From a virus (Duplodnaviria > Caudoviricetes): a DNA stretch of 56,876 nt. The position numbers and the translations under genes were made by a program. Below the pieces are notes generated by a model. It saw nothing but the letters and a program-made list of their open reading frames with translations, ran no database searches and was not told the origin of the DNA. The stretch spans positions 1 through 56,876 of the IMG/VR virus record IMGVR_UViG_3300025890_002227, one strand, 5' to 3'. Below, one piece after another: positions 1-56,876 of the stretch (position 1 is the stretch's first letter; the number at the start of each line of letters is the position of its first letter).

Positions 1-46
1 AAGCGTCTACATACATATAATATATTATAACAGAAAACTTGTAATT

Positions 47-1162
47 TTACAAGTATTTTAACTTTCCTTCTACTATTTCTTTTGCAACAATATTTGTGGG
101 TTTATTTTGTATTTTACTTTGAGACAGTAAGTCGTATACTTTTGTGCTAATGTTCTCAAGTTTTTCTTTTACAAGTGGATGATCCCATTCAGTTTTGAGA
201 CTGGCCGTTATATCATGTGATATATTATATGAAGAACATACTTGTACTATTCCTCCACAGTTTGCCAAATAATCAGGAACATATAATATTTTGCGATCTT
301 TTAATATTTGTGATGCATCGCCGAGTAACTGATTGTTTGCTCCGCCGCATATTATTTTTGCTCTTGTCTCGCTCGCAAATTGTTCAGTGATCATACCGCC
401 TGTAGCACAAGGAGCATATATATCAACTGGAAGTTGGTTAATTTCTTCTATACTATCACACCATTGCAGACGAGACGGACTCATGCCATTAAATTTCAAT
501 TTATTGAAACGCTCTTTTGCTTTATCATAGTTCTGCTTGTCAATGTCGTACGCATAAACTGTAAGGCCAGGTTGCAGTGATGTTAGAAAGTGCGCTAAAC
601 GACTTCCTACCTTTCCTAAACCAATTATTGCTACAGATCGGTTCAATAATGCATATTCAGCGGTTGTGGCGTTCTTGCGACCAGCGTAGTAGTCAAATGC
701 TCCAGTTATTGAATTATATACTCCATAAGCAGTTGCCCATCCTGAGTCTTTACCACGATAACCTAAAGCATATTGGGTATGCTTATGTAACTCTAACAAG
801 TCATCTTGCGTAGTTCCTATGTCGCCAGCAGTATAGTAAATGCCGTTTAAACGATCCAATGCTTCAGCAAATGATTTCCAAAACTCCGGACTTTTTTTAC
901 CTGCTCTTGAATTAATGGTGGTTTTTCCGCCACCATAATGTAATCCTGCAAGTGTATTTTTATACGTCATTTGCTTCGATAAACGCAACGCATCGTAGCG
1001 TTGTTCATCAAAGTCTTTATATTCCATATAACGGCAACCGCCGATAGCAGGACCTAACTGTGTGCTGTGAATGGCTATACATGCATCTAATCCGGTAGTG
1101 GAGTCAGTAGCACGTACTACTCGTTCGTATCCGCCAATTGCGTAGTCAGTTAATTTAATCAC
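47..1162 (-). CDS. ldh: Leu/Phe/Val (ELFV family) amino-acid dehydrogenase
   Basis: IAIHST.LGPAIGGCR, MTYK, GGGK catalytic Lys motif, GLGKVG Rossmann loop, PCATGG, GGANNQL, YVPDYLANCGG. Confidence 0.92.
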   Translation of the reverse strand: MIKLTDYAIGGYERVVRATDSTTGLDACIAIHSTQLGPAIGGCRYMEYKDFDEQRYDALRLSKQMTYKNTLAGLHYGGGKTTINSRAGKKSPEFWKSFAEALDRLNGIYYTAGDIGTTQDDLLELHKHTQYALGYRGKDSGWATAYGVYNSITGAFDYYAGRKNATTAEYALLNRSVAIIGLGKVGSRLAHFLTSLQPGLTVYAYDIDKQNYDKAKERFNKLKFNGMSPSRLQWCDSIEEINQLPVDIYAPCATGGMITEQFASETRAKIICGGANNQLLGDASQILKDRKILYVPDYLANCGGIVQVCSSYNISHDITASLKTEWDHPLVKEKLENISTKVYDLLSQSKIQNKPTNIVAKEIVEGKLKYL

Positions 1163-1183
1163 TAGATAACCCTAGGGTTACGT

Positions 1184-1444
1184 TTAGAGTGTTTTACCAA
1201 CCGACTCTAAGATGCCTTCTAATTCACCAATATCAGTAAGTTGTTCTTGCCAGTTAGATTTATATGCTGTACGAATCGCTTTGTTTAATACAGATGGCTT
1301 TACGCTCATTTCTTCTGCGATTGCTTTTACTGTATCTCTCAAACCTTCTTTAAGATCGTCTACCTCTTGCATTACACGAGTTCCCTCGTTGACTAGTTGT
1401 GATAAACGTGCTTTTTCTTCGGGTGTGTAAACTCCTCCTGCCAT
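1184..1444 (-). CDS. T4 DsbA-like / GapR-like small dsDNA-binding protein
   Basis: 86 aa helical protein, pattern L..LV.EG...M.EVDDLKE.L.D.VKAIAEE..VKP..LNKAIR.AYK resembles phage DsbA. Confidence 0.65.
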   Translation of the reverse strand: MAGGVYTPEEKARLSQLVNEGTRVMQEVDDLKEGLRDTVKAIAEEMSVKPSVLNKAIRTAYKSNWQEQLTDIGELEGILESVGKTL

Positions 1445-1445
1445 T

Positions 1446-1589
1446 TTATGCCTCCGCCTTTTTGGTTGTTTTCTTTGCAGTCTTTTTTGCTACTTTCTTA
1501 GTAGTTTTTTCTTTTGCTGGTTTGGTTTCTTTTAATAAACTAGCAATTGATTTTTCAATTTTAGCAAGCCGATCATGGACTGCCATCAT
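1446..1589 (-). CDS. Small Lys/Ala/Thr-rich histone-H1-like basic protein (47 aa, below ORF-track cutoff)
   Basis: Hand translation MMAVHDRLAKIEKSIASLLKETKPAKEKTTKKVAKKTAKKTTKKAEA fills the gap between two same-strand genes. Confidence 0.75.
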   Translation of the reverse strand: MMAVHDRLAKIEKSIASLLKETKPAKEKTTKKVAKKTAKKTTKKAEA

Positions 1590-1596
1590 TTCTCTT

Positions 1597-2331
1597 TTAA
1601 GATTCATCGAGTTTTTCCTTTTTTATTATGTGACTAATACCGTTTACATCTATGTATATTCCGCTTGTAAGTTTTATGTTTTTATTATCACCACTAAACT
1701 TACCTATTTCCTTCTCACCGCTTGGAAAATGTTTGGTTCCTTCTTCAAATAATCCATCAGTAAATTCACCGTCTAAGAGAGTCTCTCTAGTCAATTCGTC
1801 AAACATAATCATTTTTCCATATCCGTTAATAACATCGTTTTCGAATTGTCCCTCGTATATTGTTCCGTCTAACATTTCATATACGTATACGCCGTTTTTT
1901 GGCTCTGGTTCTACTGGATGTATTTCTATCCATCCATCTTCTTTGTGGAAAATTGAAATTATGTCGTTTGCGTCTACTGTAAAAAACCATTCAGCATTGC
2001 TTCCTATCTCGGTGGACATAATCGCGTGGGAAAAATTATTTTGTAGTATTTCGGTTATATTCTTAGTAACGCCACTTACAATATATTGAGTCCGGCCATC
2101 TTTTGCTAGTATTTTTGAATTATTTAAATGTATTTCTTTTACTCCAAGAGTTTTTTGATCAGAACAGGAAATACTTACGTAGCTTTTATCGTCACCGTCG
2201 ATTTGCAAACCCTTATAACAAAGTGTTTCTTCGTCATCTTGTAAAACTCCATAGTCTATAATTTTACCATTGAGTTTAATCTTATACCAAGTATTAGAGT
2301 TGGGTTCTTGTTGTAATTTTATTTTTAACAT
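1597..2331 (-). CDS. Hypothetical protein with C-terminal MORN repeats
   Basis: DGTIYEGQFENDVINGYGKM, LDGEFTDGLFEEG, EIGKFSG MORN-like repeats; N-terminal beta-rich domain. Confidence 0.7.
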   Translation of the reverse strand: MLKIKLQQEPNSNTWYKIKLNGKIIDYGVLQDDEETLCYKGLQIDGDDKSYVSISCSDQKTLGVKEIHLNNSKILAKDGRTQYIVSGVTKNITEILQNNFSHAIMSTEIGSNAEWFFTVDANDIISIFHKEDGWIEIHPVEPEPKNGVYVYEMLDGTIYEGQFENDVINGYGKMIMFDELTRETLLDGEFTDGLFEEGTKHFPSGEKEIGKFSGDNKNIKLTSGIYIDVNGISHIIKKEKLDES

Positions 2332-2636
2332 TATATTTCAAACACCGCCTCGTAGTAAATATCATCAGATGACTTAAACGGTATATGAACATCATTTGCT
2401 GTAATAGCGTGTAATTGTATTTCTGCTAGAGCCACTTTAATATTTTCTATAACTAGATTGTGTTTTCCCTGCTCTAAGTTCACCTGAACCTTCTCGTCTA
2501 AGTAATTTCCATCTTGTTTTTTAGGCGTTACGGCTCTTTCACTAATAAGCAGACCGTCTAACCAGATACGAACAACTGGGGGTTTAAAATCCCATTCGCT
2601 ATCGATATAAAAGTGTAGTTCTGTAAGTTCTGACAT
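2331..2636 (-). CDS. Hypothetical beta-sandwich protein (phage paralog family)
   Basis: PPVVRIWLDG..., VNLEQGKHNLVIEN; consensus promoter upstream. Confidence 0.7.
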   Translation of the reverse strand: MSELTELHFYIDSEWDFKPPVVRIWLDGLLISERAVTPKKQDGNYLDEKVQVNLEQGKHNLVIENIKVALAEIQLHAITANDVHIPFKSSDDIYYEAVFEI

Positions 2637-2647
2637 ATAATGTATAT

Positions 2648-2676
2648 ATTATATATTCGAATTTGTTTTTTGTCAA
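2648..2676 (-). promoter_or_regulatory. Consensus sigma70 promoter TTGACA-17-TATAAT
   Basis: Minus-strand TTGACA (2676-2671), 17 nt spacer, TATAAT (2653-2648), ATG at 2636. Confidence 0.8.
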
Positions 2677-2679
2677 TGG

Positions 2680-3279
2680 TTATCTGGCATTTAATGCGGG
2701 AATGGCAATCTTTTCGATCCATGCGTCTCTGTCCATATCATGACTGCCTGGAGTGCCTAAACTATCAAAATCTACAGCATCAACAATACGATCTGCGTTT
2801 ATGTTTGAGACGCTTTTTAGGGCTCTGCCTTTTAGTGTTGCTCGCATAATAGGATCTTGTGCTGGATCTTCGTCCCATATTGTATTGTCCGGATCTATAG
2901 TAAGTCTTACAATAGATATTGGTGTTTGTTTATGGTCAAAACGCATCTTACTTGCCCAGTTAATAGCATCTTCTGGATTGTCAAATGCAAATACGCCGGC
3001 ATCTTCGTTATAACGTGAACCGCCTGGACCTTTTACCCAGTTACTTGGATGGAACTGCTCTAAACCTTTCTTTTTAATGTTGTCTACATTCTTTGTGAAA
3101 GTAACGTGAAAAAGAAAGTCTGGTAAGTCTGATAATCCTTCGTAAATATCTTTAACATACTCGGTATAAGATAGACTAGGCTGATAACCAATCTTATATT
3201 TGTTTCCGCCTTTATGCTTCTTAGTGCCACTGTTATGGTTTTTAAGCAAAGAAGAACCGACGACTTGACTCATTTTCAT
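2680..3279 (-). CDS. Putative ADP-ribosyltransferase-fold protein (H-x-T...I...GL class); start likely ATG 3279
   Basis: LFHVT...VDNIKKKGL and GVFAF.NP.DA.NWA motifs typical of Tpt1/PARP-like ART folds; TATAAATA 5 nt before ATG 3279. Confidence 0.55.
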
Positions 3280-3304
3280 ATTAGTATTTATACTCATAAT
3301 ACTA

Positions 3305-3333
3305 TTGACTTATTTTACGATAGCATATATAAT
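3305..3333 (+). promoter_or_regulatory. sigma70 promoter TTGACT-17-TATAAT for leaderless guaC
   Basis: TTGACT 3305-3310, TATAAT 3328-3333, ATG 3341 seven nt downstream, no SD. Confidence 0.75.
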
Positions 3334-3340
3334 ATATGTT

Positions 3341-4456
3341 ATGAGAATTGAAACAGATGTTAAGTTAGATTTTAAAGATGTGCTTATTCGTCCCAAGCGT
3401 TCAACGCTAGGATCCCGCAAAGAAGTAAGTTTAAACAGAGAGTTTAGATACAGAAACAGTGATTGGAGGTATAGTACTATTCCAATTATGGCATCCAATA
3501 TGGATGGCGTTGGTACGTTTACTATGGCCGACAAACTTACAGAGTTAAACTTGTTTACGTGTCTTGTAAAAACTTATAATACAAAAGAACTTATTGATTA
3601 CTTTAAAGACGCACATTATAAAAAACTTAATACTGTAGCGATGAGTATTGGAATTACGGATAGTGATTTTGAAAAGTGGCGTGAAGTTAGAAAAAATACA
3701 GAAGTGCGTTATGTGTGCATTGACGTAGCAAACGGATATTCAGAACGCTTTAGTGAGTTTGTAAAGAAGTTTCGAGATGAATATCCACGCACAACAATTA
3801 TTGCCGGCAACGTAGTGACCGGAGAAATGACAGAGGAGTTAATATTAAATGGAGCGGATATCGTTAAAGTTGGAATCGGTCCTGGTAGCGTATGTACTAC
3901 TAGGCTCCAAACTGGGGTTGGCTATCCTCAGTTGTCTGCTGTTATTGAATGTGCAGACGCGGCTCATGGGCTTGGTGGGCATATTATTGCTGATGGGGGA
4001 TGTACTAACCCTGGTGATATTGCGAAGGCGTTCGCAGGAGGTGCTGACTTTGTGATGCTTGGTGGTATGCTTGCTGGACACGATGAAGGAGAAGGCAATA
4101 TTATTACCAAGCAATACGCAACGAATGAACTCTCTAGTAAGAGCAGGCTGGTAGGCAGTCAATCGTTCGTAACAGAAGAAAAAAAGTTTGTACAGTTTTA
4201 TGGTATGAGTAGCACTGCCGCTAATAAAAAACACTTTGGTGGATTAAAAGAATACAGATCTTCTGAAGGAAGGGAAGTACTAGTTCCGTATCGTGGTGCG
4301 GTTGCTAATACAATTCAAGATATTTTAGGTGGAGTGAGAAGTACATGTACTTACGCTGGTGCTAACAAACTTAAACAGTTATCTAAATGTACCACCTTTG
4401 TACGTTGCACACAAACACATAACGGAATATACGAAAAGAATACTATTGGCAATTAA
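3341..4456 (+). CDS. guaC: GMP reductase
   Basis: [25 protein letters not shown]-terminus, [43 protein letters not shown]; start reassigned to ATG 3341. Confidence 0.96.
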
Positions 4457-5319
4457 GCAAGATCATTGCCAAAAATATTATCTGTGATCCACCCATAGAG
4501 TGGAGTTTTAAATACTAGTTTCCATTTACCATTTTGGCTTAAACAAGAACTATTTGGTATATGATGAATTAATCTGCTTTTATGAATGTGTTCCGACACA
4601 TTTTCTATTACTACATTATCAACACCGTTGTATGTAAATTTAGGAATATAAATCTCACCTTCTACATAAAGATTTTTATTGTTTGCATGTTTGGCTATAA
4701 AATAAAGATTATCAGTAGTATCGTAATATAACTTATTGCCTTTAATAACATAACCATCATCAGTTATTAAACAACCGTTGAATTCAGTATATTCTTCTGT
4801 CTCGTTATTAAACACCTTAGGATTATTGCCCACTACTTTATCATGTCTGTAATTTAAAAGTCTATAGTTTTTATTGTTATTATTAACTTCATACGGGAAT
4901 ATATCCACAGAGAAATTATCATTGTTTAATTGTTCAAAGATATAATTGATATTTTGCGTACAATCTAAATATGTATGCCCTCTACGATGTATTAAATCGC
5001 AGACATCCACTTCACATAAACTAACATAGTCTATATCAATACCAAATGGTCCCTCATCATAATCACTCGAGTAATCAGCACCAAGGTGTTCGATAACCAA
5101 AGTATATTCATTTTCTGTAGTATCTTCTATATCAACAGTTGACTTAAAATGATAACCTTCTTCTGGAATTCCAGTTTGAACATCATGTTCGATAAGAGTG
5201 TTATACATCATATCGCCATTTGGTATATTACCGTAGCGATCAATGATGTAAAATTTCCAGGTTGGAATTTTTTTAGAAGTGCAATTGTAAGTTACACCAA
5301 TCGACAATGTGAATGGCAT
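4453..5319 (-). CDS. Hypothetical protein, paralog family (C-terminal FKTPLYGWI)
   Basis: Shares IDIDYVSL and C-terminal F.TP.Y.W motif with 5321-5914 and 47811-48377. Confidence 0.7.
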
Positions 5320-5320
5320 G

Positions 5321-5914
5321 TTATTGTAAAAGTTCTTCTAAAAGCCAAAGATAAAACGGACATTTAAATTCAATACTATAATTACTTTTATGAACATTTA
5401 AATATGTGGTAGACGAAGTCCATATACATTTTCCGTCTATTACAGCAATCTCATTCATCATATCATTATTTCTAAGATATTCTATAAATCCGTGTGTTTC
5501 TATTTCAGATTCAGGACATATTTCTGCTACTGTTACGCCGTTATCCCACAATACGGATTCAATTGAAATTTCATCAATTTCAATGTCGACAATATAAAAA
5601 CCATAATCTTCCTTGCCGCCAGTAAAACGATTAGTTTTAAGTAGATCCCAAACATCTTGCATGTCAGACTCGTATATAACTTTTATAGTATGGATGTCTT
5701 CCTTATCATCGTCTACTTCGATGTCATATTCTTTAATGGATATCTTTTTTCCGTCTTGCCAGACTGTTGTGTGATTTGAAGGATTGTCTAATTCAACGTT
5801 TTCTTCTAATACCGTGTCGTTTAGCATTATAGTGCAACGCGGAAATGGTAAATTTCCGTTTAAATCGTCAGTTAGTTTGAAGTATATTTTAAGTGGGATT
5901 GTTTCTAAACTCAT
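5321..5914 (-). CDS. Hypothetical protein, paralog of 47811-48377
   Basis: Aligns by eye: PRCT, ELDNPSN, WQ.G.K.S.KEY, ICPESE, GFI.YLR, F..P.Y.WL. Confidence 0.8.
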   Translation of the reverse strand: MSLETIPLKIYFKLTDDLNGNLPFPRCTIMLNDTVLEENVELDNPSNHTTVWQDGKKISIKEYDIEVDDDKEDIHTIKVIYESDMQDVWDLLKTNRFTGGKEDYGFYIVDIEIDEISIESVLWDNGVTVAEICPESEIETHGFIEYLRNNDMMNEIAVIDGKCIWTSSTTYLNVHKSNYSIEFKCPFYLWLLEELLQ

Positions 5915-5964
5915 TGTATTATATGTGTTATTGATTATTTATGAGTATACGGATATGTACTCAA

Positions 5965-5998
5965 AAAAAAAGACATAGCTTGTGACTATGTCTTTTTT
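5965..5998. terminator. Rho-independent (bidirectional) terminator
   Basis: aaaaaagacatag-loop-ctatgtctttttt inverted repeat with A/T tracts on both sides. Confidence 0.7.
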
Positions 5999-6016
5999 GT
6001 GGTATAAAATTATTAA

Positions 6017-6559
6017 TTATTCACCAATGCCTAGACCATCATACCATTCGTTAAAGTTGCCTGCGTATGCAAGAACAACAACACTACCTAGTTTTACTAG
6101 TCCGCCATCTTCCCATGGATTTGCTGTGTAATATTGCTGTGAACCACCGCCAATATTCAAATCTGTAGTAACAGTTCCGGAACTTGTAGTTGTGCCGTCA
6201 GCAATGTTAGCTGCCGCAGCTGCTGTTAAAGGATTATATATTGTAACAGCATGACTTAAAAAATCATTAGTTTCATCATGTGAAACGTCGTCAACAATAA
6301 TATTTTCAAGTTCTCCGTCTGGATTTAAATTCTCATCTTCGCCGCCAGAGTGGCAAATTTCGAATTTAATTGTGTGTGGTCCTGAACCAGCACTGTCGTC
6401 ATTAATTGATGTTATTGCTACAGATAATGGATTTGAATCAGGTTGTACTTCATTTACACCCAACTCGCCTTGGATAAGAACGTCATCTTTGTATACTTTG
6501 ATGGCGTAATCTTCTGTAGAGGATTCATATTTTTTAAAATTAAAAGCAATCGTGCTCAT
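6017..6559 (-). CDS. Acidic hypothetical protein, possibly virion-associated
   Basis: 180 aa ORF with AGGA SD and upstream TAAATA; Gly/Thr-rich. Confidence 0.7.
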   Translation of the reverse strand: MSTIAFNFKKYESSTEDYAIKVYKDDVLIQGELGVNEVQPDSNPLSVAITSINDDSAGSGPHTIKFEICHSGGEDENLNPDGELENIIVDDVSHDETNDFLSHAVTIYNPLTAAAAANIADGTTTSSGTVTTDLNIGGGSQQYYTANPWEDGGLVKLGSVVVLAYAGNFNEWYDGLGIGE

Positions 6560-6623
6560 GATTATTTTCCTATTGTTTTCGCGAAAACCAATTCTGATTA
6601 AACTGGCTATAGGTAATATTTAT

Positions 6624-7286
6624 CTAAATCTTAGATAATAATGTATGGTCACCATTGAAATGCCAAAAACCAGTGTGTTGCAGATCTATAGACTTATCTA
6701 CCCATACTTTGAGACCTGCGTGTTGAACACTTCTGCAAAAACTATAGTCTTCTGTTAAATATTGACCTGTTTCATCCACAGTACAGTTAAAAAAGTCGTA
6801 TTGAAAGCTTGTTTCGTCGCCTAATCCAATGTCATCATGATACTTAGTAGCACCTGCTTCGATTAATTTCTCAAATACTTGGCGTTTAATAAGCATAAAT
6901 CCAGTGCCGGCACTATCTGCTTCTACTAAATCGTCTCTACGCTCGCCATTCTTTTTAACATTTACTACGTACTTGGGTGGAATAATCTTTTGCGGATATA
7001 CACCACACGCGACATCAACATCGTGTGTTACTAACTTAACCACATCCTCTGGTGCCCAGCCAATATCTGCGTCTACAAACATTAGATGACTGCCGTTACC
7101 CATAAGAAATTTAGCGGCGCAACTATTACGCCCACGATTAATATTGCTTTCGTTGCTTAAAGTGTCTATTTGGAATGCTAATTTATTCTGCATACCAAAC
7201 ACTGTCCACTTAATATAACTTTGGAAGCAAGACTCGCTTATTTGACCACCATAACAAGGCGTACAAAAGTGTATATTGATATTCAT
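6624..7286 (-). CDS. GT-A fold glycosyltransferase-like protein
   Basis: TPCYGG, SNINRGRN, HLMFVDADI (DxD), GTGFMLIKR.VFE, TEDY.FC. Confidence 0.8.
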   Translation of the reverse strand: MNINIHFCTPCYGGQISESCFQSYIKWTVFGMQNKLAFQIDTLSNESNINRGRNSCAAKFLMGNGSHLMFVDADIGWAPEDVVKLVTHDVDVACGVYPQKIIPPKYVVNVKKNGERRDDLVEADSAGTGFMLIKRQVFEKLIEAGATKYHDDIGLGDETSFQYDFFNCTVDETGQYLTEDYSFCRSVQHAGLKVWVDKSIDLQHTGFWHFNGDHTLLSKI

Positions 7287-8341
7287 ATTACATATAATTC
7301 CACATCAGGTGTTCTATTTAGTTTATAGCCATCTATGTTAATTGTCAATGTTTCTCCCAATACCATTTGACGCAATAGTAAACCCACAGCAGGACTATGC
7401 ATAAGCCCGCGCCCTGTAAATCCTGTAGCAAAGTATACATTATCAACATGGTCAATGATAGCATTATTGTCTATAGTGCTACTGTCATAATACCCTGCCC
7501 ATGCTCCGTCCATTTTAGCGGCGTCAAATACATTGGGAAATCTATGGTATAAGTGTGCCCATACATCGTCCCAACTATTATAGTCCGGATCTAAATCAAC
7601 ACCGTCCCAATCACCGTTGCCATCATAACCAACAATGTAACTATTACCCTCTGGGCGTAAGTATATGCCAGTAATAAGATCTGCTACTAGTGGCAGGTTT
7701 GGTATGTGTGGTGCTTGTGTGCTAACATTATACACTGTATGCTTGTGACCTTTGACCGGTATGTTAATGTTAAACGCATTGCCCACAGCATTACTCCAGC
7801 ATCCACTGGCGATTACAATAGCGTCTGCATCGTTATGATTAGCAGTTATGCCATCCTCAAAAACTACTTTAACGCCGTTTATTTGTGCTTCGCTACGAAA
7901 CCAATTGTGTAATGTTACTGGATCTACCCATCCTTCACTATCGTCTGTTGTAATACAACCTCTATATACATCATCTACATTTAACTGTGGAAATAACTTT
8001 AGCAGTTCGTTAGGTTCTAAACTTTGCGTATTAGCACCACAAGCGTTCTGCATCGCAATGCTTTTATCGTGATCGTCTCGTTGATTATCGTTAAACAACA
8101 TGAGATAACCATTGGGTGTAAAGCCTACGTTTGTTTGTGTCTTTATAAAGTCTATTGCGTAGCGGCTTAACTCTACGTTTGTTTGTGTGAAAAACTGATG
8201 TCGCAGTCCACCGCAACTTCTTGCAAAACTACTTTCACTATATTGTTTGTCTCGTTCAAATACTGTTACGCTTGCGTCTTTTGCTAAATGGTATGCTGTG
8301 CTCATACCTATTATGCCGCCGCCTATAACGTGTATGTTCAT
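7283..8341 (-). CDS. FAD-dependent oxidoreductase, DAO/sarcosine oxidase beta-like
   Basis: VIGGGIIGMS.AYHL Rossmann motif, RSCGG.R.QF, WAGYYD, ATGFTGRGLMHSPAVG. Confidence 0.9.
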   Translation of the reverse strand: MNIHVIGGGIIGMSTAYHLAKDASVTVFERDKQYSESSFARSCGGLRHQFFTQTNVELSRYAIDFIKTQTNVGFTPNGYLMLFNDNQRDDHDKSIAMQNACGANTQSLEPNELLKLFPQLNVDDVYRGCITTDDSEGWVDPVTLHNWFRSEAQINGVKVVFEDGITANHNDADAIVIASGCWSNAVGNAFNINIPVKGHKHTVYNVSTQAPHIPNLPLVADLITGIYLRPEGNSYIVGYDGNGDWDGVDLDPDYNSWDDVWAHLYHRFPNVFDAAKMDGAWAGYYDSSTIDNNAIIDHVDNVYFATGFTGRGLMHSPAVGLLLRQMVLGETLTINIDGYKLNRTPDVELYVI

Positions 8342-8610
8342 TTTAGTGTTATTTCTACAACGAGATCCTTGTCGCCCTTAATTATTCTATGATGGCGATT
8401 TTTGGGTATTACATAAAGGTTACCGTGCTCTAGCACAACAGGAAGTTGATTGTCTAACTGTAACTTCCAGTTAGATCCTTGTAATACACGAACTTCGCGT
8501 TCTTCACGATCACGATGCCAGCATAGTTCTTCGCTGTCTGTATCGTGTTTGAACGTTCTGTATATTGTGTATGGATTTGTATATTTTTGAGTGTATGGTT
8601 TTACCACCAC
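8338..8610 (-). CDS. Small cupin-fold protein
   Basis: WHRDRE.R ... IPK..HHRIIKG two-His cupin pattern. Confidence 0.7.
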   Translation of the reverse strand: MVVKPYTQKYTNPYTIYRTFKHDTDSEELCWHRDREEREVRVLQGSNWKLQLDNQLPVVLEHGNLYVIPKNRHHRIIKGDKDLVVEITLK

Positions 8611-9554
8611 TGTCCACCTTTAATACCTAGTGACTTATATCTTGGTAGTCTGCAACTCCAATAACTTGCTGTAGTTTTGTCGTTACGATTTTTGCAATCA
8701 TGTCTTGCTACAAAGTTACGAACGCGCTCAGGGTCGTCTGTTTTTACACTCATGCCCTTTGCACCAAAAGAAACTTTTTTAATATTGCCAGTCTTTGGAT
8801 TTTTAACGTATACATAAAACTTTTTAGAACCACCTCTTTTTGGCTTATTAAGTTCTACATTTTTACCGCGATAATCTGCTTCACTTAGTGATTTATTCTT
8901 TTCATAGCAATCACAATGTTCGCAGTCTGGCCCACATTCACATTCTGTTACAGGTTTTCCGCAACATGCTTTTGGACACATTTCAACACCTTCTTGAACA
9001 GACTCCATAGCATTACCTGCTTCTAGTTCTGCTCTCCAGTTTTCTTCAAACTCTTTAGCGGCGTCTTTGCGATCTTGTACGCTAAACGCATAACCAAATT
9101 CTTGTGCGTAGTTTTTAGCGGCGCGTGTTGCGTGGTACAACCATAACTTAGCGGCAAGTTCGGAATCATATACACCCTTTCTCCACTTGCGTGTTAGATT
9201 CTTCATGATTGGAACTGCGCTTTGCTGATATAGGTCACCGTCGTTGTCTGCGTAAAGGACTAGTTCGCGAACTGCGTCTGCATCTTCTTCTGCGATTTCA
9301 ATAGGAACATCTAACGAAAAAGTTTCACCTTCTACAACAATACATTGGCCAATGTCGGACTCTAATAGTTCTTGGTCTTGCCAATCAAGTTCAATTTTGC
9401 CTTCATTATATAACTGTCTTACTTGGCTGTAAAACTCTGTAAATGCTTTTGACCCTGGACGAAACAGACATTCCGTAAATGGAATACCGCGTTCAATATG
9501 TTCTTGTATTGTTTTACTTACTGTGGAATGTAGTGAAAATTCTTTTATTCGCAT
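8601..9554 (-). CDS. Multi-domain phage protein with Cys-rich insert
   Basis: C-terminal conserved phage domain (KKFYVYVKNPKTG.IKKVSFG..F.ARH.C...YWSC); internal CPKACCGKPVTECECGPDCEHCDC. Confidence 0.75.
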   Translation of the reverse strand: MRIKEFSLHSTVSKTIQEHIERGIPFTECLFRPGSKAFTEFYSQVRQLYNEGKIELDWQDQELLESDIGQCIVVEGETFSLDVPIEIAEEDADAVRELVLYADNDGDLYQQSAVPIMKNLTRKWRKGVYDSELAAKLWLYHATRAAKNYAQEFGYAFSVQDRKDAAKEFEENWRAELEAGNAMESVQEGVEMCPKACCGKPVTECECGPDCEHCDCYEKNKSLSEADYRGKNVELNKPKRGGSKKFYVYVKNPKTGNIKKVSFGAKGMSVKTDDPERVRNFVARHDCKNRNDKTTASYWSCRLPRYKSLGIKGGQWW

Positions 9555-9594
9555 GGCATAAATCCTTTTATGTATTTATGCTTCTATATAAATT

Positions 9595-10482
9595 TTAAAA
9601 GATAATATCACCACTGGTACATTTGATTCTGTTAACTGTTGTCTCTTTAGCACCGTTGAATTTCCCCACTCCGTGCGACTTAACGTATGCGGTAATAGTC
9701 ATCTTATCGCCGACATCAGGTAATGTTAGGGTGTGATAACCTGCAAAGAACTTTACAATGTTTCCGTTCTCGTCCTTGGTTGTAATCATATATGAATCAT
9801 GTTTGGATAGATATCGTTTAGAAATAACACTAAGATTAAACGAGCATCGTTTGCCTACAGTGCCAACATATTCACTAGTTTCAGACAACTTTCGTTCATA
9901 TGCGGCTTGTTTATTCCATGTCACATTAGAGAAGTATGTTTTTGGTAGCGCGGCAACTAATCCCAACTCCGTGCTGTCCATTGTCTTAGTGCTAATTAGT
10001 TTATACACCTTTTCATCAAACTCACTGAGAGTTCCCGCTATATGTTTAAATAACAACCCTTGGAAATGATTGACCATTGCTTCTGCCAGCGCACTATCTT
10101 CTTCTTTGATATGTTTGCTTTTATCATCACCTTTAAGAATATCAAACAAAGAAAAAATTATATGATCTCTGTTTGCCAGTGTTAGTACAGCTTCGGTGAC
10201 ATGAACTGGTACGCCGTTGTCATCAGCCACTACTTGACTATGATCTAAATTTACGTATGACATATATGCGTCATTACTCTTAATATGGCTCATACCGTTT
10301 TTACGATATGCGGCACACGATAACTCAATACAAAGTCTGGTGTCTAAGAATCGCTTTTTACTTCGAAGATCCTTGTAAATTTTATAAGCCACTACTGGAT
10401 TTTTAGTGCTTGATCCTTTAATTCTTTGGTTCATTTTAGTGACGTCCGCTCTTTGGTAAACACTATACTCTCCTCGGGACAC
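9595..10482 (-). CDS. Hypothetical protein with C-terminal OB-fold-like domain
   Basis: SEYVGTVGKR...KDENGN.VKFF...ITAYVKSH....GAKETTVNRIK pattern. Confidence 0.65.
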   Translation of the reverse strand: MSRGEYSVYQRADVTKMNQRIKGSSTKNPVVAYKIYKDLRSKKRFLDTRLCIELSCAAYRKNGMSHIKSNDAYMSYVNLDHSQVVADDNGVPVHVTEAVLTLANRDHIIFSLFDILKGDDKSKHIKEEDSALAEAMVNHFQGLLFKHIAGTLSEFDEKVYKLISTKTMDSTELGLVAALPKTYFSNVTWNKQAAYERKLSETSEYVGTVGKRCSFNLSVISKRYLSKHDSYMITTKDENGNIVKFFAGYHTLTLPDVGDKMTITAYVKSHGVGKFNGAKETTVNRIKCTSGDIIF

Positions 10483-10690
10483 CGTAACGGCCGTCTAATG
10501 TAAAAATGTATCTCTGCCCATTTACACCATAAGAGGCAGTCATACGAATTGGTGTATCGAATCCAGAGGTTTCTTTTTGGGTGTTAAAAATATGAAGGGC
10601 GTCCATTAAAGAATCCTCATATACTTTGGTCTCTCGAGGACTACCAGCGATGTTGCGATACTGTATTGTCCAATAATCTTTCTTATTCAT
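10463..10690 (-). CDS. Hypothetical protein
   Basis: 75 aa ORF with AAGGAG SD, in operon. Confidence 0.65.
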   Translation of the reverse strand: MNKKDYWTIQYRNIAGSPRETKVYEDSLMDALHIFNTQKETSGFDTPIRMTASYGVNGQRYIFTLDGRYGVPRRV

Positions 10691-10701
10691 TATTATGCTC
10701 C

Positions 10702-10848
10702 TTAAAGTGATTTGATAAGTTCATTAACTTCGTCTTGAATAAATGGTTCGGCTTCAACAGCCCACAAAACAAAGTTAATCTTGTCATGAGATACTTCTTC
10801 GTTACATGCCTCAATTAACTTCTTTGCTAATTCTTCTACCTTAACCAT
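10702..10848 (-). CDS. Small hypothetical protein (48 aa, not in ORF track)
   Basis: MVKVEELAKKLIEACNEEVSHDKINFVLWAVEAEPFIQDEVNELIKSL; overlaps the upstream stop and fills the gap. Confidence 0.65.
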   Translation of the reverse strand: MVKVEELAKKLIEACNEEVSHDKINFVLWAVEAEPFIQDEVNELIKSL

Positions 10849-11104
10849 TTAAGTCATACTCCCAGTTCTTTTTAGTATACCATTTCTCTACTACAGGCAA
10901 TCCGAATTCGTCTTCGTCTACGGAAATGTAAGCGACAGTCTTTTTGACATTGGCGTAGCGGTATCCATCGTCTACCCAAACCTTATGGGCAAACTCTTTA
11001 CAAAAGTCAAAGTCGTCGTCGTTGACGGAGTATTCGAAATAGTTGCCTTCTTCCTTTTCAATGAAGCAACCAATTGGATCTTTGGTAAATTTGTAGTATG
11101 CCAT
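10841..11104 (-). CDS. Hypothetical phage early protein
   Basis: First gene after IHF/sigma70 promoter; YRYA.VKKTVAYI.VDEDE.G.PV.EKW motif. Confidence 0.75.
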   Translation of the reverse strand: MAYYKFTKDPIGCFIEKEEGNYFEYSVNDDDFDFCKEFAHKVWVDDGYRYANVKKTVAYISVDEDEFGLPVVEKWYTKKNWEYDLNG

Positions 11105-11137
11105 TTATCTTTCCCTGTTTCTTTAGCGTATATATAC

Positions 11138-11192
11138 ATTATACAGTATCTGACTAAAAAGTCACGAAAAAAAGTAACGTAAGTGTTTGATT
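11138..11192 (-). promoter_or_regulatory. IHF-consensus site plus sigma70-like promoter (copy 1)
   Basis: AATCAAacacTTA (11192-11180) matches WATCAANNNNTTR; 14 nt to GTGACT (11165-11160); 16 nt to TATAAT (11143-11138). Confidence 0.7.
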
Positions 11193-11228
11193 TTAAAGGA
11201 AAATAAAAAATTTAATAAATTTTAATGC

Positions 11229-12359
11229 TTATTTTTGTAAATATTGTAAATATTTGAATATATCTGTGCGATCTTTGTAGACCCTAGGTATAGAATTAAT
11301 TATTTCAGTAAATTCTTGATAGCAGGGATGTAGTTTTGATAAAATATTTTTTTCTGTATATTCTGCATCGGACCAGTGAGAGGGTTTTCTTAAAGGTATA
11401 AAATATACATTATCTATACCAATATCGCCTAAAAATAACTTTAAAATTTTAGGTATTTCTCGAAAGTTGTCTTTTTGCAATACGAACGCGCCCATGACTG
11501 TGGGTCTATTAGGAAGTTGCATTAACCAATTTATATTGCTTAAAAGTTGATTCCAACTACTTCCAGTTCTTAATCGTTCATGTGTTTCCTTAGTTCCTGC
11601 ATCAATGCTGATGTTAATATTGGCAATAGAATCTTTTATTTTTAATGTGGGAATAATCGACTTCATCATTAGTCCATTGGTTTTGAAACTATATCGATGC
11701 TCCGAGTTATATTCTAATTTGTCAATGCAATTTTTTACTGATTGACTGAAAAATGCATCACCACTTGCTCCAAATTCAATTTGTGCAGGCTTTTTATAAT
11801 TGTTAATTAATTGTACTACTTTTTTATCAAGTTCTTTTATATCATTAAAATTTCTAGCAATAGTCTTGTATCTCTTTGCAACATTGTACACTGATTCTTT
11901 TCCGTGTTTCTGTATAGCTTTATATATAAGATCAGTATTGCTAAATTTGTCACTATTAAATAGTACGTTGCCTACAGTTTTTGTATAGTTTGATAATGGG
12001 TATAAACGGCAACTAGGGCATTCTAAATTACAACTATCATCATAACCGACCACTATTTTAATTTCTTCTGGTTTTGTACCATCTACACCTTTCATTAACG
12101 TTTTATCATGGGTTTTGTCAAACCCGCAAAGAAGGTTACCACTAAGTGGAATCTTAACACAATGCTCAAATGTTTTAGAAATAGTGGTTGAATGTATAAC
12201 TTTTTTAGCCAATTCAAGTTGATGAACTTCTTCAAACGAATCTATATCTAAAATGTTGCCTACGACTTTAGGTAGATATTCGGAACAACCACAAAGATAT
12301 ATATCTCCGTTGGTTTCAATCTCGATAATTTGTTTTGGTATTAAGCAACATCCTGTCAT
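11229..12359 (-). CDS. Radical SAM protein with N-terminal SPASM/twitch-like domain
   Basis: CNLECPSC (CxxxCxxC), N-terminal C..P....I..NGD.YLC.C...VGNI, SIDAGTKET. Confidence 0.85.
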   Translation of the reverse strand: MTGCCLIPKQIIEIETNGDIYLCGCSEYLPKVVGNILDIDSFEEVHQLELAKKVIHSTTISKTFEHCVKIPLSGNLLCGFDKTHDKTLMKGVDGTKPEEIKIVVGYDDSCNLECPSCRLYPLSNYTKTVGNVLFNSDKFSNTDLIYKAIQKHGKESVYNVAKRYKTIARNFNDIKELDKKVVQLINNYKKPAQIEFGASGDAFFSQSVKNCIDKLEYNSEHRYSFKTNGLMMKSIIPTLKIKDSIANINISIDAGTKETHERLRTGSSWNQLLSNINWLMQLPNRPTVMGAFVLQKDNFREIPKILKLFLGDIGIDNVYFIPLRKPSHWSDAEYTEKNILSKLHPCYQEFTEIINSIPRVYKDRTDIFKYLQYLQK

Positions 12360-12382
12360 AATTCGATTTTCTTATAAAAGAA

Positions 12383-12400
12383 GAGCCCCTATAGGGGCTC
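12383..12400 (-). terminator. Rho-independent terminator
   Basis: gagcccct-at-aggggctc hairpin followed by TTCTTTT on the minus strand. Confidence 0.65.
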
Positions 12401-12427
12401 CCCATTATGAATTTTGTTAAATTCTGC

Positions 12428-12544
12428 TTATTTTTCTGAGCCTTCGCCTACGAAAGGAATGAGTTCCCACAAACCTTGTGATTCGCCCCATAATGCGATG
12501 GCAATGACAGCTACTACGCCAATTATAAAATATTTCTTATTCAT
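12428..12544 (-). CDS. Small membrane protein (38 aa, not in ORF track)
   Basis: MNKKYFIIGVVAVIAIALWGESQGLWELIPFVGEGSEK; AGGAGA SD; single hydrophobic helix. Confidence 0.7.
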   Translation of the reverse strand: MNKKYFIIGVVAVIAIALWGESQGLWELIPFVGEGSEK

Positions 12545-13424
12545 TGTTATCTCCTAATTTATTTCTCATAATGTTTAAAACATTATCTGAGTAGTTACCG
12601 AACAAATCCGTAATAAATGCTTTTTGTTGATCGTTACTTAACATAGGAAATCGTTGACGAATTTCAGTGGCGCTTGTTGCTGGCTCACCTAATACATTAA
12701 ATTTGGTTGTTGGTACAGTAGTCACATAACTATGGTGTTCTAGTGACCTTGCGTTATCCCACCCATTCCATTTTTGCATATGCGCTGGTTGACCATCTTT
12801 CTTAAGATTTGGACCTTTTGTGGGGAAATTGAATCTTGGATCTTCTGCCATGTCTTTTTCACTTACTACGTATAACACAACAGTATTGTTCATATTATAT
12901 TTGTTTGTAATCTCTTCTGCAACATATGGTTGTCTTGTTTGAACTACAGCATTAGGATTAATGCCTGTTAGTTTCATCATCTCTAGTTTTTCGGCAAAAG
13001 AAAAAGGAGATTTGTTAGGTTCTGTTTTACCGCTAGTGGCAACGTAAACGTCAGCAATACCGCCGTATTGCTTTTTTAGGGTATTATAAACTCCAGCATG
13101 TCCTTTGTGGAAAGGATGGAATCTGCCTGGATAAACCACAACTAATTTTTCGTTTGTTGCTTCTGTTAGACTTGCTTGTATTTCAAAGTCTTGTATGTTA
13201 ATTTGTTCTACTATGAGGTCAATTTGTTCGTCTGTGAGATCTTCTGATAACGCAATCTCTACAACACTACCCTCAGGTGTGTCATATTCAACCAAGTCAA
13301 TATAATCATTTTCGTTGTCGGATTCGGTAATTACTGAATCAGTATGCGTTGCTACTACTGAGGCAAACTCAGCAATAGACTTATTGTTTAGATCGTTTGA
13401 TATTAGACGAATAAAGTTACTCAT
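12537..13424 (-). CDS. HxGH cytidylyltransferase-like nucleotidyltransferase with acidic N-terminal domain
   Basis: VVYPGRFHPFHKGH, SPFSF.EK, SATEIR motifs. Confidence 0.8.
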   Translation of the reverse strand: MSNFIRLISNDLNNKSIAEFASVVATHTDSVITESDNENDYIDLVEYDTPEGSVVEIALSEDLTDEQIDLIVEQINIQDFEIQASLTEATNEKLVVVYPGRFHPFHKGHAGVYNTLKKQYGGIADVYVATSGKTEPNKSPFSFAEKLEMMKLTGINPNAVVQTRQPYVAEEITNKYNMNNTVVLYVVSEKDMAEDPRFNFPTKGPNLKKDGQPAHMQKWNGWDNARSLEHHSYVTTVPTTKFNVLGEPATSATEIRQRFPMLSNDQQKAFITDLFGNYSDNVLNIMRNKLGDNNE

Positions 13425-13993
13425 TAGAAATTATATAATATTTTAGTAACAGAGCCTTCGGTCATACCAGTAACAACAGCTCTTACCCAGATAAAGTTTC
13501 CTGTAAAGTTATATCCTGTTGTGGATGTCTCAGCAGTGGCATACGTGGCAGTTGTGCCAGTAATATCAAACCAATCACTTACAGTAGGTTCTTTTACCAA
13601 CGTTCCTTGTATTTTTACTGTTCCTACAAAGGCATTTAGTGTATATGCCGCTGTATGTAGGCCGTCAGTGTATCCATAGTATCCGTCTGCTTTTTGTTTT
13701 GTTCCAGTAGTTCCTTGGTAGTCTACCACAATAGTTGCGCCTTCTACTTCAGTTGTTACATCTTCTAGCACGGTCATTGTTGTTGCTGTAGATGTTCCAC
13801 TTACAGTGTAAGTTCCATCATTACTTCCGCTACCTGTTATAACAACAATATCACCATCAGTGAAGTCACTGAAAGCAATAATGCCCGTATCGCTTGTTAC
13901 CAGTGTTTTATTAACAGCGTTAAATGCAACCACTGCGCCTGTCTTATTAGCAACATGTGATGTATTAGGAAGAAGTGTTAAACTGTTTGACAT
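13424..13993 (-). CDS. Putative virion structural protein
   Basis: Thr/Gly-rich beta protein; GDIVVITGSGSNDGTYTV, GYYGYTDGLHT, FTGNFIWVRA. Confidence 0.65.
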   Translation of the reverse strand: MSNSLTLLPNTSHVANKTGAVVAFNAVNKTLVTSDTGIIAFSDFTDGDIVVITGSGSNDGTYTVSGTSTATTMTVLEDVTTEVEGATIVVDYQGTTGTKQKADGYYGYTDGLHTAAYTLNAFVGTVKIQGTLVKEPTVSDWFDITGTTATYATAETSTTGYNFTGNFIWVRAVVTGMTEGSVTKILYNF

Positions 13994-13994
13994 A

Positions 13995-14159
13995 TTATTC
14001 TCTTATTATTTCTATTAGTTTTCCGGCGCCAACTAGTTCTGCTACGATCGCTTCTAATCCACTTAAAACTTCATCGTTCATTATAGGATCAATTTGAGCA
14101 TCATCTTTGAGCAATTCGCTAACTTTGATGACAACCATGTCTTCGTTGATTTTGGCCAT
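13995..14159 (-). CDS. Small hypothetical protein (54 aa, not in ORF track)
   Basis: MAKINEDMVVIKVSELLKDDAQIDPIMNDEVLSGLEAIVAELVGAGKLIEIIRE; GGAGA SD; TAAATA upstream. Confidence 0.75.
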   Translation of the reverse strand: MAKINEDMVVIKVSELLKDDAQIDPIMNDEVLSGLEAIVAELVGAGKLIEIIRE

Positions 14160-14200
14160 TTTTGTTCTCCGACTTGTATATTATATTTATCGTTAATATA

Positions 14201-14920
14201 CTATAAATCGGACTCGAGAACATACCTGACAACACGCTTTGGGCACTTGGTTAAAAACATATTGCACATTGTTAAGGTGGATTCGTCCTCAACATATAAA
14301 AAACCTTGATCTAAGTATAACCCTGGTGATTTAAAATACTTTTCAGTCTTTCTAGAGAACTTTACAGCATTGCCTTGTGCGTTACCCCATTCATACAATT
14401 GCTTTGGTATTGAATGTGATGTGGAATAGTTATTAATAATTACCTTGTATTTGTATCTGTTATGCGGCAAATTGCTAACAACCATTACATTTTTTCCTTC
14501 TAATAACGCAGGAATGCATTTTTCATTAGGACGAGATACACTAATCAATGCATTTGGAAATGCTTCTTCCATTCTAGTATGTGATTCTAAATCGTTTGAG
14601 AATATACTTACTCGAGGATCTTGTATACGAATAAAAAGGTCCTTTGACAATCTTGCATCTCCAGTTAAATTTGCAAACTTTAATATATCTTCTTTATTTT
14701 CATAGTATGATTCAACAAACCGGCTATATAAAGCACGTTTCCATCCTACTTCTTTAAGATCCTGTACGTTTGCCTCTATCTCTGATTCACTATAATAGTG
14801 GCGTAATACATGTATGCCTGGAATAATAAAGATAGACTTGTATAGGTATTTGTTATACCATAATTGGTAAGATTGTTCTATTTTTACAGAACCATTTATA
14901 TTTTTATTGATGCTTCTCAT
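14201..14920 (-). CDS. Hypothetical protein
   Basis: 239 aa ORF directly after clpA; internal duplicated KY.YK motif. Confidence 0.7.
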   Translation of the reverse strand: MRSINKNINGSVKIEQSYQLWYNKYLYKSIFIIPGIHVLRHYYSESEIEANVQDLKEVGWKRALYSRFVESYYENKEDILKFANLTGDARLSKDLFIRIQDPRVSIFSNDLESHTRMEEAFPNALISVSRPNEKCIPALLEGKNVMVVSNLPHNRYKYKVIINNYSTSHSIPKQLYEWGNAQGNAVKFSRKTEKYFKSPGLYLDQGFLYVEDESTLTMCNMFLTKCPKRVVRYVLESDL

Positions 14921-14924
14921 TTTC

Positions 14925-17234
14925 TCAGTCAGTTGATTCAGGCTTAAATTGATCTAATACAATAACACCTTCATTATTTACAACTTCGTCTGGTAGCGTT
15001 TGTTGTTCTTTTTCACCGCTAATGTCAAATTTAACATTTTCTTCATCGTCTAAATCTACTTCTATAATAGCATTTCTTATGTTATCAAAAAGTATCTTTT
15101 GTGCCAACGGAGTTTTAATCTTGTCATTAATAACTCTACTCAGTGGCCTGGCACCCATCTTTGGATTCCAGCCTTTATCTAACAAATACTCTTTCATAGT
15201 TTGTGTTGGTTTAACTAAAATATTCTTTTCCAGCAGTAATGTATTTAACTCTCCTATGAACTTGTCGACAATTAATAGCATATCGTCTTTATCTAACTTA
15301 TTAAATTTAACAATAGCATCGAGTCTGTTTCTAAATTCCGGAGGGAAGAATGTTTCGATTGCTTTGTCATCCTCGCCTTCTTTTTCTAAAGTGCCAAAAC
15401 CAATACTATTACGTTCCATATCAGCCGCACCTAAGTTTGACGTCATAACAAGAATAATATTACGCATATCAACACGTTTGCCATTACTACCACTCAAGTA
15501 ACCATTATCCATTATTTGTAGCATAACATTAGCAACATCTGGATGTGCTTTTTCAATTTCGTCTAGTAGCAATACTGCGTGTGGATCTTTCTCAATATCA
15601 TTTAGCAGTTTACCACCAGCCATTTCGGAATCCTCGAAGCCAACATAGCCTGGAGGAGCACCAATAAGTTTAGCAACTGTATGCTTTTCTTGATACTCAC
15701 TCATGTCATAACGCAATAGTTCTACGTTTAATAAATGTGACAATTGTTTACATAGTTCTGTTTTACCAACACCAGTTGGCCCAGTAAATAGAAACGAAGC
15801 AGTTGGTTTATTCAAATCTTTAAGTCCTGCTTTAGCGATGTAGACTTTCTCACATAACTTATCAACAGCATTGTCTTGTCCGAAAATAACGTCTTTAAGG
15901 TTGCCTTCAAGATTCACAACGTTCTCAGTTTTTTCAGAACGAAGTTGATCAATAGGCATACGAGCAATTTTACTTACTTGTTGTAGAATATCTTCTTTAG
16001 TAATAACAGTATCTTTACTACCACTCACTCTGCGTTTCGCGCAAGCGGTATCAATAAGATCAATAGCCTTGTCTGGTAGTTTTTTATCCGTGATAAACTT
16101 AATACTCTTATCAACTGCTGTCTCTATTGCCTCGTTGTGTATTTCAAGACTATGGAATTTTTCATAATACTTTTTAATACCTTGTAAAATATCCACAGCA
16201 TCGTCGCGTGATGGTTCATCAATAACTAGTCTAAAGAATCTACGCATCAACGCTCTATCTTTCTCAAAACTTTTTCTAAAGTCTTCCCAAGTTGTGCTCG
16301 CAATAACTTTAATTGCTCCGCGTGATAACGCAGGTTTTATCATATTGCTAAAATCAACACCACCTTGGCTGCCGGTCTGACCAGCACCACTCATCATGTG
16401 TGCCTCATCAATAAACAATATTGCGTTATTTACTTTTTCCAGTGCGTGTAAAATATGTTTAATCTTTTCTTCAAAGTCACCTCTATACTTACTGCCAGCA
16501 AGTAATGAGCCAATCTCTAAACTAAAAATAGTATTGCCTAGTAGATTTTGCGGAACGTCTTCATGTTGTATACGATATGCTAGTCCTTCTACAACTGCTG
16601 TTTTACCAACACCTGCGTCGCCCACCATAATAACATTGTTCTTTGTTTTGCGAGCAAGTGTTTCAGCAATATCGTTAATCTCGCGTTGTCTTCCGATAAC
16701 GGGATCAATCTTTTCTTCATTAACGAGGTTGTTTAAATTAGTGCAATACTCTTCAAGTATCTGTAACGCTCTGTCTTGTATACCTTGTTTATCATTTGGA
16801 CCACAATAAGTTTTGTTATAAAATTCAATAAGGTCCTCGGGTAGAACTCCATATTTTCTCATAATCCATGAAGCATAAGAACTATGTTCGTTGGTAATAC
16901 TGACGTATAGATCTATTGTTTGGAACTTTTGTCTACCACTAAACAATACTTGCGTAAATGCTCTGCTAAAAATTCTTTCTAGTGCATGTGTTTTCTTTGG
17001 ACGCACTTCTGTTACATCTACAATATCTTCAAAACGAGATTCAAGTATACCTTCAAGTTCGTTAACTAAATTATTGTAATCAACGCCAAACTCTTCTAGC
17101 ATTGTTTTAAAGTTCTTTGTTCTCAATAATGATAACAATAGGTGCTCAGTTGCAACAAATTTGTGATTATAGTCTAAAGCAATTTCCATTGCTTCTTCTA
17201 CTATTGCTTCTATCTCGGGGTTTTGATCAAACAT
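14925..17234 (-). CDS. clpA: ATP-dependent Clp protease ATPase subunit ClpA
   Basis: Clp N-domain (EHLLL), two AAA+ modules (GDAGVGKT/FIDEAH; GPTGVGKT/LLDEIEKAHP), no ClpB middle coiled coil, IGF ClpP-docking loop, MGARPL. Confidence 0.93.
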   Translation of the reverse strand: MFDQNPEIEAIVEEAMEIALDYNHKFVATEHLLLSLLRTKNFKTMLEEFGVDYNNLVNELEGILESRFEDIVDVTEVRPKKTHALERIFSRAFTQVLFSGRQKFQTIDLYVSITNEHSSYASWIMRKYGVLPEDLIEFYNKTYCGPNDKQGIQDRALQILEEYCTNLNNLVNEEKIDPVIGRQREINDIAETLARKTKNNVIMVGDAGVGKTAVVEGLAYRIQHEDVPQNLLGNTIFSLEIGSLLAGSKYRGDFEEKIKHILHALEKVNNAILFIDEAHMMSGAGQTGSQGGVDFSNMIKPALSRGAIKVIASTTWEDFRKSFEKDRALMRRFFRLVIDEPSRDDAVDILQGIKKYYEKFHSLEIHNEAIETAVDKSIKFITDKKLPDKAIDLIDTACAKRRVSGSKDTVITKEDILQQVSKIARMPIDQLRSEKTENVVNLEGNLKDVIFGQDNAVDKLCEKVYIAKAGLKDLNKPTASFLFTGPTGVGKTELCKQLSHLLNVELLRYDMSEYQEKHTVAKLIGAPPGYVGFEDSEMAGGKLLNDIEKDPHAVLLLDEIEKAHPDVANVMLQIMDNGYLSGSNGKRVDMRNIILVMTSNLGAADMERNSIGFGTLEKEGEDDKAIETFFPPEFRNRLDAIVKFNKLDKDDMLLIVDKFIGELNTLLLEKNILVKPTQTMKEYLLDKGWNPKMGARPLSRVINDKIKTPLAQKILFDNIRNAIIEVDLDDEENVKFDISGEKEQQTLPDEVVNNEGVIVLDQFKPESTD

Positions 17235-17679
17235 TGTTTTCTCTCTCGTGAAAAGTTATACCATCTAGATGGTCTAGTTCATGCATAAAGCATCTTGCAG
17301 ACAATCCTTTTAAATCCATTCTTTTTTCGTTGCCTAAATAATCACAAAATTTTACTTTAATGGAATTGGGTCGGCTTACTTCTATTATTTCTCCTGGAAA
17401 ACTTAAACATCCTTCTTGTCCTAGTTCGCACTGATCGCTCTCTTCTTCTATAGATGGATTAAAACAATACATAAATCCATCCTTTAAATCTTCGCCATAC
17501 ATAACAAACAATCGCTTGCTTATACCTACTTGAGGTGCGGCTAGACCAATGCCTTTGTTTTCAACCATAAAAGAAATCATATCTACTGCTAACTTTTGTA
17601 GTTGGAATGGCTTATCAAATTTTACTTCTTTAGCTTTATTCCGTAGAACTCTTTTAGTAAGTTTAAGTTTTCGCTCCAT
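17227..17679 (-). CDS. def: Peptide deformylase
   Basis: GIGLAAPQVG, EGCLS, HELDHLDG motifs. Confidence 0.97.
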   Translation of the reverse strand: MERKLKLTKRVLRNKAKEVKFDKPFQLQKLAVDMISFMVENKGIGLAAPQVGISKRLFVMYGEDLKDGFMYCFNPSIEEESDQCELGQEGCLSFPGEIIEVSRPNSIKVKFCDYLGNEKRMDLKGLSARCFMHELDHLDGITFHERENNV

Positions 17680-17687
17680 AATAATAT

Positions 17688-18557
17688 TTAGTTTATATTT
17701 TTTAGTATGTCTTGTATTAGATTCTGTTGTTCTGTTGTCAAGTTTGTTGGTATGCTTATTTTTAATTCTACTAATAAATCTCCGTAGACGTTACTGTCCA
17801 TAATGGGCATACCTTGTCCTCGTAAAACCATTTTTTGCCCGGGTTGAGCGCCATTAGGTATTTTAACTTTTAGTTCTTTTTCTGTTAATGTTTTAATAAT
17901 TTTCTCTGTGCCAAGCATTGCTTCAAAGCAGGTTAGGTTTATAACTGTAAATAAATTTTGTCCGCTTCTTTCATAGTGCGGATCGTTTATTACATCAATC
18001 GCTATTAGCAAATCACCAGCAGGTGCTCCATTTGCCGCGTTATCTCCTAACCCGCGCATACGCATCGTTTGCCCTGCTATAACACCTTTTGGTATTTGAA
18101 CGTCTAGCGTTTTTGTTTCACTGCCAGCGTTATACTTTACTCTCTTAGTGCAACCTTCATATGCTTCTCGCAATGATACGTTTATTTTTATGTGAATATT
18201 TCTATTACGGGTTTGCTGGTGGCGTTGTCTAAAAGGACTCCTTCCGTTTCCAAACATTTCACCAAATATATCTTCTACATTAAACGGGTATTCAGCATCA
18301 CCTGTAGACCATACGTGTGGGCCATGGCCAAAGTTATGAGCGTGTGGTGCTCCATACTTTCGTAAGTGGTCGTACTCTTGTCGTTTGTCGCTTGATAGCA
18401 CATCGTTTGCTTCGTTTATTTCTTTAAACCTGTCAGCATTACCCCCTTTATCTGGGTGGTTTTGTTGTGCTAACTTACGATATGCTTTCTTAATCGTGGA
18501 GGCATCTGCATCTGCGCTTACGCCAAGTATGTTATAGTAGTCTTTATTTGGATCCAT
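17688..18557 (-). CDS. dnaJ: DnaJ-class (type II, CbpA-like) co-chaperone
   Basis: J domain with HPDK, G/F region, C-terminal domains, no CxxCxGxG zinc finger. Confidence 0.92.
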   Translation of the reverse strand: MDPNKDYYNILGVSADADASTIKKAYRKLAQQNHPDKGGNADRFKEINEANDVLSSDKRQEYDHLRKYGAPHAHNFGHGPHVWSTGDAEYPFNVEDIFGEMFGNGRSPFRQRHQQTRNRNIHIKINVSLREAYEGCTKRVKYNAGSETKTLDVQIPKGVIAGQTMRMRGLGDNAANGAPAGDLLIAIDVINDPHYERSGQNLFTVINLTCFEAMLGTEKIIKTLTEKELKVKIPNGAQPGQKMVLRGQGMPIMDSNVYGDLLVELKISIPTNLTTEQQNLIQDILKNIN

Positions 18558-18601
18558 ATACTACGTAATTATAGCATAAAATAACAGGAAAGTCTATTTT
18601 T

Positions 18602-19696
18602 TTAACTGTACAATGTATCAATTGGAACCCAGGCAGTTCCGTTGTATCCTTCGAATCTACTGTCGGTTGTATTGAATCTGATTGTTCCGGTAGCGGGAGA
18701 GACTGGTCGCTGTGCTGTAGTTCCTGAAGGAATAACAATGCCGTCTGTGCCTGTAAATGTGGGGCCTTCCGCAGGTGCTTTAGTATCAAGTTGTGTTTGA
18801 ATAGCACTTGTGACACCACTGACATAATTAAGTTCTGTTGCTGTTGCTGTAACCAATGTGCCTGCTAATTCAAGTCCGTCTGCACTGCCATCATGTGCCG
18901 CAATATTAATATTATCACCGTCAATCTCCATGACTTTCGTCATGTCAACCGCAGTAAATCCTGTGTCTACAGTAGTAGTTTCACTGTCTTGTGTAGAGTT
19001 TATAACCACATTAGACTTTTGGTCACTTGCTCTAGGTATTACATCAATGTCTACAGTAACAGTACCGTATAAATTAGCGTTATGAATATACTGAAATGCA
19101 ATTACAAATCCTGCAGTGGTTGTTTGTTTGTGCCATAGTTGTGGTTTTACAAATGCTGTGCCATTGTGTTGATCTGTGTAAGTCACACTATAAGCCAATG
19201 CAGGAAGTGTCTCAGATCTAAGTGCGGCATTAAAATGCACTATCTGTATACTACCAGCACTCTGTGCCATGATGCGACCACTGACTTGATAGTTTTGGCT
19301 ATTAGCACTAGGTGTAATAGTTATAATCTTTTGATATTCGTTTTGTGTAAAATAACTGCCAGCACTGGCACCAGTGTATATCTGGTTAAACTTCATCATG
19401 TTTGAAGTTGTATACTGTTGCTCAGACTGTGTTATCTTTTTAAGTGTAAGGTCAGCATAACTGCTGATAGTAACATTGCCACTGGTTGATCCATCTTCAC
19501 TAGTGTTTATTACTGCAAAACTATCAGTGCTTTCATCCCAGATAAGAGCAACATTTGTATCACTACCGCGCTCTACAACCCAACCTGCGTCTTTATCGTT
19601 TGCTCCAGATTGACCACTATTAATTCTAATAAGTGGATCTGTTATGTTGGTTGCGTCAAAGTTAATTTGCCCTGCTCTTGGTTTAGTTAATCCCAT
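18602..19696 (-). CDS. Tail fibre / virion appendage protein (paralog A)
   Basis: ITDPLIRIN..VERG..NVALIWDES N-terminal module; IPSGTTAQRP..GTIRFN....FEGYNG C-terminal module. Confidence 0.75.
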   Translation of the reverse strand: MGLTKPRAGQINFDATNITDPLIRINSGQSGANDKDAGWVVERGSDTNVALIWDESTDSFAVINTSEDGSTSGNVTISSYADLTLKKITQSEQQYTTSNMMKFNQIYTGASAGSYFTQNEYQKIITITPSANSQNYQVSGRIMAQSAGSIQIVHFNAALRSETLPALAYSVTYTDQHNGTAFVKPQLWHKQTTTAGFVIAFQYIHNANLYGTVTVDIDVIPRASDQKSNVVINSTQDSETTTVDTGFTAVDMTKVMEIDGDNINIAAHDGSADGLELAGTLVTATATELNYVSGVTSAIQTQLDTKAPAEGPTFTGTDGIVIPSGTTAQRPVSPATGTIRFNTTDSRFEGYNGTAWVPIDTLYS

Positions 19697-19722
19697 CGTT
19701 TAATCCTTTTTATAATTTTCTT

Positions 19723-20748
19723 TTAACTGTACAGTGTATCAATTGGTACCCATGTAGTACCATTATATCCTTCAAATCTACTATCGTCTGAATTAAATCT
19801 CATCATACCTGCTGATGGTGATCCTGGGCGTTGAACTGTTGTACCGATAGGAATAATTATTGCACCTGTTCCTGGCAATGTTACATCATCTTCAATACTA
19901 ATAGTCACAGTCTGTGCAGATCCAACTGTATCAATACCTGTGCCACCTGTTACTGTAAGAGACTGGCTGTCTAAATCTACACTTTGGGCACCACCAGTAT
20001 CGCCCGTAAAATCTAAATCAGATGCTGTTACTTGTGCATCAACATACGCTTTAATAGACTCTGCTGTTGCTATTGTCGTATCGGTAGCCGTAGCAAAAGT
20101 ATCATCATCTAAAACTGCTGTACCAGAAACTCCTGTATTAATTGCAGGACTTGTTAGTGTTTTGTTTGTTAGTGTTGCAACTTTACTTGCTAAGTATGTG
20201 TTCAAGTCATCAGCAGTAACTTGCACCATTGTGCCGTCATCGTTTAATACTAATCTATCTGCATCAACTACTGTTGTTGCTGTAGCGGCGGTATCACCAT
20301 CGACAATATTAAGTTCAGTTGTTGTTGAAGTGATACCATTTAGTGTGTTTAATTCGCTTGTATTGGCGGTTAATCCTGTTAATGTGTTAAGTTCTGCTGT
20401 CGAAATAGTAGCACCATCTAGTATATTTAACTGTGTTGCTGTTGCTGTAACTGCTGTGCTACTTAGTTCTAAACTAGAGGTATTTAATGTAGCGACTTGC
20501 AAGTCGCTATATCCAGCAATAGTTACGTTACCGCTTGTGGTTCCATCTTCTGTAGTGCTAATAAGAACAAACTCATCTGCACTTTCGTCCCATATAAGTG
20601 CAACATTTGTTAATGCGCCTCTTTCAAATACGGTTCCAATGTCGTTAGTATTTGTACCAGACTGGTCACTGTTTATTCTGACAAGTGGATCTGACACATT
20701 GTGTACGTCGTAGTTAATTTGTGCTGATAAAGGACTCGTTAATGACAT
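19723..20748 (-). CDS. Tail fibre / virion appendage protein (paralog B)
   Basis: Same N- and C-terminal modules as 18602-19696; central (T/A)ELN.L.G repeats. Confidence 0.75.
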   Translation of the reverse strand: MSLTSPLSAQINYDVHNVSDPLVRINSDQSGTNTNDIGTVFERGALTNVALIWDESADEFVLISTTEDGTTSGNVTIAGYSDLQVATLNTSSLELSSTAVTATATQLNILDGATISTAELNTLTGLTANTSELNTLNGITSTTTELNIVDGDTAATATTVVDADRLVLNDDGTMVQVTADDLNTYLASKVATLTNKTLTSPAINTGVSGTAVLDDDTFATATDTTIATAESIKAYVDAQVTASDLDFTGDTGGAQSVDLDSQSLTVTGGTGIDTVGSAQTVTISIEDDVTLPGTGAIIIPIGTTVQRPGSPSAGMMRFNSDDSRFEGYNGTTWVPIDTLYS

Positions 20749-20749
20749 A

Positions 20750-21175
20750 TTATATTCCTGATGCGCGGTCTATTACTACCGCCTCTCGTTTTTCCATGCC
20801 GCGTGTCCAAGCCGCCGCTCCTAGTATAGCACCAAATGCGATGTGGAATAATCCACCACCTTGTAGTGTTAGTGAACTCCACTGTCCTTTAGCATACATA
20901 ATTGCTAGTGCTTCGGACTGTTGCTCGATAGGCATTTGTAATACATAGCGGAAAATTTCAGCCAAGTCGTTTGGCTGTGCTTGTATTAAGTAGGGTGCTA
21001 CAATGAAGTCAAAGATACATATTGACAAATATGTAACTGCGGATAATGGTCTCCACATACTGCGAAGCCATTTAGAAATAGGACCGTTTGAATCGCCTGG
21101 GTTTGGAGCAATAGGTGTTACTGTTATGTTATCAATTTGCTCATGTTCAATAGCCGTCGTTCTTGATCTTGCCAT
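20750..21175 (-). CDS. Putative holin (GTA 3TM holin-like)
   Basis: WRP motif followed by hydrophobic helices, LTLQGGGLFH.AFGAILG..AWTRG.EK. Confidence 0.65.
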   Translation of the reverse strand: MARSRTTAIEHEQIDNITVTPIAPNPGDSNGPISKWLRSMWRPLSAVTYLSICIFDFIVAPYLIQAQPNDLAEIFRYVLQMPIEQQSEALAIMYAKGQWSSLTLQGGGLFHIAFGAILGAAAWTRGMEKREAVVIDRASGI

Positions 21176-21788
21176 AATCTACCTTAAATGTCATATTAAA
21201 TGTAGTGTATTTCTCCTGTACATCTACATCGGTAATCGTAATATTAGAGTCTTTACGTGTTATTACTTTATTGACACTCTTGGAGTGATTGACTAGACCT
21301 TTATATATAAAAGTACGATCTATTTTTTCTTCGTTTATTACGCCAACAAATAATGTGTTAGCACTACATGTATTTAGTATTTCCTGCGTATATTTCTTTT
21401 CTATATCATTGTTATTAGAAAAAGGATAGCAATTTGTAATACAAATTTCACCTATATGATATGACTGCATATGTCTGCCAGTCAAACTGTCACTTTCCTC
21501 ATAATTTTTAAACTCGGTAACTGCACATCTACAACCAGAACCAATTGTGGGGTATTGGCTAGTAGTAAAACATAGACCTATAGTCTCCCAATCGCTACTA
21601 TCAGTAGGTTTATAGTTTGTAACATACTGCATTGGCACATCAAATGTTTTAAATGCTACTGGATAGGGAAGTTTTTGGAAGAAACACAAATCGTAGTCTT
21701 TTATATCGATTGTGTATATAAAGTCGTCTAGATCTTGCCACAGATGACTAGACGTCAGTACTTTTAGGGTTTTGTTCATCGGTTGCAT
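21147..21788 (-). CDS. Hypothetical protein
   Basis: 213 aa ORF overlapping both neighbours; no clear family. Confidence 0.55.
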   Translation of the reverse strand: MQPMNKTLKVLTSSHLWQDLDDFIYTIDIKDYDLCFFQKLPYPVAFKTFDVPMQYVTNYKPTDSSDWETIGLCFTTSQYPTIGSGCRCAVTEFKNYEESDSLTGRHMQSYHIGEICITNCYPFSNNNDIEKKYTQEILNTCSANTLFVGVINEEKIDRTFIYKGLVNHSKSVNKVITRKDSNITITDVDVQEKYTTFNMTFKVDYGKIKNDGY

Positions 21789-21942
21789 CCTTTAATGAGT
21801 CGACATCAGATTTATTAGCGATGTGAGTCAAAAGGTTGTCAACTTTTCGTTGAAACCATACGCCCATTTTGGTGTCTTTAAACCACATCCAAAATGCTGA
21901 TGCTATTATGTTAAGGAGTATTACTCTGATTAATATCCACAT
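21748..21942 (-). CDS. Small membrane protein
   Basis: N-terminal hydrophobic helix, WFKDTK.G.WF; TAAATA 4 nt before ATG. Confidence 0.65.
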   Translation of the reverse strand: MWILIRVILLNIIASAFWMWFKDTKMGVWFQRKVDNLLTHIANKSDVDSLKDATDEQNPKSTDV

Positions 21943-21985
21943 ATAGTATTTATGCGAATATTAACCAGTGTAACAGTTAGATGAA

Positions 21986-22357
21986 CTACTTTTCGTTATT
22001 TTGTTTATAGTATTTTTCGTAAGCAACAATAATCGCATTTTGTTGTTGAATTAACTTACGAAGTGCGGCTATATTCATGCTTAGGTTCTCATAACCCTTA
22101 TCTGTTAGACCGAATATAGCACCATCGATGTTGTTCTTTTCAAGTTTGTAAAAAACTTCTTCGTAGTTGTCAACAGTGATAATAGTCCATTCGACGTCTT
22201 TTGCCTCAAATGGTTTAATTGATGGTAGTTCTATATCAATTCTTTCAACAGGTTGCACGACTACAGGTTTGTTACCTTTTTTGGGAGTTAATGAGCATCC
22301 TTGCAATGCAAATGTAGATATGATCAAAGCAATTGTAAATAATTTTATTCCTTTCAT
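21986..22357 (-). CDS. Putative o-spanin lipoprotein
   Basis: Signal peptide with lipobox LQGC; GYENLSMN.A.LRK.I.QQ..II..Y..YY; follows a TM plus coiled-coil gene. Confidence 0.7.
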   Translation of the reverse strand: MKGIKLFTIALIISTFALQGCSLTPKKGNKPVVVQPVERIDIELPSIKPFEAKDVEWTIITVDNYEEVFYKLEKNNIDGAIFGLTDKGYENLSMNIAALRKLIQQQNAIIVAYEKYYKQNNEK

Positions 22358-22360
22358 CTT

Positions 22361-22849
22361 TTATTCCTCTTCTGGCTTGTAGTTAGGATTGGCTAGTGAA
22401 GGGCATTCAGAGTTGATTTGACTTGGTTTTACTGCCGCTATTTCTGCTTCACTAAGCGGACTTCCGCTTAATATTTCAAAACACCTCAGTGCATTTTTGG
22501 ATGCATTAGTAATGACCTTACCAATTGGCCCTGGTTTATTTTCAGCAAGTTTGCCGATATCGCGTGTGCCAAAATACTTAGACACTTTGTTAAATTTCTT
22601 TTCAAGTCTGTCATAACTATCTTGGGCGTTATCAAACTTTGTTTCAAGATCGTTTAAAACTTGTGTCATAAGCATACGGTCTTCTTCTGCACGAAGTCTT
22701 GCTTCTTCTGCTAAGGCTAATTGCGTTTCTTTAATAGCCATTTCCGCAATCATACGTGCTTTTTCTTCCTCGTTATTTTGATACCATACGTAACCACCGC
22801 CAGCACCTGCAAGAACGATTAAGAGTAGTATTGAGTTAAATCCAAACAT
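22361..22849 (-). CDS. Putative i-spanin
   Basis: N-terminal TM helix, long coiled coil, C-terminal Cys pair. Confidence 0.65.
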   Translation of the reverse strand: MFGFNSILLLIVLAGAGGGYVWYQNNEEEKARMIAEMAIKETQLALAEEARLRAEEDRMLMTQVLNDLETKFDNAQDSYDRLEKKFNKVSKYFGTRDIGKLAENKPGPIGKVITNASKNALRCFEILSGSPLSEAEIAAVKPSQINSECPSLANPNYKPEEE

Positions 22850-22876
22850 AAATAGAGTCCTCTTGTTAGTATACTA

Positions 22877-22912
22877 AGTATACTATAAATTTATTGATGT
22901 GTCAAGTATTTA
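22877..22912 (-). promoter_or_regulatory. Tandem TAAATA and sigma70 (TTGACA-17-TATACT) promoter upstream of spanins
   Basis: TAAATA 22912-22907, TTGACA 22905-22900, TATACT 22882-22877; AGTATACT palindrome occurs twice. Confidence 0.6.
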
Positions 22913-23404
22913 CTACTTAAAGGGGATTCGGGCGTTGATCTTGAGTTGTTCTAACTCTTTTAGCATAGATTGCTGTCTTGCCATAAACAAGTCATAATCT
23001 TCAGCATTTAGAGGAATTCTAGAGATAAGTTCTTGATAGTTAAGAGTTTTTTCGCTTTTATAATGCTTAAATGAAAATTTTTCAACACTAGTAAGTCTCT
23101 CTAAACCATCTAAAACTTCCTGAAACATTGTAGGGAAATTTTCGCTTCTTTCAGATTCTACAAACACAACAAAGTCGCCGTCAATATTTTCACTTGATAC
23201 ATTATCAGCGTCGATTATTTCCGTATAACCTCTTTCTAAAAATGAAACCATATCTTCACTTGCATTTTTAGTTTTAACGTAAAATGCTATAACAATAATA
23301 TCTCTATCGTCACCTACTTTACTTTTGTGTTTGTCAACACGAACAATGGAGTTTACTAATCCGCCCAAATCGCCTTCGGTAAGATCTTCGTTTAACTGAT
23401 TCAT
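22913..23404 (-). CDS. Conserved hypothetical jumbo-phage protein
   Basis: DKHKSKVGDD.DIIVIAF...FLERGY...DAD; translationally coupled to the upstream gene. Confidence 0.75.
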   Translation of the reverse strand: MNQLNEDLTEGDLGGLVNSIVRVDKHKSKVGDDRDIIVIAFYVKTKNASEDMVSFLERGYTEIIDADNVSSENIDGDFVVFVESERSENFPTMFQEVLDGLERLTSVEKFSFKHYKSEKTLNYQELISRIPLNAEDYDLFMARQQSMLKELEQLKINARIPFK

Positions 23405-23952
23405 TATATTAGTTCTTCTTCCATTTCAGGAGCGGCCGCCGCTTGATCTAAGTTTTGCTGTTCTGCTTCTTCAACGTCTTGTAGATCAATAGTTTCTCCA
23501 GCATATTCAATAGAACCACGCTCAATACTAGTCATTAAGTCTCTAGGTATTTTAATAGTAACAGTCCAAATTGGTGATTCAATTGTTTTAATATCTTCAT
23601 AATTCGTATTGTCACCCACAGGGCGTCTTGGGTATGATTCTAAATCTTTAACTGGCCTTGTTAAATTTGTTTTCTCATAGGTAACAGTAATACCATAATC
23701 TAACAATCGTTTTGCTCCTAACGGATTAGGCATTAGTTTATATGGCCACATAAATGCACACTCTACAAAATGTCTGCCATGCGCCGGCCCACTAATTAAT
23801 TCGCCCTTTTTCCAGTTATCAAAAACGTATAGATCAAGATTGTCTAATACACGCTCAAAATCTAATAGATTCTGTAATGCGTTGTCGCTCATATAAACAT
23901 TTTTGGTATTATCTAGAACATCATACAGTTTAATTCTGTTATCTTGCTTCAT
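23404..23952 (-). CDS. Conserved hypothetical jumbo-phage protein; start likely ATG 23952
   Basis: LLDFERVLD.LDLYVF.NW.KGEL..GP...RHFV...FMWP..LMPNP.GAKRL; TATAAATA 5 nt before ATG 23952. Confidence 0.8.
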   Translation of the reverse strand: MKQDNRIKLYDVLDNTKNVYMSDNALQNLLDFERVLDNLDLYVFDNWKKGELISGPAHGRHFVECAFMWPYKLMPNPLGAKRLLDYGITVTYEKTNLTRPVKDLESYPRRPVGDNTNYEDIKTIESPIWTVTIKIPRDLMTSIERGSIEYAGETIDLQDVEEAEQQNLDQAAAAPEMEEELI

Positions 23953-23965
23953 ATACTTATTTATA

Positions 23966-24511
23966 CTAATTAAAGTATCTACGGTAGTCTCTAGGACCAC
24001 CGTACCAATGTACTTCTGTATGTAAGTTTTTAGTATTAGCCTTTAGTATATGCTCTTCCCACCAGTCTGGATGCTCTACTGTACAATGTGCGTTTTCACC
24101 GTTAGGCAATATTTGTATAGCGAGTCTTGTACATATAGCAAGATATACAAATTTCTCTGCTCTTTCAAACATTTGCGTTAGTGTTTTTGGTATTGCTACC
24201 GCAGGAATATGCTCTAATACGTCAGTTGAAATAACACCGCAGAATGTACCATCTGGTAACGTGCTATGCTCTGGAAATCCTGGATCATACAAGAATATAT
24301 TTTCATCATCAATATTAAAACGTCTATTAGCATGGTTATCAGTGTATTGCCTACCCTTACCACATCCATAGTCTAATACAGTTTTAGCATTGTGCTTGTT
24401 TACTAGTATCTCAATTTGAGGTATTTCTTTACCTAAACTTACTCCAGGAAACTTATCACTGTCAGTGTGTGCTTGTTTGTATTGTTCTATATATTTTTGT
24501 TCTAAATCCAT
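23966..24511 (-). CDS. Class I SAM-dependent methyltransferase
   Basis: VLDYGCGKG motif I, YDP, STDVLEHIP. Confidence 0.88.
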   Translation of the reverse strand: MDLEQKYIEQYKQAHTDSDKFPGVSLGKEIPQIEILVNKHNAKTVLDYGCGKGRQYTDNHANRRFNIDDENIFLYDPGFPEHSTLPDGTFCGVISTDVLEHIPAVAIPKTLTQMFERAEKFVYLAICTRLAIQILPNGENAHCTVEHPDWWEEHILKANTKNLHTEVHWYGGPRDYRRYFN

Positions 24512-24515
24512 TTTA

Positions 24516-25265
24516 TTACACCATAAAAATATTATTAGCGTTTCCTGATTCTATAATTTCCCTGGTGCGATCTGTTTTTAAACCTGTCAATAATAGTGTA
24601 GTTCTAAGCGTATTAGAAGCATTTGCTGTTGCGTGAGGAACATTAGCCCAATCAAATGTATGACAATCACCTGCTTTCCAGTTTGTATACGTATATGTTC
24701 CGTACTGATAAAACTGACCAGGTTCCCAGTCAGTAAGAAATATTGATATTCTGCAGATTTGTTCTGGATTCGATGGCTTCCAATCCCATAGTTTATCAAT
24801 ATGTCTGTTAAACATTTGTCCAGTGTGTTGGACATGACTGCGATATTTTTTCTTTAATCCTTCTGATAAGTCTGTGGATTCAGTTAGTGCAAAGTAATCA
24901 CACATAGATTTAAGCACTGGTAAGTTTGAAAAGTCGTCAAGCATATTAGATAGTTCTAATTTAGGATCGCCGTGGCCTTGAAGAATATCATATTCTTCTT
25001 GCTCAAGCATCGGAGACACATCATCATATTCGCCAAAATACTTTCTAGTTTCCCAACTAATTGCTTTGCTCTCATCGATAATTGTTTGCATTTCTTGTTG
25101 CCAAGATTCTGGATTTGGAAATCTTCCTAAGATCTTAAACCACTCACCTTCTTTATCTTGTCTTTCATTATCGAAATGATATTCGCTGTTTGAAACTGTC
25201 CAATCCCAACTGCTTTTATATGTAGCAGGATCTGTTAGTTTTTTATTCCAATCTGTAGTGTGCAT
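24516..25265 (-). CDS. Putative 2OG-Fe(II)/cupin oxygenase
   Basis: GQMFNRHID (HxD), IFLTDWEPGQF, WKAGD, PHATAN distal His, R.TL. Confidence 0.7.
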   Translation of the reverse strand: MHTTDWNKKLTDPATYKSSWDWTVSNSEYHFDNERQDKEGEWFKILGRFPNPESWQQEMQTIIDESKAISWETRKYFGEYDDVSPMLEQEEYDILQGHGDPKLELSNMLDDFSNLPVLKSMCDYFALTESTDLSEGLKKKYRSHVQHTGQMFNRHIDKLWDWKPSNPEQICRISIFLTDWEPGQFYQYGTYTYTNWKAGDCHTFDWANVPHATANASNTLRTTLLLTGLKTDRTREIIESGNANNIFMV

Positions 25266-26773
25266 TATGTATAATCAAGTCCTTTGTCTTTTCTTACTAT
25301 ACTATTTACTAAAATACCAATGCTAATTACAATGCAAATAAGAAAAATAGGATGATTGTATATATTAAACAGTTCAAGCCATCTAAAATCTGCCATTGAA
25401 CTGAGACCAGGCTTCCATTGCTTATATCCATATAGTTGCAATGTTCCCCAAAAATACTCATCAATCTTAAATGCTACAACATATGCGACAAGAATAGCCG
25501 GCCTACTTATGTTAAACATTTTACATACAACACCAATCGCGCTTAGAATGGCTAATAGTGCCAAATCTTCCCAACCACCTGTATATTGCATATTAGCGTA
25601 GACAATTACTCCTAGAATAAATGTTGCGTAAATCCAAAAAGGAACTTCTAAGATTTTTAGAATATACTTGTATAAGAATATACTTAATAATGCTACACCC
25701 ACTGTTCCAAATATATAACCAAATGCTAAACTGTTTGTAAACTGTAGATCGTCTAGTAGACTAGGCGTGCCAATTTCCATACCAAAATACATACAAATTG
25801 CCATAACCATAGCCGCAAATGGTGCGGCTGGTATTCCAAATAAACACGCAGGTATCATACTAGATACTTTTTGTGCGTTATTTGCTCCTTCACAGCCTAG
25901 CAATCCAACAGGGTTGCCTTCACCAAACGGAACTTCTTGATCATCTTCTTTGTGTGCCGCTTTTGTGGCGCCGTATGCTAGAAAGTCGCCTACTGCTCCT
26001 CCTACACCTGGTAATAATCCAGTAACAAACCCGATTAAGCCACCGCGTATCATATCTTTCCAATTTTTTCTAACGTCACCAAAGCCTTGCTTTAAGCCTT
26101 TCCAGTAATTACCTTCAAGTGGTGGCGCCGCTGATTTTAATTGCCTTCTAAATCCGTCTAATAATTCTGGAACTCCAAACAATCCTGAAAGCAACACAAC
26201 CATTCCAATTCCATTTTGTAAGTATTCCCAACCGAAAGTTAATCTTGGATTACTTACGACATCTTCTCCTACCATACCCACTGCTAGTCCAAATATAATA
26301 GCACAAGTGCTTAGGAAGATACTCTTGCTGGCTACAAAGCCTACGCAGGCTAATGCCATTGTCATAAATCCTAAAAACTCCGGGCGTCCAAATAATACTA
26401 TAATTTTTCCATAGTATGGAAGTAAAAAGAAAGTTAATGCCGCAAATACGACACCATTAAATGTTGAATCAGCAATAGCAATTCCCATTGCTCTCGCCGC
26501 CTGGCCCTTCTTTGCCATTGGATAGCCGTCAATAACACAGGCCGCTGTTGTACTTGCGCCAGGTATACCAGTAAGAATACTAGTATAACTATCAGCACTG
26601 GCGCAACTTGCTACAATAGCAGTTAAAAAGACCAATCCTAGATAAGGATCAGCCATAAAGTATGCGCCCATACTAAAGACAGTTATCAAGGCGGTAGTAA
26701 CACCTGCTATAGGAATAATTCCTACTAACATTCCATAAGCGGTGCCAACTAACGCCCAGATAACATAATCCAT
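25265..26773 (-). CDS. tctA: Tripartite tricarboxylate transporter large permease TctA
   Basis: Polytopic membrane protein; TSIL.GIPG...AACVIDGYPMAKKG.A, GLLPGVGG, E.ANNA, GIP duplicated motifs. Confidence 0.9.
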   Translation of the reverse strand: MDYVIWALVGTAYGMLVGIIPIAGVTTALITVFSMGAYFMADPYLGLVFLTAIVASCASADSYTSILTGIPGASTTAACVIDGYPMAKKGQAARAMGIAIADSTFNGVVFAALTFFLLPYYGKIIVLFGRPEFLGFMTMALACVGFVASKSIFLSTCAIIFGLAVGMVGEDVVSNPRLTFGWEYLQNGIGMVVLLSGLFGVPELLDGFRRQLKSAAPPLEGNYWKGLKQGFGDVRKNWKDMIRGGLIGFVTGLLPGVGGAVGDFLAYGATKAAHKEDDQEVPFGEGNPVGLLGCEGANNAQKVSSMIPACLFGIPAAPFAAMVMAICMYFGMEIGTPSLLDDLQFTNSLAFGYIFGTVGVALLSIFLYKYILKILEVPFWIYATFILGVIVYANMQYTGGWEDLALLAILSAIGVVCKMFNISRPAILVAYVVAFKIDEYFWGTLQLYGYKQWKPGLSSMADFRWLELFNIYNHPIFLICIVISIGILVNSIVRKDKGLDYT

Positions 26774-26777
26774 AATT

Positions 26778-27830
26778 TTAGTCTAAAAGTTCAGGCTTAT
26801 AAACTGATGGGAAACCATATGCTTCTTGGTTCCATCTAACTGCGTCCCTAAGGGCTTTCTCTGTAATTAAAGATTTTAGTGCCGCCAATAATGATGGACC
26901 ATCTTGAATCCACGGATATACTCCCGTCTTTGCGTAAATTTCTGCTGATGCAACCGGATCATTAATCATTGCAGTTACAGCCGCTTTAACTTTTGCCGCA
27001 TTTGGATTACCTTTGTTCATCCAAAGTGATTTTTGTATTGCATCACGCCAGTTACGAGTAAGTTTATATGCGTTATATAAATCGCCTGAAGGTCTTTCGC
27101 CCCATAGTGACTCATAAACATCTTCAAACTGTGTGTTAGGAAAGTTTGGATCTGCAATTTGTACATTGTTTTCTAGATCTAGAATACCGTGTGTAAACCA
27201 AAGTTCGTTGCCAGCGATGCCTTCGTAAAAGCGTTTCCAAGCCGCTGGTGATTCACGGGCAACATCAAATTCTCCGTTTTTAAATCCTAGGCGCTTTTCA
27301 CCGCCTGATACACCGTTAACCCAAATAACACGCTCTCTCCAACATGCCAAGTATTCATCGACAGTGTTGTCGCCTTGTGGTCCACATAGTAACATTGCAA
27401 CTGCCGCCGCATCTGGTTCAAAACCTGAGCCGCCCGCAATTGTCCAAGTTCCTTCTTTTTCTTGGGCACCTGCGTGTTTACCTAATACGATGTCGTTGTT
27501 CATTGAACCAATTAGTTCATAGTCAAAGTAGTTGTAATCAACCTTGTCTAGCAAGTATGATACACCATTACCACCGTGAGCAACCATAATTGTTTTGTCA
27601 TCAAAACGTAGGCTGTTGTGGAATTTATTAAATCCAGGAATATCTCTTGCACCTGGAATATGGCGTACTACTACTGGTTCACCAATGAACTTTTCTAGGT
27701 TTTTTGCAATAATTTCGCTCCATACCGAAGTACCCTTACCAGGTGCTTGGGGAACAATCAAAGTATAATCAGCTAATGCTGGTAGTGCGATGCCCACCGA
27801 AAGCATAAGTGAAAGAATCAAACGTTTCAT
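26778..27830 (-). CDS. tctC: TctC/Bug-like periplasmic substrate-binding protein (divergent)
   Basis: Signal peptide ending ALA-D, IVPQAPG.GT, LEK.IGEPVVV..IPGA; adjacent to tctA; AAGGAG SD. Confidence 0.75.
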   Translation of the reverse strand: MKRLILSLMLSVGIALPALADYTLIVPQAPGKGTSVWSEIIAKNLEKFIGEPVVVRHIPGARDIPGFNKFHNSLRFDDKTIMVAHGGNGVSYLLDKVDYNYFDYELIGSMNNDIVLGKHAGAQEKEGTWTIAGGSGFEPDAAAVAMLLCGPQGDNTVDEYLACWRERVIWVNGVSGGEKRLGFKNGEFDVARESPAAWKRFYEGIAGNELWFTHGILDLENNVQIADPNFPNTQFEDVYESLWGERPSGDLYNAYKLTRNWRDAIQKSLWMNKGNPNAAKVKAAVTAMINDPVASAEIYAKTGVYPWIQDGPSLLAALKSLITEKALRDAVRWNQEAYGFPSVYKPELLD

Positions 27831-27870
27831 CTAATTTCTCCTTGTTGAATAATGTTGTTTAATTTTGTTT

Positions 27871-27909
27871 ATTCGTGACGAGTATTCGTGACGAGTACTC
27901 GTGACGAGT
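27871..27909. repeat. Three tandem 13-bp near-palindromic repeats a(t/c)tcgtgacgagt
   Basis: attcgtgacgagt / attcgtgacgagt / actcgtgacgagt read directly from the sequence. Confidence 0.95.
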
Positions 27910-27919
27910 GTTGGGGGGA

Positions 27920-27958
27920 TAACTCTAATGAACTTCTTTCGGAGCGTTATTAAAGTTA
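27920..27958 (-). promoter_or_regulatory. Stem-loop at the 5' end of the tctC leader
   Basis: taactttaat...attagagtta outer stem, inner aac/gtt and GAAA-capped hairpin; TAAATA promoter at 27970-27965. Confidence 0.5.
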
Positions 27959-27994
27959 GTATATTATTTATCAATTAGTACAGATTTACTATAA

Positions 27995-28678
27995 TTATTT
28001 TGACCACCATTCAGTTCCCGGTTTTGCATGTTCTTGTATCTTAGCACGAGCTATTCTATCTAACTCCGTCTCTTTAACAGGGGAAACGTACTTGGCATTG
28101 GCATTGGCTTTTAAAATTTCATTAATTAATGGATTGTCGTATGCAATGGGGAAATCTAGTATCTTACTAAGATATTTTAAATATCGATGTTCGTATAGGC
28201 ATAGCATTTCATGACTAATATAATCTGGGTTTAGATTTACTAGTTGTTGGTCAATTGCTTCGAGCATATGCATATAAGTTACTCGACTGCGTAATCGTTC
28301 TTGTTGGGCTTCTAATATGGTTTTATCTCGGCCAATAATTGCCACTTGAACTGACCATCCGTTTTTAGTTGCCCCATTAATAAATTCTTTAAACGGAGGT
28401 ATTGTTGTTACTCCATTTTGAACATAAGGAACAGAAATACTGACGCAGGCATATTTGTAATTTCCAAAGTCCGCAGTGTTCCATTCAGATGGATTATTCC
28501 AGAACTTATTAAAAGGTTCTAAATCGTGTGCTACCCAATAAGTCTCATTAAGTTCCTTCCAACCAAAGACTTCCGGATGCAACTCAAATACTTTGCTGTA
28601 CATGTGGTTTCCGGACCCCTGTGGTCCAACTAATAGCAATAACTTTTTATTATCCACTCTGTTACTTTGCCCAAACAA
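27995..28678 (-). CDS. P-loop sulfotransferase/kinase-like protein
   Basis: LLLVGPQGSGNH P-loop-like segment, IIGRD. Confidence 0.6.
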   Translation of the reverse strand: MFGQSNRVDNKKLLLLVGPQGSGNHMYSKVFELHPEVFGWKELNETYWVAHDLEPFNKFWNNPSEWNTADFGNYKYACVSISVPYVQNGVTTIPPFKEFINGATKNGWSVQVAIIGRDKTILEAQQERLRSRVTYMHMLEAIDQQLVNLNPDYISHEMLCLYEHRYLKYLSKILDFPIAYDNPLINEILKANANAKYVSPVKETELDRIARAKIQEHAKPGTEWWSK

Positions 28679-29303
28679 AATACATTCTATTCTTGTAATC
28701 TGTACGCAAGTCTAATACAGTAACTCCTAAAAAGTCTGCTGTATTAATAATAAATGTAGGTGTCCAATCATAAAACTGTATCCAATCTGCCTCCATTGGA
28801 TCATGCTTTAAACCCGGATTAACTCTAAAGAATATTTTACCACCGAGCGAGGTTAGTTTAACTACACGCTCTAACTCATCGAGTATTTTAGTCGTGTCGC
28901 CAAAATTGATAGAGCCTAAACACAATACTACATCATACGTAATATCGGGATCGTAATCCATAATGCCTTGCATAACGTCTGCTTTTGGATTATATGGATC
29001 TAAACCTGTCAGATTATGTATGTTTCCTCTAAACTCATTATATCCGCATCCAACATCTAAAACATTCTTTGGATTAAGTTTATTAACTTCATTAATTAAA
29101 GCAGGGCCACTATATTTGTATTTTTTAAGTTCGGGTTGCCATACTCTAGAAAAATATTGTTCTAATACTTTGTCGTCTACTTTATCTACTAACTCACCAA
29201 TGTGATTAAACGAAACATCATCTACCCATACATTAAAAATACCCTGTATGGATTGGCGTAGTTTGTGTTCGTCGCGTAGTATTTGAGTAGAGGTTTTAAA
29301 CAT
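28662..29303 (-). CDS. Class I SAM-dependent methyltransferase; start likely ATG 29303
   Basis: VLDVGCGYN, GLDP, YDVVLCLGSINF; GAGGA SD before 29303. Confidence 0.85.
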   Translation of the reverse strand: MFKTSTQILRDEHKLRQSIQGIFNVWVDDVSFNHIGELVDKVDDKVLEQYFSRVWQPELKKYKYSGPALINEVNKLNPKNVLDVGCGYNEFRGNIHNLTGLDPYNPKADVMQGIMDYDPDITYDVVLCLGSINFGDTTKILDELERVVKLTSLGGKIFFRVNPGLKHDPMEADWIQFYDWTPTFIINTADFLGVTVLDLRTDYKNRMYFVWAK

Positions 29304-29332
29304 ATCCTCTAGTTGTTTTAGGATTTTTAAAT

Positions 29333-29950
29333 TCACAGTACACACACCTTTAGATCGTTTTCTTTGTATATTTGATAAGGATTACCATATGGTAGTGCAA
29401 TGCCCAAGGCGTAACTTAATTGTTCGTTGTCCTCAACATTCCATTTTAGTTTATGTTTTTTCATAAATGCCTTTATGTGTTTGTTTTGTAAAGCAATTTG
29501 CTTCTTCATATTGGCGTCATTTTTATACCAAGCGTAATTCGGATACTTGATATCAAATCCGCCAGCTTCTTTCCACCAATCAAAGCAACTACTGTTTGAT
29601 CGATATACTAATACTATTTTAGCATAACTCCACGTTTCATGCAAGTAACCTAAGCCTGTTGCGAACGTGTGGCTCTTAATAATTCTATACTTGCTTTTGT
29701 TCAGTATGCCTTTAAATGGTTTATTAAATTCTGCTTCGTTTTGTTTATCATCTCTGCTACTAATATCGTTAAACCAATTGCCGTATTCCATACCTGGATC
29801 AAAGTATGATCCACGGTGTGTTGCAACACCATGAGTGTATTGTCTTTCTTCAGATTGGTCTGTGCTATCTATTGTTTTAGAACTGCTGATATTTGCCGCA
29901 ACGCTACTCCAGCGCGAGCCTGGCGCGCCAGTAAGGAAAATGTAACTCAT
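29333..29950 (-). CDS. Sulfotransferase-like P-loop protein
   Basis: IFLTGAPGSRWS, IIKSH, IVLVYR sulfotransferase-like motifs. Confidence 0.6.
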   Translation of the reverse strand: MSYIFLTGAPGSRWSSVAANISSSKTIDSTDQSEERQYTHGVATHRGSYFDPGMEYGNWFNDISSRDDKQNEAEFNKPFKGILNKSKYRIIKSHTFATGLGYLHETWSYAKIVLVYRSNSSCFDWWKEAGGFDIKYPNYAWYKNDANMKKQIALQNKHIKAFMKKHKLKWNVEDNEQLSYALGIALPYGNPYQIYKENDLKVCVL

Positions 29951-29993
29951 ACACTTACTTATATATGAGTTACATTATTTCGTTAAACTTTGA

Positions 29994-30749
29994 CTAGTCT
30001 TCGTCGCCGTATATTCTTAATACTTCTTCCACAACGACGTGGCGTCTAATGTCTTGTTGCTCGAACTCTATGGATCTAATATGATCAGCATGATATTTGT
30101 TTAACAAATGCTGAAACTCATATAAACCATTATCTCTCATTCTGTCACTTTGGTTCAAGTCACCAGTCACTACCATTCGGGAATCATCACCTATGCGTGT
30201 TAATAGCATTTTCATTTGGCTTCTTGTAGCATTTTGCATCTCATCTGCAATAATAAATGCCCGCTTAAATGTTCTGCCTCTCATATATGCTAACGGAGAT
30301 ATTTCAATAATATCCTCATCAATCATACGTGAAATATTTTTTAATGAATAATACTCTTTAAATACGTCAAAAATTGGTCTTGTCCACGGTTCCATTTTTT
30401 GTTGGATTGTTCCTGGCAGAAAGCCGTGTTGTTCATCCACTTCTACTGCTGGTCGTGTTAATACAATTTTATCTATTTTATTTTCTGAAAATGCTTTAAG
30501 TGCGGCTAAACATGCTAACATTGTTTTGCCTGTGCCTGCTGGTCCTGATGCAAATACGATTGTATTGTGCTGGTTTAATAATAAATCTATGTAATCTCTT
30601 TGGTTAGTTGATCTTGCCTGTAATTTAATGTTAGGCTTTTTTATATACTTTGTTTTTCCATAATATTTTTCAAACTCAATGATATTTTCGTCCATTAAGT
30701 CATAAGCGTTGTTACTGCGACGTTTATGACGAGTTCTTCGTCTTGACAT
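29994..30749 (-). CDS. phoH: PhoH-family ATPase
   Basis: GPAGTGKT, LTRPAV, GFLPG, AYMRGRTF, ADEMQN, TRIG, GDLNQSD. Confidence 0.96.
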   Translation of the reverse strand: MSRRRTRHKRRSNNAYDLMDENIIEFEKYYGKTKYIKKPNIKLQARSTNQRDYIDLLLNQHNTIVFASGPAGTGKTMLACLAALKAFSENKIDKIVLTRPAVEVDEQHGFLPGTIQQKMEPWTRPIFDVFKEYYSLKNISRMIDEDIIEISPLAYMRGRTFKRAFIIADEMQNATRSQMKMLLTRIGDDSRMVVTGDLNQSDRMRDNGLYEFQHLLNKYHADHIRSIEFEQQDIRRHVVVEEVLRIYGDED

Positions 30750-30883
30750 TTTCCACCTCGCTTAATTTTAAATTCTACACAGTAATTGTGTAGTAAAAAT
30801 ATTTAATGTAAGAATCGATTAAATTATAGTGCAATATATTCATTATAAAAGTTTAATAAATAAATTTCTAATAAATATTCTTA

Positions 30884-32266
30884 ATGGATAACAAACATAT
30901 CAATATTATAATCTATGATGATTTAGATAATTCCGACGAAGAATATAACGAACGTGTAAGAGGAATCACAAAACATTTTACATGGCTGTCAGACAAAGAT
31001 ATCTCTATAACTACTGATCTTAGCAACACGCTAAAAGAACTTGCAAACAATGTAAAAGAAGAAAACAAGTGGGCATTAATTGTCACCACTGGGCATGCTA
31101 TACATACCAATTCAAAAGATTTTTTTAACTTAGCAGTGAAAAAATGTGAAGAAGCAAACTCTCCATTAATGGGTCATGTATTACATAATCCTGCACACGA
31201 CTATTTTCCTTATCCGTACTTACATAATCAATGCATAGTATTAGACTTGCTTGTTTGGAAAGAAATCGGATGCCCGATGTTCGAATGGGTCCATCCTGTT
31301 GACCATAAAATAAACAATTTAGTTAGGAGTGCAGAAAACTTTCACGACGAGTACACGCCTCACTGGGTAGGCCCTGATAAGACTGACGAAGTCGTAACCT
31401 TAGAACACAGAGAGTTTGGCAGTGTAGTAATAGAAAAACTTGCAGAGGCAGGGCATCGTATTATTAACTTTGACGACGAACTTAGACTGCAAAAGTGGCA
31501 TCTATATCCTACTGTCGAATACGAAACACTTAATAAGTTTTTTAAAACAGGAGAAATAGACACAGAGTCTAATCTGTATAAAAGTGCTATATATCAGGCA
31601 GTACAGCAAAAAGAATCTTTAAACCATACCGTTTACATACTTAACACAGAAGGAATTATAGCTGCTCCTCTTGGGCAATGTGATGATATAAAAACTCCTG
31701 TTGACCATTATATTGTAGTTGCAGGAGGATTTAAACCAGCACTGCTTGCACATACATATGGTCACCATAAAAATACAAAAATAACAGTTATGGATATTAG
31801 CGATGCAGGTATAAACTTCCAAAAATATATGAGAGAAAATTGGAATGGTGATCTTACAGTATATCCGCGACATATTCTTGATTTTGGTAACGCTTACCTT
31901 GATTATGATTTAGCGTGGTGCAGTTGGAATTCTATGGAAAGTGAGATAAACAAGTTTTTAGAAGAAGTAAATTTAACTTCAAGCGAGTTTCAACAAGCAT
32001 GGCAAGAATATTGCAATATAGAGTGCGACTATGTTAAAACAGACTTTTTAACTGATCCTAGCAAACTAATAGAAGCCATTAATACAGGAGAAAACAAAAA
32101 CTTTTATATATGGGTTAGCAACGCCTTTGATATGACTTGGACTGTTTTCATGTTAGGACAAAAAAACACGATGGATAAGTTTGATTCATTGCTAAAGCAT
32201 TTTGAAGAATCTAAAAACAATATTACTATTGAGGCGAGGAATCTATATAGGACGTATAACTGTTAG
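30884..32266 (+). CDS. Hypothetical protein, possibly a two-domain modification enzyme
   Basis: 460 aa ORF; RS.ENFHD.YTP.W; C-terminal VAGGFK..DIS..WVSNAF resembles a SAM-binding fold; ATAAATA 6 nt before ATG. Confidence 0.7.
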   Translation: MDNKHINIIIYDDLDNSDEEYNERVRGITKHFTWLSDKDISITTDLSNTLKELANNVKEENKWALIVTTGHAIHTNSKDFFNLAVKKCEEANSPLMGHVLHNPAHDYFPYPYLHNQCIVLDLLVWKEIGCPMFEWVHPVDHKINNLVRSAENFHDEYTPHWVGPDKTDEVVTLEHREFGSVVIEKLAEAGHRIINFDDELRLQKWHLYPTVEYETLNKFFKTGEIDTESNLYKSAIYQAVQQKESLNHTVYILNTEGIIAAPLGQCDDIKTPVDHYIVVAGGFKPALLAHTYGHHKNTKITVMDISDAGINFQKYMRENWNGDLTVYPRHILDFGNAYLDYDLAWCSWNSMESEINKFLEEVNLTSSEFQQAWQEYCNIECDYVKTDFLTDPSKLIEAINTGENKNFYIWVSNAFDMTWTVFMLGQKNTMDKFDSLLKHFEESKNNITIEARNLYRTYNC

Positions 32267-32888
32267 GAACCACATTATTCCAATATTCGCTCGCTTCGCC
32301 GCCGTGTATAATCATATGATATCTGTTTTCATTACTGCGATTCCAAACACAATGATTGTAACTAGTATTAAATGCCATAGCACCTCCTGAATCTTTAAAA
32401 GGAACTATACCTACTCCCTCGACAACCATATTACAATCCTTTGGATTGTTAAGACTAATATTAACCGCACATAAAGACCAATCATCTGCATCATTGTGCG
32501 GTGTTATATAACCGCCAGGGGACAATCGCATATAGCGAAGTCTTTGATAACACCCATATGGAAACTCATTTTTAAAATACTCTGCTGTGATAGGGCATAA
32601 ATCTGCTACTTCTGTCCAACTATGTTCTTGTCCTGCGTGTTCAGGATATGATTGATCTGAGTCTGTTTTAGTTGCGCCGTAACCATGTATACATAAACTT
32701 GCCCATCCCACGCTATAATCATCTCGATGTGGAACAAACATATGGTCTACAGACTTTGCTTCTTCTAACATTTCTTTCCACGGCCCGTCTATCAATAGCG
32801 GGAGATAAGGTGTGGTTTTGTGTTCAAATTCCTTAGGAAAAGAATATGTAAGGTTAACGTTAGAATTATAAAATTCTTTTAAGTCCAT
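32226..32888 (-). CDS. Aspartyl/asparaginyl beta-hydroxylase-like 2OG-Fe(II) oxygenase; start ATG 32888
   Basis: RLRYM.LSPGGYITPHND (HxD), NISLNNP, FNTSYNHCVWN.S...RYHMIIHG. Confidence 0.85.
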   Translation of the reverse strand: MDLKEFYNSNVNLTYSFPKEFEHKTTPYLPLLIDGPWKEMLEEAKSVDHMFVPHRDDYSVGWASLCIHGYGATKTDSDQSYPEHAGQEHSWTEVADLCPITAEYFKNEFPYGCYQRLRYMRLSPGGYITPHNDADDWSLCAVNISLNNPKDCNMVVEGVGIVPFKDSGGAMAFNTSYNHCVWNRSNENRYHMIIHGGEASEYWNNVVPNSYTSYIDSSPQ

Positions 32889-32913
32889 GCAGATATTTAT
32901 ACTAAATAGATTT
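32889..32913. promoter_or_regulatory. Back-to-back TAAATA promoters for divergent leaderless genes
   Basis: Minus TATAAATA (32901-32894)-N5-ATG 32888; plus CTAAATA (32902-32908)-N5-ATG 32914. Confidence 0.65.
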
Positions 32914-34215
32914 ATGCGCCTCACTGAAAAGAATAAACACGTTTATTGCCCGGCGCCGTTTCATGAACAGATGGTTGATTCCGATGGAACATTTAAACCA
33001 TGCTGTTCTGCTAGACACACCATTCGCAATGATGACGGTACAGAAGCCAATATCGCTAATAATACACTAGAAGAGGTTTGGAATAACAAGCACATGCAGG
33101 AAATTCGTCAAAATATGATTGACGGAGTCAAACCTTCCAATGACATGTGTGAGAATTGTTATAGTCACGAACGACAAGGTACTGGCAGTAGTAGAATAAA
33201 CGAATTAGATCAATACAATGACTATGTAGATACTCCTATTGTCGAAGAACTTCCCGATTACTACGATTTAAGATTTGGCAACTTGTGTAATTTACAATGT
33301 ATAATGTGTGATCCTCACTATAGTTCGAGATTAATGACGGAACAAGAAAAAGTATTTGATCTATTAAAACAAGAAGAGTTTAGTAACAATAATTTATATT
33401 CTTGGTATAAAAATTCTAATACCGTATGGAATAGATCAGATGCACAAAAATATACTTGGCCCACTAATAATAAAATTTTTGATCAGATTACGTCGCAAAT
33501 GGCAGAATCGAATTGTAGAAAAGTCTATGTTAACGGTGGAGAGCCTACTTTACATAATAAGTCACTAATTAAAATGCTCAAACTATTAATTGAAAATGGG
33601 CAAGCAAAACATATAGAACTTTGGATTAATACTAATGCTACAATTGTTGACTTAGAGTTTTATAAATTGCTTAACAATTTTAGACAGATACGTTTAATGT
33701 TGAGTATAGACGGTATAGAAGAATCATTTGAATATATCAGGTATCCTGCTAAGTGGATTATAATAGATTCTAATATTAAAAAAATTACAAATTTTATAGC
33801 AAGTTTAAAAGACGTTAATAAGTGGAACGTAGAATTTCAACCTACGTTTCAACTACTTAACCTATTAGATATTAATCGAATGATCGAATATTGGCTAGAT
33901 GTAAAGAAAAATATAAATTGTTCTTTTACTTTAAATAAATTAAATAATCCACCGTGGTACGATGCTATAATTGCAAATGATGCCATTAAAAAGAGTATTA
34001 GTGATGAGACCCATTTAATACAAAATACTGATCGAGATTTTTTAATAATAAAATCCTTTTTAAGTAACAGTTTAATGCCTCAACATTCATTAAATGAAAA
34101 TAATCGCATAGAGTTACTCGATAGTACTGTGGCAATACACGAAATCTATAAAAAAACTAGAAATATAGATTATCTAAATATGTGGTTTTATAATACAATA
34201 GAAAAATTAAAATAA
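32914..34215 (+). CDS. Twitch/SPASM-domain radical SAM protein; start ATG 32914
   Basis: YCPAPF..DG.FKPCC..C.NCY N-terminal domain; DLRFGNLCNLQCIMC; NGGEP; SIDG...FEYIRYPAKW. Confidence 0.9.
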   Translation: MRLTEKNKHVYCPAPFHEQMVDSDGTFKPCCSARHTIRNDDGTEANIANNTLEEVWNNKHMQEIRQNMIDGVKPSNDMCENCYSHERQGTGSSRINELDQYNDYVDTPIVEELPDYYDLRFGNLCNLQCIMCDPHYSSRLMTEQEKVFDLLKQEEFSNNNLYSWYKNSNTVWNRSDAQKYTWPTNNKIFDQITSQMAESNCRKVYVNGGEPTLHNKSLIKMLKLLIENGQAKHIELWINTNATIVDLEFYKLLNNFRQIRLMLSIDGIEESFEYIRYPAKWIIIDSNIKKITNFIASLKDVNKWNVEFQPTFQLLNLLDINRMIEYWLDVKKNINCSFTLNKLNNPPWYDAIIANDAIKKSISDETHLIQNTDRDFLIIKSFLSNSLMPQHSLNENNRIELLDSTVAIHEIYKKTRNIDYLNMWFYNTIEKLK

Positions 34216-34268
34216 GTGTTTATAATACTGCCAAGTTGTACTCTTAAATACTGTACACGGAGAAAACA

Positions 34269-34553
34269 ATGAGTTTTTTAACAAAACATATACGTGATAC
34301 AGAAAATCCACAAACATATTTGCAACACTTCCGCGTTGCGTTTGTTAATAGTTTGCGACTACTTTATGCGGCAATGCTTGGTATTGTCCATGCATTTTTT
34401 CCGTGGTGGTTTCCTTTCAATACATCTACCGAAATAATCAAATGCTTTAAAATTATTGTTCGCACTAAACGACATAAAGCAGAATTAAACGAATACTTAG
34501 GTCCAGACTACGTATTAGAGAAGCATTTACAAGAAGAAAAAAGTAAAAAGTAG
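34269..34553 (+). CDS. DUF6356-like small membrane-associated protein
   Basis: H......TY.QHF..A.......G.VHAFFP pattern; paralog of 51788-52003. Confidence 0.7.
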   Translation: MSFLTKHIRDTENPQTYLQHFRVAFVNSLRLLYAAMLGIVHAFFPWWFPFNTSTEIIKCFKIIVRTKRHKAELNEYLGPDYVLEKHLQEEKSKK

Positions 34554-34565
34554 CAAAACAATATT

Positions 34566-35561
34566 TTATATACTTTTAATTACTATATCTTTTAATACAT
34601 CTGTTTTATCGACATAACCAGTTTCCGTGCCAAGACTGCTAACAAATCTTTCTCCTTGTATAACTCTGCCTATAGGCATGCCACATTGCAAGGGCCCAGG
34701 TGTTATGCCATTTTCTTCTAAAAAGGTTAAAAAATCTGGGTCTAACGCCCAGTCTCGTTTGCCTATTGAAAAGGATCCAGAATAATATATGTTATGAGTT
34801 ATATCCCATTCTTTTGGATCGTCATAGTCATAGTAGGCCCTGCTATAATCTTTTCCCTGTATTTGGCATAGCGGAAGCCAAACATCATATTTTTTTACAT
34901 CGTTGCTGAAAAATTTAAAATCTTCTCTTGTTATTGTTTTTGAGAAATATTGCGCCTGATCAACAGGTATCTTAAATTCAACAGTGTATTCATTATAAAC
35001 ACTGTCTGTATTCACTAGTTTCGATAATCTCGGATTATCCAAATGTGGTTCTATATTATGAACTAAATCATTTATTTCATGTAAGAATTTTGAAAGTATT
35101 TTGAACTTATCTGTATGATTTTCTGGCAATTCAAAGGTTATATTCGAACCAAACTTCCAAGTAAACACTTCCTCGTCGTCATAGGTTAATGTCCTGTGAC
35201 CCGTTGTAAAGTGTCTATGTATATCGTTTAATAACTTTCTGCTAACTTCAAATGTGTTATTTTCAAAATCTACTTCACGTGACGGAATAGGAAAATCCAT
35301 TCCTATCATATTAATTGCATTAATGGTTTCTTTAAGTTTCTCAGTCTTTTCGTTAAGATCCTTATTATACTGCTCGCGCGTTTTTGGGCCCATTCCGGAA
35401 ACACCTAAGTCTCCAGTTGGATAAGTATCACGCCTAGTAACAAAATGACTTAATTTGATTATTTCGCTTAACTGGTTAAGAAAAAGATCCATCCATGGAT
35501 TATCAATTAACTCGATTACTATCTTATCTTGCGAGTATAAATTTAATTCTAAGTATTTCAT
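34566..35561 (-). CDS. Hypothetical protein, paralog of 50449-51381; start ATG 35561
   Basis: Shared LN..HR.FTTG, IN..VH.I, GKDY...D....WDI, Y.G.F.I, CG.P.G; ORF-track extension runs into the tRNA. Confidence 0.75.
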   Translation of the reverse strand: MKYLELNLYSQDKIVIELIDNPWMDLFLNQLSEIIKLSHFVTRRDTYPTGDLGVSGMGPKTREQYNKDLNEKTEKLKETINAINMIGMDFPIPSREVDFENNTFEVSRKLLNDIHRHFTTGHRTLTYDDEEVFTWKFGSNITFELPENHTDKFKILSKFLHEINDLVHNIEPHLDNPRLSKLVNTDSVYNEYTVEFKIPVDQAQYFSKTITREDFKFFSNDVKKYDVWLPLCQIQGKDYSRAYYDYDDPKEWDITHNIYYSGSFSIGKRDWALDPDFLTFLEENGITPGPLQCGMPIGRVIQGERFVSSLGTETGYVDKTDVLKDIVIKSI

Positions 35562-35567
35562 AATAAA

Positions 35568-35656
35568 TGGTACCCGGAGCCGGACTTGAACCGGCAAGGC
35601 CATTACAGCCGATGGATTTTAAGTCCATTGTGTTTACCAAATTTCACCATCCGGGC
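35568..35656 (-). tRNA. tRNA-Leu (TAA)
   Basis: GCCCGGA acceptor, anticodon stem atgga/tccat with loop CTTAAAA, long variable arm, GGTTCAAGTCC, encoded CCA. Confidence 0.95.
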
Positions 35657-35665
35657 ATATGTGTT

Positions 35666-36589
35666 TTAATTATTAACTTGTGATAGTTCTATAATTGTTG
35701 CCGCAAGATTAATTTCAGGATCGGCTGCAAGTGTGTGATTAATTAAACCTTTGCGTATAACAAGAATCGCCTTGTCTGTTCCTTCGTTAGTATTAGACCA
35801 AAGTTCCAAATTATCATACATCCAGCGATACATGTCATCTACCTCATCTGGTCGTATTTGTTTACAAAGTAGTTCCCTTGCTTCTCTAAACTTTCCTGCT
35901 TTAACTAAGGCAACCATATCTAGTTTATAATCACTTACACTAGAGTCTTCGTCGTGTGTGTTAGTTAGTTTTCCAGTAGTGCTGTTCATTTGCAATAAGT
36001 TAATACATTTACGCAAGTCTGGGTATGTCGCTTTAACATAGTTGTCCAACACATCTAAGTCAAACTCAACCTTTTCTTCTAGCAATATGTGCGCCACTCT
36101 AGCAGTAAACTCTGTGGGATCAACCTTCTCAATGTGGAAGCCTTGGCATCTACTGTGTAGTGCGGGTATAATTTTGTTTGGATAGTTACACGTTAGTATA
36201 AACCTTGCTGTGTCATGATATGTTTCCATAACACCACGCAACGCCGCTTGCCCGTTTGGCGACATATAGTCTGCTTCATCAAGTAGCACAATCTTAAACT
36301 CACCAAATGGAAGTGTACTAACAAAGTTTGTTACTTTGTCGCGTATATTGTCTACAGAGTTTTCACGACTTGCGTTAATCTCCAATACATCATATTGGTC
36401 GATGTCAAGTGCTGTAATTAGTATTTTAGCAAGTGTTGTTTTACCAACGCCCGCCGCACCACTAAACAATAAATGCGGAATTGCTCCGCTTTTAATCCAT
36501 CCAGCAACTTGTTTGCGTTGTGCGTCATCACGAAAAACATAATTGTCTATTGTGTCTGGTCTGTATGCTTCAGTCCACAGTTTTTTCAT
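35666..36589 (-). CDS. Clamp loader ATPase subunit (RFC small subunit / T4 gp44-like)
   Basis: LWTE.YRP, PHLLFSG.AGVGKTT, EINAS, LLDEAD, ALHSRC, PDLRKCIN. Confidence 0.92.
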   Translation of the reverse strand: MKKLWTEAYRPDTIDNYVFRDDAQRKQVAGWIKSGAIPHLLFSGAAGVGKTTLAKILITALDIDQYDVLEINASRENSVDNIRDKVTNFVSTLPFGEFKIVLLDEADYMSPNGQAALRGVMETYHDTARFILTCNYPNKIIPALHSRCQGFHIEKVDPTEFTARVAHILLEEKVEFDLDVLDNYVKATYPDLRKCINLLQMNSTTGKLTNTHDEDSSVSDYKLDMVALVKAGKFREARELLCKQIRPDEVDDMYRWMYDNLELWSNTNEGTDKAILVIRKGLINHTLAADPEINLAATIIELSQVNN

Positions 36590-36881
36590 CTGTTGTACCT
36601 AAAAATTTATCGATGTGATCTTTGTAATGTCCATAAAAGTAATTAAACAGAAAGTCATATTCAGTCGACATGTCAAAACTATGTCGCTTTTGTCTAATAA
36701 TCTTTTTATTTTCTAAATCTATTACTATTGATGCTTCTAAAATCTCTTTGTCAGTTAGTTTAGTGCTTAAAGAAACCTGTTCATCCCACGCCATATTTTC
36801 TTTAAGATAACCTTTTTTAGCAGATTGCGAAGGATCTCTCGGCTTGCCAATATATTTTACATATAAAAATTTACCTTTCAT
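36570..36881 (-). CDS. Hypothetical protein (leaderless)
   Basis: 103 aa; consensus sigma70 promoter ends 6 nt before ATG. Confidence 0.7.
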   Translation of the reverse strand: MKGKFLYVKYIGKPRDPSQSAKKGYLKENMAWDEQVSLSTKLTDKEILEASIVIDLENKKIIRQKRHSFDMSTEYDFLFNYFYGHYKDHIDKFLGTTDEKTVD

Positions 36882-36887
36882 AACAGT

Positions 36888-36916
36888 ATTATACGCTCCT
36901 TAATTATATTTGTCAA
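36888..36916 (-). promoter_or_regulatory. Consensus sigma70 promoter TTGACA-17-TATAAT
   Basis: TTGACA 36916-36911, TATAAT 36893-36888, ATG 36881. Confidence 0.8.
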
Positions 36917-37205
36917 GTAACTCTTGAATACCGTCTGGTACTCCGTGGTCGTATTTGGGATACACAACAAACTCAACGCTTCCATCATTATGATAACAAC
37001 CTGCTTTTACCCAGTCATAATCAAAATCAGTATATTTGACAAATGTTATTATGATATCGTATACGCCATCAAATTGTGTTGTATTTTTAGTTAATTCTTC
37101 TACGCACTCTTCCATAGTATCAAAAGGTTGTGCTATTTTAAATTGCTTGCCCGTATTAATTGGTGAATACCCTATTAAGTAGGCTAATATAATAAGTTTA
37201 ATCAT
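36900..37205 (-). CDS. Small secreted/membrane protein
   Basis: Hydrophobic N-terminus, F.TMEEC and C-terminal Cys. Confidence 0.65.
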   Translation of the reverse strand: MIKLIILAYLIGYSPINTGKQFKIAQPFDTMEECVEELTKNTTQFDGVYDIIITFVKYTDFDYDWVKAGCYHNDGSVEFVVYPKYDHGVPDGIQELLDKYN

Positions 37206-37842
37206 GTAAATATTCTAAAAACAGTTTTTTATATTTTTCCTTATAAGGAACATGTTTCTCGTAGTCAATACCTATGGGTATAGTGTGATTGCAATTAGGC
37301 AGATTATCATAGTCAAAGATAGTATGTTGTATATTACTAGTAATATCTTTTATTAAATCTCTATCTCGTTTATAAATGTTAGTATGCTGTCTAATGTCAT
37401 CTTCTGTTATGTTTAAAACAAAATTTTCTGTTTCAATTTCAACAAATTGCTTACCTTGCTTAGTCCATTTACCAAATCTATTGTCAGGAAACCTGTGCGG
37501 GCCTTTCCATTCGTTTAACTCACAGAACATATAACTTAAAAATGCATCCCATGGATTTCGTTGTGCCACATACACGTGATAATCTTTAAGATAGTTTATT
37601 GTTCTCTTAGTATCTTTTATTTGTCCGCAATGAATTTTGAGACAGTAATGGCGATTCTCTTGTTTTCTATTTTCTAAAAATTGAAACTTTTGTTCAGTTT
37701 CTTCTTTGCTGTCTGAAATATTAAAATATTCACCAAGTCGCCCAGCAATATTACCACTTTTTCGCCATGCATAATGATACAAGACTCCAGAGCCTGTCCT
37801 AGGACTAGACAATACTTGATATACACCGATCATAGATGCCAA
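37198..37842 (-). CDS. Sulfotransferase-like protein (tandem paralog B)
   Basis: YQVLSSPRTGS 5'-PSB-like loop, RHYCLK, RNPWD.FLS, IDYEKHV. Confidence 0.7.
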   Translation of the reverse strand: MASMIGVYQVLSSPRTGSGVLYHYAWRKSGNIAGRLGEYFNISDSKEETEQKFQFLENRKQENRHYCLKIHCGQIKDTKRTINYLKDYHVYVAQRNPWDAFLSYMFCELNEWKGPHRFPDNRFGKWTKQGKQFVEIETENFVLNITEDDIRQHTNIYKRDRDLIKDITSNIQHTIFDYDNLPNCNHTIPIGIDYEKHVPYKEKYKKLFLEYLHD

Positions 37843-38558
37843 TTTCGTTGATGAAAGTAGGAAGATTCTAAATATTCATTAAAAAATAACTTAGTTTTTT
37901 CTAAATCAATAACGTGTTTTTCATAGTCAATGTCAATAGGCACACTGTTTGCGTATATTAATTTATAATTCTTGTTGTATTTGGAAAAGATATTTTGTAA
38001 TTGTATGTCATGGTCTAAGTCATAGTCAAATACATGAAGATTAGGTAATCTCTTTTCAAACCAATTAAATAAAATGTTACATTTCTTAATCTTATCTATA
38101 TATTCAATAATATTCTTCTTTGAAATTTTTAAGGTAAATTCTTTCTCGTCAACATCAATTGTTGGAAAGTCTATGTTCCATTCTCCTCGTATATTCTTAT
38201 GTGACGGATAAAAGTCGCCATATATGGACTTTAGTCTAGCTATATAGACTGTACTTAGAAAGGAATTCCAAGGTTTGCGTTTAATTAATACAACGTTATA
38301 GTCTTTAAGAAAATCTAATGTTGCTTCTGGGTTATGTATAGAATAAGACATAAACTTAATACAATAATGCCTGCCTTTGTCTCTCTCTTCGAAGAGAAAG
38401 TCGAGTTTTTTATTGTATGAATTTATATCTTTTGCGTCATGAAAATATTCTTCTAAATTTTGCACTTTATTTTTGTCACTGAAGTACCAACACATTTGAT
38501 TTATAAAGTAAGAACCTGTCCTAGGCCTAGACAGTACTTGGTAAACTGGATAACTCAT
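37830..38558 (-). CDS. Sulfotransferase-like protein (tandem paralog A)
   Basis: YQVLSRPRTGS, RHYCIK, RKPWN.FLS, IDYEKHV. Confidence 0.7.
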   Translation of the reverse strand: MSYPVYQVLSRPRTGSYFINQMCWYFSDKNKVQNLEEYFHDAKDINSYNKKLDFLFEERDKGRHYCIKFMSYSIHNPEATLDFLKDYNVVLIKRKPWNSFLSTVYIARLKSIYGDFYPSHKNIRGEWNIDFPTIDVDEKEFTLKISKKNIIEYIDKIKKCNILFNWFEKRLPNLHVFDYDLDHDIQLQNIFSKYNKNYKLIYANSVPIDIDYEKHVIDLEKTKLFFNEYLESSYFHQRNWHL

Positions 38559-38971
38559 TACGCAAGTTCTTTATATTTCCTATGATCAGAATGCCCGCCA
38601 GTGCTTGCGTTGTCATACTCCGGAGGACGAGTGTCGCTAACTGCGAGTACTGCCTCCGGATCAACCATTCTTACTGTTTTAGTGTCGCCATCAAAAGTTT
38701 CTATGTTAATTCCGCGAGTCCAACGTCCATGATCTACAAGTACCCATTGCTCTGGACTAACATCATATTGCTCAGGTCCGGTGCGATATACTTTGCCCCA
38801 TCTGGGTCTAATGCCACGCTCCTTACCATCGTCATCCATGATGATTATGCCATTTTTTGTTACGGTTTCTCCAGTGCTCATATCTTCGACAATAATTCTG
38901 TCGCGAATAGCACGTAGATTACCACTTAATCGATATGTTTTATTATAATGTGGATCTTGCCACGGCTCCAT
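38558..38971 (-). CDS. groES: GroES-like co-chaperonin
   Basis: LRAIRDRIIV...T.NGIII....GKV..TGP...V....VL; Cpn10 pattern. Confidence 0.8.
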   Translation of the reverse strand: MEPWQDPHYNKTYRLSGNLRAIRDRIIVEDMSTGETVTKNGIIIMDDDGKERGIRPRWGKVYRTGPEQYDVSPEQWVLVDHGRWTRGINIETFDGDTKTVRMVDPEAVLAVSDTRPPEYDNASTGGHSDHRKYKELA

Positions 38972-38983
38972 GTTTTTCTCCTA

Positions 38984-39529
38984 TTATAGATCGAGACTGT
39001 CTAAACTGCCAGTTACGGCTTTTGGTAATTTTTCGTCCTCTTTTGCTTTCTTTTCTTCAGCAATAGTTTTTGCTTTTGCCGCCGCTTTAGAAATTTTCTT
39101 CTCTAAAGCAGATTGCGTTTCTAAATCAGCATCTGTAGTTGTTTGGTCTAAAATACTTTGAGTATTTTTCTTCTTTGATGATGCTTTCTTTGGTGAACTG
39201 GATACTTCCGGACTTGGTGTTTCATCAACACTCATGGCAGCTGATACAGATTTAGGTGCCTTATCTTCTGGTGAAATTCTGTCTTCAGTGATATGTCCGA
39301 CTGTAGCGTTTTTAGCCACTGCGTTAGGATTAGCTGCATAGTAATCAGACACTGCGTCATTTTTACTTTTTACTACTTCGCCGTTAGGACCAATTTCGTC
39401 ACCTCTGGCATTAACTGGGTTATTGCCGACGGCAAGTGTTTGTTCATTCTTCATAACCATTGCGTCCATATCAATGACCTTACCGGCCGCTGTTCTATAT
39501 GTTTTTCTTGCTGTATTATCTCTAGCCAT
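38984..39529 (-). CDS. Hypothetical protein with low-complexity basic C-terminus
   Basis: YRTA.GK.IDM......NE...AVGN..VNARGDEIGPNG.VVK; AGGAG SD. Confidence 0.75.
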   Translation of the reverse strand: MARDNTARKTYRTAAGKVIDMDAMVMKNEQTLAVGNNPVNARGDEIGPNGEVVKSKNDAVSDYYAANPNAVAKNATVGHITEDRISPEDKAPKSVSAAMSVDETPSPEVSSSPKKASSKKKNTQSILDQTTTDADLETQSALEKKISKAAAKAKTIAEEKKAKEDEKLPKAVTGSLDSLDL

Positions 39530-39564
39530 TTTATACTCCTAAAATAATATGTATACATTACTAT

Positions 39565-40074
39565 TTATTTAAAAAACTCATCGGGGTCTAAATTATATTT
39601 TAAACTGTCTATCTTATGAACACCCAATAAGTATAAAACATGGCTTGCAACGCTAGATCCGCGTCCGACACCCCATACAATGCTATTTTTACGCATAGTG
39701 TCTACCATATATTTTAAAAAACGCAATGCATCAAAAAAGTCAATACGTTGGTATTCTAATAGTTCGTGTCCTACTCTCTGCAACTCTGTATCACTACTAC
39801 ACAAATCTAACAAATATTTCGCAATATCTAACTCTTTATATTCTTGCGGCATATGCCAGTTTTGCTGATATTGTTTGTCAAATTCTTCTACTGTAATATC
39901 AGGCTCTTTATATGCTATAAGTTTTTCGGCATCAATATACAAACTTTCAACTGCTTTGTTAAATTTCGTTACTTCTGTAATATTGATCTTAGTTAAGTCA
40001 ACATTGGGATTGTTGTAGAGAACCTCTACAACTTCTTTCTCGTCTAGAACGTAATCGCCGTACTTATTCATCAT
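39565..40074 (-). CDS. N-terminal fragment of a DNA polymerase III alpha (DnaE)-like protein
   Basis: RV..EL......F...L..MVD..RKN.IVWGVGRGSSVAS.VLYLLGVH.ID..KYNL DnaE signature; ends before PDIDxD. Confidence 0.85.
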   Translation of the reverse strand: MMNKYGDYVLDEKEVVEVLYNNPNVDLTKINITEVTKFNKAVESLYIDAEKLIAYKEPDITVEEFDKQYQQNWHMPQEYKELDIAKYLLDLCSSDTELQRVGHELLEYQRIDFFDALRFLKYMVDTMRKNSIVWGVGRGSSVASHVLYLLGVHKIDSLKYNLDPDEFFK

Positions 40075-40304
40075 TTTTTTACATCAATAAGATCGTCGTA
40101 CTTGTCTTTACCTTCATCAATTGCCGCTCTGTGTCGTCTGCTCATTTCTTCTTGGTATTCTTGTAATACTACTTGTATTTGATTAACGCTATTAAACATT
40201 CCCGCTGACGCCGCTTGCGACAGTTTTTTCTGTAAACTGTTTAGTTTTTCCATTAGGTCATCATCCGACAAGTCAGATACCTTTTCTATTAATGGATTGA
40301 ACAT
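40071..40304 (-). CDS. Small helical hypothetical protein
   Basis: MFNPL...SDLSD.DL.EK...L.KK; translationally coupled. Confidence 0.7.
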   Translation of the reverse strand: MFNPLIEKVSDLSDDDLMEKLNSLQKKLSQAASAGMFNSVNQIQVVLQEYQEEMSRRHRAAIDEGKDKYDDLIDVKK

Positions 40305-40305
40305 A

Positions 40306-40842
40306 TTAAACTCCTGTGTGCCCGAAGCCTCCCTGTCTATTTGTCTTTTGGCCTGGTGGGGTATCTATTTGCTGTAAACTCATATGAGAATCTTCATGAA
40401 ATTCTAACTGGGCAATTCTATCGCCCTGTTCTATTCTAAACTTTTCTCCGCTGACATTAATTAGCATAATAAAAGTTTCGTGATAGTAATCGCTGTCAAC
40501 AACACCTTCGCAATTTGCTACTGTAATTCCATTCTTTAATGCCAATCCACTGCGTGGATGTATGCGAATACTATAACCCTGTGGTATATCAAATATTAAA
40601 CCAGTTGGAATAAGGCATCTATGGTTTGGCTCGAGAATTATATTGTTTACAAATTTTGGTGAGCCTTTCCAAGCATGATGGGCGTCTAAGTCCACTGGTC
40701 TATTGTATTTGTCGAAACTTTTTACATATTGTTTGTGGAAACAAGCGTGAACGTCATAGCATGCCGCTTGGTCTGTTGCCCTAACTGGTTCGTGTGCATC
40801 GCTTGATATCTTAAAATAATCAACTATTAAATGTGCGCTCAT
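40306..40842 (-). CDS. dut: Trimeric dUTPase
   Basis: AACYDV, IPTGL, PRSGLA.K.GI...N..GVVDSDY, GDRIAQ, RQGGFGHTG. Confidence 0.96.
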   Translation of the reverse strand: MSAHLIVDYFKISSDAHEPVRATDQAACYDVHACFHKQYVKSFDKYNRPVDLDAHHAWKGSPKFVNNIILEPNHRCLIPTGLIFDIPQGYSIRIHPRSGLALKNGITVANCEGVVDSDYYHETFIMLINVSGEKFRIEQGDRIAQLEFHEDSHMSLQQIDTPPGQKTNRQGGFGHTGV

Positions 40843-41423
40843 AACTTACAATCCGTCCTTTCTTCGTTTAACTGCTTACTATATATATTCCTCCACTTCG
40901 CATAATATTGTTTATCTGAATACGGCATAGGCAGATAAGGAAACATCTGCTGTACTAATTTTTCTTCTAGTCTAGTTGCTTCATATTCAGCCCAAACAAC
41001 ACATCTTGTGCTAAGTAATCCATGCATTTCTTGAACATAGTGTATTGATTCATGGACTACTGTGCCTACTCCGTATGCAGTTTTTAGATCAAGTGTATCT
41101 CTAAAATAGAACGAGCCCCATGAATAAAATGCTTCGGTGTCCACTGATGCTTCACATCCTGAAAACAATTCATTTTGGTTAACTGCATCTGTAAACACGC
41201 GACAAAATAATTTTCGGTATTGCGAATCATTCAATATGTGTACTTTTATTTTAAGATCTCGTATTTTAGGATATTGAGAATATACATTATTAACTTCTAA
41301 TGTCTTTATTACTTCAAGTATAATATTATGAACTTCTGCTCGTGTGGATTCTAATTCACTGTCGCTCAAAGCGAATGAGTTAGATGTCACTAGTAGTAGC
41401 AGAATAAGAATATACTTCTTCAT
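40839..41423 (-). CDS. Secreted zincin-like protein (HExxH)
   Basis: Signal peptide ending SFA; VVHESIHYVQ and downstream E.EA. Confidence 0.7.
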   Translation of the reverse strand: MKKYILILLLLVTSNSFALSDSELESTRAEVHNIILEVIKTLEVNNVYSQYPKIRDLKIKVHILNDSQYRKLFCRVFTDAVNQNELFSGCEASVDTEAFYSWGSFYFRDTLDLKTAYGVGTVVHESIHYVQEMHGLLSTRCVVWAEYEATRLEEKLVQQMFPYLPMPYSDKQYYAKWRNIYSKQLNEERTDCKL

Positions 41424-41429
41424 ACTATT

Positions 41430-41485
41430 AGTATAGCGTATTTTGACTTTAAAGTCAAAGATATTGTTACGCTAAGTGCTTGATT
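41430..41485 (-). promoter_or_regulatory. IHF-consensus site plus sigma70 promoter (copy 2), leaderless
   Basis: AATCAAgcacTTA (41485-41473); 14 nt to TTGACT (41458-41453); 17 nt to TATACT (41435-41430); ATG 6 nt later; palindrome tttgactttaaagtcaaa over the -35 box. Confidence 0.75.
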
Positions 41486-41497
41486 TTAAACGCTAAA

Positions 41498-43093
41498 TTA
41501 GTTTAGATAATAAGGAATCTTAACAGTAGTGCCGTTCAAATCAACTATCAAATAACCTTCAGGTGTTGCTGGTAAAGCAGACCCGGCGCCAACGTTGGCA
41601 GCTGTTGCTAAGTTACCCGCATCTAAAGTTAGTATTAAACCACCCGTGCCGTTAGGAGCAATTTCTAATGCTTCGTTAGTGCCTGTTGTAATAGTAGCAT
41701 CTGCTCCGTCACCTGCAAACTGGACAGCACCTGTGCCATTTGGCTCTAAAACAATGTTTTGGTTTGTTCCGCTTGTTTTAATTGTGCCATTACTGGAACT
41801 TGACATCTCAATGTCAGCATCAAAAACAATATCGCCTGCGTTTGAGTCTAATTTTAAATCACCTGCGGCTGTTGTAATTGTAGGCGTTGTGCCACCAATT
41901 AATACTGTGCCTGTGCCATCTGGTGCAATTGTAACACTTGCGTTTGATGCAGCTGGTGTTTGGATTGTTGGTGTACCGCCTGTGCTTAATTCTAATGTGT
42001 CTGATTGTAGTGAAGTTAATCCTGTTACAGTAGCATCTAAATTAAATGTAATTGTATCACTAGCACTTGATGCTGTAGTAATGTTTGTTCCGCCAGTTAG
42101 GGTTAAAGTATCACCGTTAATAATTGTTTCACTTGTGCCACCGTCTGCAGATAAAGGAATGTTAGCAATCGTTCCACCTGACACTGTTAAGTCAACATAT
42201 TCTTTTGACGCTAGTGAGTTTGTTCCGAATCCTGCTCTGTCTTTATATCCAGCTGGAACATTAACAACACCTGTACCATTTGGTGAAATTGTTAATGATT
42301 GGTTTGTTGCCGCTGTGTTAATAATTGCTGTAGTACCTGCAACAGATACTTCACCAGTGCCGTTAGGTGAAAGGATAATATTGCCGTTCGTGTCTGTTGA
42401 TGAAACTGTATTCCCATCAAGTTGCAAGTTATCTGTTTTTACAGTACCTGTGCCGTCCGGTGATAAAACAATGTCACCGTTAGTATTATACGCACTAATA
42501 GTGTTGCCATTAATCTGCAAGTTTCCTAGTGCTGTATCGCTTTGTGTTAAATCCTCAACTAGGATTACAAGACCTCCGTCAATAGTACTGAAGTCATAAG
42601 CATATGTTCCAGTTGTTGAGAATGTAATTACATTGGATGACATACCCTGGACAGTCTCGTTACCCAATGTAACTTCTGCTGGCAATGTTAACGTATGCGC
42701 TACGTTTGTAATGGTAACAATAAACCTTACTCTACCGCCTTTTCCACTTGCCGGTAAGTTTGTAAATGATAACGTGCTAGACGCATTTAGCGTTGCTGAA
42801 TGGATTATACCAGTGGCACTGTCTAGCGCAACTGCTCCACCAACCGTACCCAGTGCGTTTACTGAGTCTGCATTGTTTTTCATTATTGCTTTACTAATAA
42901 TACCAGTAAAGTTAAAGTCGTTTTCAGCAGTTAAACTAACTGAGGTTGTTTGTAATGCCTCAATTTCACTCTTTGCTGATGTAAAATTTGTTTTAATATT
43001 CGTAAAATTATCACGGAATCCTTGGCTGTCATTATCTTGACCAGCTACTGGATATGTTCCGTCAATATTGTTTGGGTTTATTGAACTTGCCAT
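41498..43093 (-). CDS. Tail/baseplate-associated fibre protein
   Basis: N-terminal IDGTYPVAGQDNDSQGFRDNF motif; repeated NI.LSPNGTG.V units; C-terminal P.GYL.V..NG...KIPYY. Confidence 0.8.
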   Translation of the reverse strand: MASSINPNNIDGTYPVAGQDNDSQGFRDNFTNIKTNFTSAKSEIEALQTTSVSLTAENDFNFTGIISKAIMKNNADSVNALGTVGGAVALDSATGIIHSATLNASSTLSFTNLPASGKGGRVRFIVTITNVAHTLTLPAEVTLGNETVQGMSSNVITFSTTGTYAYDFSTIDGGLVILVEDLTQSDTALGNLQINGNTISAYNTNGDIVLSPDGTGTVKTDNLQLDGNTVSSTDTNGNIILSPNGTGEVSVAGTTAIINTAATNQSLTISPNGTGVVNVPAGYKDRAGFGTNSLASKEYVDLTVSGGTIANIPLSADGGTSETIINGDTLTLTGGTNITTASSASDTITFNLDATVTGLTSLQSDTLELSTGGTPTIQTPAASNASVTIAPDGTGTVLIGGTTPTITTAAGDLKLDSNAGDIVFDADIEMSSSSNGTIKTSGTNQNIVLEPNGTGAVQFAGDGADATITTGTNEALEIAPNGTGGLILTLDAGNLATAANVGAGSALPATPEGYLIVDLNGTTVKIPYYLN

Positions 43094-43095
43094 TT

Positions 43096-44820
43096 TTATT
43101 CATACACTCCTGTCTGCGGGAATTTTATGTATTTATCCTTTTCGCCCACTTTATGATATGTTTGCGGGGCGTATTCTTTAAATATCACATAATACTTATC
43201 GTTATTTAGTGGTACGAAGTCAAAGGTTATACTCTTAAACTGTGCCACATAGTCCTTTACTTGGGTTAATCTTCCAGTAGTACCAACATTTGTACTATCA
43301 CCAAATATTGCTAATTCATCTGATCTGTCAATATAGTAATTTAGATTAAATGTACTTGTTACACCGTCACCCGTTATTGTCTGCGTTACATCCATAAACT
43401 TCATATCATCGCTATCAAATGTAGTTGTGTCTGTATTCCACGTAGTATAAACTCGAGTAGAATACGTATCAGCGTCTATATTATATGACAATGACAAATC
43501 TTTGTCCCACTCATATCTGTCAACCTGAAATAAGAAATTGTTCGGATTAAAGTTAGAACGCTTAATTAAAAATTTAATTCTTTCTGCTTCTCCTGGTTTA
43601 ACATATGCTAATGGAACTACAGTTTGATACTGCAAAATAGATCCGTCTTTTTGTTCAGTAGACATCCAACTTGGAAGAGATTTTGCTTCACTTACTACTT
43701 CGCCAATTCCAGCAAGTAATCTATCACGCATGTTTTTAAAACTGTTAGGGTATACATCATATGCTGGATCCCATTCTGTCATATCCACAGAATAATCTGC
43801 AATACCAGGCCCGTCGTCTAAACTTGCTCTAATACGCCCACTTGATGCATATATAGGTGCAAAATCAAAACTAGTTCCACTTAAATTAATTAAAGTTTCT
43901 TCTGATGCAGATAATTCCTGTACTTCATAATAAATTACCTCATATTCTTCTTTTCCATCAACGTATGAACGGGCACTCTTTAGTTCCCCAAATCGTAAAA
44001 CTTTAGTATAATGGTACTCTTCCATCTGAGTCAGATAATCTTTTAAGTACTTTGGATTAAGGCCTGATTTAACTAATATTCTTATATCACGCTGTAATCC
44101 AAAACGCTCGTCGTTTTTTCTATACAAAGCATCTTGATCAAAAATGTTGAAGTCAGAGGTGAAATCCTGCCACTCTGCTCTATCTTTAAAACTTGGTAAC
44201 GCTATACAATACACATCTTGCCATGGTTTTGCCTTTAACGCAGAAACAGTAACGCTGTAATTTTGCGTATCACTAATACCAAAGCCGCCGAAGATATTTG
44301 CTTCTCCAATCGCACCCGAACCACCACCTCCAGTAAATGTAATTGTAGGTTGGTGTGTGAATCCTTCTCCTTCATTTGTGATAGTCACTGAACTTACAGC
44401 ATCACCAGTTAAAGTGCATGTTGCAGTTGCCTGTATACCACCACCTCCGGTTATTGTAACGTCAGGAGCAGAAGTATATCCTGAACCACCTTCGATCATT
44501 GATATTGAAGAAAGTGGGCCTATAGCACTGTATGCTTCTGCTGTAAAAGTAAAACTACTATCCCAAGTAGTAACAGTTTCTAGTTTACTATCGGTTACTG
44601 TAAATGTAGTAGTTCCTTTATCAAATGATGTTGTATTACGAAAAGTAGTTCTTCCAACGATTGCACCGTCTTGTTGTAATTTTAAACCTTGCGGTAATTC
44701 CCCTGCATCAATAGAACGCTTTAGTCTAATGAATAAGTTGTCGCCTCCAGGAGAAACTGCATCAATTTTTAATTTGCTAGGCTTTCCTGATATAATTGTT
44801 CCTAAATTTATACTACTCAT
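43096..44820 (-). CDS. Baseplate wedge-like structural protein
   Basis: GGSGYTSAP.VTITGGGG repeats, YPNS..NMR, LPSWM..Q.DG..L.Y...VPLAY.KPG, F.VDRY, DKYIKFP. Confidence 0.75.
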   Translation of the reverse strand: MSSINLGTIISGKPSKLKIDAVSPGGDNLFIRLKRSIDAGELPQGLKLQQDGAIVGRTTFRNTTSFDKGTTTFTVTDSKLETVTTWDSSFTFTAEAYSAIGPLSSISMIEGGSGYTSAPDVTITGGGGIQATATCTLTGDAVSSVTITNEGEGFTHQPTITFTGGGGSGAIGEANIFGGFGISDTQNYSVTVSALKAKPWQDVYCIALPSFKDRAEWQDFTSDFNIFDQDALYRKNDERFGLQRDIRILVKSGLNPKYLKDYLTQMEEYHYTKVLRFGELKSARSYVDGKEEYEVIYYEVQELSASEETLINLSGTSFDFAPIYASSGRIRASLDDGPGIADYSVDMTEWDPAYDVYPNSFKNMRDRLLAGIGEVVSEAKSLPSWMSTEQKDGSILQYQTVVPLAYVKPGEAERIKFLIKRSNFNPNNFLFQVDRYEWDKDLSLSYNIDADTYSTRVYTTWNTDTTTFDSDDMKFMDVTQTITGDGVTSTFNLNYYIDRSDELAIFGDSTNVGTTGRLTQVKDYVAQFKSITFDFVPLNNDKYYVIFKEYAPQTYHKVGEKDKYIKFPQTGVYE

Positions 44821-45902
44821 GACCAAATTACCTCAGTTTTGGAATCACCCTCGATACTCAAAGTATATTCTATATAAGGTCCATAAATTGTAATTGCTTT
44901 AGGAGGACTATAATCATTGTCAGTAAAGGTGTTCAATGGACGAACTGAAAATGTATAATTTATTTCAGTTGCAGTTTGGGATGGTATAGTTCCGTATATA
45001 AGACATGATCCTTTGCTGTCAGTTGCATCTGCATCATATGCCCCATCAAATGTAAGCATCGAAGGAAAATTACCAGTTTTTTCAAATGAAATGGAAGGTA
45101 AATCTTCCATTACTTCTCCTTCTAACTTTTCAATATAATAATTATCATGTTTATAGGATCCAATAGTATTAGCAAGAGAAGACATCCACGGTCTAGCAAA
45201 CTTATATACATCTGCTAACCACATATTATTGGTAGAGTCACATGTAATATTACTTCCGAGATCATCTTCTTGTGTATCTGCGGAACCGCCTATCAATGCA
45301 TGTACTATAATGTTAAACTGCCGTGTTATGGTGTATACTCCGTCAGTTACCGTAACAGTAAACACATAATCAGTAGTTTTTGAAATTTTTGTAATGCGTC
45401 CTGTTAATGCACCGGTTGAACTATTTAGAACTAATCCAGGGGGCAGTAATCCGTCTGTTACTGTGTATGTTAAGTCATCCTCATCAGAGTCAGTAGCCGA
45501 AACACTAGTGTTTATTTCTTCACCATCGTGAGTATCTAATAGTTTACCTTCTGCGGTCGCCCAGACTGGCGAGTCTGGACCTGCAACTGTTAAAGTAAAA
45601 GTTCTGTCCGCTATTAAACTTTCTGCATCTGTTATTCTAATAACAAATTTACTAGTAATATTTTCACTAACTTCGTATGGAATACCTTTTACCTTACTGC
45701 GTTGTGTAGGAATTCCGTCAATTAATCCTGTAGCTGCCATAGCAATGCCACCAGGAAGTTTTCCGGCTAACAATGAAAATGTTAAGCCAGTGTTGTTACT
45801 TACTTCTTCAGGATCTCTGCCTACTAATTGTAGATTATAAAACTCTTGTTCTTGAATTGTGCCTAGGCTGCCTGCATCAGTTACCCAATATGGTGCGGCC
45901 AT
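44817..45902 (-). CDS. Putative Ig-domain (cadherin/He_PIG-like) virion protein
   Basis: P.W.T.AGSLG repeats, GKLPGG/GLLPPGL.L...G...G, FTVTVTDG. Confidence 0.8.
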   Translation of the reverse strand: MAAPYWVTDAGSLGTIQEQEFYNLQLVGRDPEEVSNNTGLTFSLLAGKLPGGIAMAATGLIDGIPTQRSKVKGIPYEVSENITSKFVIRITDAESLIADRTFTLTVAGPDSPVWATAEGKLLDTHDGEEINTSVSATDSDEDDLTYTVTDGLLPPGLVLNSSTGALTGRITKISKTTDYVFTVTVTDGVYTITRQFNIIVHALIGGSADTQEDDLGSNITCDSTNNMWLADVYKFARPWMSSLANTIGSYKHDNYYIEKLEGEVMEDLPSISFEKTGNFPSMLTFDGAYDADATDSKGSCLIYGTIPSQTATEINYTFSVRPLNTFTDNDYSPPKAITIYGPYIEYTLSIEGDSKTEVIWS

Positions 45903-45910
45903 TAATTATT

Positions 45911-46165
45911 TTACCAAGTTGCTATTGCTACTCGGCGCCAAATTGCTGTTGAACCGTCATACGCCGCTGTGCAAATATAAAAATAACTTGCGTCGTATGC
46001 AATTTTGCCTGCAAAATCTCCTGCGGCGCCTGTTGCAGCTACTGGTGCTGAATGAGTCATATATAACTCATCAAAGTTATCATTTACTTTGTCAAATGCT
46101 GTACGTAGTGGGTCACCTGTACCATCATTCGCTGTTGACCCGATGTTAATTGCTTGTTTAGCCAT
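45911..46165 (-). CDS. Short baseplate/fibre-attachment protein
   Basis: MAKQ.INIG..ANDGTGDPLR.AF.KVN.NF.ELY (T4 gp9/gp10-like N-terminal motif) plus YFYICT.....WRRVA. Confidence 0.75.
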   Translation of the reverse strand: MAKQAINIGSTANDGTGDPLRTAFDKVNDNFDELYMTHSAPVAATGAAGDFAGKIAYDASYFYICTAAYDGSTAIWRRVAIATW

Positions 46166-46215
46166 TATTCTGTCGTCTCCAAAACTAAAATATATCTACT
46201 AGTATTTAGTCTATT

Positions 46216-47769
46216 TTAGTAAGTTCGCCAAGTGGAGCCAGTATACATAACGCCGAATGATTCGCCGTCTGTTATTTTGGCTAAGTTACTTGCGGAGCCG
46301 TTAATAGTGTTTCCGTTACGATCCACAGTAAACGTGTTTGAAGAGAACGCACCACCTGCGTCCATAAAATATATTGCTTCGCCAGTTGCTGGTGATCCAG
46401 GTAGTGTTGCTATAACAGTGTTACCGCTAGTGTCTACGCCGTATCGCCCTGTTGATGAAGCATTGAAATCAGCTGATCTAATTAAAAATCCTTGCTCACC
46501 ACTTCCTAATGCTCTAACTCCAATTCTAGCACCATTGGGAGGAGGAGAAGTAAATGTGATGCTTGAACCTGATATACTATATGCTGTGGTTGGTTCTTGC
46601 ACAATACCGTTGACTGTAACAATTGCAGTTATAGTTGTTGGTGCTACAGTACTCATAGTAAAGATTGTATCAACACCATTTGCACCAGTAATAGTTTCTT
46701 GCCCAACAGCAATAATAGGGTCTAATGATGCTGAAACTATCCAATTGCCAGCACCAGTACTGTATCTTAAAGAAGAATTGTTTGCAACACCAGTTGTATC
46801 AACATTGTTTAGATCGCCAATATTAGTTGCGGCAATTCTTGTGTTTACTCTAGCATCAGTGTAATACATTGTACCACTTGATACTGTTGCCGCTGGATCT
46901 TCTGTTACATCAGCGGTTGATTTAGTTGCCAATCTTGTATCAAAGTCTGTATTATGTCTTGTTGTAGTATAATAAAGATTACTTACTCCTTCTGAAACGC
47001 CATCAGTATCGCCTGTAAATATCGACGCAGTTCCCATATCAACATATGTAGCACCATCGTTTGTAAACTGCCATTTGTCTGTTGTTTCATTCCACAGCAA
47101 TTGAACATTTGTACTAGTTCCACGCTCAACTTCAATACCACTGTCTAAACTTGGTGTTCCTGCTTCGTCTGCATTTAGCACTATAATGTTATCGCCAATT
47201 GTAACTGTGTTTGATTCGACTGTAACAGTTGCGCCTTGTACTATTAGGTTACCGCCAATGGTAATATCACCAGCCAATGCATTAGAGATTCGAGCATCTG
47301 CTCGAGCATCTGTAAAATATAAGTTAGTACCTTCGGCTAAGTTAGTTGTTGTCTTAGTTGCAAGTCTTGTGTCAAATGCTGTGTTTGCTCTAGCATCGGT
47401 GTAGTATAAGTTTCCACCTTCGCCAATGTCATCAGTTGTAACACTAGTATTGGCCCACGCCGCACCGTTCCATCGTAACAATTGTCCTGTAGGAGTCGCG
47501 CCTGCGATAGTAACATCAGTTAAATCATTTAGTGCGCTCGCCGCAACAGTGGAAGATGCTTCCCAGTTGCCTGTGCTAGAGTTATATACAAGTGTGTTTC
47601 CATTAGCCACACCGGTTGTGTCAACGTTTCCAAGTTGGCTAAGGTCAGTCTCGTATAGTGCTTCAACTGCCTCATTTAACTTTCCGAACGAATCTCTAAG
47701 AGTATCACCTGTGCCATCGTTAGCAAGAACGCCTCTATTTACGATATATTGTGAAGGGGTATGTGCCAT
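46216..47769 (-). CDS. Tail fibre protein
   Basis: ANDGTGDTLR N-terminus; EG.NLY(Y/F)T.AR repeats; GIEVERG..NV.L.WNE; C-terminal VDTS......LP.SP..G..I...D. Confidence 0.8.
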   Translation of the reverse strand: MAHTPSQYIVNRGVLANDGTGDTLRDSFGKLNEAVEALYETDLSQLGNVDTTGVANGNTLVYNSSTGNWEASSTVAASALNDLTDVTIAGATPTGQLLRWNGAAWANTSVTTDDIGEGGNLYYTDARANTAFDTRLATKTTTNLAEGTNLYFTDARADARISNALAGDITIGGNLIVQGATVTVESNTVTIGDNIIVLNADEAGTPSLDSGIEVERGTSTNVQLLWNETTDKWQFTNDGATYVDMGTASIFTGDTDGVSEGVSNLYYTTTRHNTDFDTRLATKSTADVTEDPAATVSSGTMYYTDARVNTRIAATNIGDLNNVDTTGVANNSSLRYSTGAGNWIVSASLDPIIAVGQETITGANGVDTIFTMSTVAPTTITAIVTVNGIVQEPTTAYSISGSSITFTSPPPNGARIGVRALGSGEQGFLIRSADFNASSTGRYGVDTSGNTVIATLPGSPATGEAIYFMDAGGAFSSNTFTVDRNGNTINGSASNLAKITDGESFGVMYTGSTWRTY

Positions 47770-47810
47770 ATACTAAATCCTGTTTCTAGTATTTATACAT
47801 TATTTTAAAT

Positions 47811-48377
47811 CTACTCTGTATTGATGTTGTCCATTAACCACATGTAAATTGGGGTTCTAAAGTTAAGAGTAAAAACACAACCGCCAACGTTAATCATTTT
47901 TTGTTCCATAGAACTCTTCCAGTGGCAATGCCCGTTAACAATTGAGATTTCATGTAACATATTAACTTTTCTAAGATATGCGATAAATCCATCACTTTTA
48001 AACTCTGATTCAGGGCATATATTTGCGGTTAATTCACTAATATAGGGTAATATATATTCCAAAGAGACACGGCCGAGTTCTATATCCTTAATAAAGAAGC
48101 CATTATCATAAATTTCTTCATTACGTTTTGATTCCAATAATATTTCTAAAGTATGATGCTCATCAATATCATCATTTATTTCTATCATATACTCTTTAAC
48201 TGAAACTTTTCTTCCTTCTTGCCAATCAAAGGTTACGTTACTGGGATTATCCAACTCAGTGTTTTCTGATAATGTGTTGCCGTCAAATATCGTAGTGCAT
48301 CTAGGCAACGGAGCCTTGCCATCTAATTCATCTACTAGATGATAGTAGATTGTTAACGGTACTATCTCTTTGGACAT
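47811..48377 (-). CDS. Hypothetical protein, paralog of 5321-5914
   Basis: Direct alignment to 5321-5914 along the full length. Confidence 0.8.
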   Translation of the reverse strand: MSKEIVPLTIYYHLVDELDGKAPLPRCTTIFDGNTLSENTELDNPSNVTFDWQEGRKVSVKEYMIEINDDIDEHHTLEILLESKRNEEIYDNGFFIKDIELGRVSLEYILPYISELTANICPESEFKSDGFIAYLRKVNMLHEISIVNGHCHWKSSMEQKMINVGGCVFTLNFRTPIYMWLMDNINTE

Positions 48378-49537
48378 TACTTTTCTGGTATTCGTTCGTC
48401 TAATGTTACCAAAATATTTAGATACTCTTCACCTCTAACAACGCCCAATGTAACTTTATTTCCAGGCATTTGTAATGCAAACCAGTCAAAGAAGTCACTG
48501 GAGTTTCTAATAGCAATCTTGTCTACTCTTGATATAATATCATCTACGTGTAAGTCTGCGAGTTCTGCAGGTGACCCAGGCTCGATTTCATTAACAATAA
48601 TACCACGTGGTAAATTTAAATCGCTGTTTTGTTGCAAGCCGACACCTAGTCTTGGTCTACGCACTCTGTCATATTGTAGCAATTCACTAATAACATGAGA
48701 AGTTACTTCACTAGTAACAGCAAAGTTAAGACCAGTCTCGTTAGGAGTATCGCCTCCCGCACCAGGACCAATTATCATTACGTTAACACCAACAACTTTG
48801 CCGCGTAAATTAAATAATGGACCTCCGCTATTTCCTGGATTTACTGCTGTATCTGTTTGTACTAGAGACTGCCAAATATTATTAAGTTTTCTGTTTAGAT
48901 AACTTGTTACACCTTGCGTTACAGTCCACATTAAACCATGAGGATGTCCAATAGCAAATACAGGCTCTCCAAGACGTGGTAAAGACGGAGCAAAAGTTAA
49001 TGGCACTATATTCATAATATCAGAGTCAGGGTTTATAATTTCTAATATTGCAATGTCAGTATCTTTGTCTGCTGAAATAAGGTGGGCCTTGTATGCATGC
49101 CAACTCTTATTTTTTAATCTAACTAAGTACTCATCTTGAACCCCGCCATCGATTACATGATGGTTAGTAACAATAAGATTTTTTCCAACAAAAAATCCAG
49201 TGCCATGTCCTGCTTGCTGGAGTTCTTGTTCCACTGGAATAAAGTTTGACTCTTCTAAAAAATCATTTAATGGATTATTATTTTCTTCTTGATCTTCAGG
49301 AACCGGGACTATTTTGGGCACCGGACCGTCTACTTCTACATAATTCATAGTTGTAATAGCCACAACAGAATTTATAACTCTAGGAATAATATTCTCTATT
49401 CCAAGACTTGTTGTATTGTATGTAATTGGTTCAGCAGAATCCTGGGCCCAGGACCACTGCTTGGTATTTGACCCCAATGCAGGGGTGATTAATAATGCGG
49501 CTAATGCTATAGCAGTTGCCTGTTTTTTTAGAGTCAT
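48377..49537 (-). CDS. HtrA/DegP-family serine protease with one PDZ domain
   Basis: Signal peptide, TNHHVI, DIAIL, TDTAVNPGNSGGPL triad motifs, PGSPA.LA.L...DII PDZ. Confidence 0.93.
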   Translation of the reverse strand: MTLKKQATAIALAALLITPALGSNTKQWSWAQDSAEPITYNTTSLGIENIIPRVINSVVAITTMNYVEVDGPVPKIVPVPEDQEENNNPLNDFLEESNFIPVEQELQQAGHGTGFFVGKNLIVTNHHVIDGGVQDEYLVRLKNKSWHAYKAHLISADKDTDIAILEIINPDSDIMNIVPLTFAPSLPRLGEPVFAIGHPHGLMWTVTQGVTSYLNRKLNNIWQSLVQTDTAVNPGNSGGPLFNLRGKVVGVNVMIIGPGAGGDTPNETGLNFAVTSEVTSHVISELLQYDRVRRPRLGVGLQQNSDLNLPRGIIVNEIEPGSPAELADLHVDDIISRVDKIAIRNSSDFFDWFALQMPGNKVTLGVVRGEEYLNILVTLDERIPEK

Positions 49538-49596
49538 AAAATTACTCCTTTAATTATTTATTTAACCAGCGAGTTGTTACAAATAATAATAGCACA

Positions 49597-49642
49597 CTAT
49601 TAAATAAATAGATTGCATGCTATTAAATAAATAGATTGCATG
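49597..49642 (+). repeat. Perfect 23-bp tandem duplication ctattaaataaatagattgcatg
   Basis: 49597-49619 and 49620-49642 are identical; each contains TAAATA and ATG. Confidence 0.92.
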
Positions 49643-50401
49643 CCAAAACAATTCAAAGATAGTATTAAAGTTGACAAAAATAAGTTTAAGTACACTGTTT
49701 ATTATTACCCTGGCAGTGGTGGGAACATATTTGCGTGGCTATTAGGACTTGCTCATGAGCCTAGGTTAATTAACACTGCTCTTGAATGTTTTCCGATGGT
49801 CTTACAGTCAGACACTCGTACATTAATAGACGATGCAGGAAATATGTTATCCGGTTGGTGTTTATATGAAAATGTTCAATCTTTGAATCCATATGCAAAG
49901 GCAGTATTTTTAAATGTTAATTTTAAAGATTCACAAATAACTGATTTAAACGGGACCATGGGCTCATTAAATGGGTTAAATTCGCTGATGAAATTAACTG
50001 AGCTTTCCAGTAAGCATTCTAAAAATATATTCTTAACAATGTCGCCTAAATCAAGAATGAGAGCGTGTTATGAAAAGGGCTGTCGACCATGGAGATCAAC
50101 TGATCACCGCACATGCAGATCAATTATAAATGAAATGTTAGCACACAATATGTATCAAAATACAATATTAACCGAGTTTAAAGGTATAGATTATTTTTTA
50201 GACTACACTGATTTATATACAGGCGCATATCTAAAAAAGATAGAACAAATTACAAAACAACCAGCAACTGATTCATCAATCGAATCTATGGAAACCTTGG
50301 TTAACAGATACATTCAACTAACTCCGCCCAAGTTACTAACAAAAATTAAAGCGGAACTAAATATATACAATAGCAAAGACTACAATAGTATCAATCTTTA
50401 A
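49640..50401 (+). CDS. Hypothetical protein, possibly sulfotransferase-like
   Basis: YYPGSGGN.FAWLL N-terminal loop; LDYTDL. Confidence 0.6.
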   Translation: MPKQFKDSIKVDKNKFKYTVYYYPGSGGNIFAWLLGLAHEPRLINTALECFPMVLQSDTRTLIDDAGNMLSGWCLYENVQSLNPYAKAVFLNVNFKDSQITDLNGTMGSLNGLNSLMKLTELSSKHSKNIFLTMSPKSRMRACYEKGCRPWRSTDHRTCRSIINEMLAHNMYQNTILTEFKGIDYFLDYTDLYTGAYLKKIEQITKQPATDSSIESMETLVNRYIQLTPPKLLTKIKAELNIYNSKDYNSINL

Positions 50402-50448
50402 CGCAAACATCAATCAGTTAGTTTTCCTGTACATAGGAAATCAAATTG

Positions 50449-51381
50449 ATGAATCAGATAGAAGTACAATATTGCGAGGAAACGTTAGCAGTCATTGAAC
50501 TGAGAAATCATCCGTTTATAGATGAGTGGTTTGAACATTGGAAATACGTAAACAATAATTATCCGCTAATGGCATGTCCATCGGAATGGCCGCCTAATCT
50601 CAGTAATCATACTACAGCGGAAACAATTATAGAAAACATACAAGTAATAAAAGACACTGGCAATAAGTGTAATAAACTTACAAAAACTCACATATTCCCT
50701 TATACTGAAGAAACGTTTCCAAGTATTGACGTCTTTTTAAAACAAGACTTAACAGCCCAAAAATACCTTAACGAATTTCATCGATACTTTACCACTGGCG
50801 TTCAATATCCACATACTCGTGATTTGTATGATAACGGTATGATAAGTGATCTAACATACACTAATGCTTGGCTTGCAGAAATTCAAAAAATTAACCAAGC
50901 AGTACACAAAATAGACAATGCCACAATTACTCCTAACGTTAAACGTTGTCCTGTGATTAAAAGATTAAATTTTGGTTATGAAATACATAATAAAGATATG
51001 TATTTACAAGAATCTACCTTTAAAAAAATTTCTAAGTTACAATTAGTATCCGCTTCGGACGATAGTAAAGAATGGAACGTTTGGATGGCAGTAGATCTAT
51101 TAGGAAAAGATTATCCTACTGGATTTATAAATCATGATAATGCCAATGCATGGGATATTGACTATTTAAATACATACACTGGCACGTTTACAATATCAAC
51201 TAACAATATTACTCACGTTGACATATGTAAATCTGATGGATTCAGCGATTGGCTATCATTATATAATAGAGAATACAATCCAACTATGTGCGGTATTCCG
51301 TTAGGCAAAACAACATATCTTAACAAAGAAATTTTGTCGTCTGGTTACGATAGTCGTAAAATAATTCTACTTTCGATATAA
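50449..51381 (+). CDS. Hypothetical protein, paralog of 34566-35561
   Basis: IEL.NHPF.D.W, LNEFHRYFTTG, LGKDY, AWDID, CGIPLGK. Confidence 0.75.
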   Translation: MNQIEVQYCEETLAVIELRNHPFIDEWFEHWKYVNNNYPLMACPSEWPPNLSNHTTAETIIENIQVIKDTGNKCNKLTKTHIFPYTEETFPSIDVFLKQDLTAQKYLNEFHRYFTTGVQYPHTRDLYDNGMISDLTYTNAWLAEIQKINQAVHKIDNATITPNVKRCPVIKRLNFGYEIHNKDMYLQESTFKKISKLQLVSASDDSKEWNVWMAVDLLGKDYPTGFINHDNANAWDIDYLNTYTGTFTISTNNITHVDICKSDGFSDWLSLYNREYNPTMCGIPLGKTTYLNKEILSSGYDSRKIILLSI

Positions 51382-51417
51382 ATCGCGAAGGCGGTAGAGA
51401 AGATTACTTCAGTTAAA

Positions 51418-51444
51418 AAAATACCCGCTTAACGCGGGTATTTT
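51418..51444. terminator. Bidirectional Rho-independent terminator between convergent genes
   Basis: aaaatacccgc-ttaac-gcgggtatttt inverted repeat. Confidence 0.8.
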
Positions 51445-51556
51445 AGTATTAGTTTAATGTGTCCCCGGCCCTTAAGACCACTAGCAGTCCACTTATAATT
51501 ATAATGTGTTATCTATGTATTAATAATATAAATTTATTGTGTATTATAAATTTTAT

Positions 51557-51754
51557 TCATCTTAATTCTCGTTCTATATCTAATTCATTTTCTTTTAAGT
51601 TTATCTCATTGCTTACCAGGTAAGCAATATATTTTGCATCGTCTATCAATATATTTTTTTCAACTATATCTTGTGTGTCTTTGGCTTTTTGCAAAATGCT
51701 TTGTAGCGTACTAACTAGTTCTAATATATCATCAATATTATGAGCCATATCCAA
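51557..51754 (-). CDS. Small hypothetical protein
   Basis: AGGAG SD; helical 65 aa ORF. Confidence 0.6.
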   Translation of the reverse strand: MDMAHNIDDILELVSTLQSILQKAKDTQDIVEKNILIDDAKYIAYLVSNEINLKENELDIERELR

Positions 51755-51787
51755 CTCCTATTGTATTATACATCTTATAATATTTAA

Positions 51788-52003
51788 TTAATTACCGAAC
51801 CTATCCTCCAAAATACGATTTAAATCCTTTATTCCTTCAGACACTGTCTTTTCAAAAAAGAAAGGAAATATTGAGTGAACAATACCAGCAAGTGTTAGGC
51901 ATAATAAAACCAATGCAAAACGCAATGCGTTGAGCATATGTTCTAAATACGTTTCACCGACATCTTCTGGATGTTCTGTAAACAGTTTTAAAATTTTTTT
52001 CAC
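51788..52003 (-). CDS. DUF6356-like protein
   Basis: LFTEHP.DVGETY.EH...AL.F......AGIVHSIFPF.FE.T.S. Confidence 0.75.
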   Translation of the reverse strand: MKKILKLFTEHPEDVGETYLEHMLNALRFALVLLCLTLAGIVHSIFPFFFEKTVSEGIKDLNRILEDRFGN

Positions 52004-52012
52004 AGTCTTCTA

Positions 52013-52663
52013 CTATTTTGGAAAGTAATCTGGCCACGTCACTTTTACAATGTTAGTTCGTGCTTTAACGTTTACGTCTCCACCGTTTCTTGCTAACGCA
52101 GATACCATTATATAAACTGTCTCACCTTTCTTAGGTCTCCAGTTTCTCAATGGAGATTGTTTAATATGGTCTCCAGCAAGACTTTTAGCATTCTTTTCAT
52201 AATTGCCAACTACAAGCCATTCCCACGTGGCTCCATGCCACTGTCCATTCTTATAAACAAAAACCCATGGATTAGCATTTACTTCTATATCCTTTGTACC
52301 AGAATTATGTCTAATAGTCTTTCCTGGCCATTTATGTGTGTCGGCGAAGTTCATTCTAATAACACCTGGTCTTGGAAAATTAACAGCCAATTGGCTTGTT
52401 TCTTCCCAATCTTTAACATTTGTATGTAACCAGTTAACATCGTTTAAATCCAATGGTGGTGGAACAAATGTTGTGCTGGTGGCTGTTTCTTGACCTGGTG
52501 CTGGTCCAGGTTTAGTAACTGCATTTGCAGGCTTTGGTGCCTTACGTGCCGCTTGCTTTTTCTTCTTTTTCTTTTGTTGTGCTATCGCAATGCCTGCTCC
52601 TGCTACAACTAGCAACACTATTAATACTTCAAAGTTTGCTGTTAAATCGTTCAGTAAATCCAT
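52013..52663 (-). CDS. Membrane-anchored protein with poly-Lys/Pro linker and Trp-rich domain
   Basis: TM helix LIVLLVVAGAGIAIA, KKKKKK stop-transfer, PKPA linker, NANPW..WHGATWEWL. Confidence 0.75.
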   Translation of the reverse strand: MDLLNDLTANFEVLIVLLVVAGAGIAIAQQKKKKKKQAARKAPKPANAVTKPGPAPGQETATSTTFVPPPLDLNDVNWLHTNVKDWEETSQLAVNFPRPGVIRMNFADTHKWPGKTIRHNSGTKDIEVNANPWVFVYKNGQWHGATWEWLVVGNYEKNAKSLAGDHIKQSPLRNWRPKKGETVYIMVSALARNGGDVNVKARTNIVKVTWPDYFPK

Positions 52664-53034
52664 TATTCTGGTCTCTCTGGTTTTTCTGCGTTAGGATCTT
52701 GTCCTGGAATGCTGGCTTGTCCCCATTTTGCGAACGATAAAAATAGTTCTTCATGTTGCGGGCTAAGTTTAGCATAGCGTCTAAGTTTTTCACGCTCTTC
52801 TTTACCTTGTCTATGTTGACGCGTATCATCAGACATCATATAAGTCCAATCATGTTTATCTAATAAATCCCAAAACTCTGGCAATGCCATGTTTTTTTCG
52901 TCTTCAATTTCTCTCAATCTCATTTCAATATTCCTTTCTTTCGGCACTACACCATAGCCAACAGTTCTGTCCCAGTCTCTCTGACTAAAGTAGTAGCTTT
53001 TATCAATAGATCGAGTGTATTTGTTCGAACCCAT
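52663..53034 (-). CDS. Hypothetical protein
   Basis: LL.KHDWTY.MSDD.R....G motif common in phage small proteins. Confidence 0.7.
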   Translation of the reverse strand: MGSNKYTRSIDKSYYFSQRDWDRTVGYGVVPKERNIEMRLREIEDEKNMALPEFWDLLDKHDWTYMMSDDTRQHRQGKEEREKLRRYAKLSPQHEELFLSFAKWGQASIPGQDPNAEKPERPE

Positions 53035-53242
53035 CAGGTATAGTTCCTACTTTCATTAATGATGCAACTTTGTTGTCATTCACATAATAATCATAGCAGA
53101 CATCTTCCGCTACGATATTAATATCTAGTCCAGAGCCGGGAAAATATTCTTCCCAAAGCCTTGTTGCTTTATTAAGCGTTTCGACCTTATGAATTGTTAA
53201 AAATTCAATATTACCTTTAAGGTCTATCATTTGTGCGTACAT
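53003..53242 (-). CDS. Hypothetical protein
   Basis: 79 aa ORF with AAGGAAG SD and upstream TAAATA. Confidence 0.6.
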   Translation of the reverse strand: MYAQMIDLKGNIEFLTIHKVETLNKATRLWEEYFPGSGLDINIVAEDVCYDYYVNDNKVASLMKVGTIPDGFEQIHSIY

Positions 53243-53261
53243 ACTTCTTCCTTGTATTTAT

Positions 53262-54245
53262 TTATAGATGCTTCATTGTTTCGTAAGCACCTTCTTTTAG
53301 CGTACCTGTATCCCAATCCAAGTAACTGCCCATTCCGGTGTCACCCACAACTACCGAAAAGTCCTTCCATGACCCATCACTGTCTTTATAGTTTATATTG
53401 ACTGTTTGGTCTTTTAGTTTTTGCCCAGGCTCAGATGTAATAGTAATGTTAAAGTCATCATCGCTAACTCCAATTTCTTTCAAAGTAGAAGTAAAAAAGT
53501 CTCCTACCCATTTGTCATTACCGCCTGCCATATATCCATAGTTCTTATTTGTGCTAACAACTCTACATTTCCCGCCATCACCAGCACGTTTAAGATACAT
53601 TTGGTTCCATCCCGTTCCTGTGCTATTAGTGCCATTTTGAATAGTATTACTTCCCATATCATTCATTTGGCTTAATAATACATCTTTTGGCGACTGTCCT
53701 TCCTTTGGTTTGCTCAAATAATTGGAACGAATCGATCCTTCTTGTGCTAGTTTTGATGTGGATCCTTGCTTACAAAAACTTTCACCTTTACTAGGATCAT
53801 TTATATTAGACTTAGACGCTGTTGTTGATACTCCAGATGAGCATTTTGGCAAAAAGGGTTTAATTTCTTCTGTTGCCGTACATTGCCATCTGCTACAATC
53901 AGACGGTGTAAATGTAATAGTTTGACCATGCAACTCTGATCTTGCATTTTTACCGAACTCTACAATCACTAGCCCATCTTGAACTTTAACATTATCAGTA
54001 TATTTGCCTGAAATTTCAAAAGGCTGTGGCACTGCCGCGTCAATATTGTCTGTGGGCAATCGTTGTTCTATTTGGCAAATGAGAGACACGCTAGAACGTG
54101 CTGGCCCGGTAATTATGTATCCTTCGGATATCTGAGAACGTAATACATATTTTCCATAAACAGGCAATGCGATTGAGGCAAGTATACCAACAATCGTGAC
54201 TACGATCATTAATTCAATGAGGGTAAAGCCTTGTTGATTTTTCAT
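53262..54245 (-). CDS. Type IVa pilin-like protein with C-terminal extra domain
   Basis: Prepilin cleavage motif QQG|[21 protein letters not shown]; pilin body ending W.C...LP.C; about 190 aa extension after a Ser/Thr linker. Confidence 0.88.
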
Positions 54246-54249
54246 AATT

Positions 54250-54411
54250 TTACAACTGATGAAAAGGGATTGAATTATCGTCCATTATAACTTCTTCATG
54301 ATCTAGTTCAAGTACATTCGCAACTCTCCTAAGATCCATACCAGCAGATAGCAGTTCACAAATCATAGCAGTATCTTTCTCTATTTGTTCACGCTTTTGC
54401 CATTCATCCAT
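54250..54411 (-). CDS. Small hypothetical protein (53 aa, not in ORF track)
   Basis: [53 protein letters not shown]; HTH-like segment; GAGGA SD. Confidence 0.6.
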
Positions 54412-54412
54412 T

Positions 54413-54610
54413 TTATCTTTCCTCATCAATTACCCAGTTTAAAAAAGTTACCCAATCACACGCAGTATCGGAGCGTTGGTATTCTAACCACTTTTTCCAA
54501 TACATAAAAATCTGCTCACTATCCATATAATGGACCGCTTGCAACAATGCCTCGTCGAACTCTTCCAGAGTCGTTGGCACATTTAATACAATTGTTTTAT
54601 TGTTTTCCAT
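54413..54610 (-). CDS. Hypothetical protein (leaderless)
   Basis: First gene after IHF/sigma70 promoter copy 3. Confidence 0.65.
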   Translation of the reverse strand: MENNKTIVLNVPTTLEEFDEALLQAVHYMDSEQIFMYWKKWLEYQRSDTACDWVTFLNWVIDEER

Positions 54611-54616
54611 TGTATT

Positions 54617-54672
54617 ATTATAGCGGATTTTTAGGTATTTGTCACGAATTTAATTACTCTAAGTAATTGATA
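54617..54672 (-). promoter_or_regulatory. IHF-consensus site plus sigma70-like promoter (copy 3), leaderless
   Basis: TATCAAttacTTA (54672-54660); 14 nt to GTGACA (54645-54640); 17 nt to TATAAT (54622-54617); ATG 6 nt later. Confidence 0.72.
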
Positions 54673-54687
54673 TTAAAGGACTTTTAA

Positions 54688-54957
54688 CTATTTTGCTTTT
54701 TGTGCGTCTAATAATTGTGATATTAGGGCATCTTTCTTTTTACGACGGTCTAGTTCAACATTAAATTCAGCACGGCCGAGTTCTTCTAGTTGAACTTTTG
54801 TAAGTTTTCCTAGCGATGCTTTTGTGTGTTTTTTACTTTTTGCCTTCGTTGTAGTCTTTTTCTTAGCCGGTTTCTTAACAGGTTGTGATTCAAAAACTGG
54901 CCCAGGTGTTTGTGTACTTGGTTTGAAGCCAAATAGTGATTTGATAAACTCAAACAT
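54688..54957 (-). CDS. Basic protein with C-terminal Rho-N-like (HeH) nucleic-acid-binding motif
   Basis: KKPAKKKTTTKAK linker; L.KLTK.QLEELGR..F.VELDRRKKK..LI..L. Confidence 0.7.
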   Translation of the reverse strand: MFEFIKSLFGFKPSTQTPGPVFESQPVKKPAKKKTTTKAKSKKHTKASLGKLTKVQLEELGRAEFNVELDRRKKKDALISQLLDAQKAK

Positions 54958-55007
54958 TGATATTCTCCATATAATAATGTGTTATTATTTATATTATGAT
55001 TGTTGGG

Positions 55008-55562
55008 TTAAACTCTAAGAATGACTTCGCTTTCCCAGTCACCAAAGAATTGTTCCCAACTTCTATGATCGATCATAATGGGAAACTTCTTTCTATTTGC
55101 TAGTAACTGGTGATAGTTTGGCTTAAAGGGCCACCATTTTGGCTCCCATTGTCCTACCGGGTCTTTATTTCCTTTTAATGAGTTACAATTAGAGCATGAT
55201 GATACAATGTTTTCCCACGATTTTTGACCGCCATCTCGTCTCGGAATAACATGGTCGTATGTAAGTTCGCGTATTGTTATAGGTGTTTCGCAGTATACGC
55301 AAATGCCATGGTCTCTATAGAACAGTGATTCACGCCTAAGTTTAAGTTCGTTTTTAATTTTAACATAGGTATTACGAGCAATGACACTAGGCCAATACAT
55401 ATCCAACGTTGGTGTTTGAATTTTTCTATTATAGTCGAACACAGAATGACAACTATCGTTGAAAATTCTACCCACAGCGTCCTCCACTGGAACTGTGTGC
55501 AGTGGTAATAAAGATATTGGCATGTAAGAGGCATTAAGAACTAGTGTTCGTATACCTAGCAT
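55008..55562 (-). CDS. HNH endonuclease
   Basis: TLVLNASY.P, RD...CVYC, TYDHVIPR..GG..SWENIV.SC..CN..KG. Confidence 0.92.
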   Translation of the reverse strand: MLGIRTLVLNASYMPISLLPLHTVPVEDAVGRIFNDSCHSVFDYNRKIQTPTLDMYWPSVIARNTYVKIKNELKLRRESLFYRDHGICVYCETPITIRELTYDHVIPRRDGGQKSWENIVSSCSNCNSLKGNKDPVGQWEPKWWPFKPNYHQLLANRKKFPIMIDHRSWEQFFGDWESEVILRV

Positions 55563-55624
55563 TATGTTCTTCCATTCATTTTATTTATTTACTGTGATAA
55601 TATATTATAATACAATAAAAATGA

Positions 55625-56245
55625 TTAATTCCAACCAACCTTATAATCGATCTCCATTAGACTTTTCATCTTTTCAATCTGTTCATTTGACGGAGAAATT
55701 TGTGTTTCCTTATTTCCTGGCCGCATGTGTTGTTTTATTATAGGATTTCCGGACCAAACTCGTAACATGGGTAAAAGATGGGTATCCACTTCTTTATGAT
55801 TGTAGATATGTGTAAATATTCTTTTATCATTTCCCAAGTGTGTTGAGTTCGGACTACAATGATCCCAAACGTTTATATTGCTCTTTTTGCAAATTATATT
55901 ATAGTTTTCTAAAAACATATCTAATGAGGTTTCTTTTATGAATTGATGTGCAATACAATGCGAGTATCCACTAGATAATTTTTCGATTGGATCTCGCCAT
56001 ATTGCTATTCTAAAATCACATTCTAATAATTCTTTCTCATAACCATTAAATGGTTTCCTGCGTCCTATGTAACTGTCTTTTCCAAGCAAGTTTGTGAATT
56101 TAGTATAGTTTGGAAGTTCACCATTCTTATCAAACTTTACACCACACGCCTGTAGTATATAACTTATTGTAGAAGTGCTGGCACACTTAGGATTTCGTAT
56201 AACTCCAATGTTATATCCAGCAAGTTTAAATCTCAATAAAGCCAT
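55625..56245 (-). CDS. Sulfotransferase family 2-like protein
   Basis: RNPKCASTST 5'-PSB motif, WRDPIEKL.SGY 3'-PB motif, DH..P, DY..GW end. Confidence 0.8.
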   Translation of the reverse strand: MALLRFKLAGYNIGVIRNPKCASTSTISYILQACGVKFDKNGELPNYTKFTNLLGKDSYIGRRKPFNGYEKELLECDFRIAIWRDPIEKLSSGYSHCIAHQFIKETSLDMFLENYNIICKKSNINVWDHCSPNSTHLGNDKRIFTHIYNHKEVDTHLLPMLRVWSGNPIIKQHMRPGNKETQISPSNEQIEKMKSLMEIDYKVGWN

Positions 56246-56256
56246 AATATTTTAAA

Positions 56257-56334
56257 TGGTAGGATCAGGTGGACTCGAACCACCGACCCCCACATTATCA
56301 GTGTGGTGCTCTAACCGGGCTGAGCTATGATCCT
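56257..56334 (-). tRNA. tRNA-Ile (GAT)
   Basis: AGGATCA acceptor, anticodon stem ccaca/tgtgg with loop CTGATAA, GGTTCGAGTCC, CCA. Confidence 0.95.
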
Positions 56335-56338
56335 AAAT

Positions 56339-56429
56339 TGGCGGAGAGGGAGAGATTCGAACTCTCGAAGGGCTATTAACCCTTGCTGGTTTTCAAGACC
56401 AGTGCATTCAACCGCTCTGCCACCTCTCC
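56339..56429 (-). tRNA. tRNA-Ser (TGA)
   Basis: GGAGAGG acceptor, loop CTTGAAA, long variable arm, GTTCGAATC, GCCA end. Confidence 0.95.
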
Positions 56430-56434
56430 TAGTA

Positions 56435-56519
56435 TGGTGCCCGAGGAGGGACTTGAACCCCCACACCTTTCGGTACTGGTACCTAAAACCAGCGCGTCTA
56501 CCAATTCCACCACTCGGGC
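56435..56519 (-). tRNA. tRNA-Leu (TAG)
   Basis: GCCCGAG acceptor, loop TTTAGGT, variable arm, GTTCAAGTC, ACCA end. Confidence 0.95.
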
Positions 56520-56645
56520 AATGTGTTAATATTATTTACTGCCTACAGATAAAAAAAGGCAGTAATTAGACTCTGTACTCCGAAAAGAATTTATAATTGG
56601 GTCTTTGGGTATATCGTCTAATACTGCCTAAAAGCATAATGCTTT

Positions 56646-56876
56646 TTATTTTTTCTGGTTTACAAAATCGTAAAATTTTTGTGCTGTTTCCATTATAGTA
56701 TCTATATTAGGAACAGAAGGCATTTCTACTTTTGTTACAATTTCGTCATGTTCCTTCTTAATGGAAGTCTCAAACTGACCCCATTTTGCATAATAGTCGT
56801 TTTGAACAAAGTCCTTAGCCATGCCAAGCAGTTCTGCTCTAATTTCATAACCATTTTTGTTTACTGTTACTTGTGG
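56646..56876 (-). CDS. Partial conserved phage protein (5' end outside window)
   Basis: ...NKNGYEIRAELLGMAK...P.I..I.ETAQKFYDFVNQKK; frame is open to the window edge. Confidence 0.7.
   Translation of the reverse strand, partial: PQVTVNKNGYEIRAELLGMAKDFVQNDYYAKWGQFETSIKKEHDEIVTKVEMPSVPNIDTIMETAQKFYDFVNQKK

Follow-up and report, generated by a model that had tools for sequence, protein, structure and literature searches.

A phage-encoded TctA permease and TctC-fold binding protein without TctB, linked to putative tailoring enzymes

Introduction

Why would a phage carry genes of a tripartite tricarboxylate transporter (TTT), and what do they have to do with the enzyme genes around them? The window (the whole stretch of DNA analysed here, 56,876 nucleotides) is part of the genome of an uncultured marine jumbo phage, with an estimated completeness of 16% (CheckV). 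Relatives of this phage span 307–343 kb. The initial annotation described seven contiguous same-strand genes, in which a TctC–TctA transporter is embedded among tailoring enzymes, and proposed an uptake-plus-modification module. All seven ORFs are present on the minus strand, as listed below; the observation as a whole is confirmed in part, and the interpretation is supported in part. Roux et al. (2014, PMC4164917) noted tctA as a putative auxiliary gene, with its role given as unknown, on viral contigs of SUP05 that come from uncultured marine viruses. The part of that report drawn on here gives a TctA domain match only, and describes no solute-binding protein, TctB absence, or linked enzymes. 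We found no paper in the literature describing a phage cassette of TctA and a binding protein.

29333..29950, minus strand: minimal sulfotransferase-fold protein, 205 aa (AlphaFold model closest to PAPS sulfotransferases)
28662..29345, minus strand: MT2, probable class I SAM methyltransferase, 227 aa (Methyltransf_23 below cut-off; VLDVGCG)
27995..28678, minus strand: P-loop protein, 227 aa, possibly a second sulfotransferase-like enzyme (GPQGSGNH loop)
27831..27994, minus strand: intergenic leader of the binding-protein gene (repeats and ribosome-binding site)
26778..27830, minus strand: periplasmic solute-binding protein (SBP), TctC/Bug fold, 350 aa (AlphaFold and structure searches)
25265..26773, minus strand: TctA permease, 502 aa (PF01970)
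24516..25265, minus strand: probable Fe(II)/2-oxoglutarate oxygenase, Asp/Asn-hydroxylase-like, 249 aa (HxD...H...R motif)
23966..24511, minus strand: SAM methyltransferase, 181 aa, specific to the window genome (Methyltransf_23)

Results

The binding protein and its leader

The SBP had been called TctC-like and divergent from canonical Bug proteins. It has no Pfam or NCBIfam match, even at E≤10. Its AlphaFold model (pLDDT 94.5, pTM 0.90) is closest in fold to TctC/Bug proteins, among them BugD, BugE, AdpC, MatC, TphC, and Bug27. Ranks 1–16 of a Foldseek search are all TctC/Bug (E 3e-9 to 7e-7), as are the top 11 PDB entries in VIA (Z 17.0–22.3; next class 13.8). A transitive sequence link points the same way. 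A phmmer search over 1.84 billion representatives returns 319 hits; PF03401 matches 10 of the 30 distant full-length relatives scanned, two of them above the cut-off; and a profile of the binding protein and its relatives matches 11 TctC/Bug PDB sequences at E 1.7e-23 to 2e-12. In accordance with the earlier description, the predicted structure, together with this link, identifies the 350-aa protein as a very divergent TctC/Bug-fold binding protein. Compared with solved TctC proteins, it is ~50 aa longer, 11–18% identical, and invisible to the Pfam model. A signal-peptide-like segment at the N-terminus, ending ALA|DY, suggests that the protein would be exported to the host periplasm.

The leader contains three tandem 13-nt units (about 27872–27912) and an AAGGAG ribosome-binding site, and has no Rfam match. 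Among the 33 loci read, the 13-nt repeats occur only in the window (three copies) and in its nearest relative, L022 (two copies).

TctA and the two-gene unit

TctA matches PF01970 (E 4.1e-86, 289.7 bits), which bears out the permease call. It is of ordinary length and has no TctB-like extension, with 10–11 hydrophobic segments and only one beyond residue 440. The motif G-x3-G-x3-G-x2-P-G-x-G, described for TM1 and TM7 of TctA (PMC5812351), is readable at residues 244–258. Across 38 sequences (39–91% identity), 96 columns are invariant; the protein is full-length and strongly conserved. The remark that TTT genes are unusual cargo for phages needs softening, as 422 IMG/VR stretches encode a TctA relative.

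Only 4 nt separate the end of the binding-protein gene from the tctA ATG, which leaves no room for another gene. The TctB profile PF07331 has no match at E≤10 in the window, nor any in five related viral records, including the complete 342.6-kb genome of one relative; conservation of TctB is so poor, however, that a profile search without matches says little about its absence (PMC5812351). Shadow ORFs aside, no small ORF in the window has several hydrophobic segments. No TctB was found beside the pair in 32 loci; a small ORF with multiple hydrophobic segments lies near it in only five of these, and its position varies. The claim that no small TctB lies between or beside the pair thus holds for the window, and a tctB elsewhere in the genome is likewise not found with PF07331 in the complete relative. 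Of the arrangements that had been proposed, a two-component system is supported as a TTT-type pair without TctB.

TctA adjoins the SBP gene in 32 of 33 distinct loci retrieved with the SBP, the remaining one being cut by a contig end. Conversely, the SBP gene is adjacent in 66 of 68 distinct loci retrieved with TctA, both misses being contig-end cuts, and in all 54 of the viral loci that extend at least 1100 nt to either side. Wherever a related locus is uncut, the two genes share a strand and are neighbours, in either order (SBP>TctA or TctA>SBP). The TctA and SBP genes behave as one unit.

Ancestry of the pair

Twenty phage TctA sequences form one clade (SH-aLRT 100) with a long stem (2.36) and deep internal branches, outside the host copies among which they might have been nested. 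Cellular TctA, sampled from 401 genomes, is at most 33% identical to phage TctA. In 185,579 species genomes, the binding protein occurs on five MAG contigs only, all with the same phage cassette. The cassette is phage-restricted, with deep ancestry.

This bears on the alternative that a host TTT operon was captured recently, or that bacterial DNA was mis-binned as viral. Marine Proteobacteria commonly carry TTT genes, which, according to a preprint, belong to the flexible gene pool of Pelagibacterales. However, the clade is monophyletic and deep, with at most 33% identity to cellular TctA from the 401 genomes; the window also encodes a clamp loader, dUTPase, virion proteins, and PhoH; and the relatives include the 342.6-kb record, which is complete and has terminal repeats. 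We regard recent capture or mis-binning as extremely improbable.

Comparison with cellular systems

Among cellular systems, the nearest relatives found come from the Roseobacter group and other Proteobacteria; they are TTT systems of two genes, in which TctA is long. The long TctA is 30–33% identical to phage TctA, versus 25–30% for ordinary TctA, and groups with the phage clade (SH-aLRT 100). These loci share the SBP-then-TctA order and the absence of a separate tctB. An upstream binding protein of 366–442 aa is present in six of six loci read, and the phage protein matches it at E 5e-17 to 2e-8. On the Sagittula sp. P11 plasmid NZ_CP021914.1, for example, WP_100931108.1 is annotated 'tricarboxylate transporter' and the 676-aa permease WP_100931107.1 'tripartite tricarboxylate transporter permease', with a '4-oxalomesaconate tautomerase' at the same locus.

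The differences lie in the permease and the neighbours. The bacterial long permeases (653–695 aa) carry 3–5 extra hydrophobic segments past the last TctA helix (12/12), and one such extension matches the TctB model at E 4.4e-5, below the cut-off. Phage TctA stops where the aligned long bacterial TctA run on for ~160–170 aa. PrpF-family isomerases (6/6), two-component regulators (4/6), and hydroxyacid dehydrogenases are found at the bacterial loci only, and not in the phage cassette. A clade of all long TctA forms is not rejected by the AU test (p 0.316). The phage lineage may have lost a TctB-like extension or may have split off before the fusion.

To our knowledge, every TTT system characterised so far has a TctB, either as a separate subunit or fused, and in TRAP transporters the small subunit analogous to TctB is an essential component, as reported in PMC5812351. 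Therefore, a pair without TctB might be inactive or need a host subunit. In that case the pair would not be autonomous, requiring a host TctB or serving a non-import role, such as a periplasmic decoy or receptor or a block of a host transporter; the TctB-like extension of the closest cellular relatives also fits this. Against it, phage TctA is full-length, strongly conserved, and always accompanied by the SBP, and archaea are reported to have TctA homologues that lack both TctB and TctC (Winnen et al. 2003, cited in PMC5812351). Archaeal TctA shares with the phage protein the lack of a recognisable TctB, but the SBP is absent there and always present in phages. We consider a non-autonomous pair very unlikely.

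The neighbouring enzymes

The gene at 29333 had been called sulfotransferase-like, a call that Pfam barely reaches (Sulfotransfer_3, E 0.25) and that is borne out by the model. The AlphaFold model of the 205-aa protein has a pLDDT of 93.9. In VIA (48,161 chains), PAPS sulfotransferases account for all nine chains with Z≥8; the best match is TPST1 (Z 11.2, rmsd 3.7, 165 aa), and kinases reach at most 7.8. The family has an invariant G-x-P-G-S-x-W-S loop together with R117 and H94, and 9 of 20 members match Sulfotransfer_3 at E≤0.1. The fold is common with TPST/Sulfotransfer_3-type PAPS sulfotransferases, but the phage protein is much smaller than these enzymes (270–390 aa) and falls below every Pfam cut-off, and its use of PAPS is putative. 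The gene is found in 37 of 38 TctA>SBP loci and 13 of 28 SBP>TctA loci.

The methyltransferase call for MT2 stands in so far as the motif VLDVGCG is present and Methyltransf_23 matches at E 0.0015; the score (18.7 bits) is below the cut-off of 27. MT2 is present in 34 of 38 TctA>SBP and 21 of 28 SBP>TctA distinct loci. The gene at 27995, described as sulfotransferase- or kinase-like, does have a P-loop, the invariant GPQGSGNH, and has no Pfam match among 19 members; the nearest named clusters in Atlas are Sulfotransfer_3 (0.92), a lead only. It possibly encodes a second sulfotransferase-like enzyme. It occurs in 22 of 28 SBP>TctA loci and in none of the 38 TctA>SBP loci.

The protein encoded at 24516 has no Pfam match in the window, but the initial call of a 2OG-Fe oxygenase is upheld by the family motif: H155-x-D157 is invariant and H211-x9-R221 nearly so (H211 and R221 each in at least 90%). 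The nearest named Atlas cluster is viral Asp_Arg_Hydrox (0.97, 207 shared features), and 9 of 42 family members weakly match Asp_Arg_Hydrox (PF05118). It is a probable Fe(II)/2-oxoglutarate oxygenase of the Asp/Asn-hydroxylase-like kind. Its start and the tctA stop share one base (TAATG), confirming the overlap noted before. The gene is present in 27 of 28 SBP>TctA loci, in most of which about 11 nt or fewer separate it from tctA, and in 10 of 38 TctA>SBP loci. Several oxygenase paralogues occur per locus. In L022, which is 99% identical to the window, virion genes directly follow the oxygenase gene.

The methyltransferase at 23966 is real (Methyltransf_23, E 2.1e-7, 31.3 bits; phrog_24759) but is not a member of the module, being found in none of 32 and none of 68 related loci. 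It is a local insertion outside the conserved cassette. A SPASM/radical-SAM gene and a second Asp_Arg_Hydrox gene lie 2–4 kb from the cassette.

The neighbour set is mosaic in content and order across loci. Tailoring-type genes are nevertheless kept beside tctAC across phage lineages, which refutes the possibility that the neighbourhood is not conserved.

In some relatives the P-loop gene is immediately followed by an APS-kinase-like gene (14/28 SBP>TctA loci) and a small nucleotidyltransferase gene (13/28). These genes raise the possibility, voiced in the initial annotation, that the transporter supplies a co-substrate: PAPS-dependent sulfation would draw on sulfate or a sulfonate, or the oxygenases on 2-oxoglutarate. 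The several oxygenase paralogues per locus would suit the latter, and sulfolactate and dicarboxylates are listed in a table of TTT substrates (PMC5812351). However, the APS-kinase gene is absent from the window, from L022, and from all 38 TctA>SBP loci, yet the pair is kept in them. Moreover, we know of no TctC protein that binds sulfate. Supply of a co-substrate in this sense is quite unlikely.

Discussion

The canonical TTT (TC 2.A.80; Salmonella TctCBA, Bordetella BctCBA, and the Bug proteins; PMC5812351) and the phage pair have in common adjacent genes for TctA and a TctC-fold SBP. The phage pair differs in being encoded by a virus and in lacking TctB. Instead of catabolic or regulatory genes, it has sulfotransferase-fold, methyltransferase, and oxygenase-like genes beside it.

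What do the linked enzymes act on? That they act on the imported solute is an inference from linkage only. Peptides or proteins are serious rival targets because the sulfotransferase-fold protein is nearest to TPST and the oxygenase-like protein to Asp/Asn hydroxylases. The importer and the enzymes would then be separate: the enzymes, with the nearby radical-SAM/SPASM proteins, would modify a phage product, a virion protein, or a host target, and the pair would scavenge nutrients independently while sharing a variable island. In structure, the 205-aa protein best matches tyrosylprotein sulfotransferases (Z 10.4–11.2), Asp/Asn beta-hydroxylases are the sole family leads for the oxygenase-like family, the second Asp_Arg_Hydrox gene and the SPASM/radical-SAM gene are close by, and the island is mosaic. 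On the other side, the sulfotransferase-fold and MT2 genes stay no more than 5 kb from the pair in 37 and 34, respectively, of the 38 TctA>SBP loci, which represent the deepest alternative gene order, and the oxygenase gene is coupled or close to tctA as described above. In addition, the fold match exceeds that to nucleotide kinases by a modest margin (11.2 vs 7.8) and does not fix the acceptor. Separate functions appear somewhat unlikely.

We favor, tentatively and with a probability of about 0.48, the reading that the phage imports a specific seawater compound through a TctB-less TTT pair, either to modify it or to feed the linked enzymes. The cleft of the exported SBP would capture a small anionic solute, most likely a carboxylate because known TctC proteins bind carboxylates. 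The SBP would pass the solute to phage TctA in the inner membrane for import, which by family would be ion-coupled. The pair is inherited with cytoplasmic enzymes: nearly every lineage has a sulfotransferase-fold protein and a methyltransferase. To these the branch of the window adds the Asp/Asn-hydroxylase-like oxygenase, probably translationally coupled to tctA, and the second P-loop protein, and about half of that branch the putative APS kinase and small nucleotidyltransferase. The imported compound may be hydroxylated, sulfated, and methylated by the phage, or be used to feed its enzymes.

The permease and its gene neighbourhood

Seven ORFs form a contiguous run on the minus strand of the window, as described in the initial annotation.

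23966–24511 (−), methyltransferase
24516–25265 (−), probable 2OG oxygenase
25265–26773 (−), TctA permease, 502 aa
26778–27830 (−), TctC-fold binding protein (SBP), 350 aa
27995–28678 (−), P-loop protein, 227 aa
28662–29345 (−), methyltransferase-like protein (MT2)
29333–29950 (−), putative sulfotransferase-fold protein, 205 aa

At the sequence level, the identity of TctA is unambiguous. PF01970 matches residues 5–428 with E 4.1e-86 and a score of 289.7 bits, far above the cut-off of 28.9. A review of tripartite tricarboxylate transporters (TTT) describes a repeated motif, G-Hy3-G-Hy3-G-Hy2-P-G-Hy-G, in TM1 and TM7 (PMC5812351). The phage permease reads G244-GLI-G248-FVT-G252-LL-P255-G256-V-G258, and TM1 carries the variant G10-TAY-G14-MLV-G18-II-P21-IA-G24. 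The motif glycines and prolines are invariant in 38 relatives, and the alignment of 38 sequences has 96 invariant columns. The SBP gene ends 4 nt before the tctA ATG, and the tctA stop codon overlaps the start codon of the oxygenase-like gene in the sequence TAATG, the coupling that had been noted earlier.

The binding protein has a TctC fold

The SBP has no Pfam or NCBIfam match even at E ≤ 10, PF03401 included, so the label "TctC-like" was a guess that needed a test. A phmmer search over 1.84 billion representatives gives 319 matches at E ≤ 0.001. Among 30 distant full-length relatives scanned, 10 match PF03401, two of them above the cut-off, and one cluster of relatives with such a match is named TctC by IMG. 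A widened profile of the SBP and 56 relatives retrieves 11 Bug/TctC PDB sequences with E 1.7e-23 to 2e-12; a profile of the close phage relatives alone reaches three Bug structures at E 0.5–0.9 only.

The AlphaFold model of the SBP (99 sequences) has a pLDDT of 94.5 and a pTM of 0.90. In Foldseek, ranks 1–16 are all TctC/Bug proteins (E 3e-9 to 7e-7). In VIA, the top 11 entries are all TctC/Bug proteins, including BugD (Z 22.3, rmsd 3.0 over 269 aa) and 4x9t (Z 17.0), and the next class is PtxB/PhnD at Z 13.8. The SBP is 11–18% identical to solved TctC proteins and about 50 aa longer. Transitive homology, the model, and the TctA context agree, indicating that the SBP is a very divergent TctC-fold protein. 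The earlier label is therefore borne out by the fold and by distant homologues, and a direct PF03401 match is what it lacks.

Export of the SBP is predicted from its N-terminus alone, which is signal-peptide-like (MKRLILSLMLSVGIALPALA|DY) and forms a low-confidence helix in the model. One idea is that the invariant aromatic residues could serve as a cage for betaines or DMSP.

Just upstream of the SBP gene (27872–27912, minus strand), there are three tandem 13-nt units, ACTCGTCACGA(G/A)T, which could form a hairpin (fold z −2.85). We rejected these repeats as a conserved regulator; they are found only in the window and in its nearest relative, L022 (99% identical), which has two copies.

The two genes are inherited together

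Searching with the SBP retrieves 39 viral loci and 5 genome-collection loci, which reduce to 33 distinct ones. TctA adjoins the SBP gene in 32 of the 33, and the remaining locus is cut by a contig end. Two gene orders occur: SBP>TctA, to which the window belongs, in 27 loci (gap 7–32 nt), and TctA>SBP in 5 (gap −2 to 121 nt). Searching IMG/VR with TctA gives 594 pattern matches and 422 tblastn-confirmed stretches, the best 80 of which represent 68 distinct loci. In 66 of these, tctA has the SBP gene as its same-strand neighbour, and both misses lie at a contig end. When at least 1100 nt is present on both sides, adjacency is complete among the best 80 of 422 (54/54 loci, 27 per order).

The enzyme genes recur around the pair to different extents.

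Genes within 5 kb of the pair in loci from the best 80 of 422 stretches (SBP>TctA, n = 28; TctA>SBP, n = 38)
Oxygenase-like: SBP>TctA 27/28; TctA>SBP 10/38
P-loop 227-aa family: SBP>TctA 22/28; TctA>SBP 0/38
MT2: SBP>TctA 21/28; TctA>SBP 34/38
Sulfotransferase-fold 205-aa family: SBP>TctA 13/28; TctA>SBP 37/38
APS-kinase-like: SBP>TctA 14/28; TctA>SBP 0/38
Small nucleotidyltransferase: SBP>TctA 13/28 (counted for this order only)
23966-type methyltransferase: SBP>TctA 0/28; TctA>SBP 0/38

In relatives, the P-loop gene is directly followed by the APS-kinase-like gene, which scores 33.1 bits (cut-off 21.1), and then by a gene for a 136-aa cytidylyltransferase-like protein; some loci also encode PNP/MTA-nucleosidase-type and HIT proteins. 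All four of these genes are absent from the window and from L022. The neighbour counts and this locus-variable set indicate that the island is a conserved pair within a mosaic of recurring enzyme genes. The enzymes had been proposed to be syntenic with the phage transporter; this applies to the recurring neighbours and fails for the 23966-type methyltransferase.

In locus L011 (and in loci L012–L014 and L028), the DNA about 170 nt upstream of the SBP gene appears, by eye, to encode pieces resembling the N- and C-terminal parts of TctA. These may be left over from a second or rearranged tctA and would then point to recombination of the cassette.

No TctB accompanies the pair

PF07331 (TctB) has no match at E ≤ 10 in the window, nor in any of five related records, two of which are a complete 342.6-kb genome and a 90%-complete one. 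TctB is stressed to be very poorly conserved (PMC5812351), so absence by profile is in itself weak evidence, and the stronger part of the case is gene order. There is no gene between or beside the SBP gene and tctA that could be TctB. Small ORFs of the window with several hydrophobic segments are antisense shadows of longer genes. No small multi-TM ORF is conserved near the pair in the fetched flanks of 32 distinct loci; ORFs of 60–260 aa with at least three hydrophobic segments occur in 5 of them, at different places and on different strands. Nor is a TctB fused to the permease: after residue 440, TctA has one hydrophobic segment, as in ordinary TctA, and no extension. The earlier observation that tctB is missing from beside the pair extends, at the level of the TctB profile, to the window and the five relatives.

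The pair is not a recent capture

When 185,579 species are scanned, one genome per species, SBP relatives turn up on only 5 contigs, all from MAGs of unrelated taxa. The same cassette is present on every one of the five, alongside PhoH, virion, and spanin-like genes in one case. TctA matches occur in 107 of 401 genomes sampled from one phylum. Across the 401 genomes, ordinary TctA (~500–515 aa) is 25–30% identical to phage TctA. The best cellular matches (30–33% identical, E 1e-54 to 1e-61) come from 11 genomes and are open frames of 658–697 aa.

These long permeases consist of PF01970 and a C-terminal extension. Phage TctA stops where the long forms run on for ~160–170 aa, and the long forms have 3–5 extra hydrophobic segments in 12 of 12 cases. 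One extension has a match to the TctB model that stays below the cut-off (E 4.4e-5). TctAB fusions are reported to exist as rare cases (PMC5812351).

In each of six long-TctA loci, a binding protein of 366–442 aa that matches the phage SBP (E 5e-17 to 2e-8) is encoded just upstream, and a PrpF-family gene is adjacent; four of the six also have a response regulator and a sensor kinase. For example, a plasmid of Sagittula sp. P11 has genes annotated as tricarboxylate transporter, tripartite tricarboxylate transporter permease (676 aa), 4-oxalomesaconate tautomerase, universal stress protein, and D-2-hydroxyacid dehydrogenase. Because of the PrpF and dehydrogenase neighbours of these bacterial cousins, an aconitate-type or hydroxy-acid carboxylate is hinted at as the ancestral cargo, a lead by analogy. 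A 768-aa protein (P0225; contigs up to 453 kb) has a PrpF domain fused to an SBP-family domain, which fits the PrpF genes adjoining the bacterial cousins.

We built a quick maximum-likelihood tree from the first 470 residues of 46 TctA sequences, for which the program warns of long-branch joins. A single branch (SH-aLRT 100, stem 2.36) separates the 20 phage sequences from the rest. Phage and long forms share a group (100) that excludes the 14 ordinary TctA. With ordinary TctA as the root, a single long form is the first to branch off, in which case the phage lineage would have lost the TctB-like domain. In AU tests, neither monophyly of the 12 long forms (p 0.316) nor a phage clade nested within the long forms is rejected. 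Whichever the order of events, the phage pair is not a recent capture, which answers, for the genomes sampled, the concern that the genes might nest among host copies as a recent single acquisition.

The neighbouring enzymes

The product of 29333–29950 gives an AlphaFold model (36 sequences) with a pLDDT of 93.9. Foldseek finds nothing at E ≤ 0.001 for it, the top entry being TPST2 at E 0.038. Independently of Foldseek, a VIA comparison with 48,161 chains gives nine with Z ≥ 8, all of them PAPS sulfotransferases: TPST1 (11.2, rmsd 3.7 over 165 aa), tick TPST (10.5), TPST2 (10.4), an olefin-synthase sulfotransferase domain (9.6), Stf9 (8.9), Stf1 (8.8), 3-OST-5 (8.4 and 8.2), and 3rnl (8.2). 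Nucleotide kinases score at most 7.8. Sulfotransfer_3 matches the protein at E 0.25 and 9 of 20 relatives at E ≤ 0.1 (best 2.7e-4), all below 27 bits. The family invariants are G8, P10, G11, S12, W14, S15, and R117; we take the G8–S15 loop and R117 to resemble, by sequence, the 5'-PSB and 3'-PB motifs. On the strength of the model, we accept a sulfotransferase fold.

The product of 24516–25265 is probably a 2OG oxygenase, judged by its motifs. H155-x-D157 is invariant and H211-x9-R221 is present in at least 90% of 42 sequences, providing the iron triad HxD/E...H and the basic residue for the 2OG carboxylate. The protein itself has no Pfam match; among its 42 relatives, PF05118 (Asp_Arg_Hydrox) matches 9 weakly (best E 0.0029), 2OG-FeII_Oxy_3 matches two, and PhyH matches one. 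The ESM Atlas places it with a viral Asp_Arg_Hydrox cluster (0.97, 207 shared features). An hhalign comparison of the family with the window's own AspH-like protein is non-significant (E 0.34), though the motifs line up.

The product of 27995–28678 has an invariant GPQGSGNH loop and no family match; an Atlas value of 0.92 to sulfotransferase clusters is a lead. When the two P-loop families are compared by hhalign, only a 29-column loop region aligns. Profiles of the oxygenase-like, P-loop, and sulfotransferase-fold families give chance-level matches only against PDB sequences. The true start of 27995–28678 is uncertain. The Atlas record begins at residue 26, which would cut off the loop, and a longer TTG-start ORF overlaps the end of 28662–29345 by 17 nt.

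A VLDxGCG motif is present in both 28662–29345 and 23966–24511. The former has a methyltransferase match of 18.7 bits, below the cut-off of 27, and the latter matches Methyltransf_23 with 31.3 bits (cut-off 27), which makes it a bona fide methyltransferase, specific to the window genome. PADLOC finds no defence-family match, apart from a 15.9-bit mad2 match to 28662 that comes without a matched stretch.

Taken against these data, the enzyme names of the initial annotation fare unevenly. The sulfotransferase-like assignment of 29333 holds by fold, with family matches below 27 bits. The oxygenase name of 24516 is made probable by the HxD...H...R motif, and the protein itself has no Pfam match. 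Of the two methyltransferases, 23966 keeps its identity and loses its place in the module, and 28662 stays below the cut-off.

As for what the enzymes do, the linkage and the TAATG overlap between tctA and the oxygenase-like gene would be consistent with enzymes that act on, or depend on, the cargo of the importer. The main rival is that they modify a peptide or protein, which fits the fold and family leads (the TPST fold, the Asp/Asn hydroxylase leads, and nearby SPASM/radical-SAM genes) equally well. The radical-SAM protein of the window (32887–34215, +) has SPASM at residues 21–92, N-terminal to the core at 130–308, the reverse of the usual domain order. A homologue (28% identical) lies at 14440–15882 of L005, the complete 342.6-kb relative, and such a gene ends the cassette in relatives.

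The phage and its distribution

Besides many host-like genes, the window encodes a clamp loader, DNA-polymerase pieces, dUTPase, PhoH, virion structural proteins, and a spanin-like protein. CheckV estimates its completeness at 16%. Relatives with the same locus measure 187–343 kb; one of them, with direct terminal repeats, is rated complete. Its gene content and the size of these relatives mark the window as part of the genome of an uncultured marine jumbo phage. Seven studies of sea or estuary water contain near-identical DNA, matching at least 95% of sampled words, in a total of 15 DNA runs; once rows flagged as possible sources are removed, 4 runs of 4 studies remain.

In a DNA search with the window, phoH is the sole match to cultured phages. 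Tblastn against phage records finds nothing for the SBP and, for TctA, only 22–32% matches in gut contigs and bacterial-type records. Metatranscriptome contigs (150–330 nt, 0–1 mismatches; two runs of one study) match 24516, tctA, the SBP gene, 29333, and phoH; DNA carry-over is possible, so we do not count them as expression. Over 22000–32000, Rfam has no match. Promoter-like sites (30 versus 34 in shuffles) and terminator-like sites (3 versus 4.5) show no excess.

The window also contains the following genes.

47–1162, Glu/Leu/Phe/Val-type dehydrogenase
3305–4456 (+), IMPDH/GMP-reductase-type enzyme
7283–8341, DAO-family FAD oxidoreductase
8338–8610, small cupin
12537–13424, 295-aa protein with a cytidylyltransferase-like domain
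14925–17234, Lon/Clp-like ATP-dependent protease
17227–17679, peptide deformylase
17688–18557, DnaJ
38558–38971, Cpn10-like protein
48377–49537, DegP-like trypsin and PDZ protease
53262–54245, type IV pilin
35568–35656, tRNA-Leu (taa), alone
56257–56519, tRNA cluster Ile (gat), Ser (tga), Leu (tag)

The first five are host-like metabolic genes and the next six concern proteostasis or the envelope. In L005, ClpX, translation initiation factor IF3, ribosomal protein S21, Hsp20, and ClpS are encoded just upstream of the cassette (2655–7119).

Discussion

The phage pair is a conserved, phage-restricted, TctB-less, virus-encoded TTT system with a re-modelled TctC, located within a mosaic enzyme island. 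The full-text literature holds no description of the cassette that we could find, in line with the earlier suggestion of an undescribed module; supplementary files could list further viral tctA matches. In SUP05 viral contigs, tctA is mentioned as a domain match of unknown role (PMC4164917), a mention cited in a review (PMC6359870). Variable TTT operons are described for Pelagibacterales genomes, not phages (2026 preprint 10.64898/2026.10.07.757358).

Because the two genes are strictly co-inherited, TctA is strongly conserved, and the TctC fold is confident and of the closed type, the pair most likely works as a TctB-independent, binding-protein-dependent importer. To our knowledge, such importers are rarely credited to viruses.

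A more far-reaching proposal, to which we assign a probability of only about 0.3, is that a large phage-only lineage has long kept a TTT importer pared down to TctA and a re-modelled TctC, while the nearest cellular cousins have a fused TctB-like domain, and that compound-specific uptake feeds hydroxylation, sulfation, and methylation or supplies sulfur or carbon. If this is true, the phages would provide a natural demonstration that TctB is dispensable in binding-protein-dependent transport, and giant ocean phages would equip the infected cell with a high-affinity uptake route of their own, dedicated to a single dissolved compound. The imported compound would be hydroxylated, sulfated, and methylated in the infected cell, giving a phage-specific metabolite, or would provide the sulfur or carbon for this kind of chemistry; an activated sulfate supply based on APS kinase would even come with some relatives.

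With 422 tblastn-confirmed stretches in IMG/VR, the two-gene importer is widespread in uncultured marine phages. Transporter biologists gain a naturally TctB-less TTT system to set beside its fused TctA–TctB cousins, so that the role of TctB, long unclear, can be tested directly. In marine virology, the importer directs attention to one particular dissolved compound whose uptake, and possibly transformation, by infected cells would be under phage control. The SBP is a soluble, confidently modelled target, and a ligand screen could name that compound.
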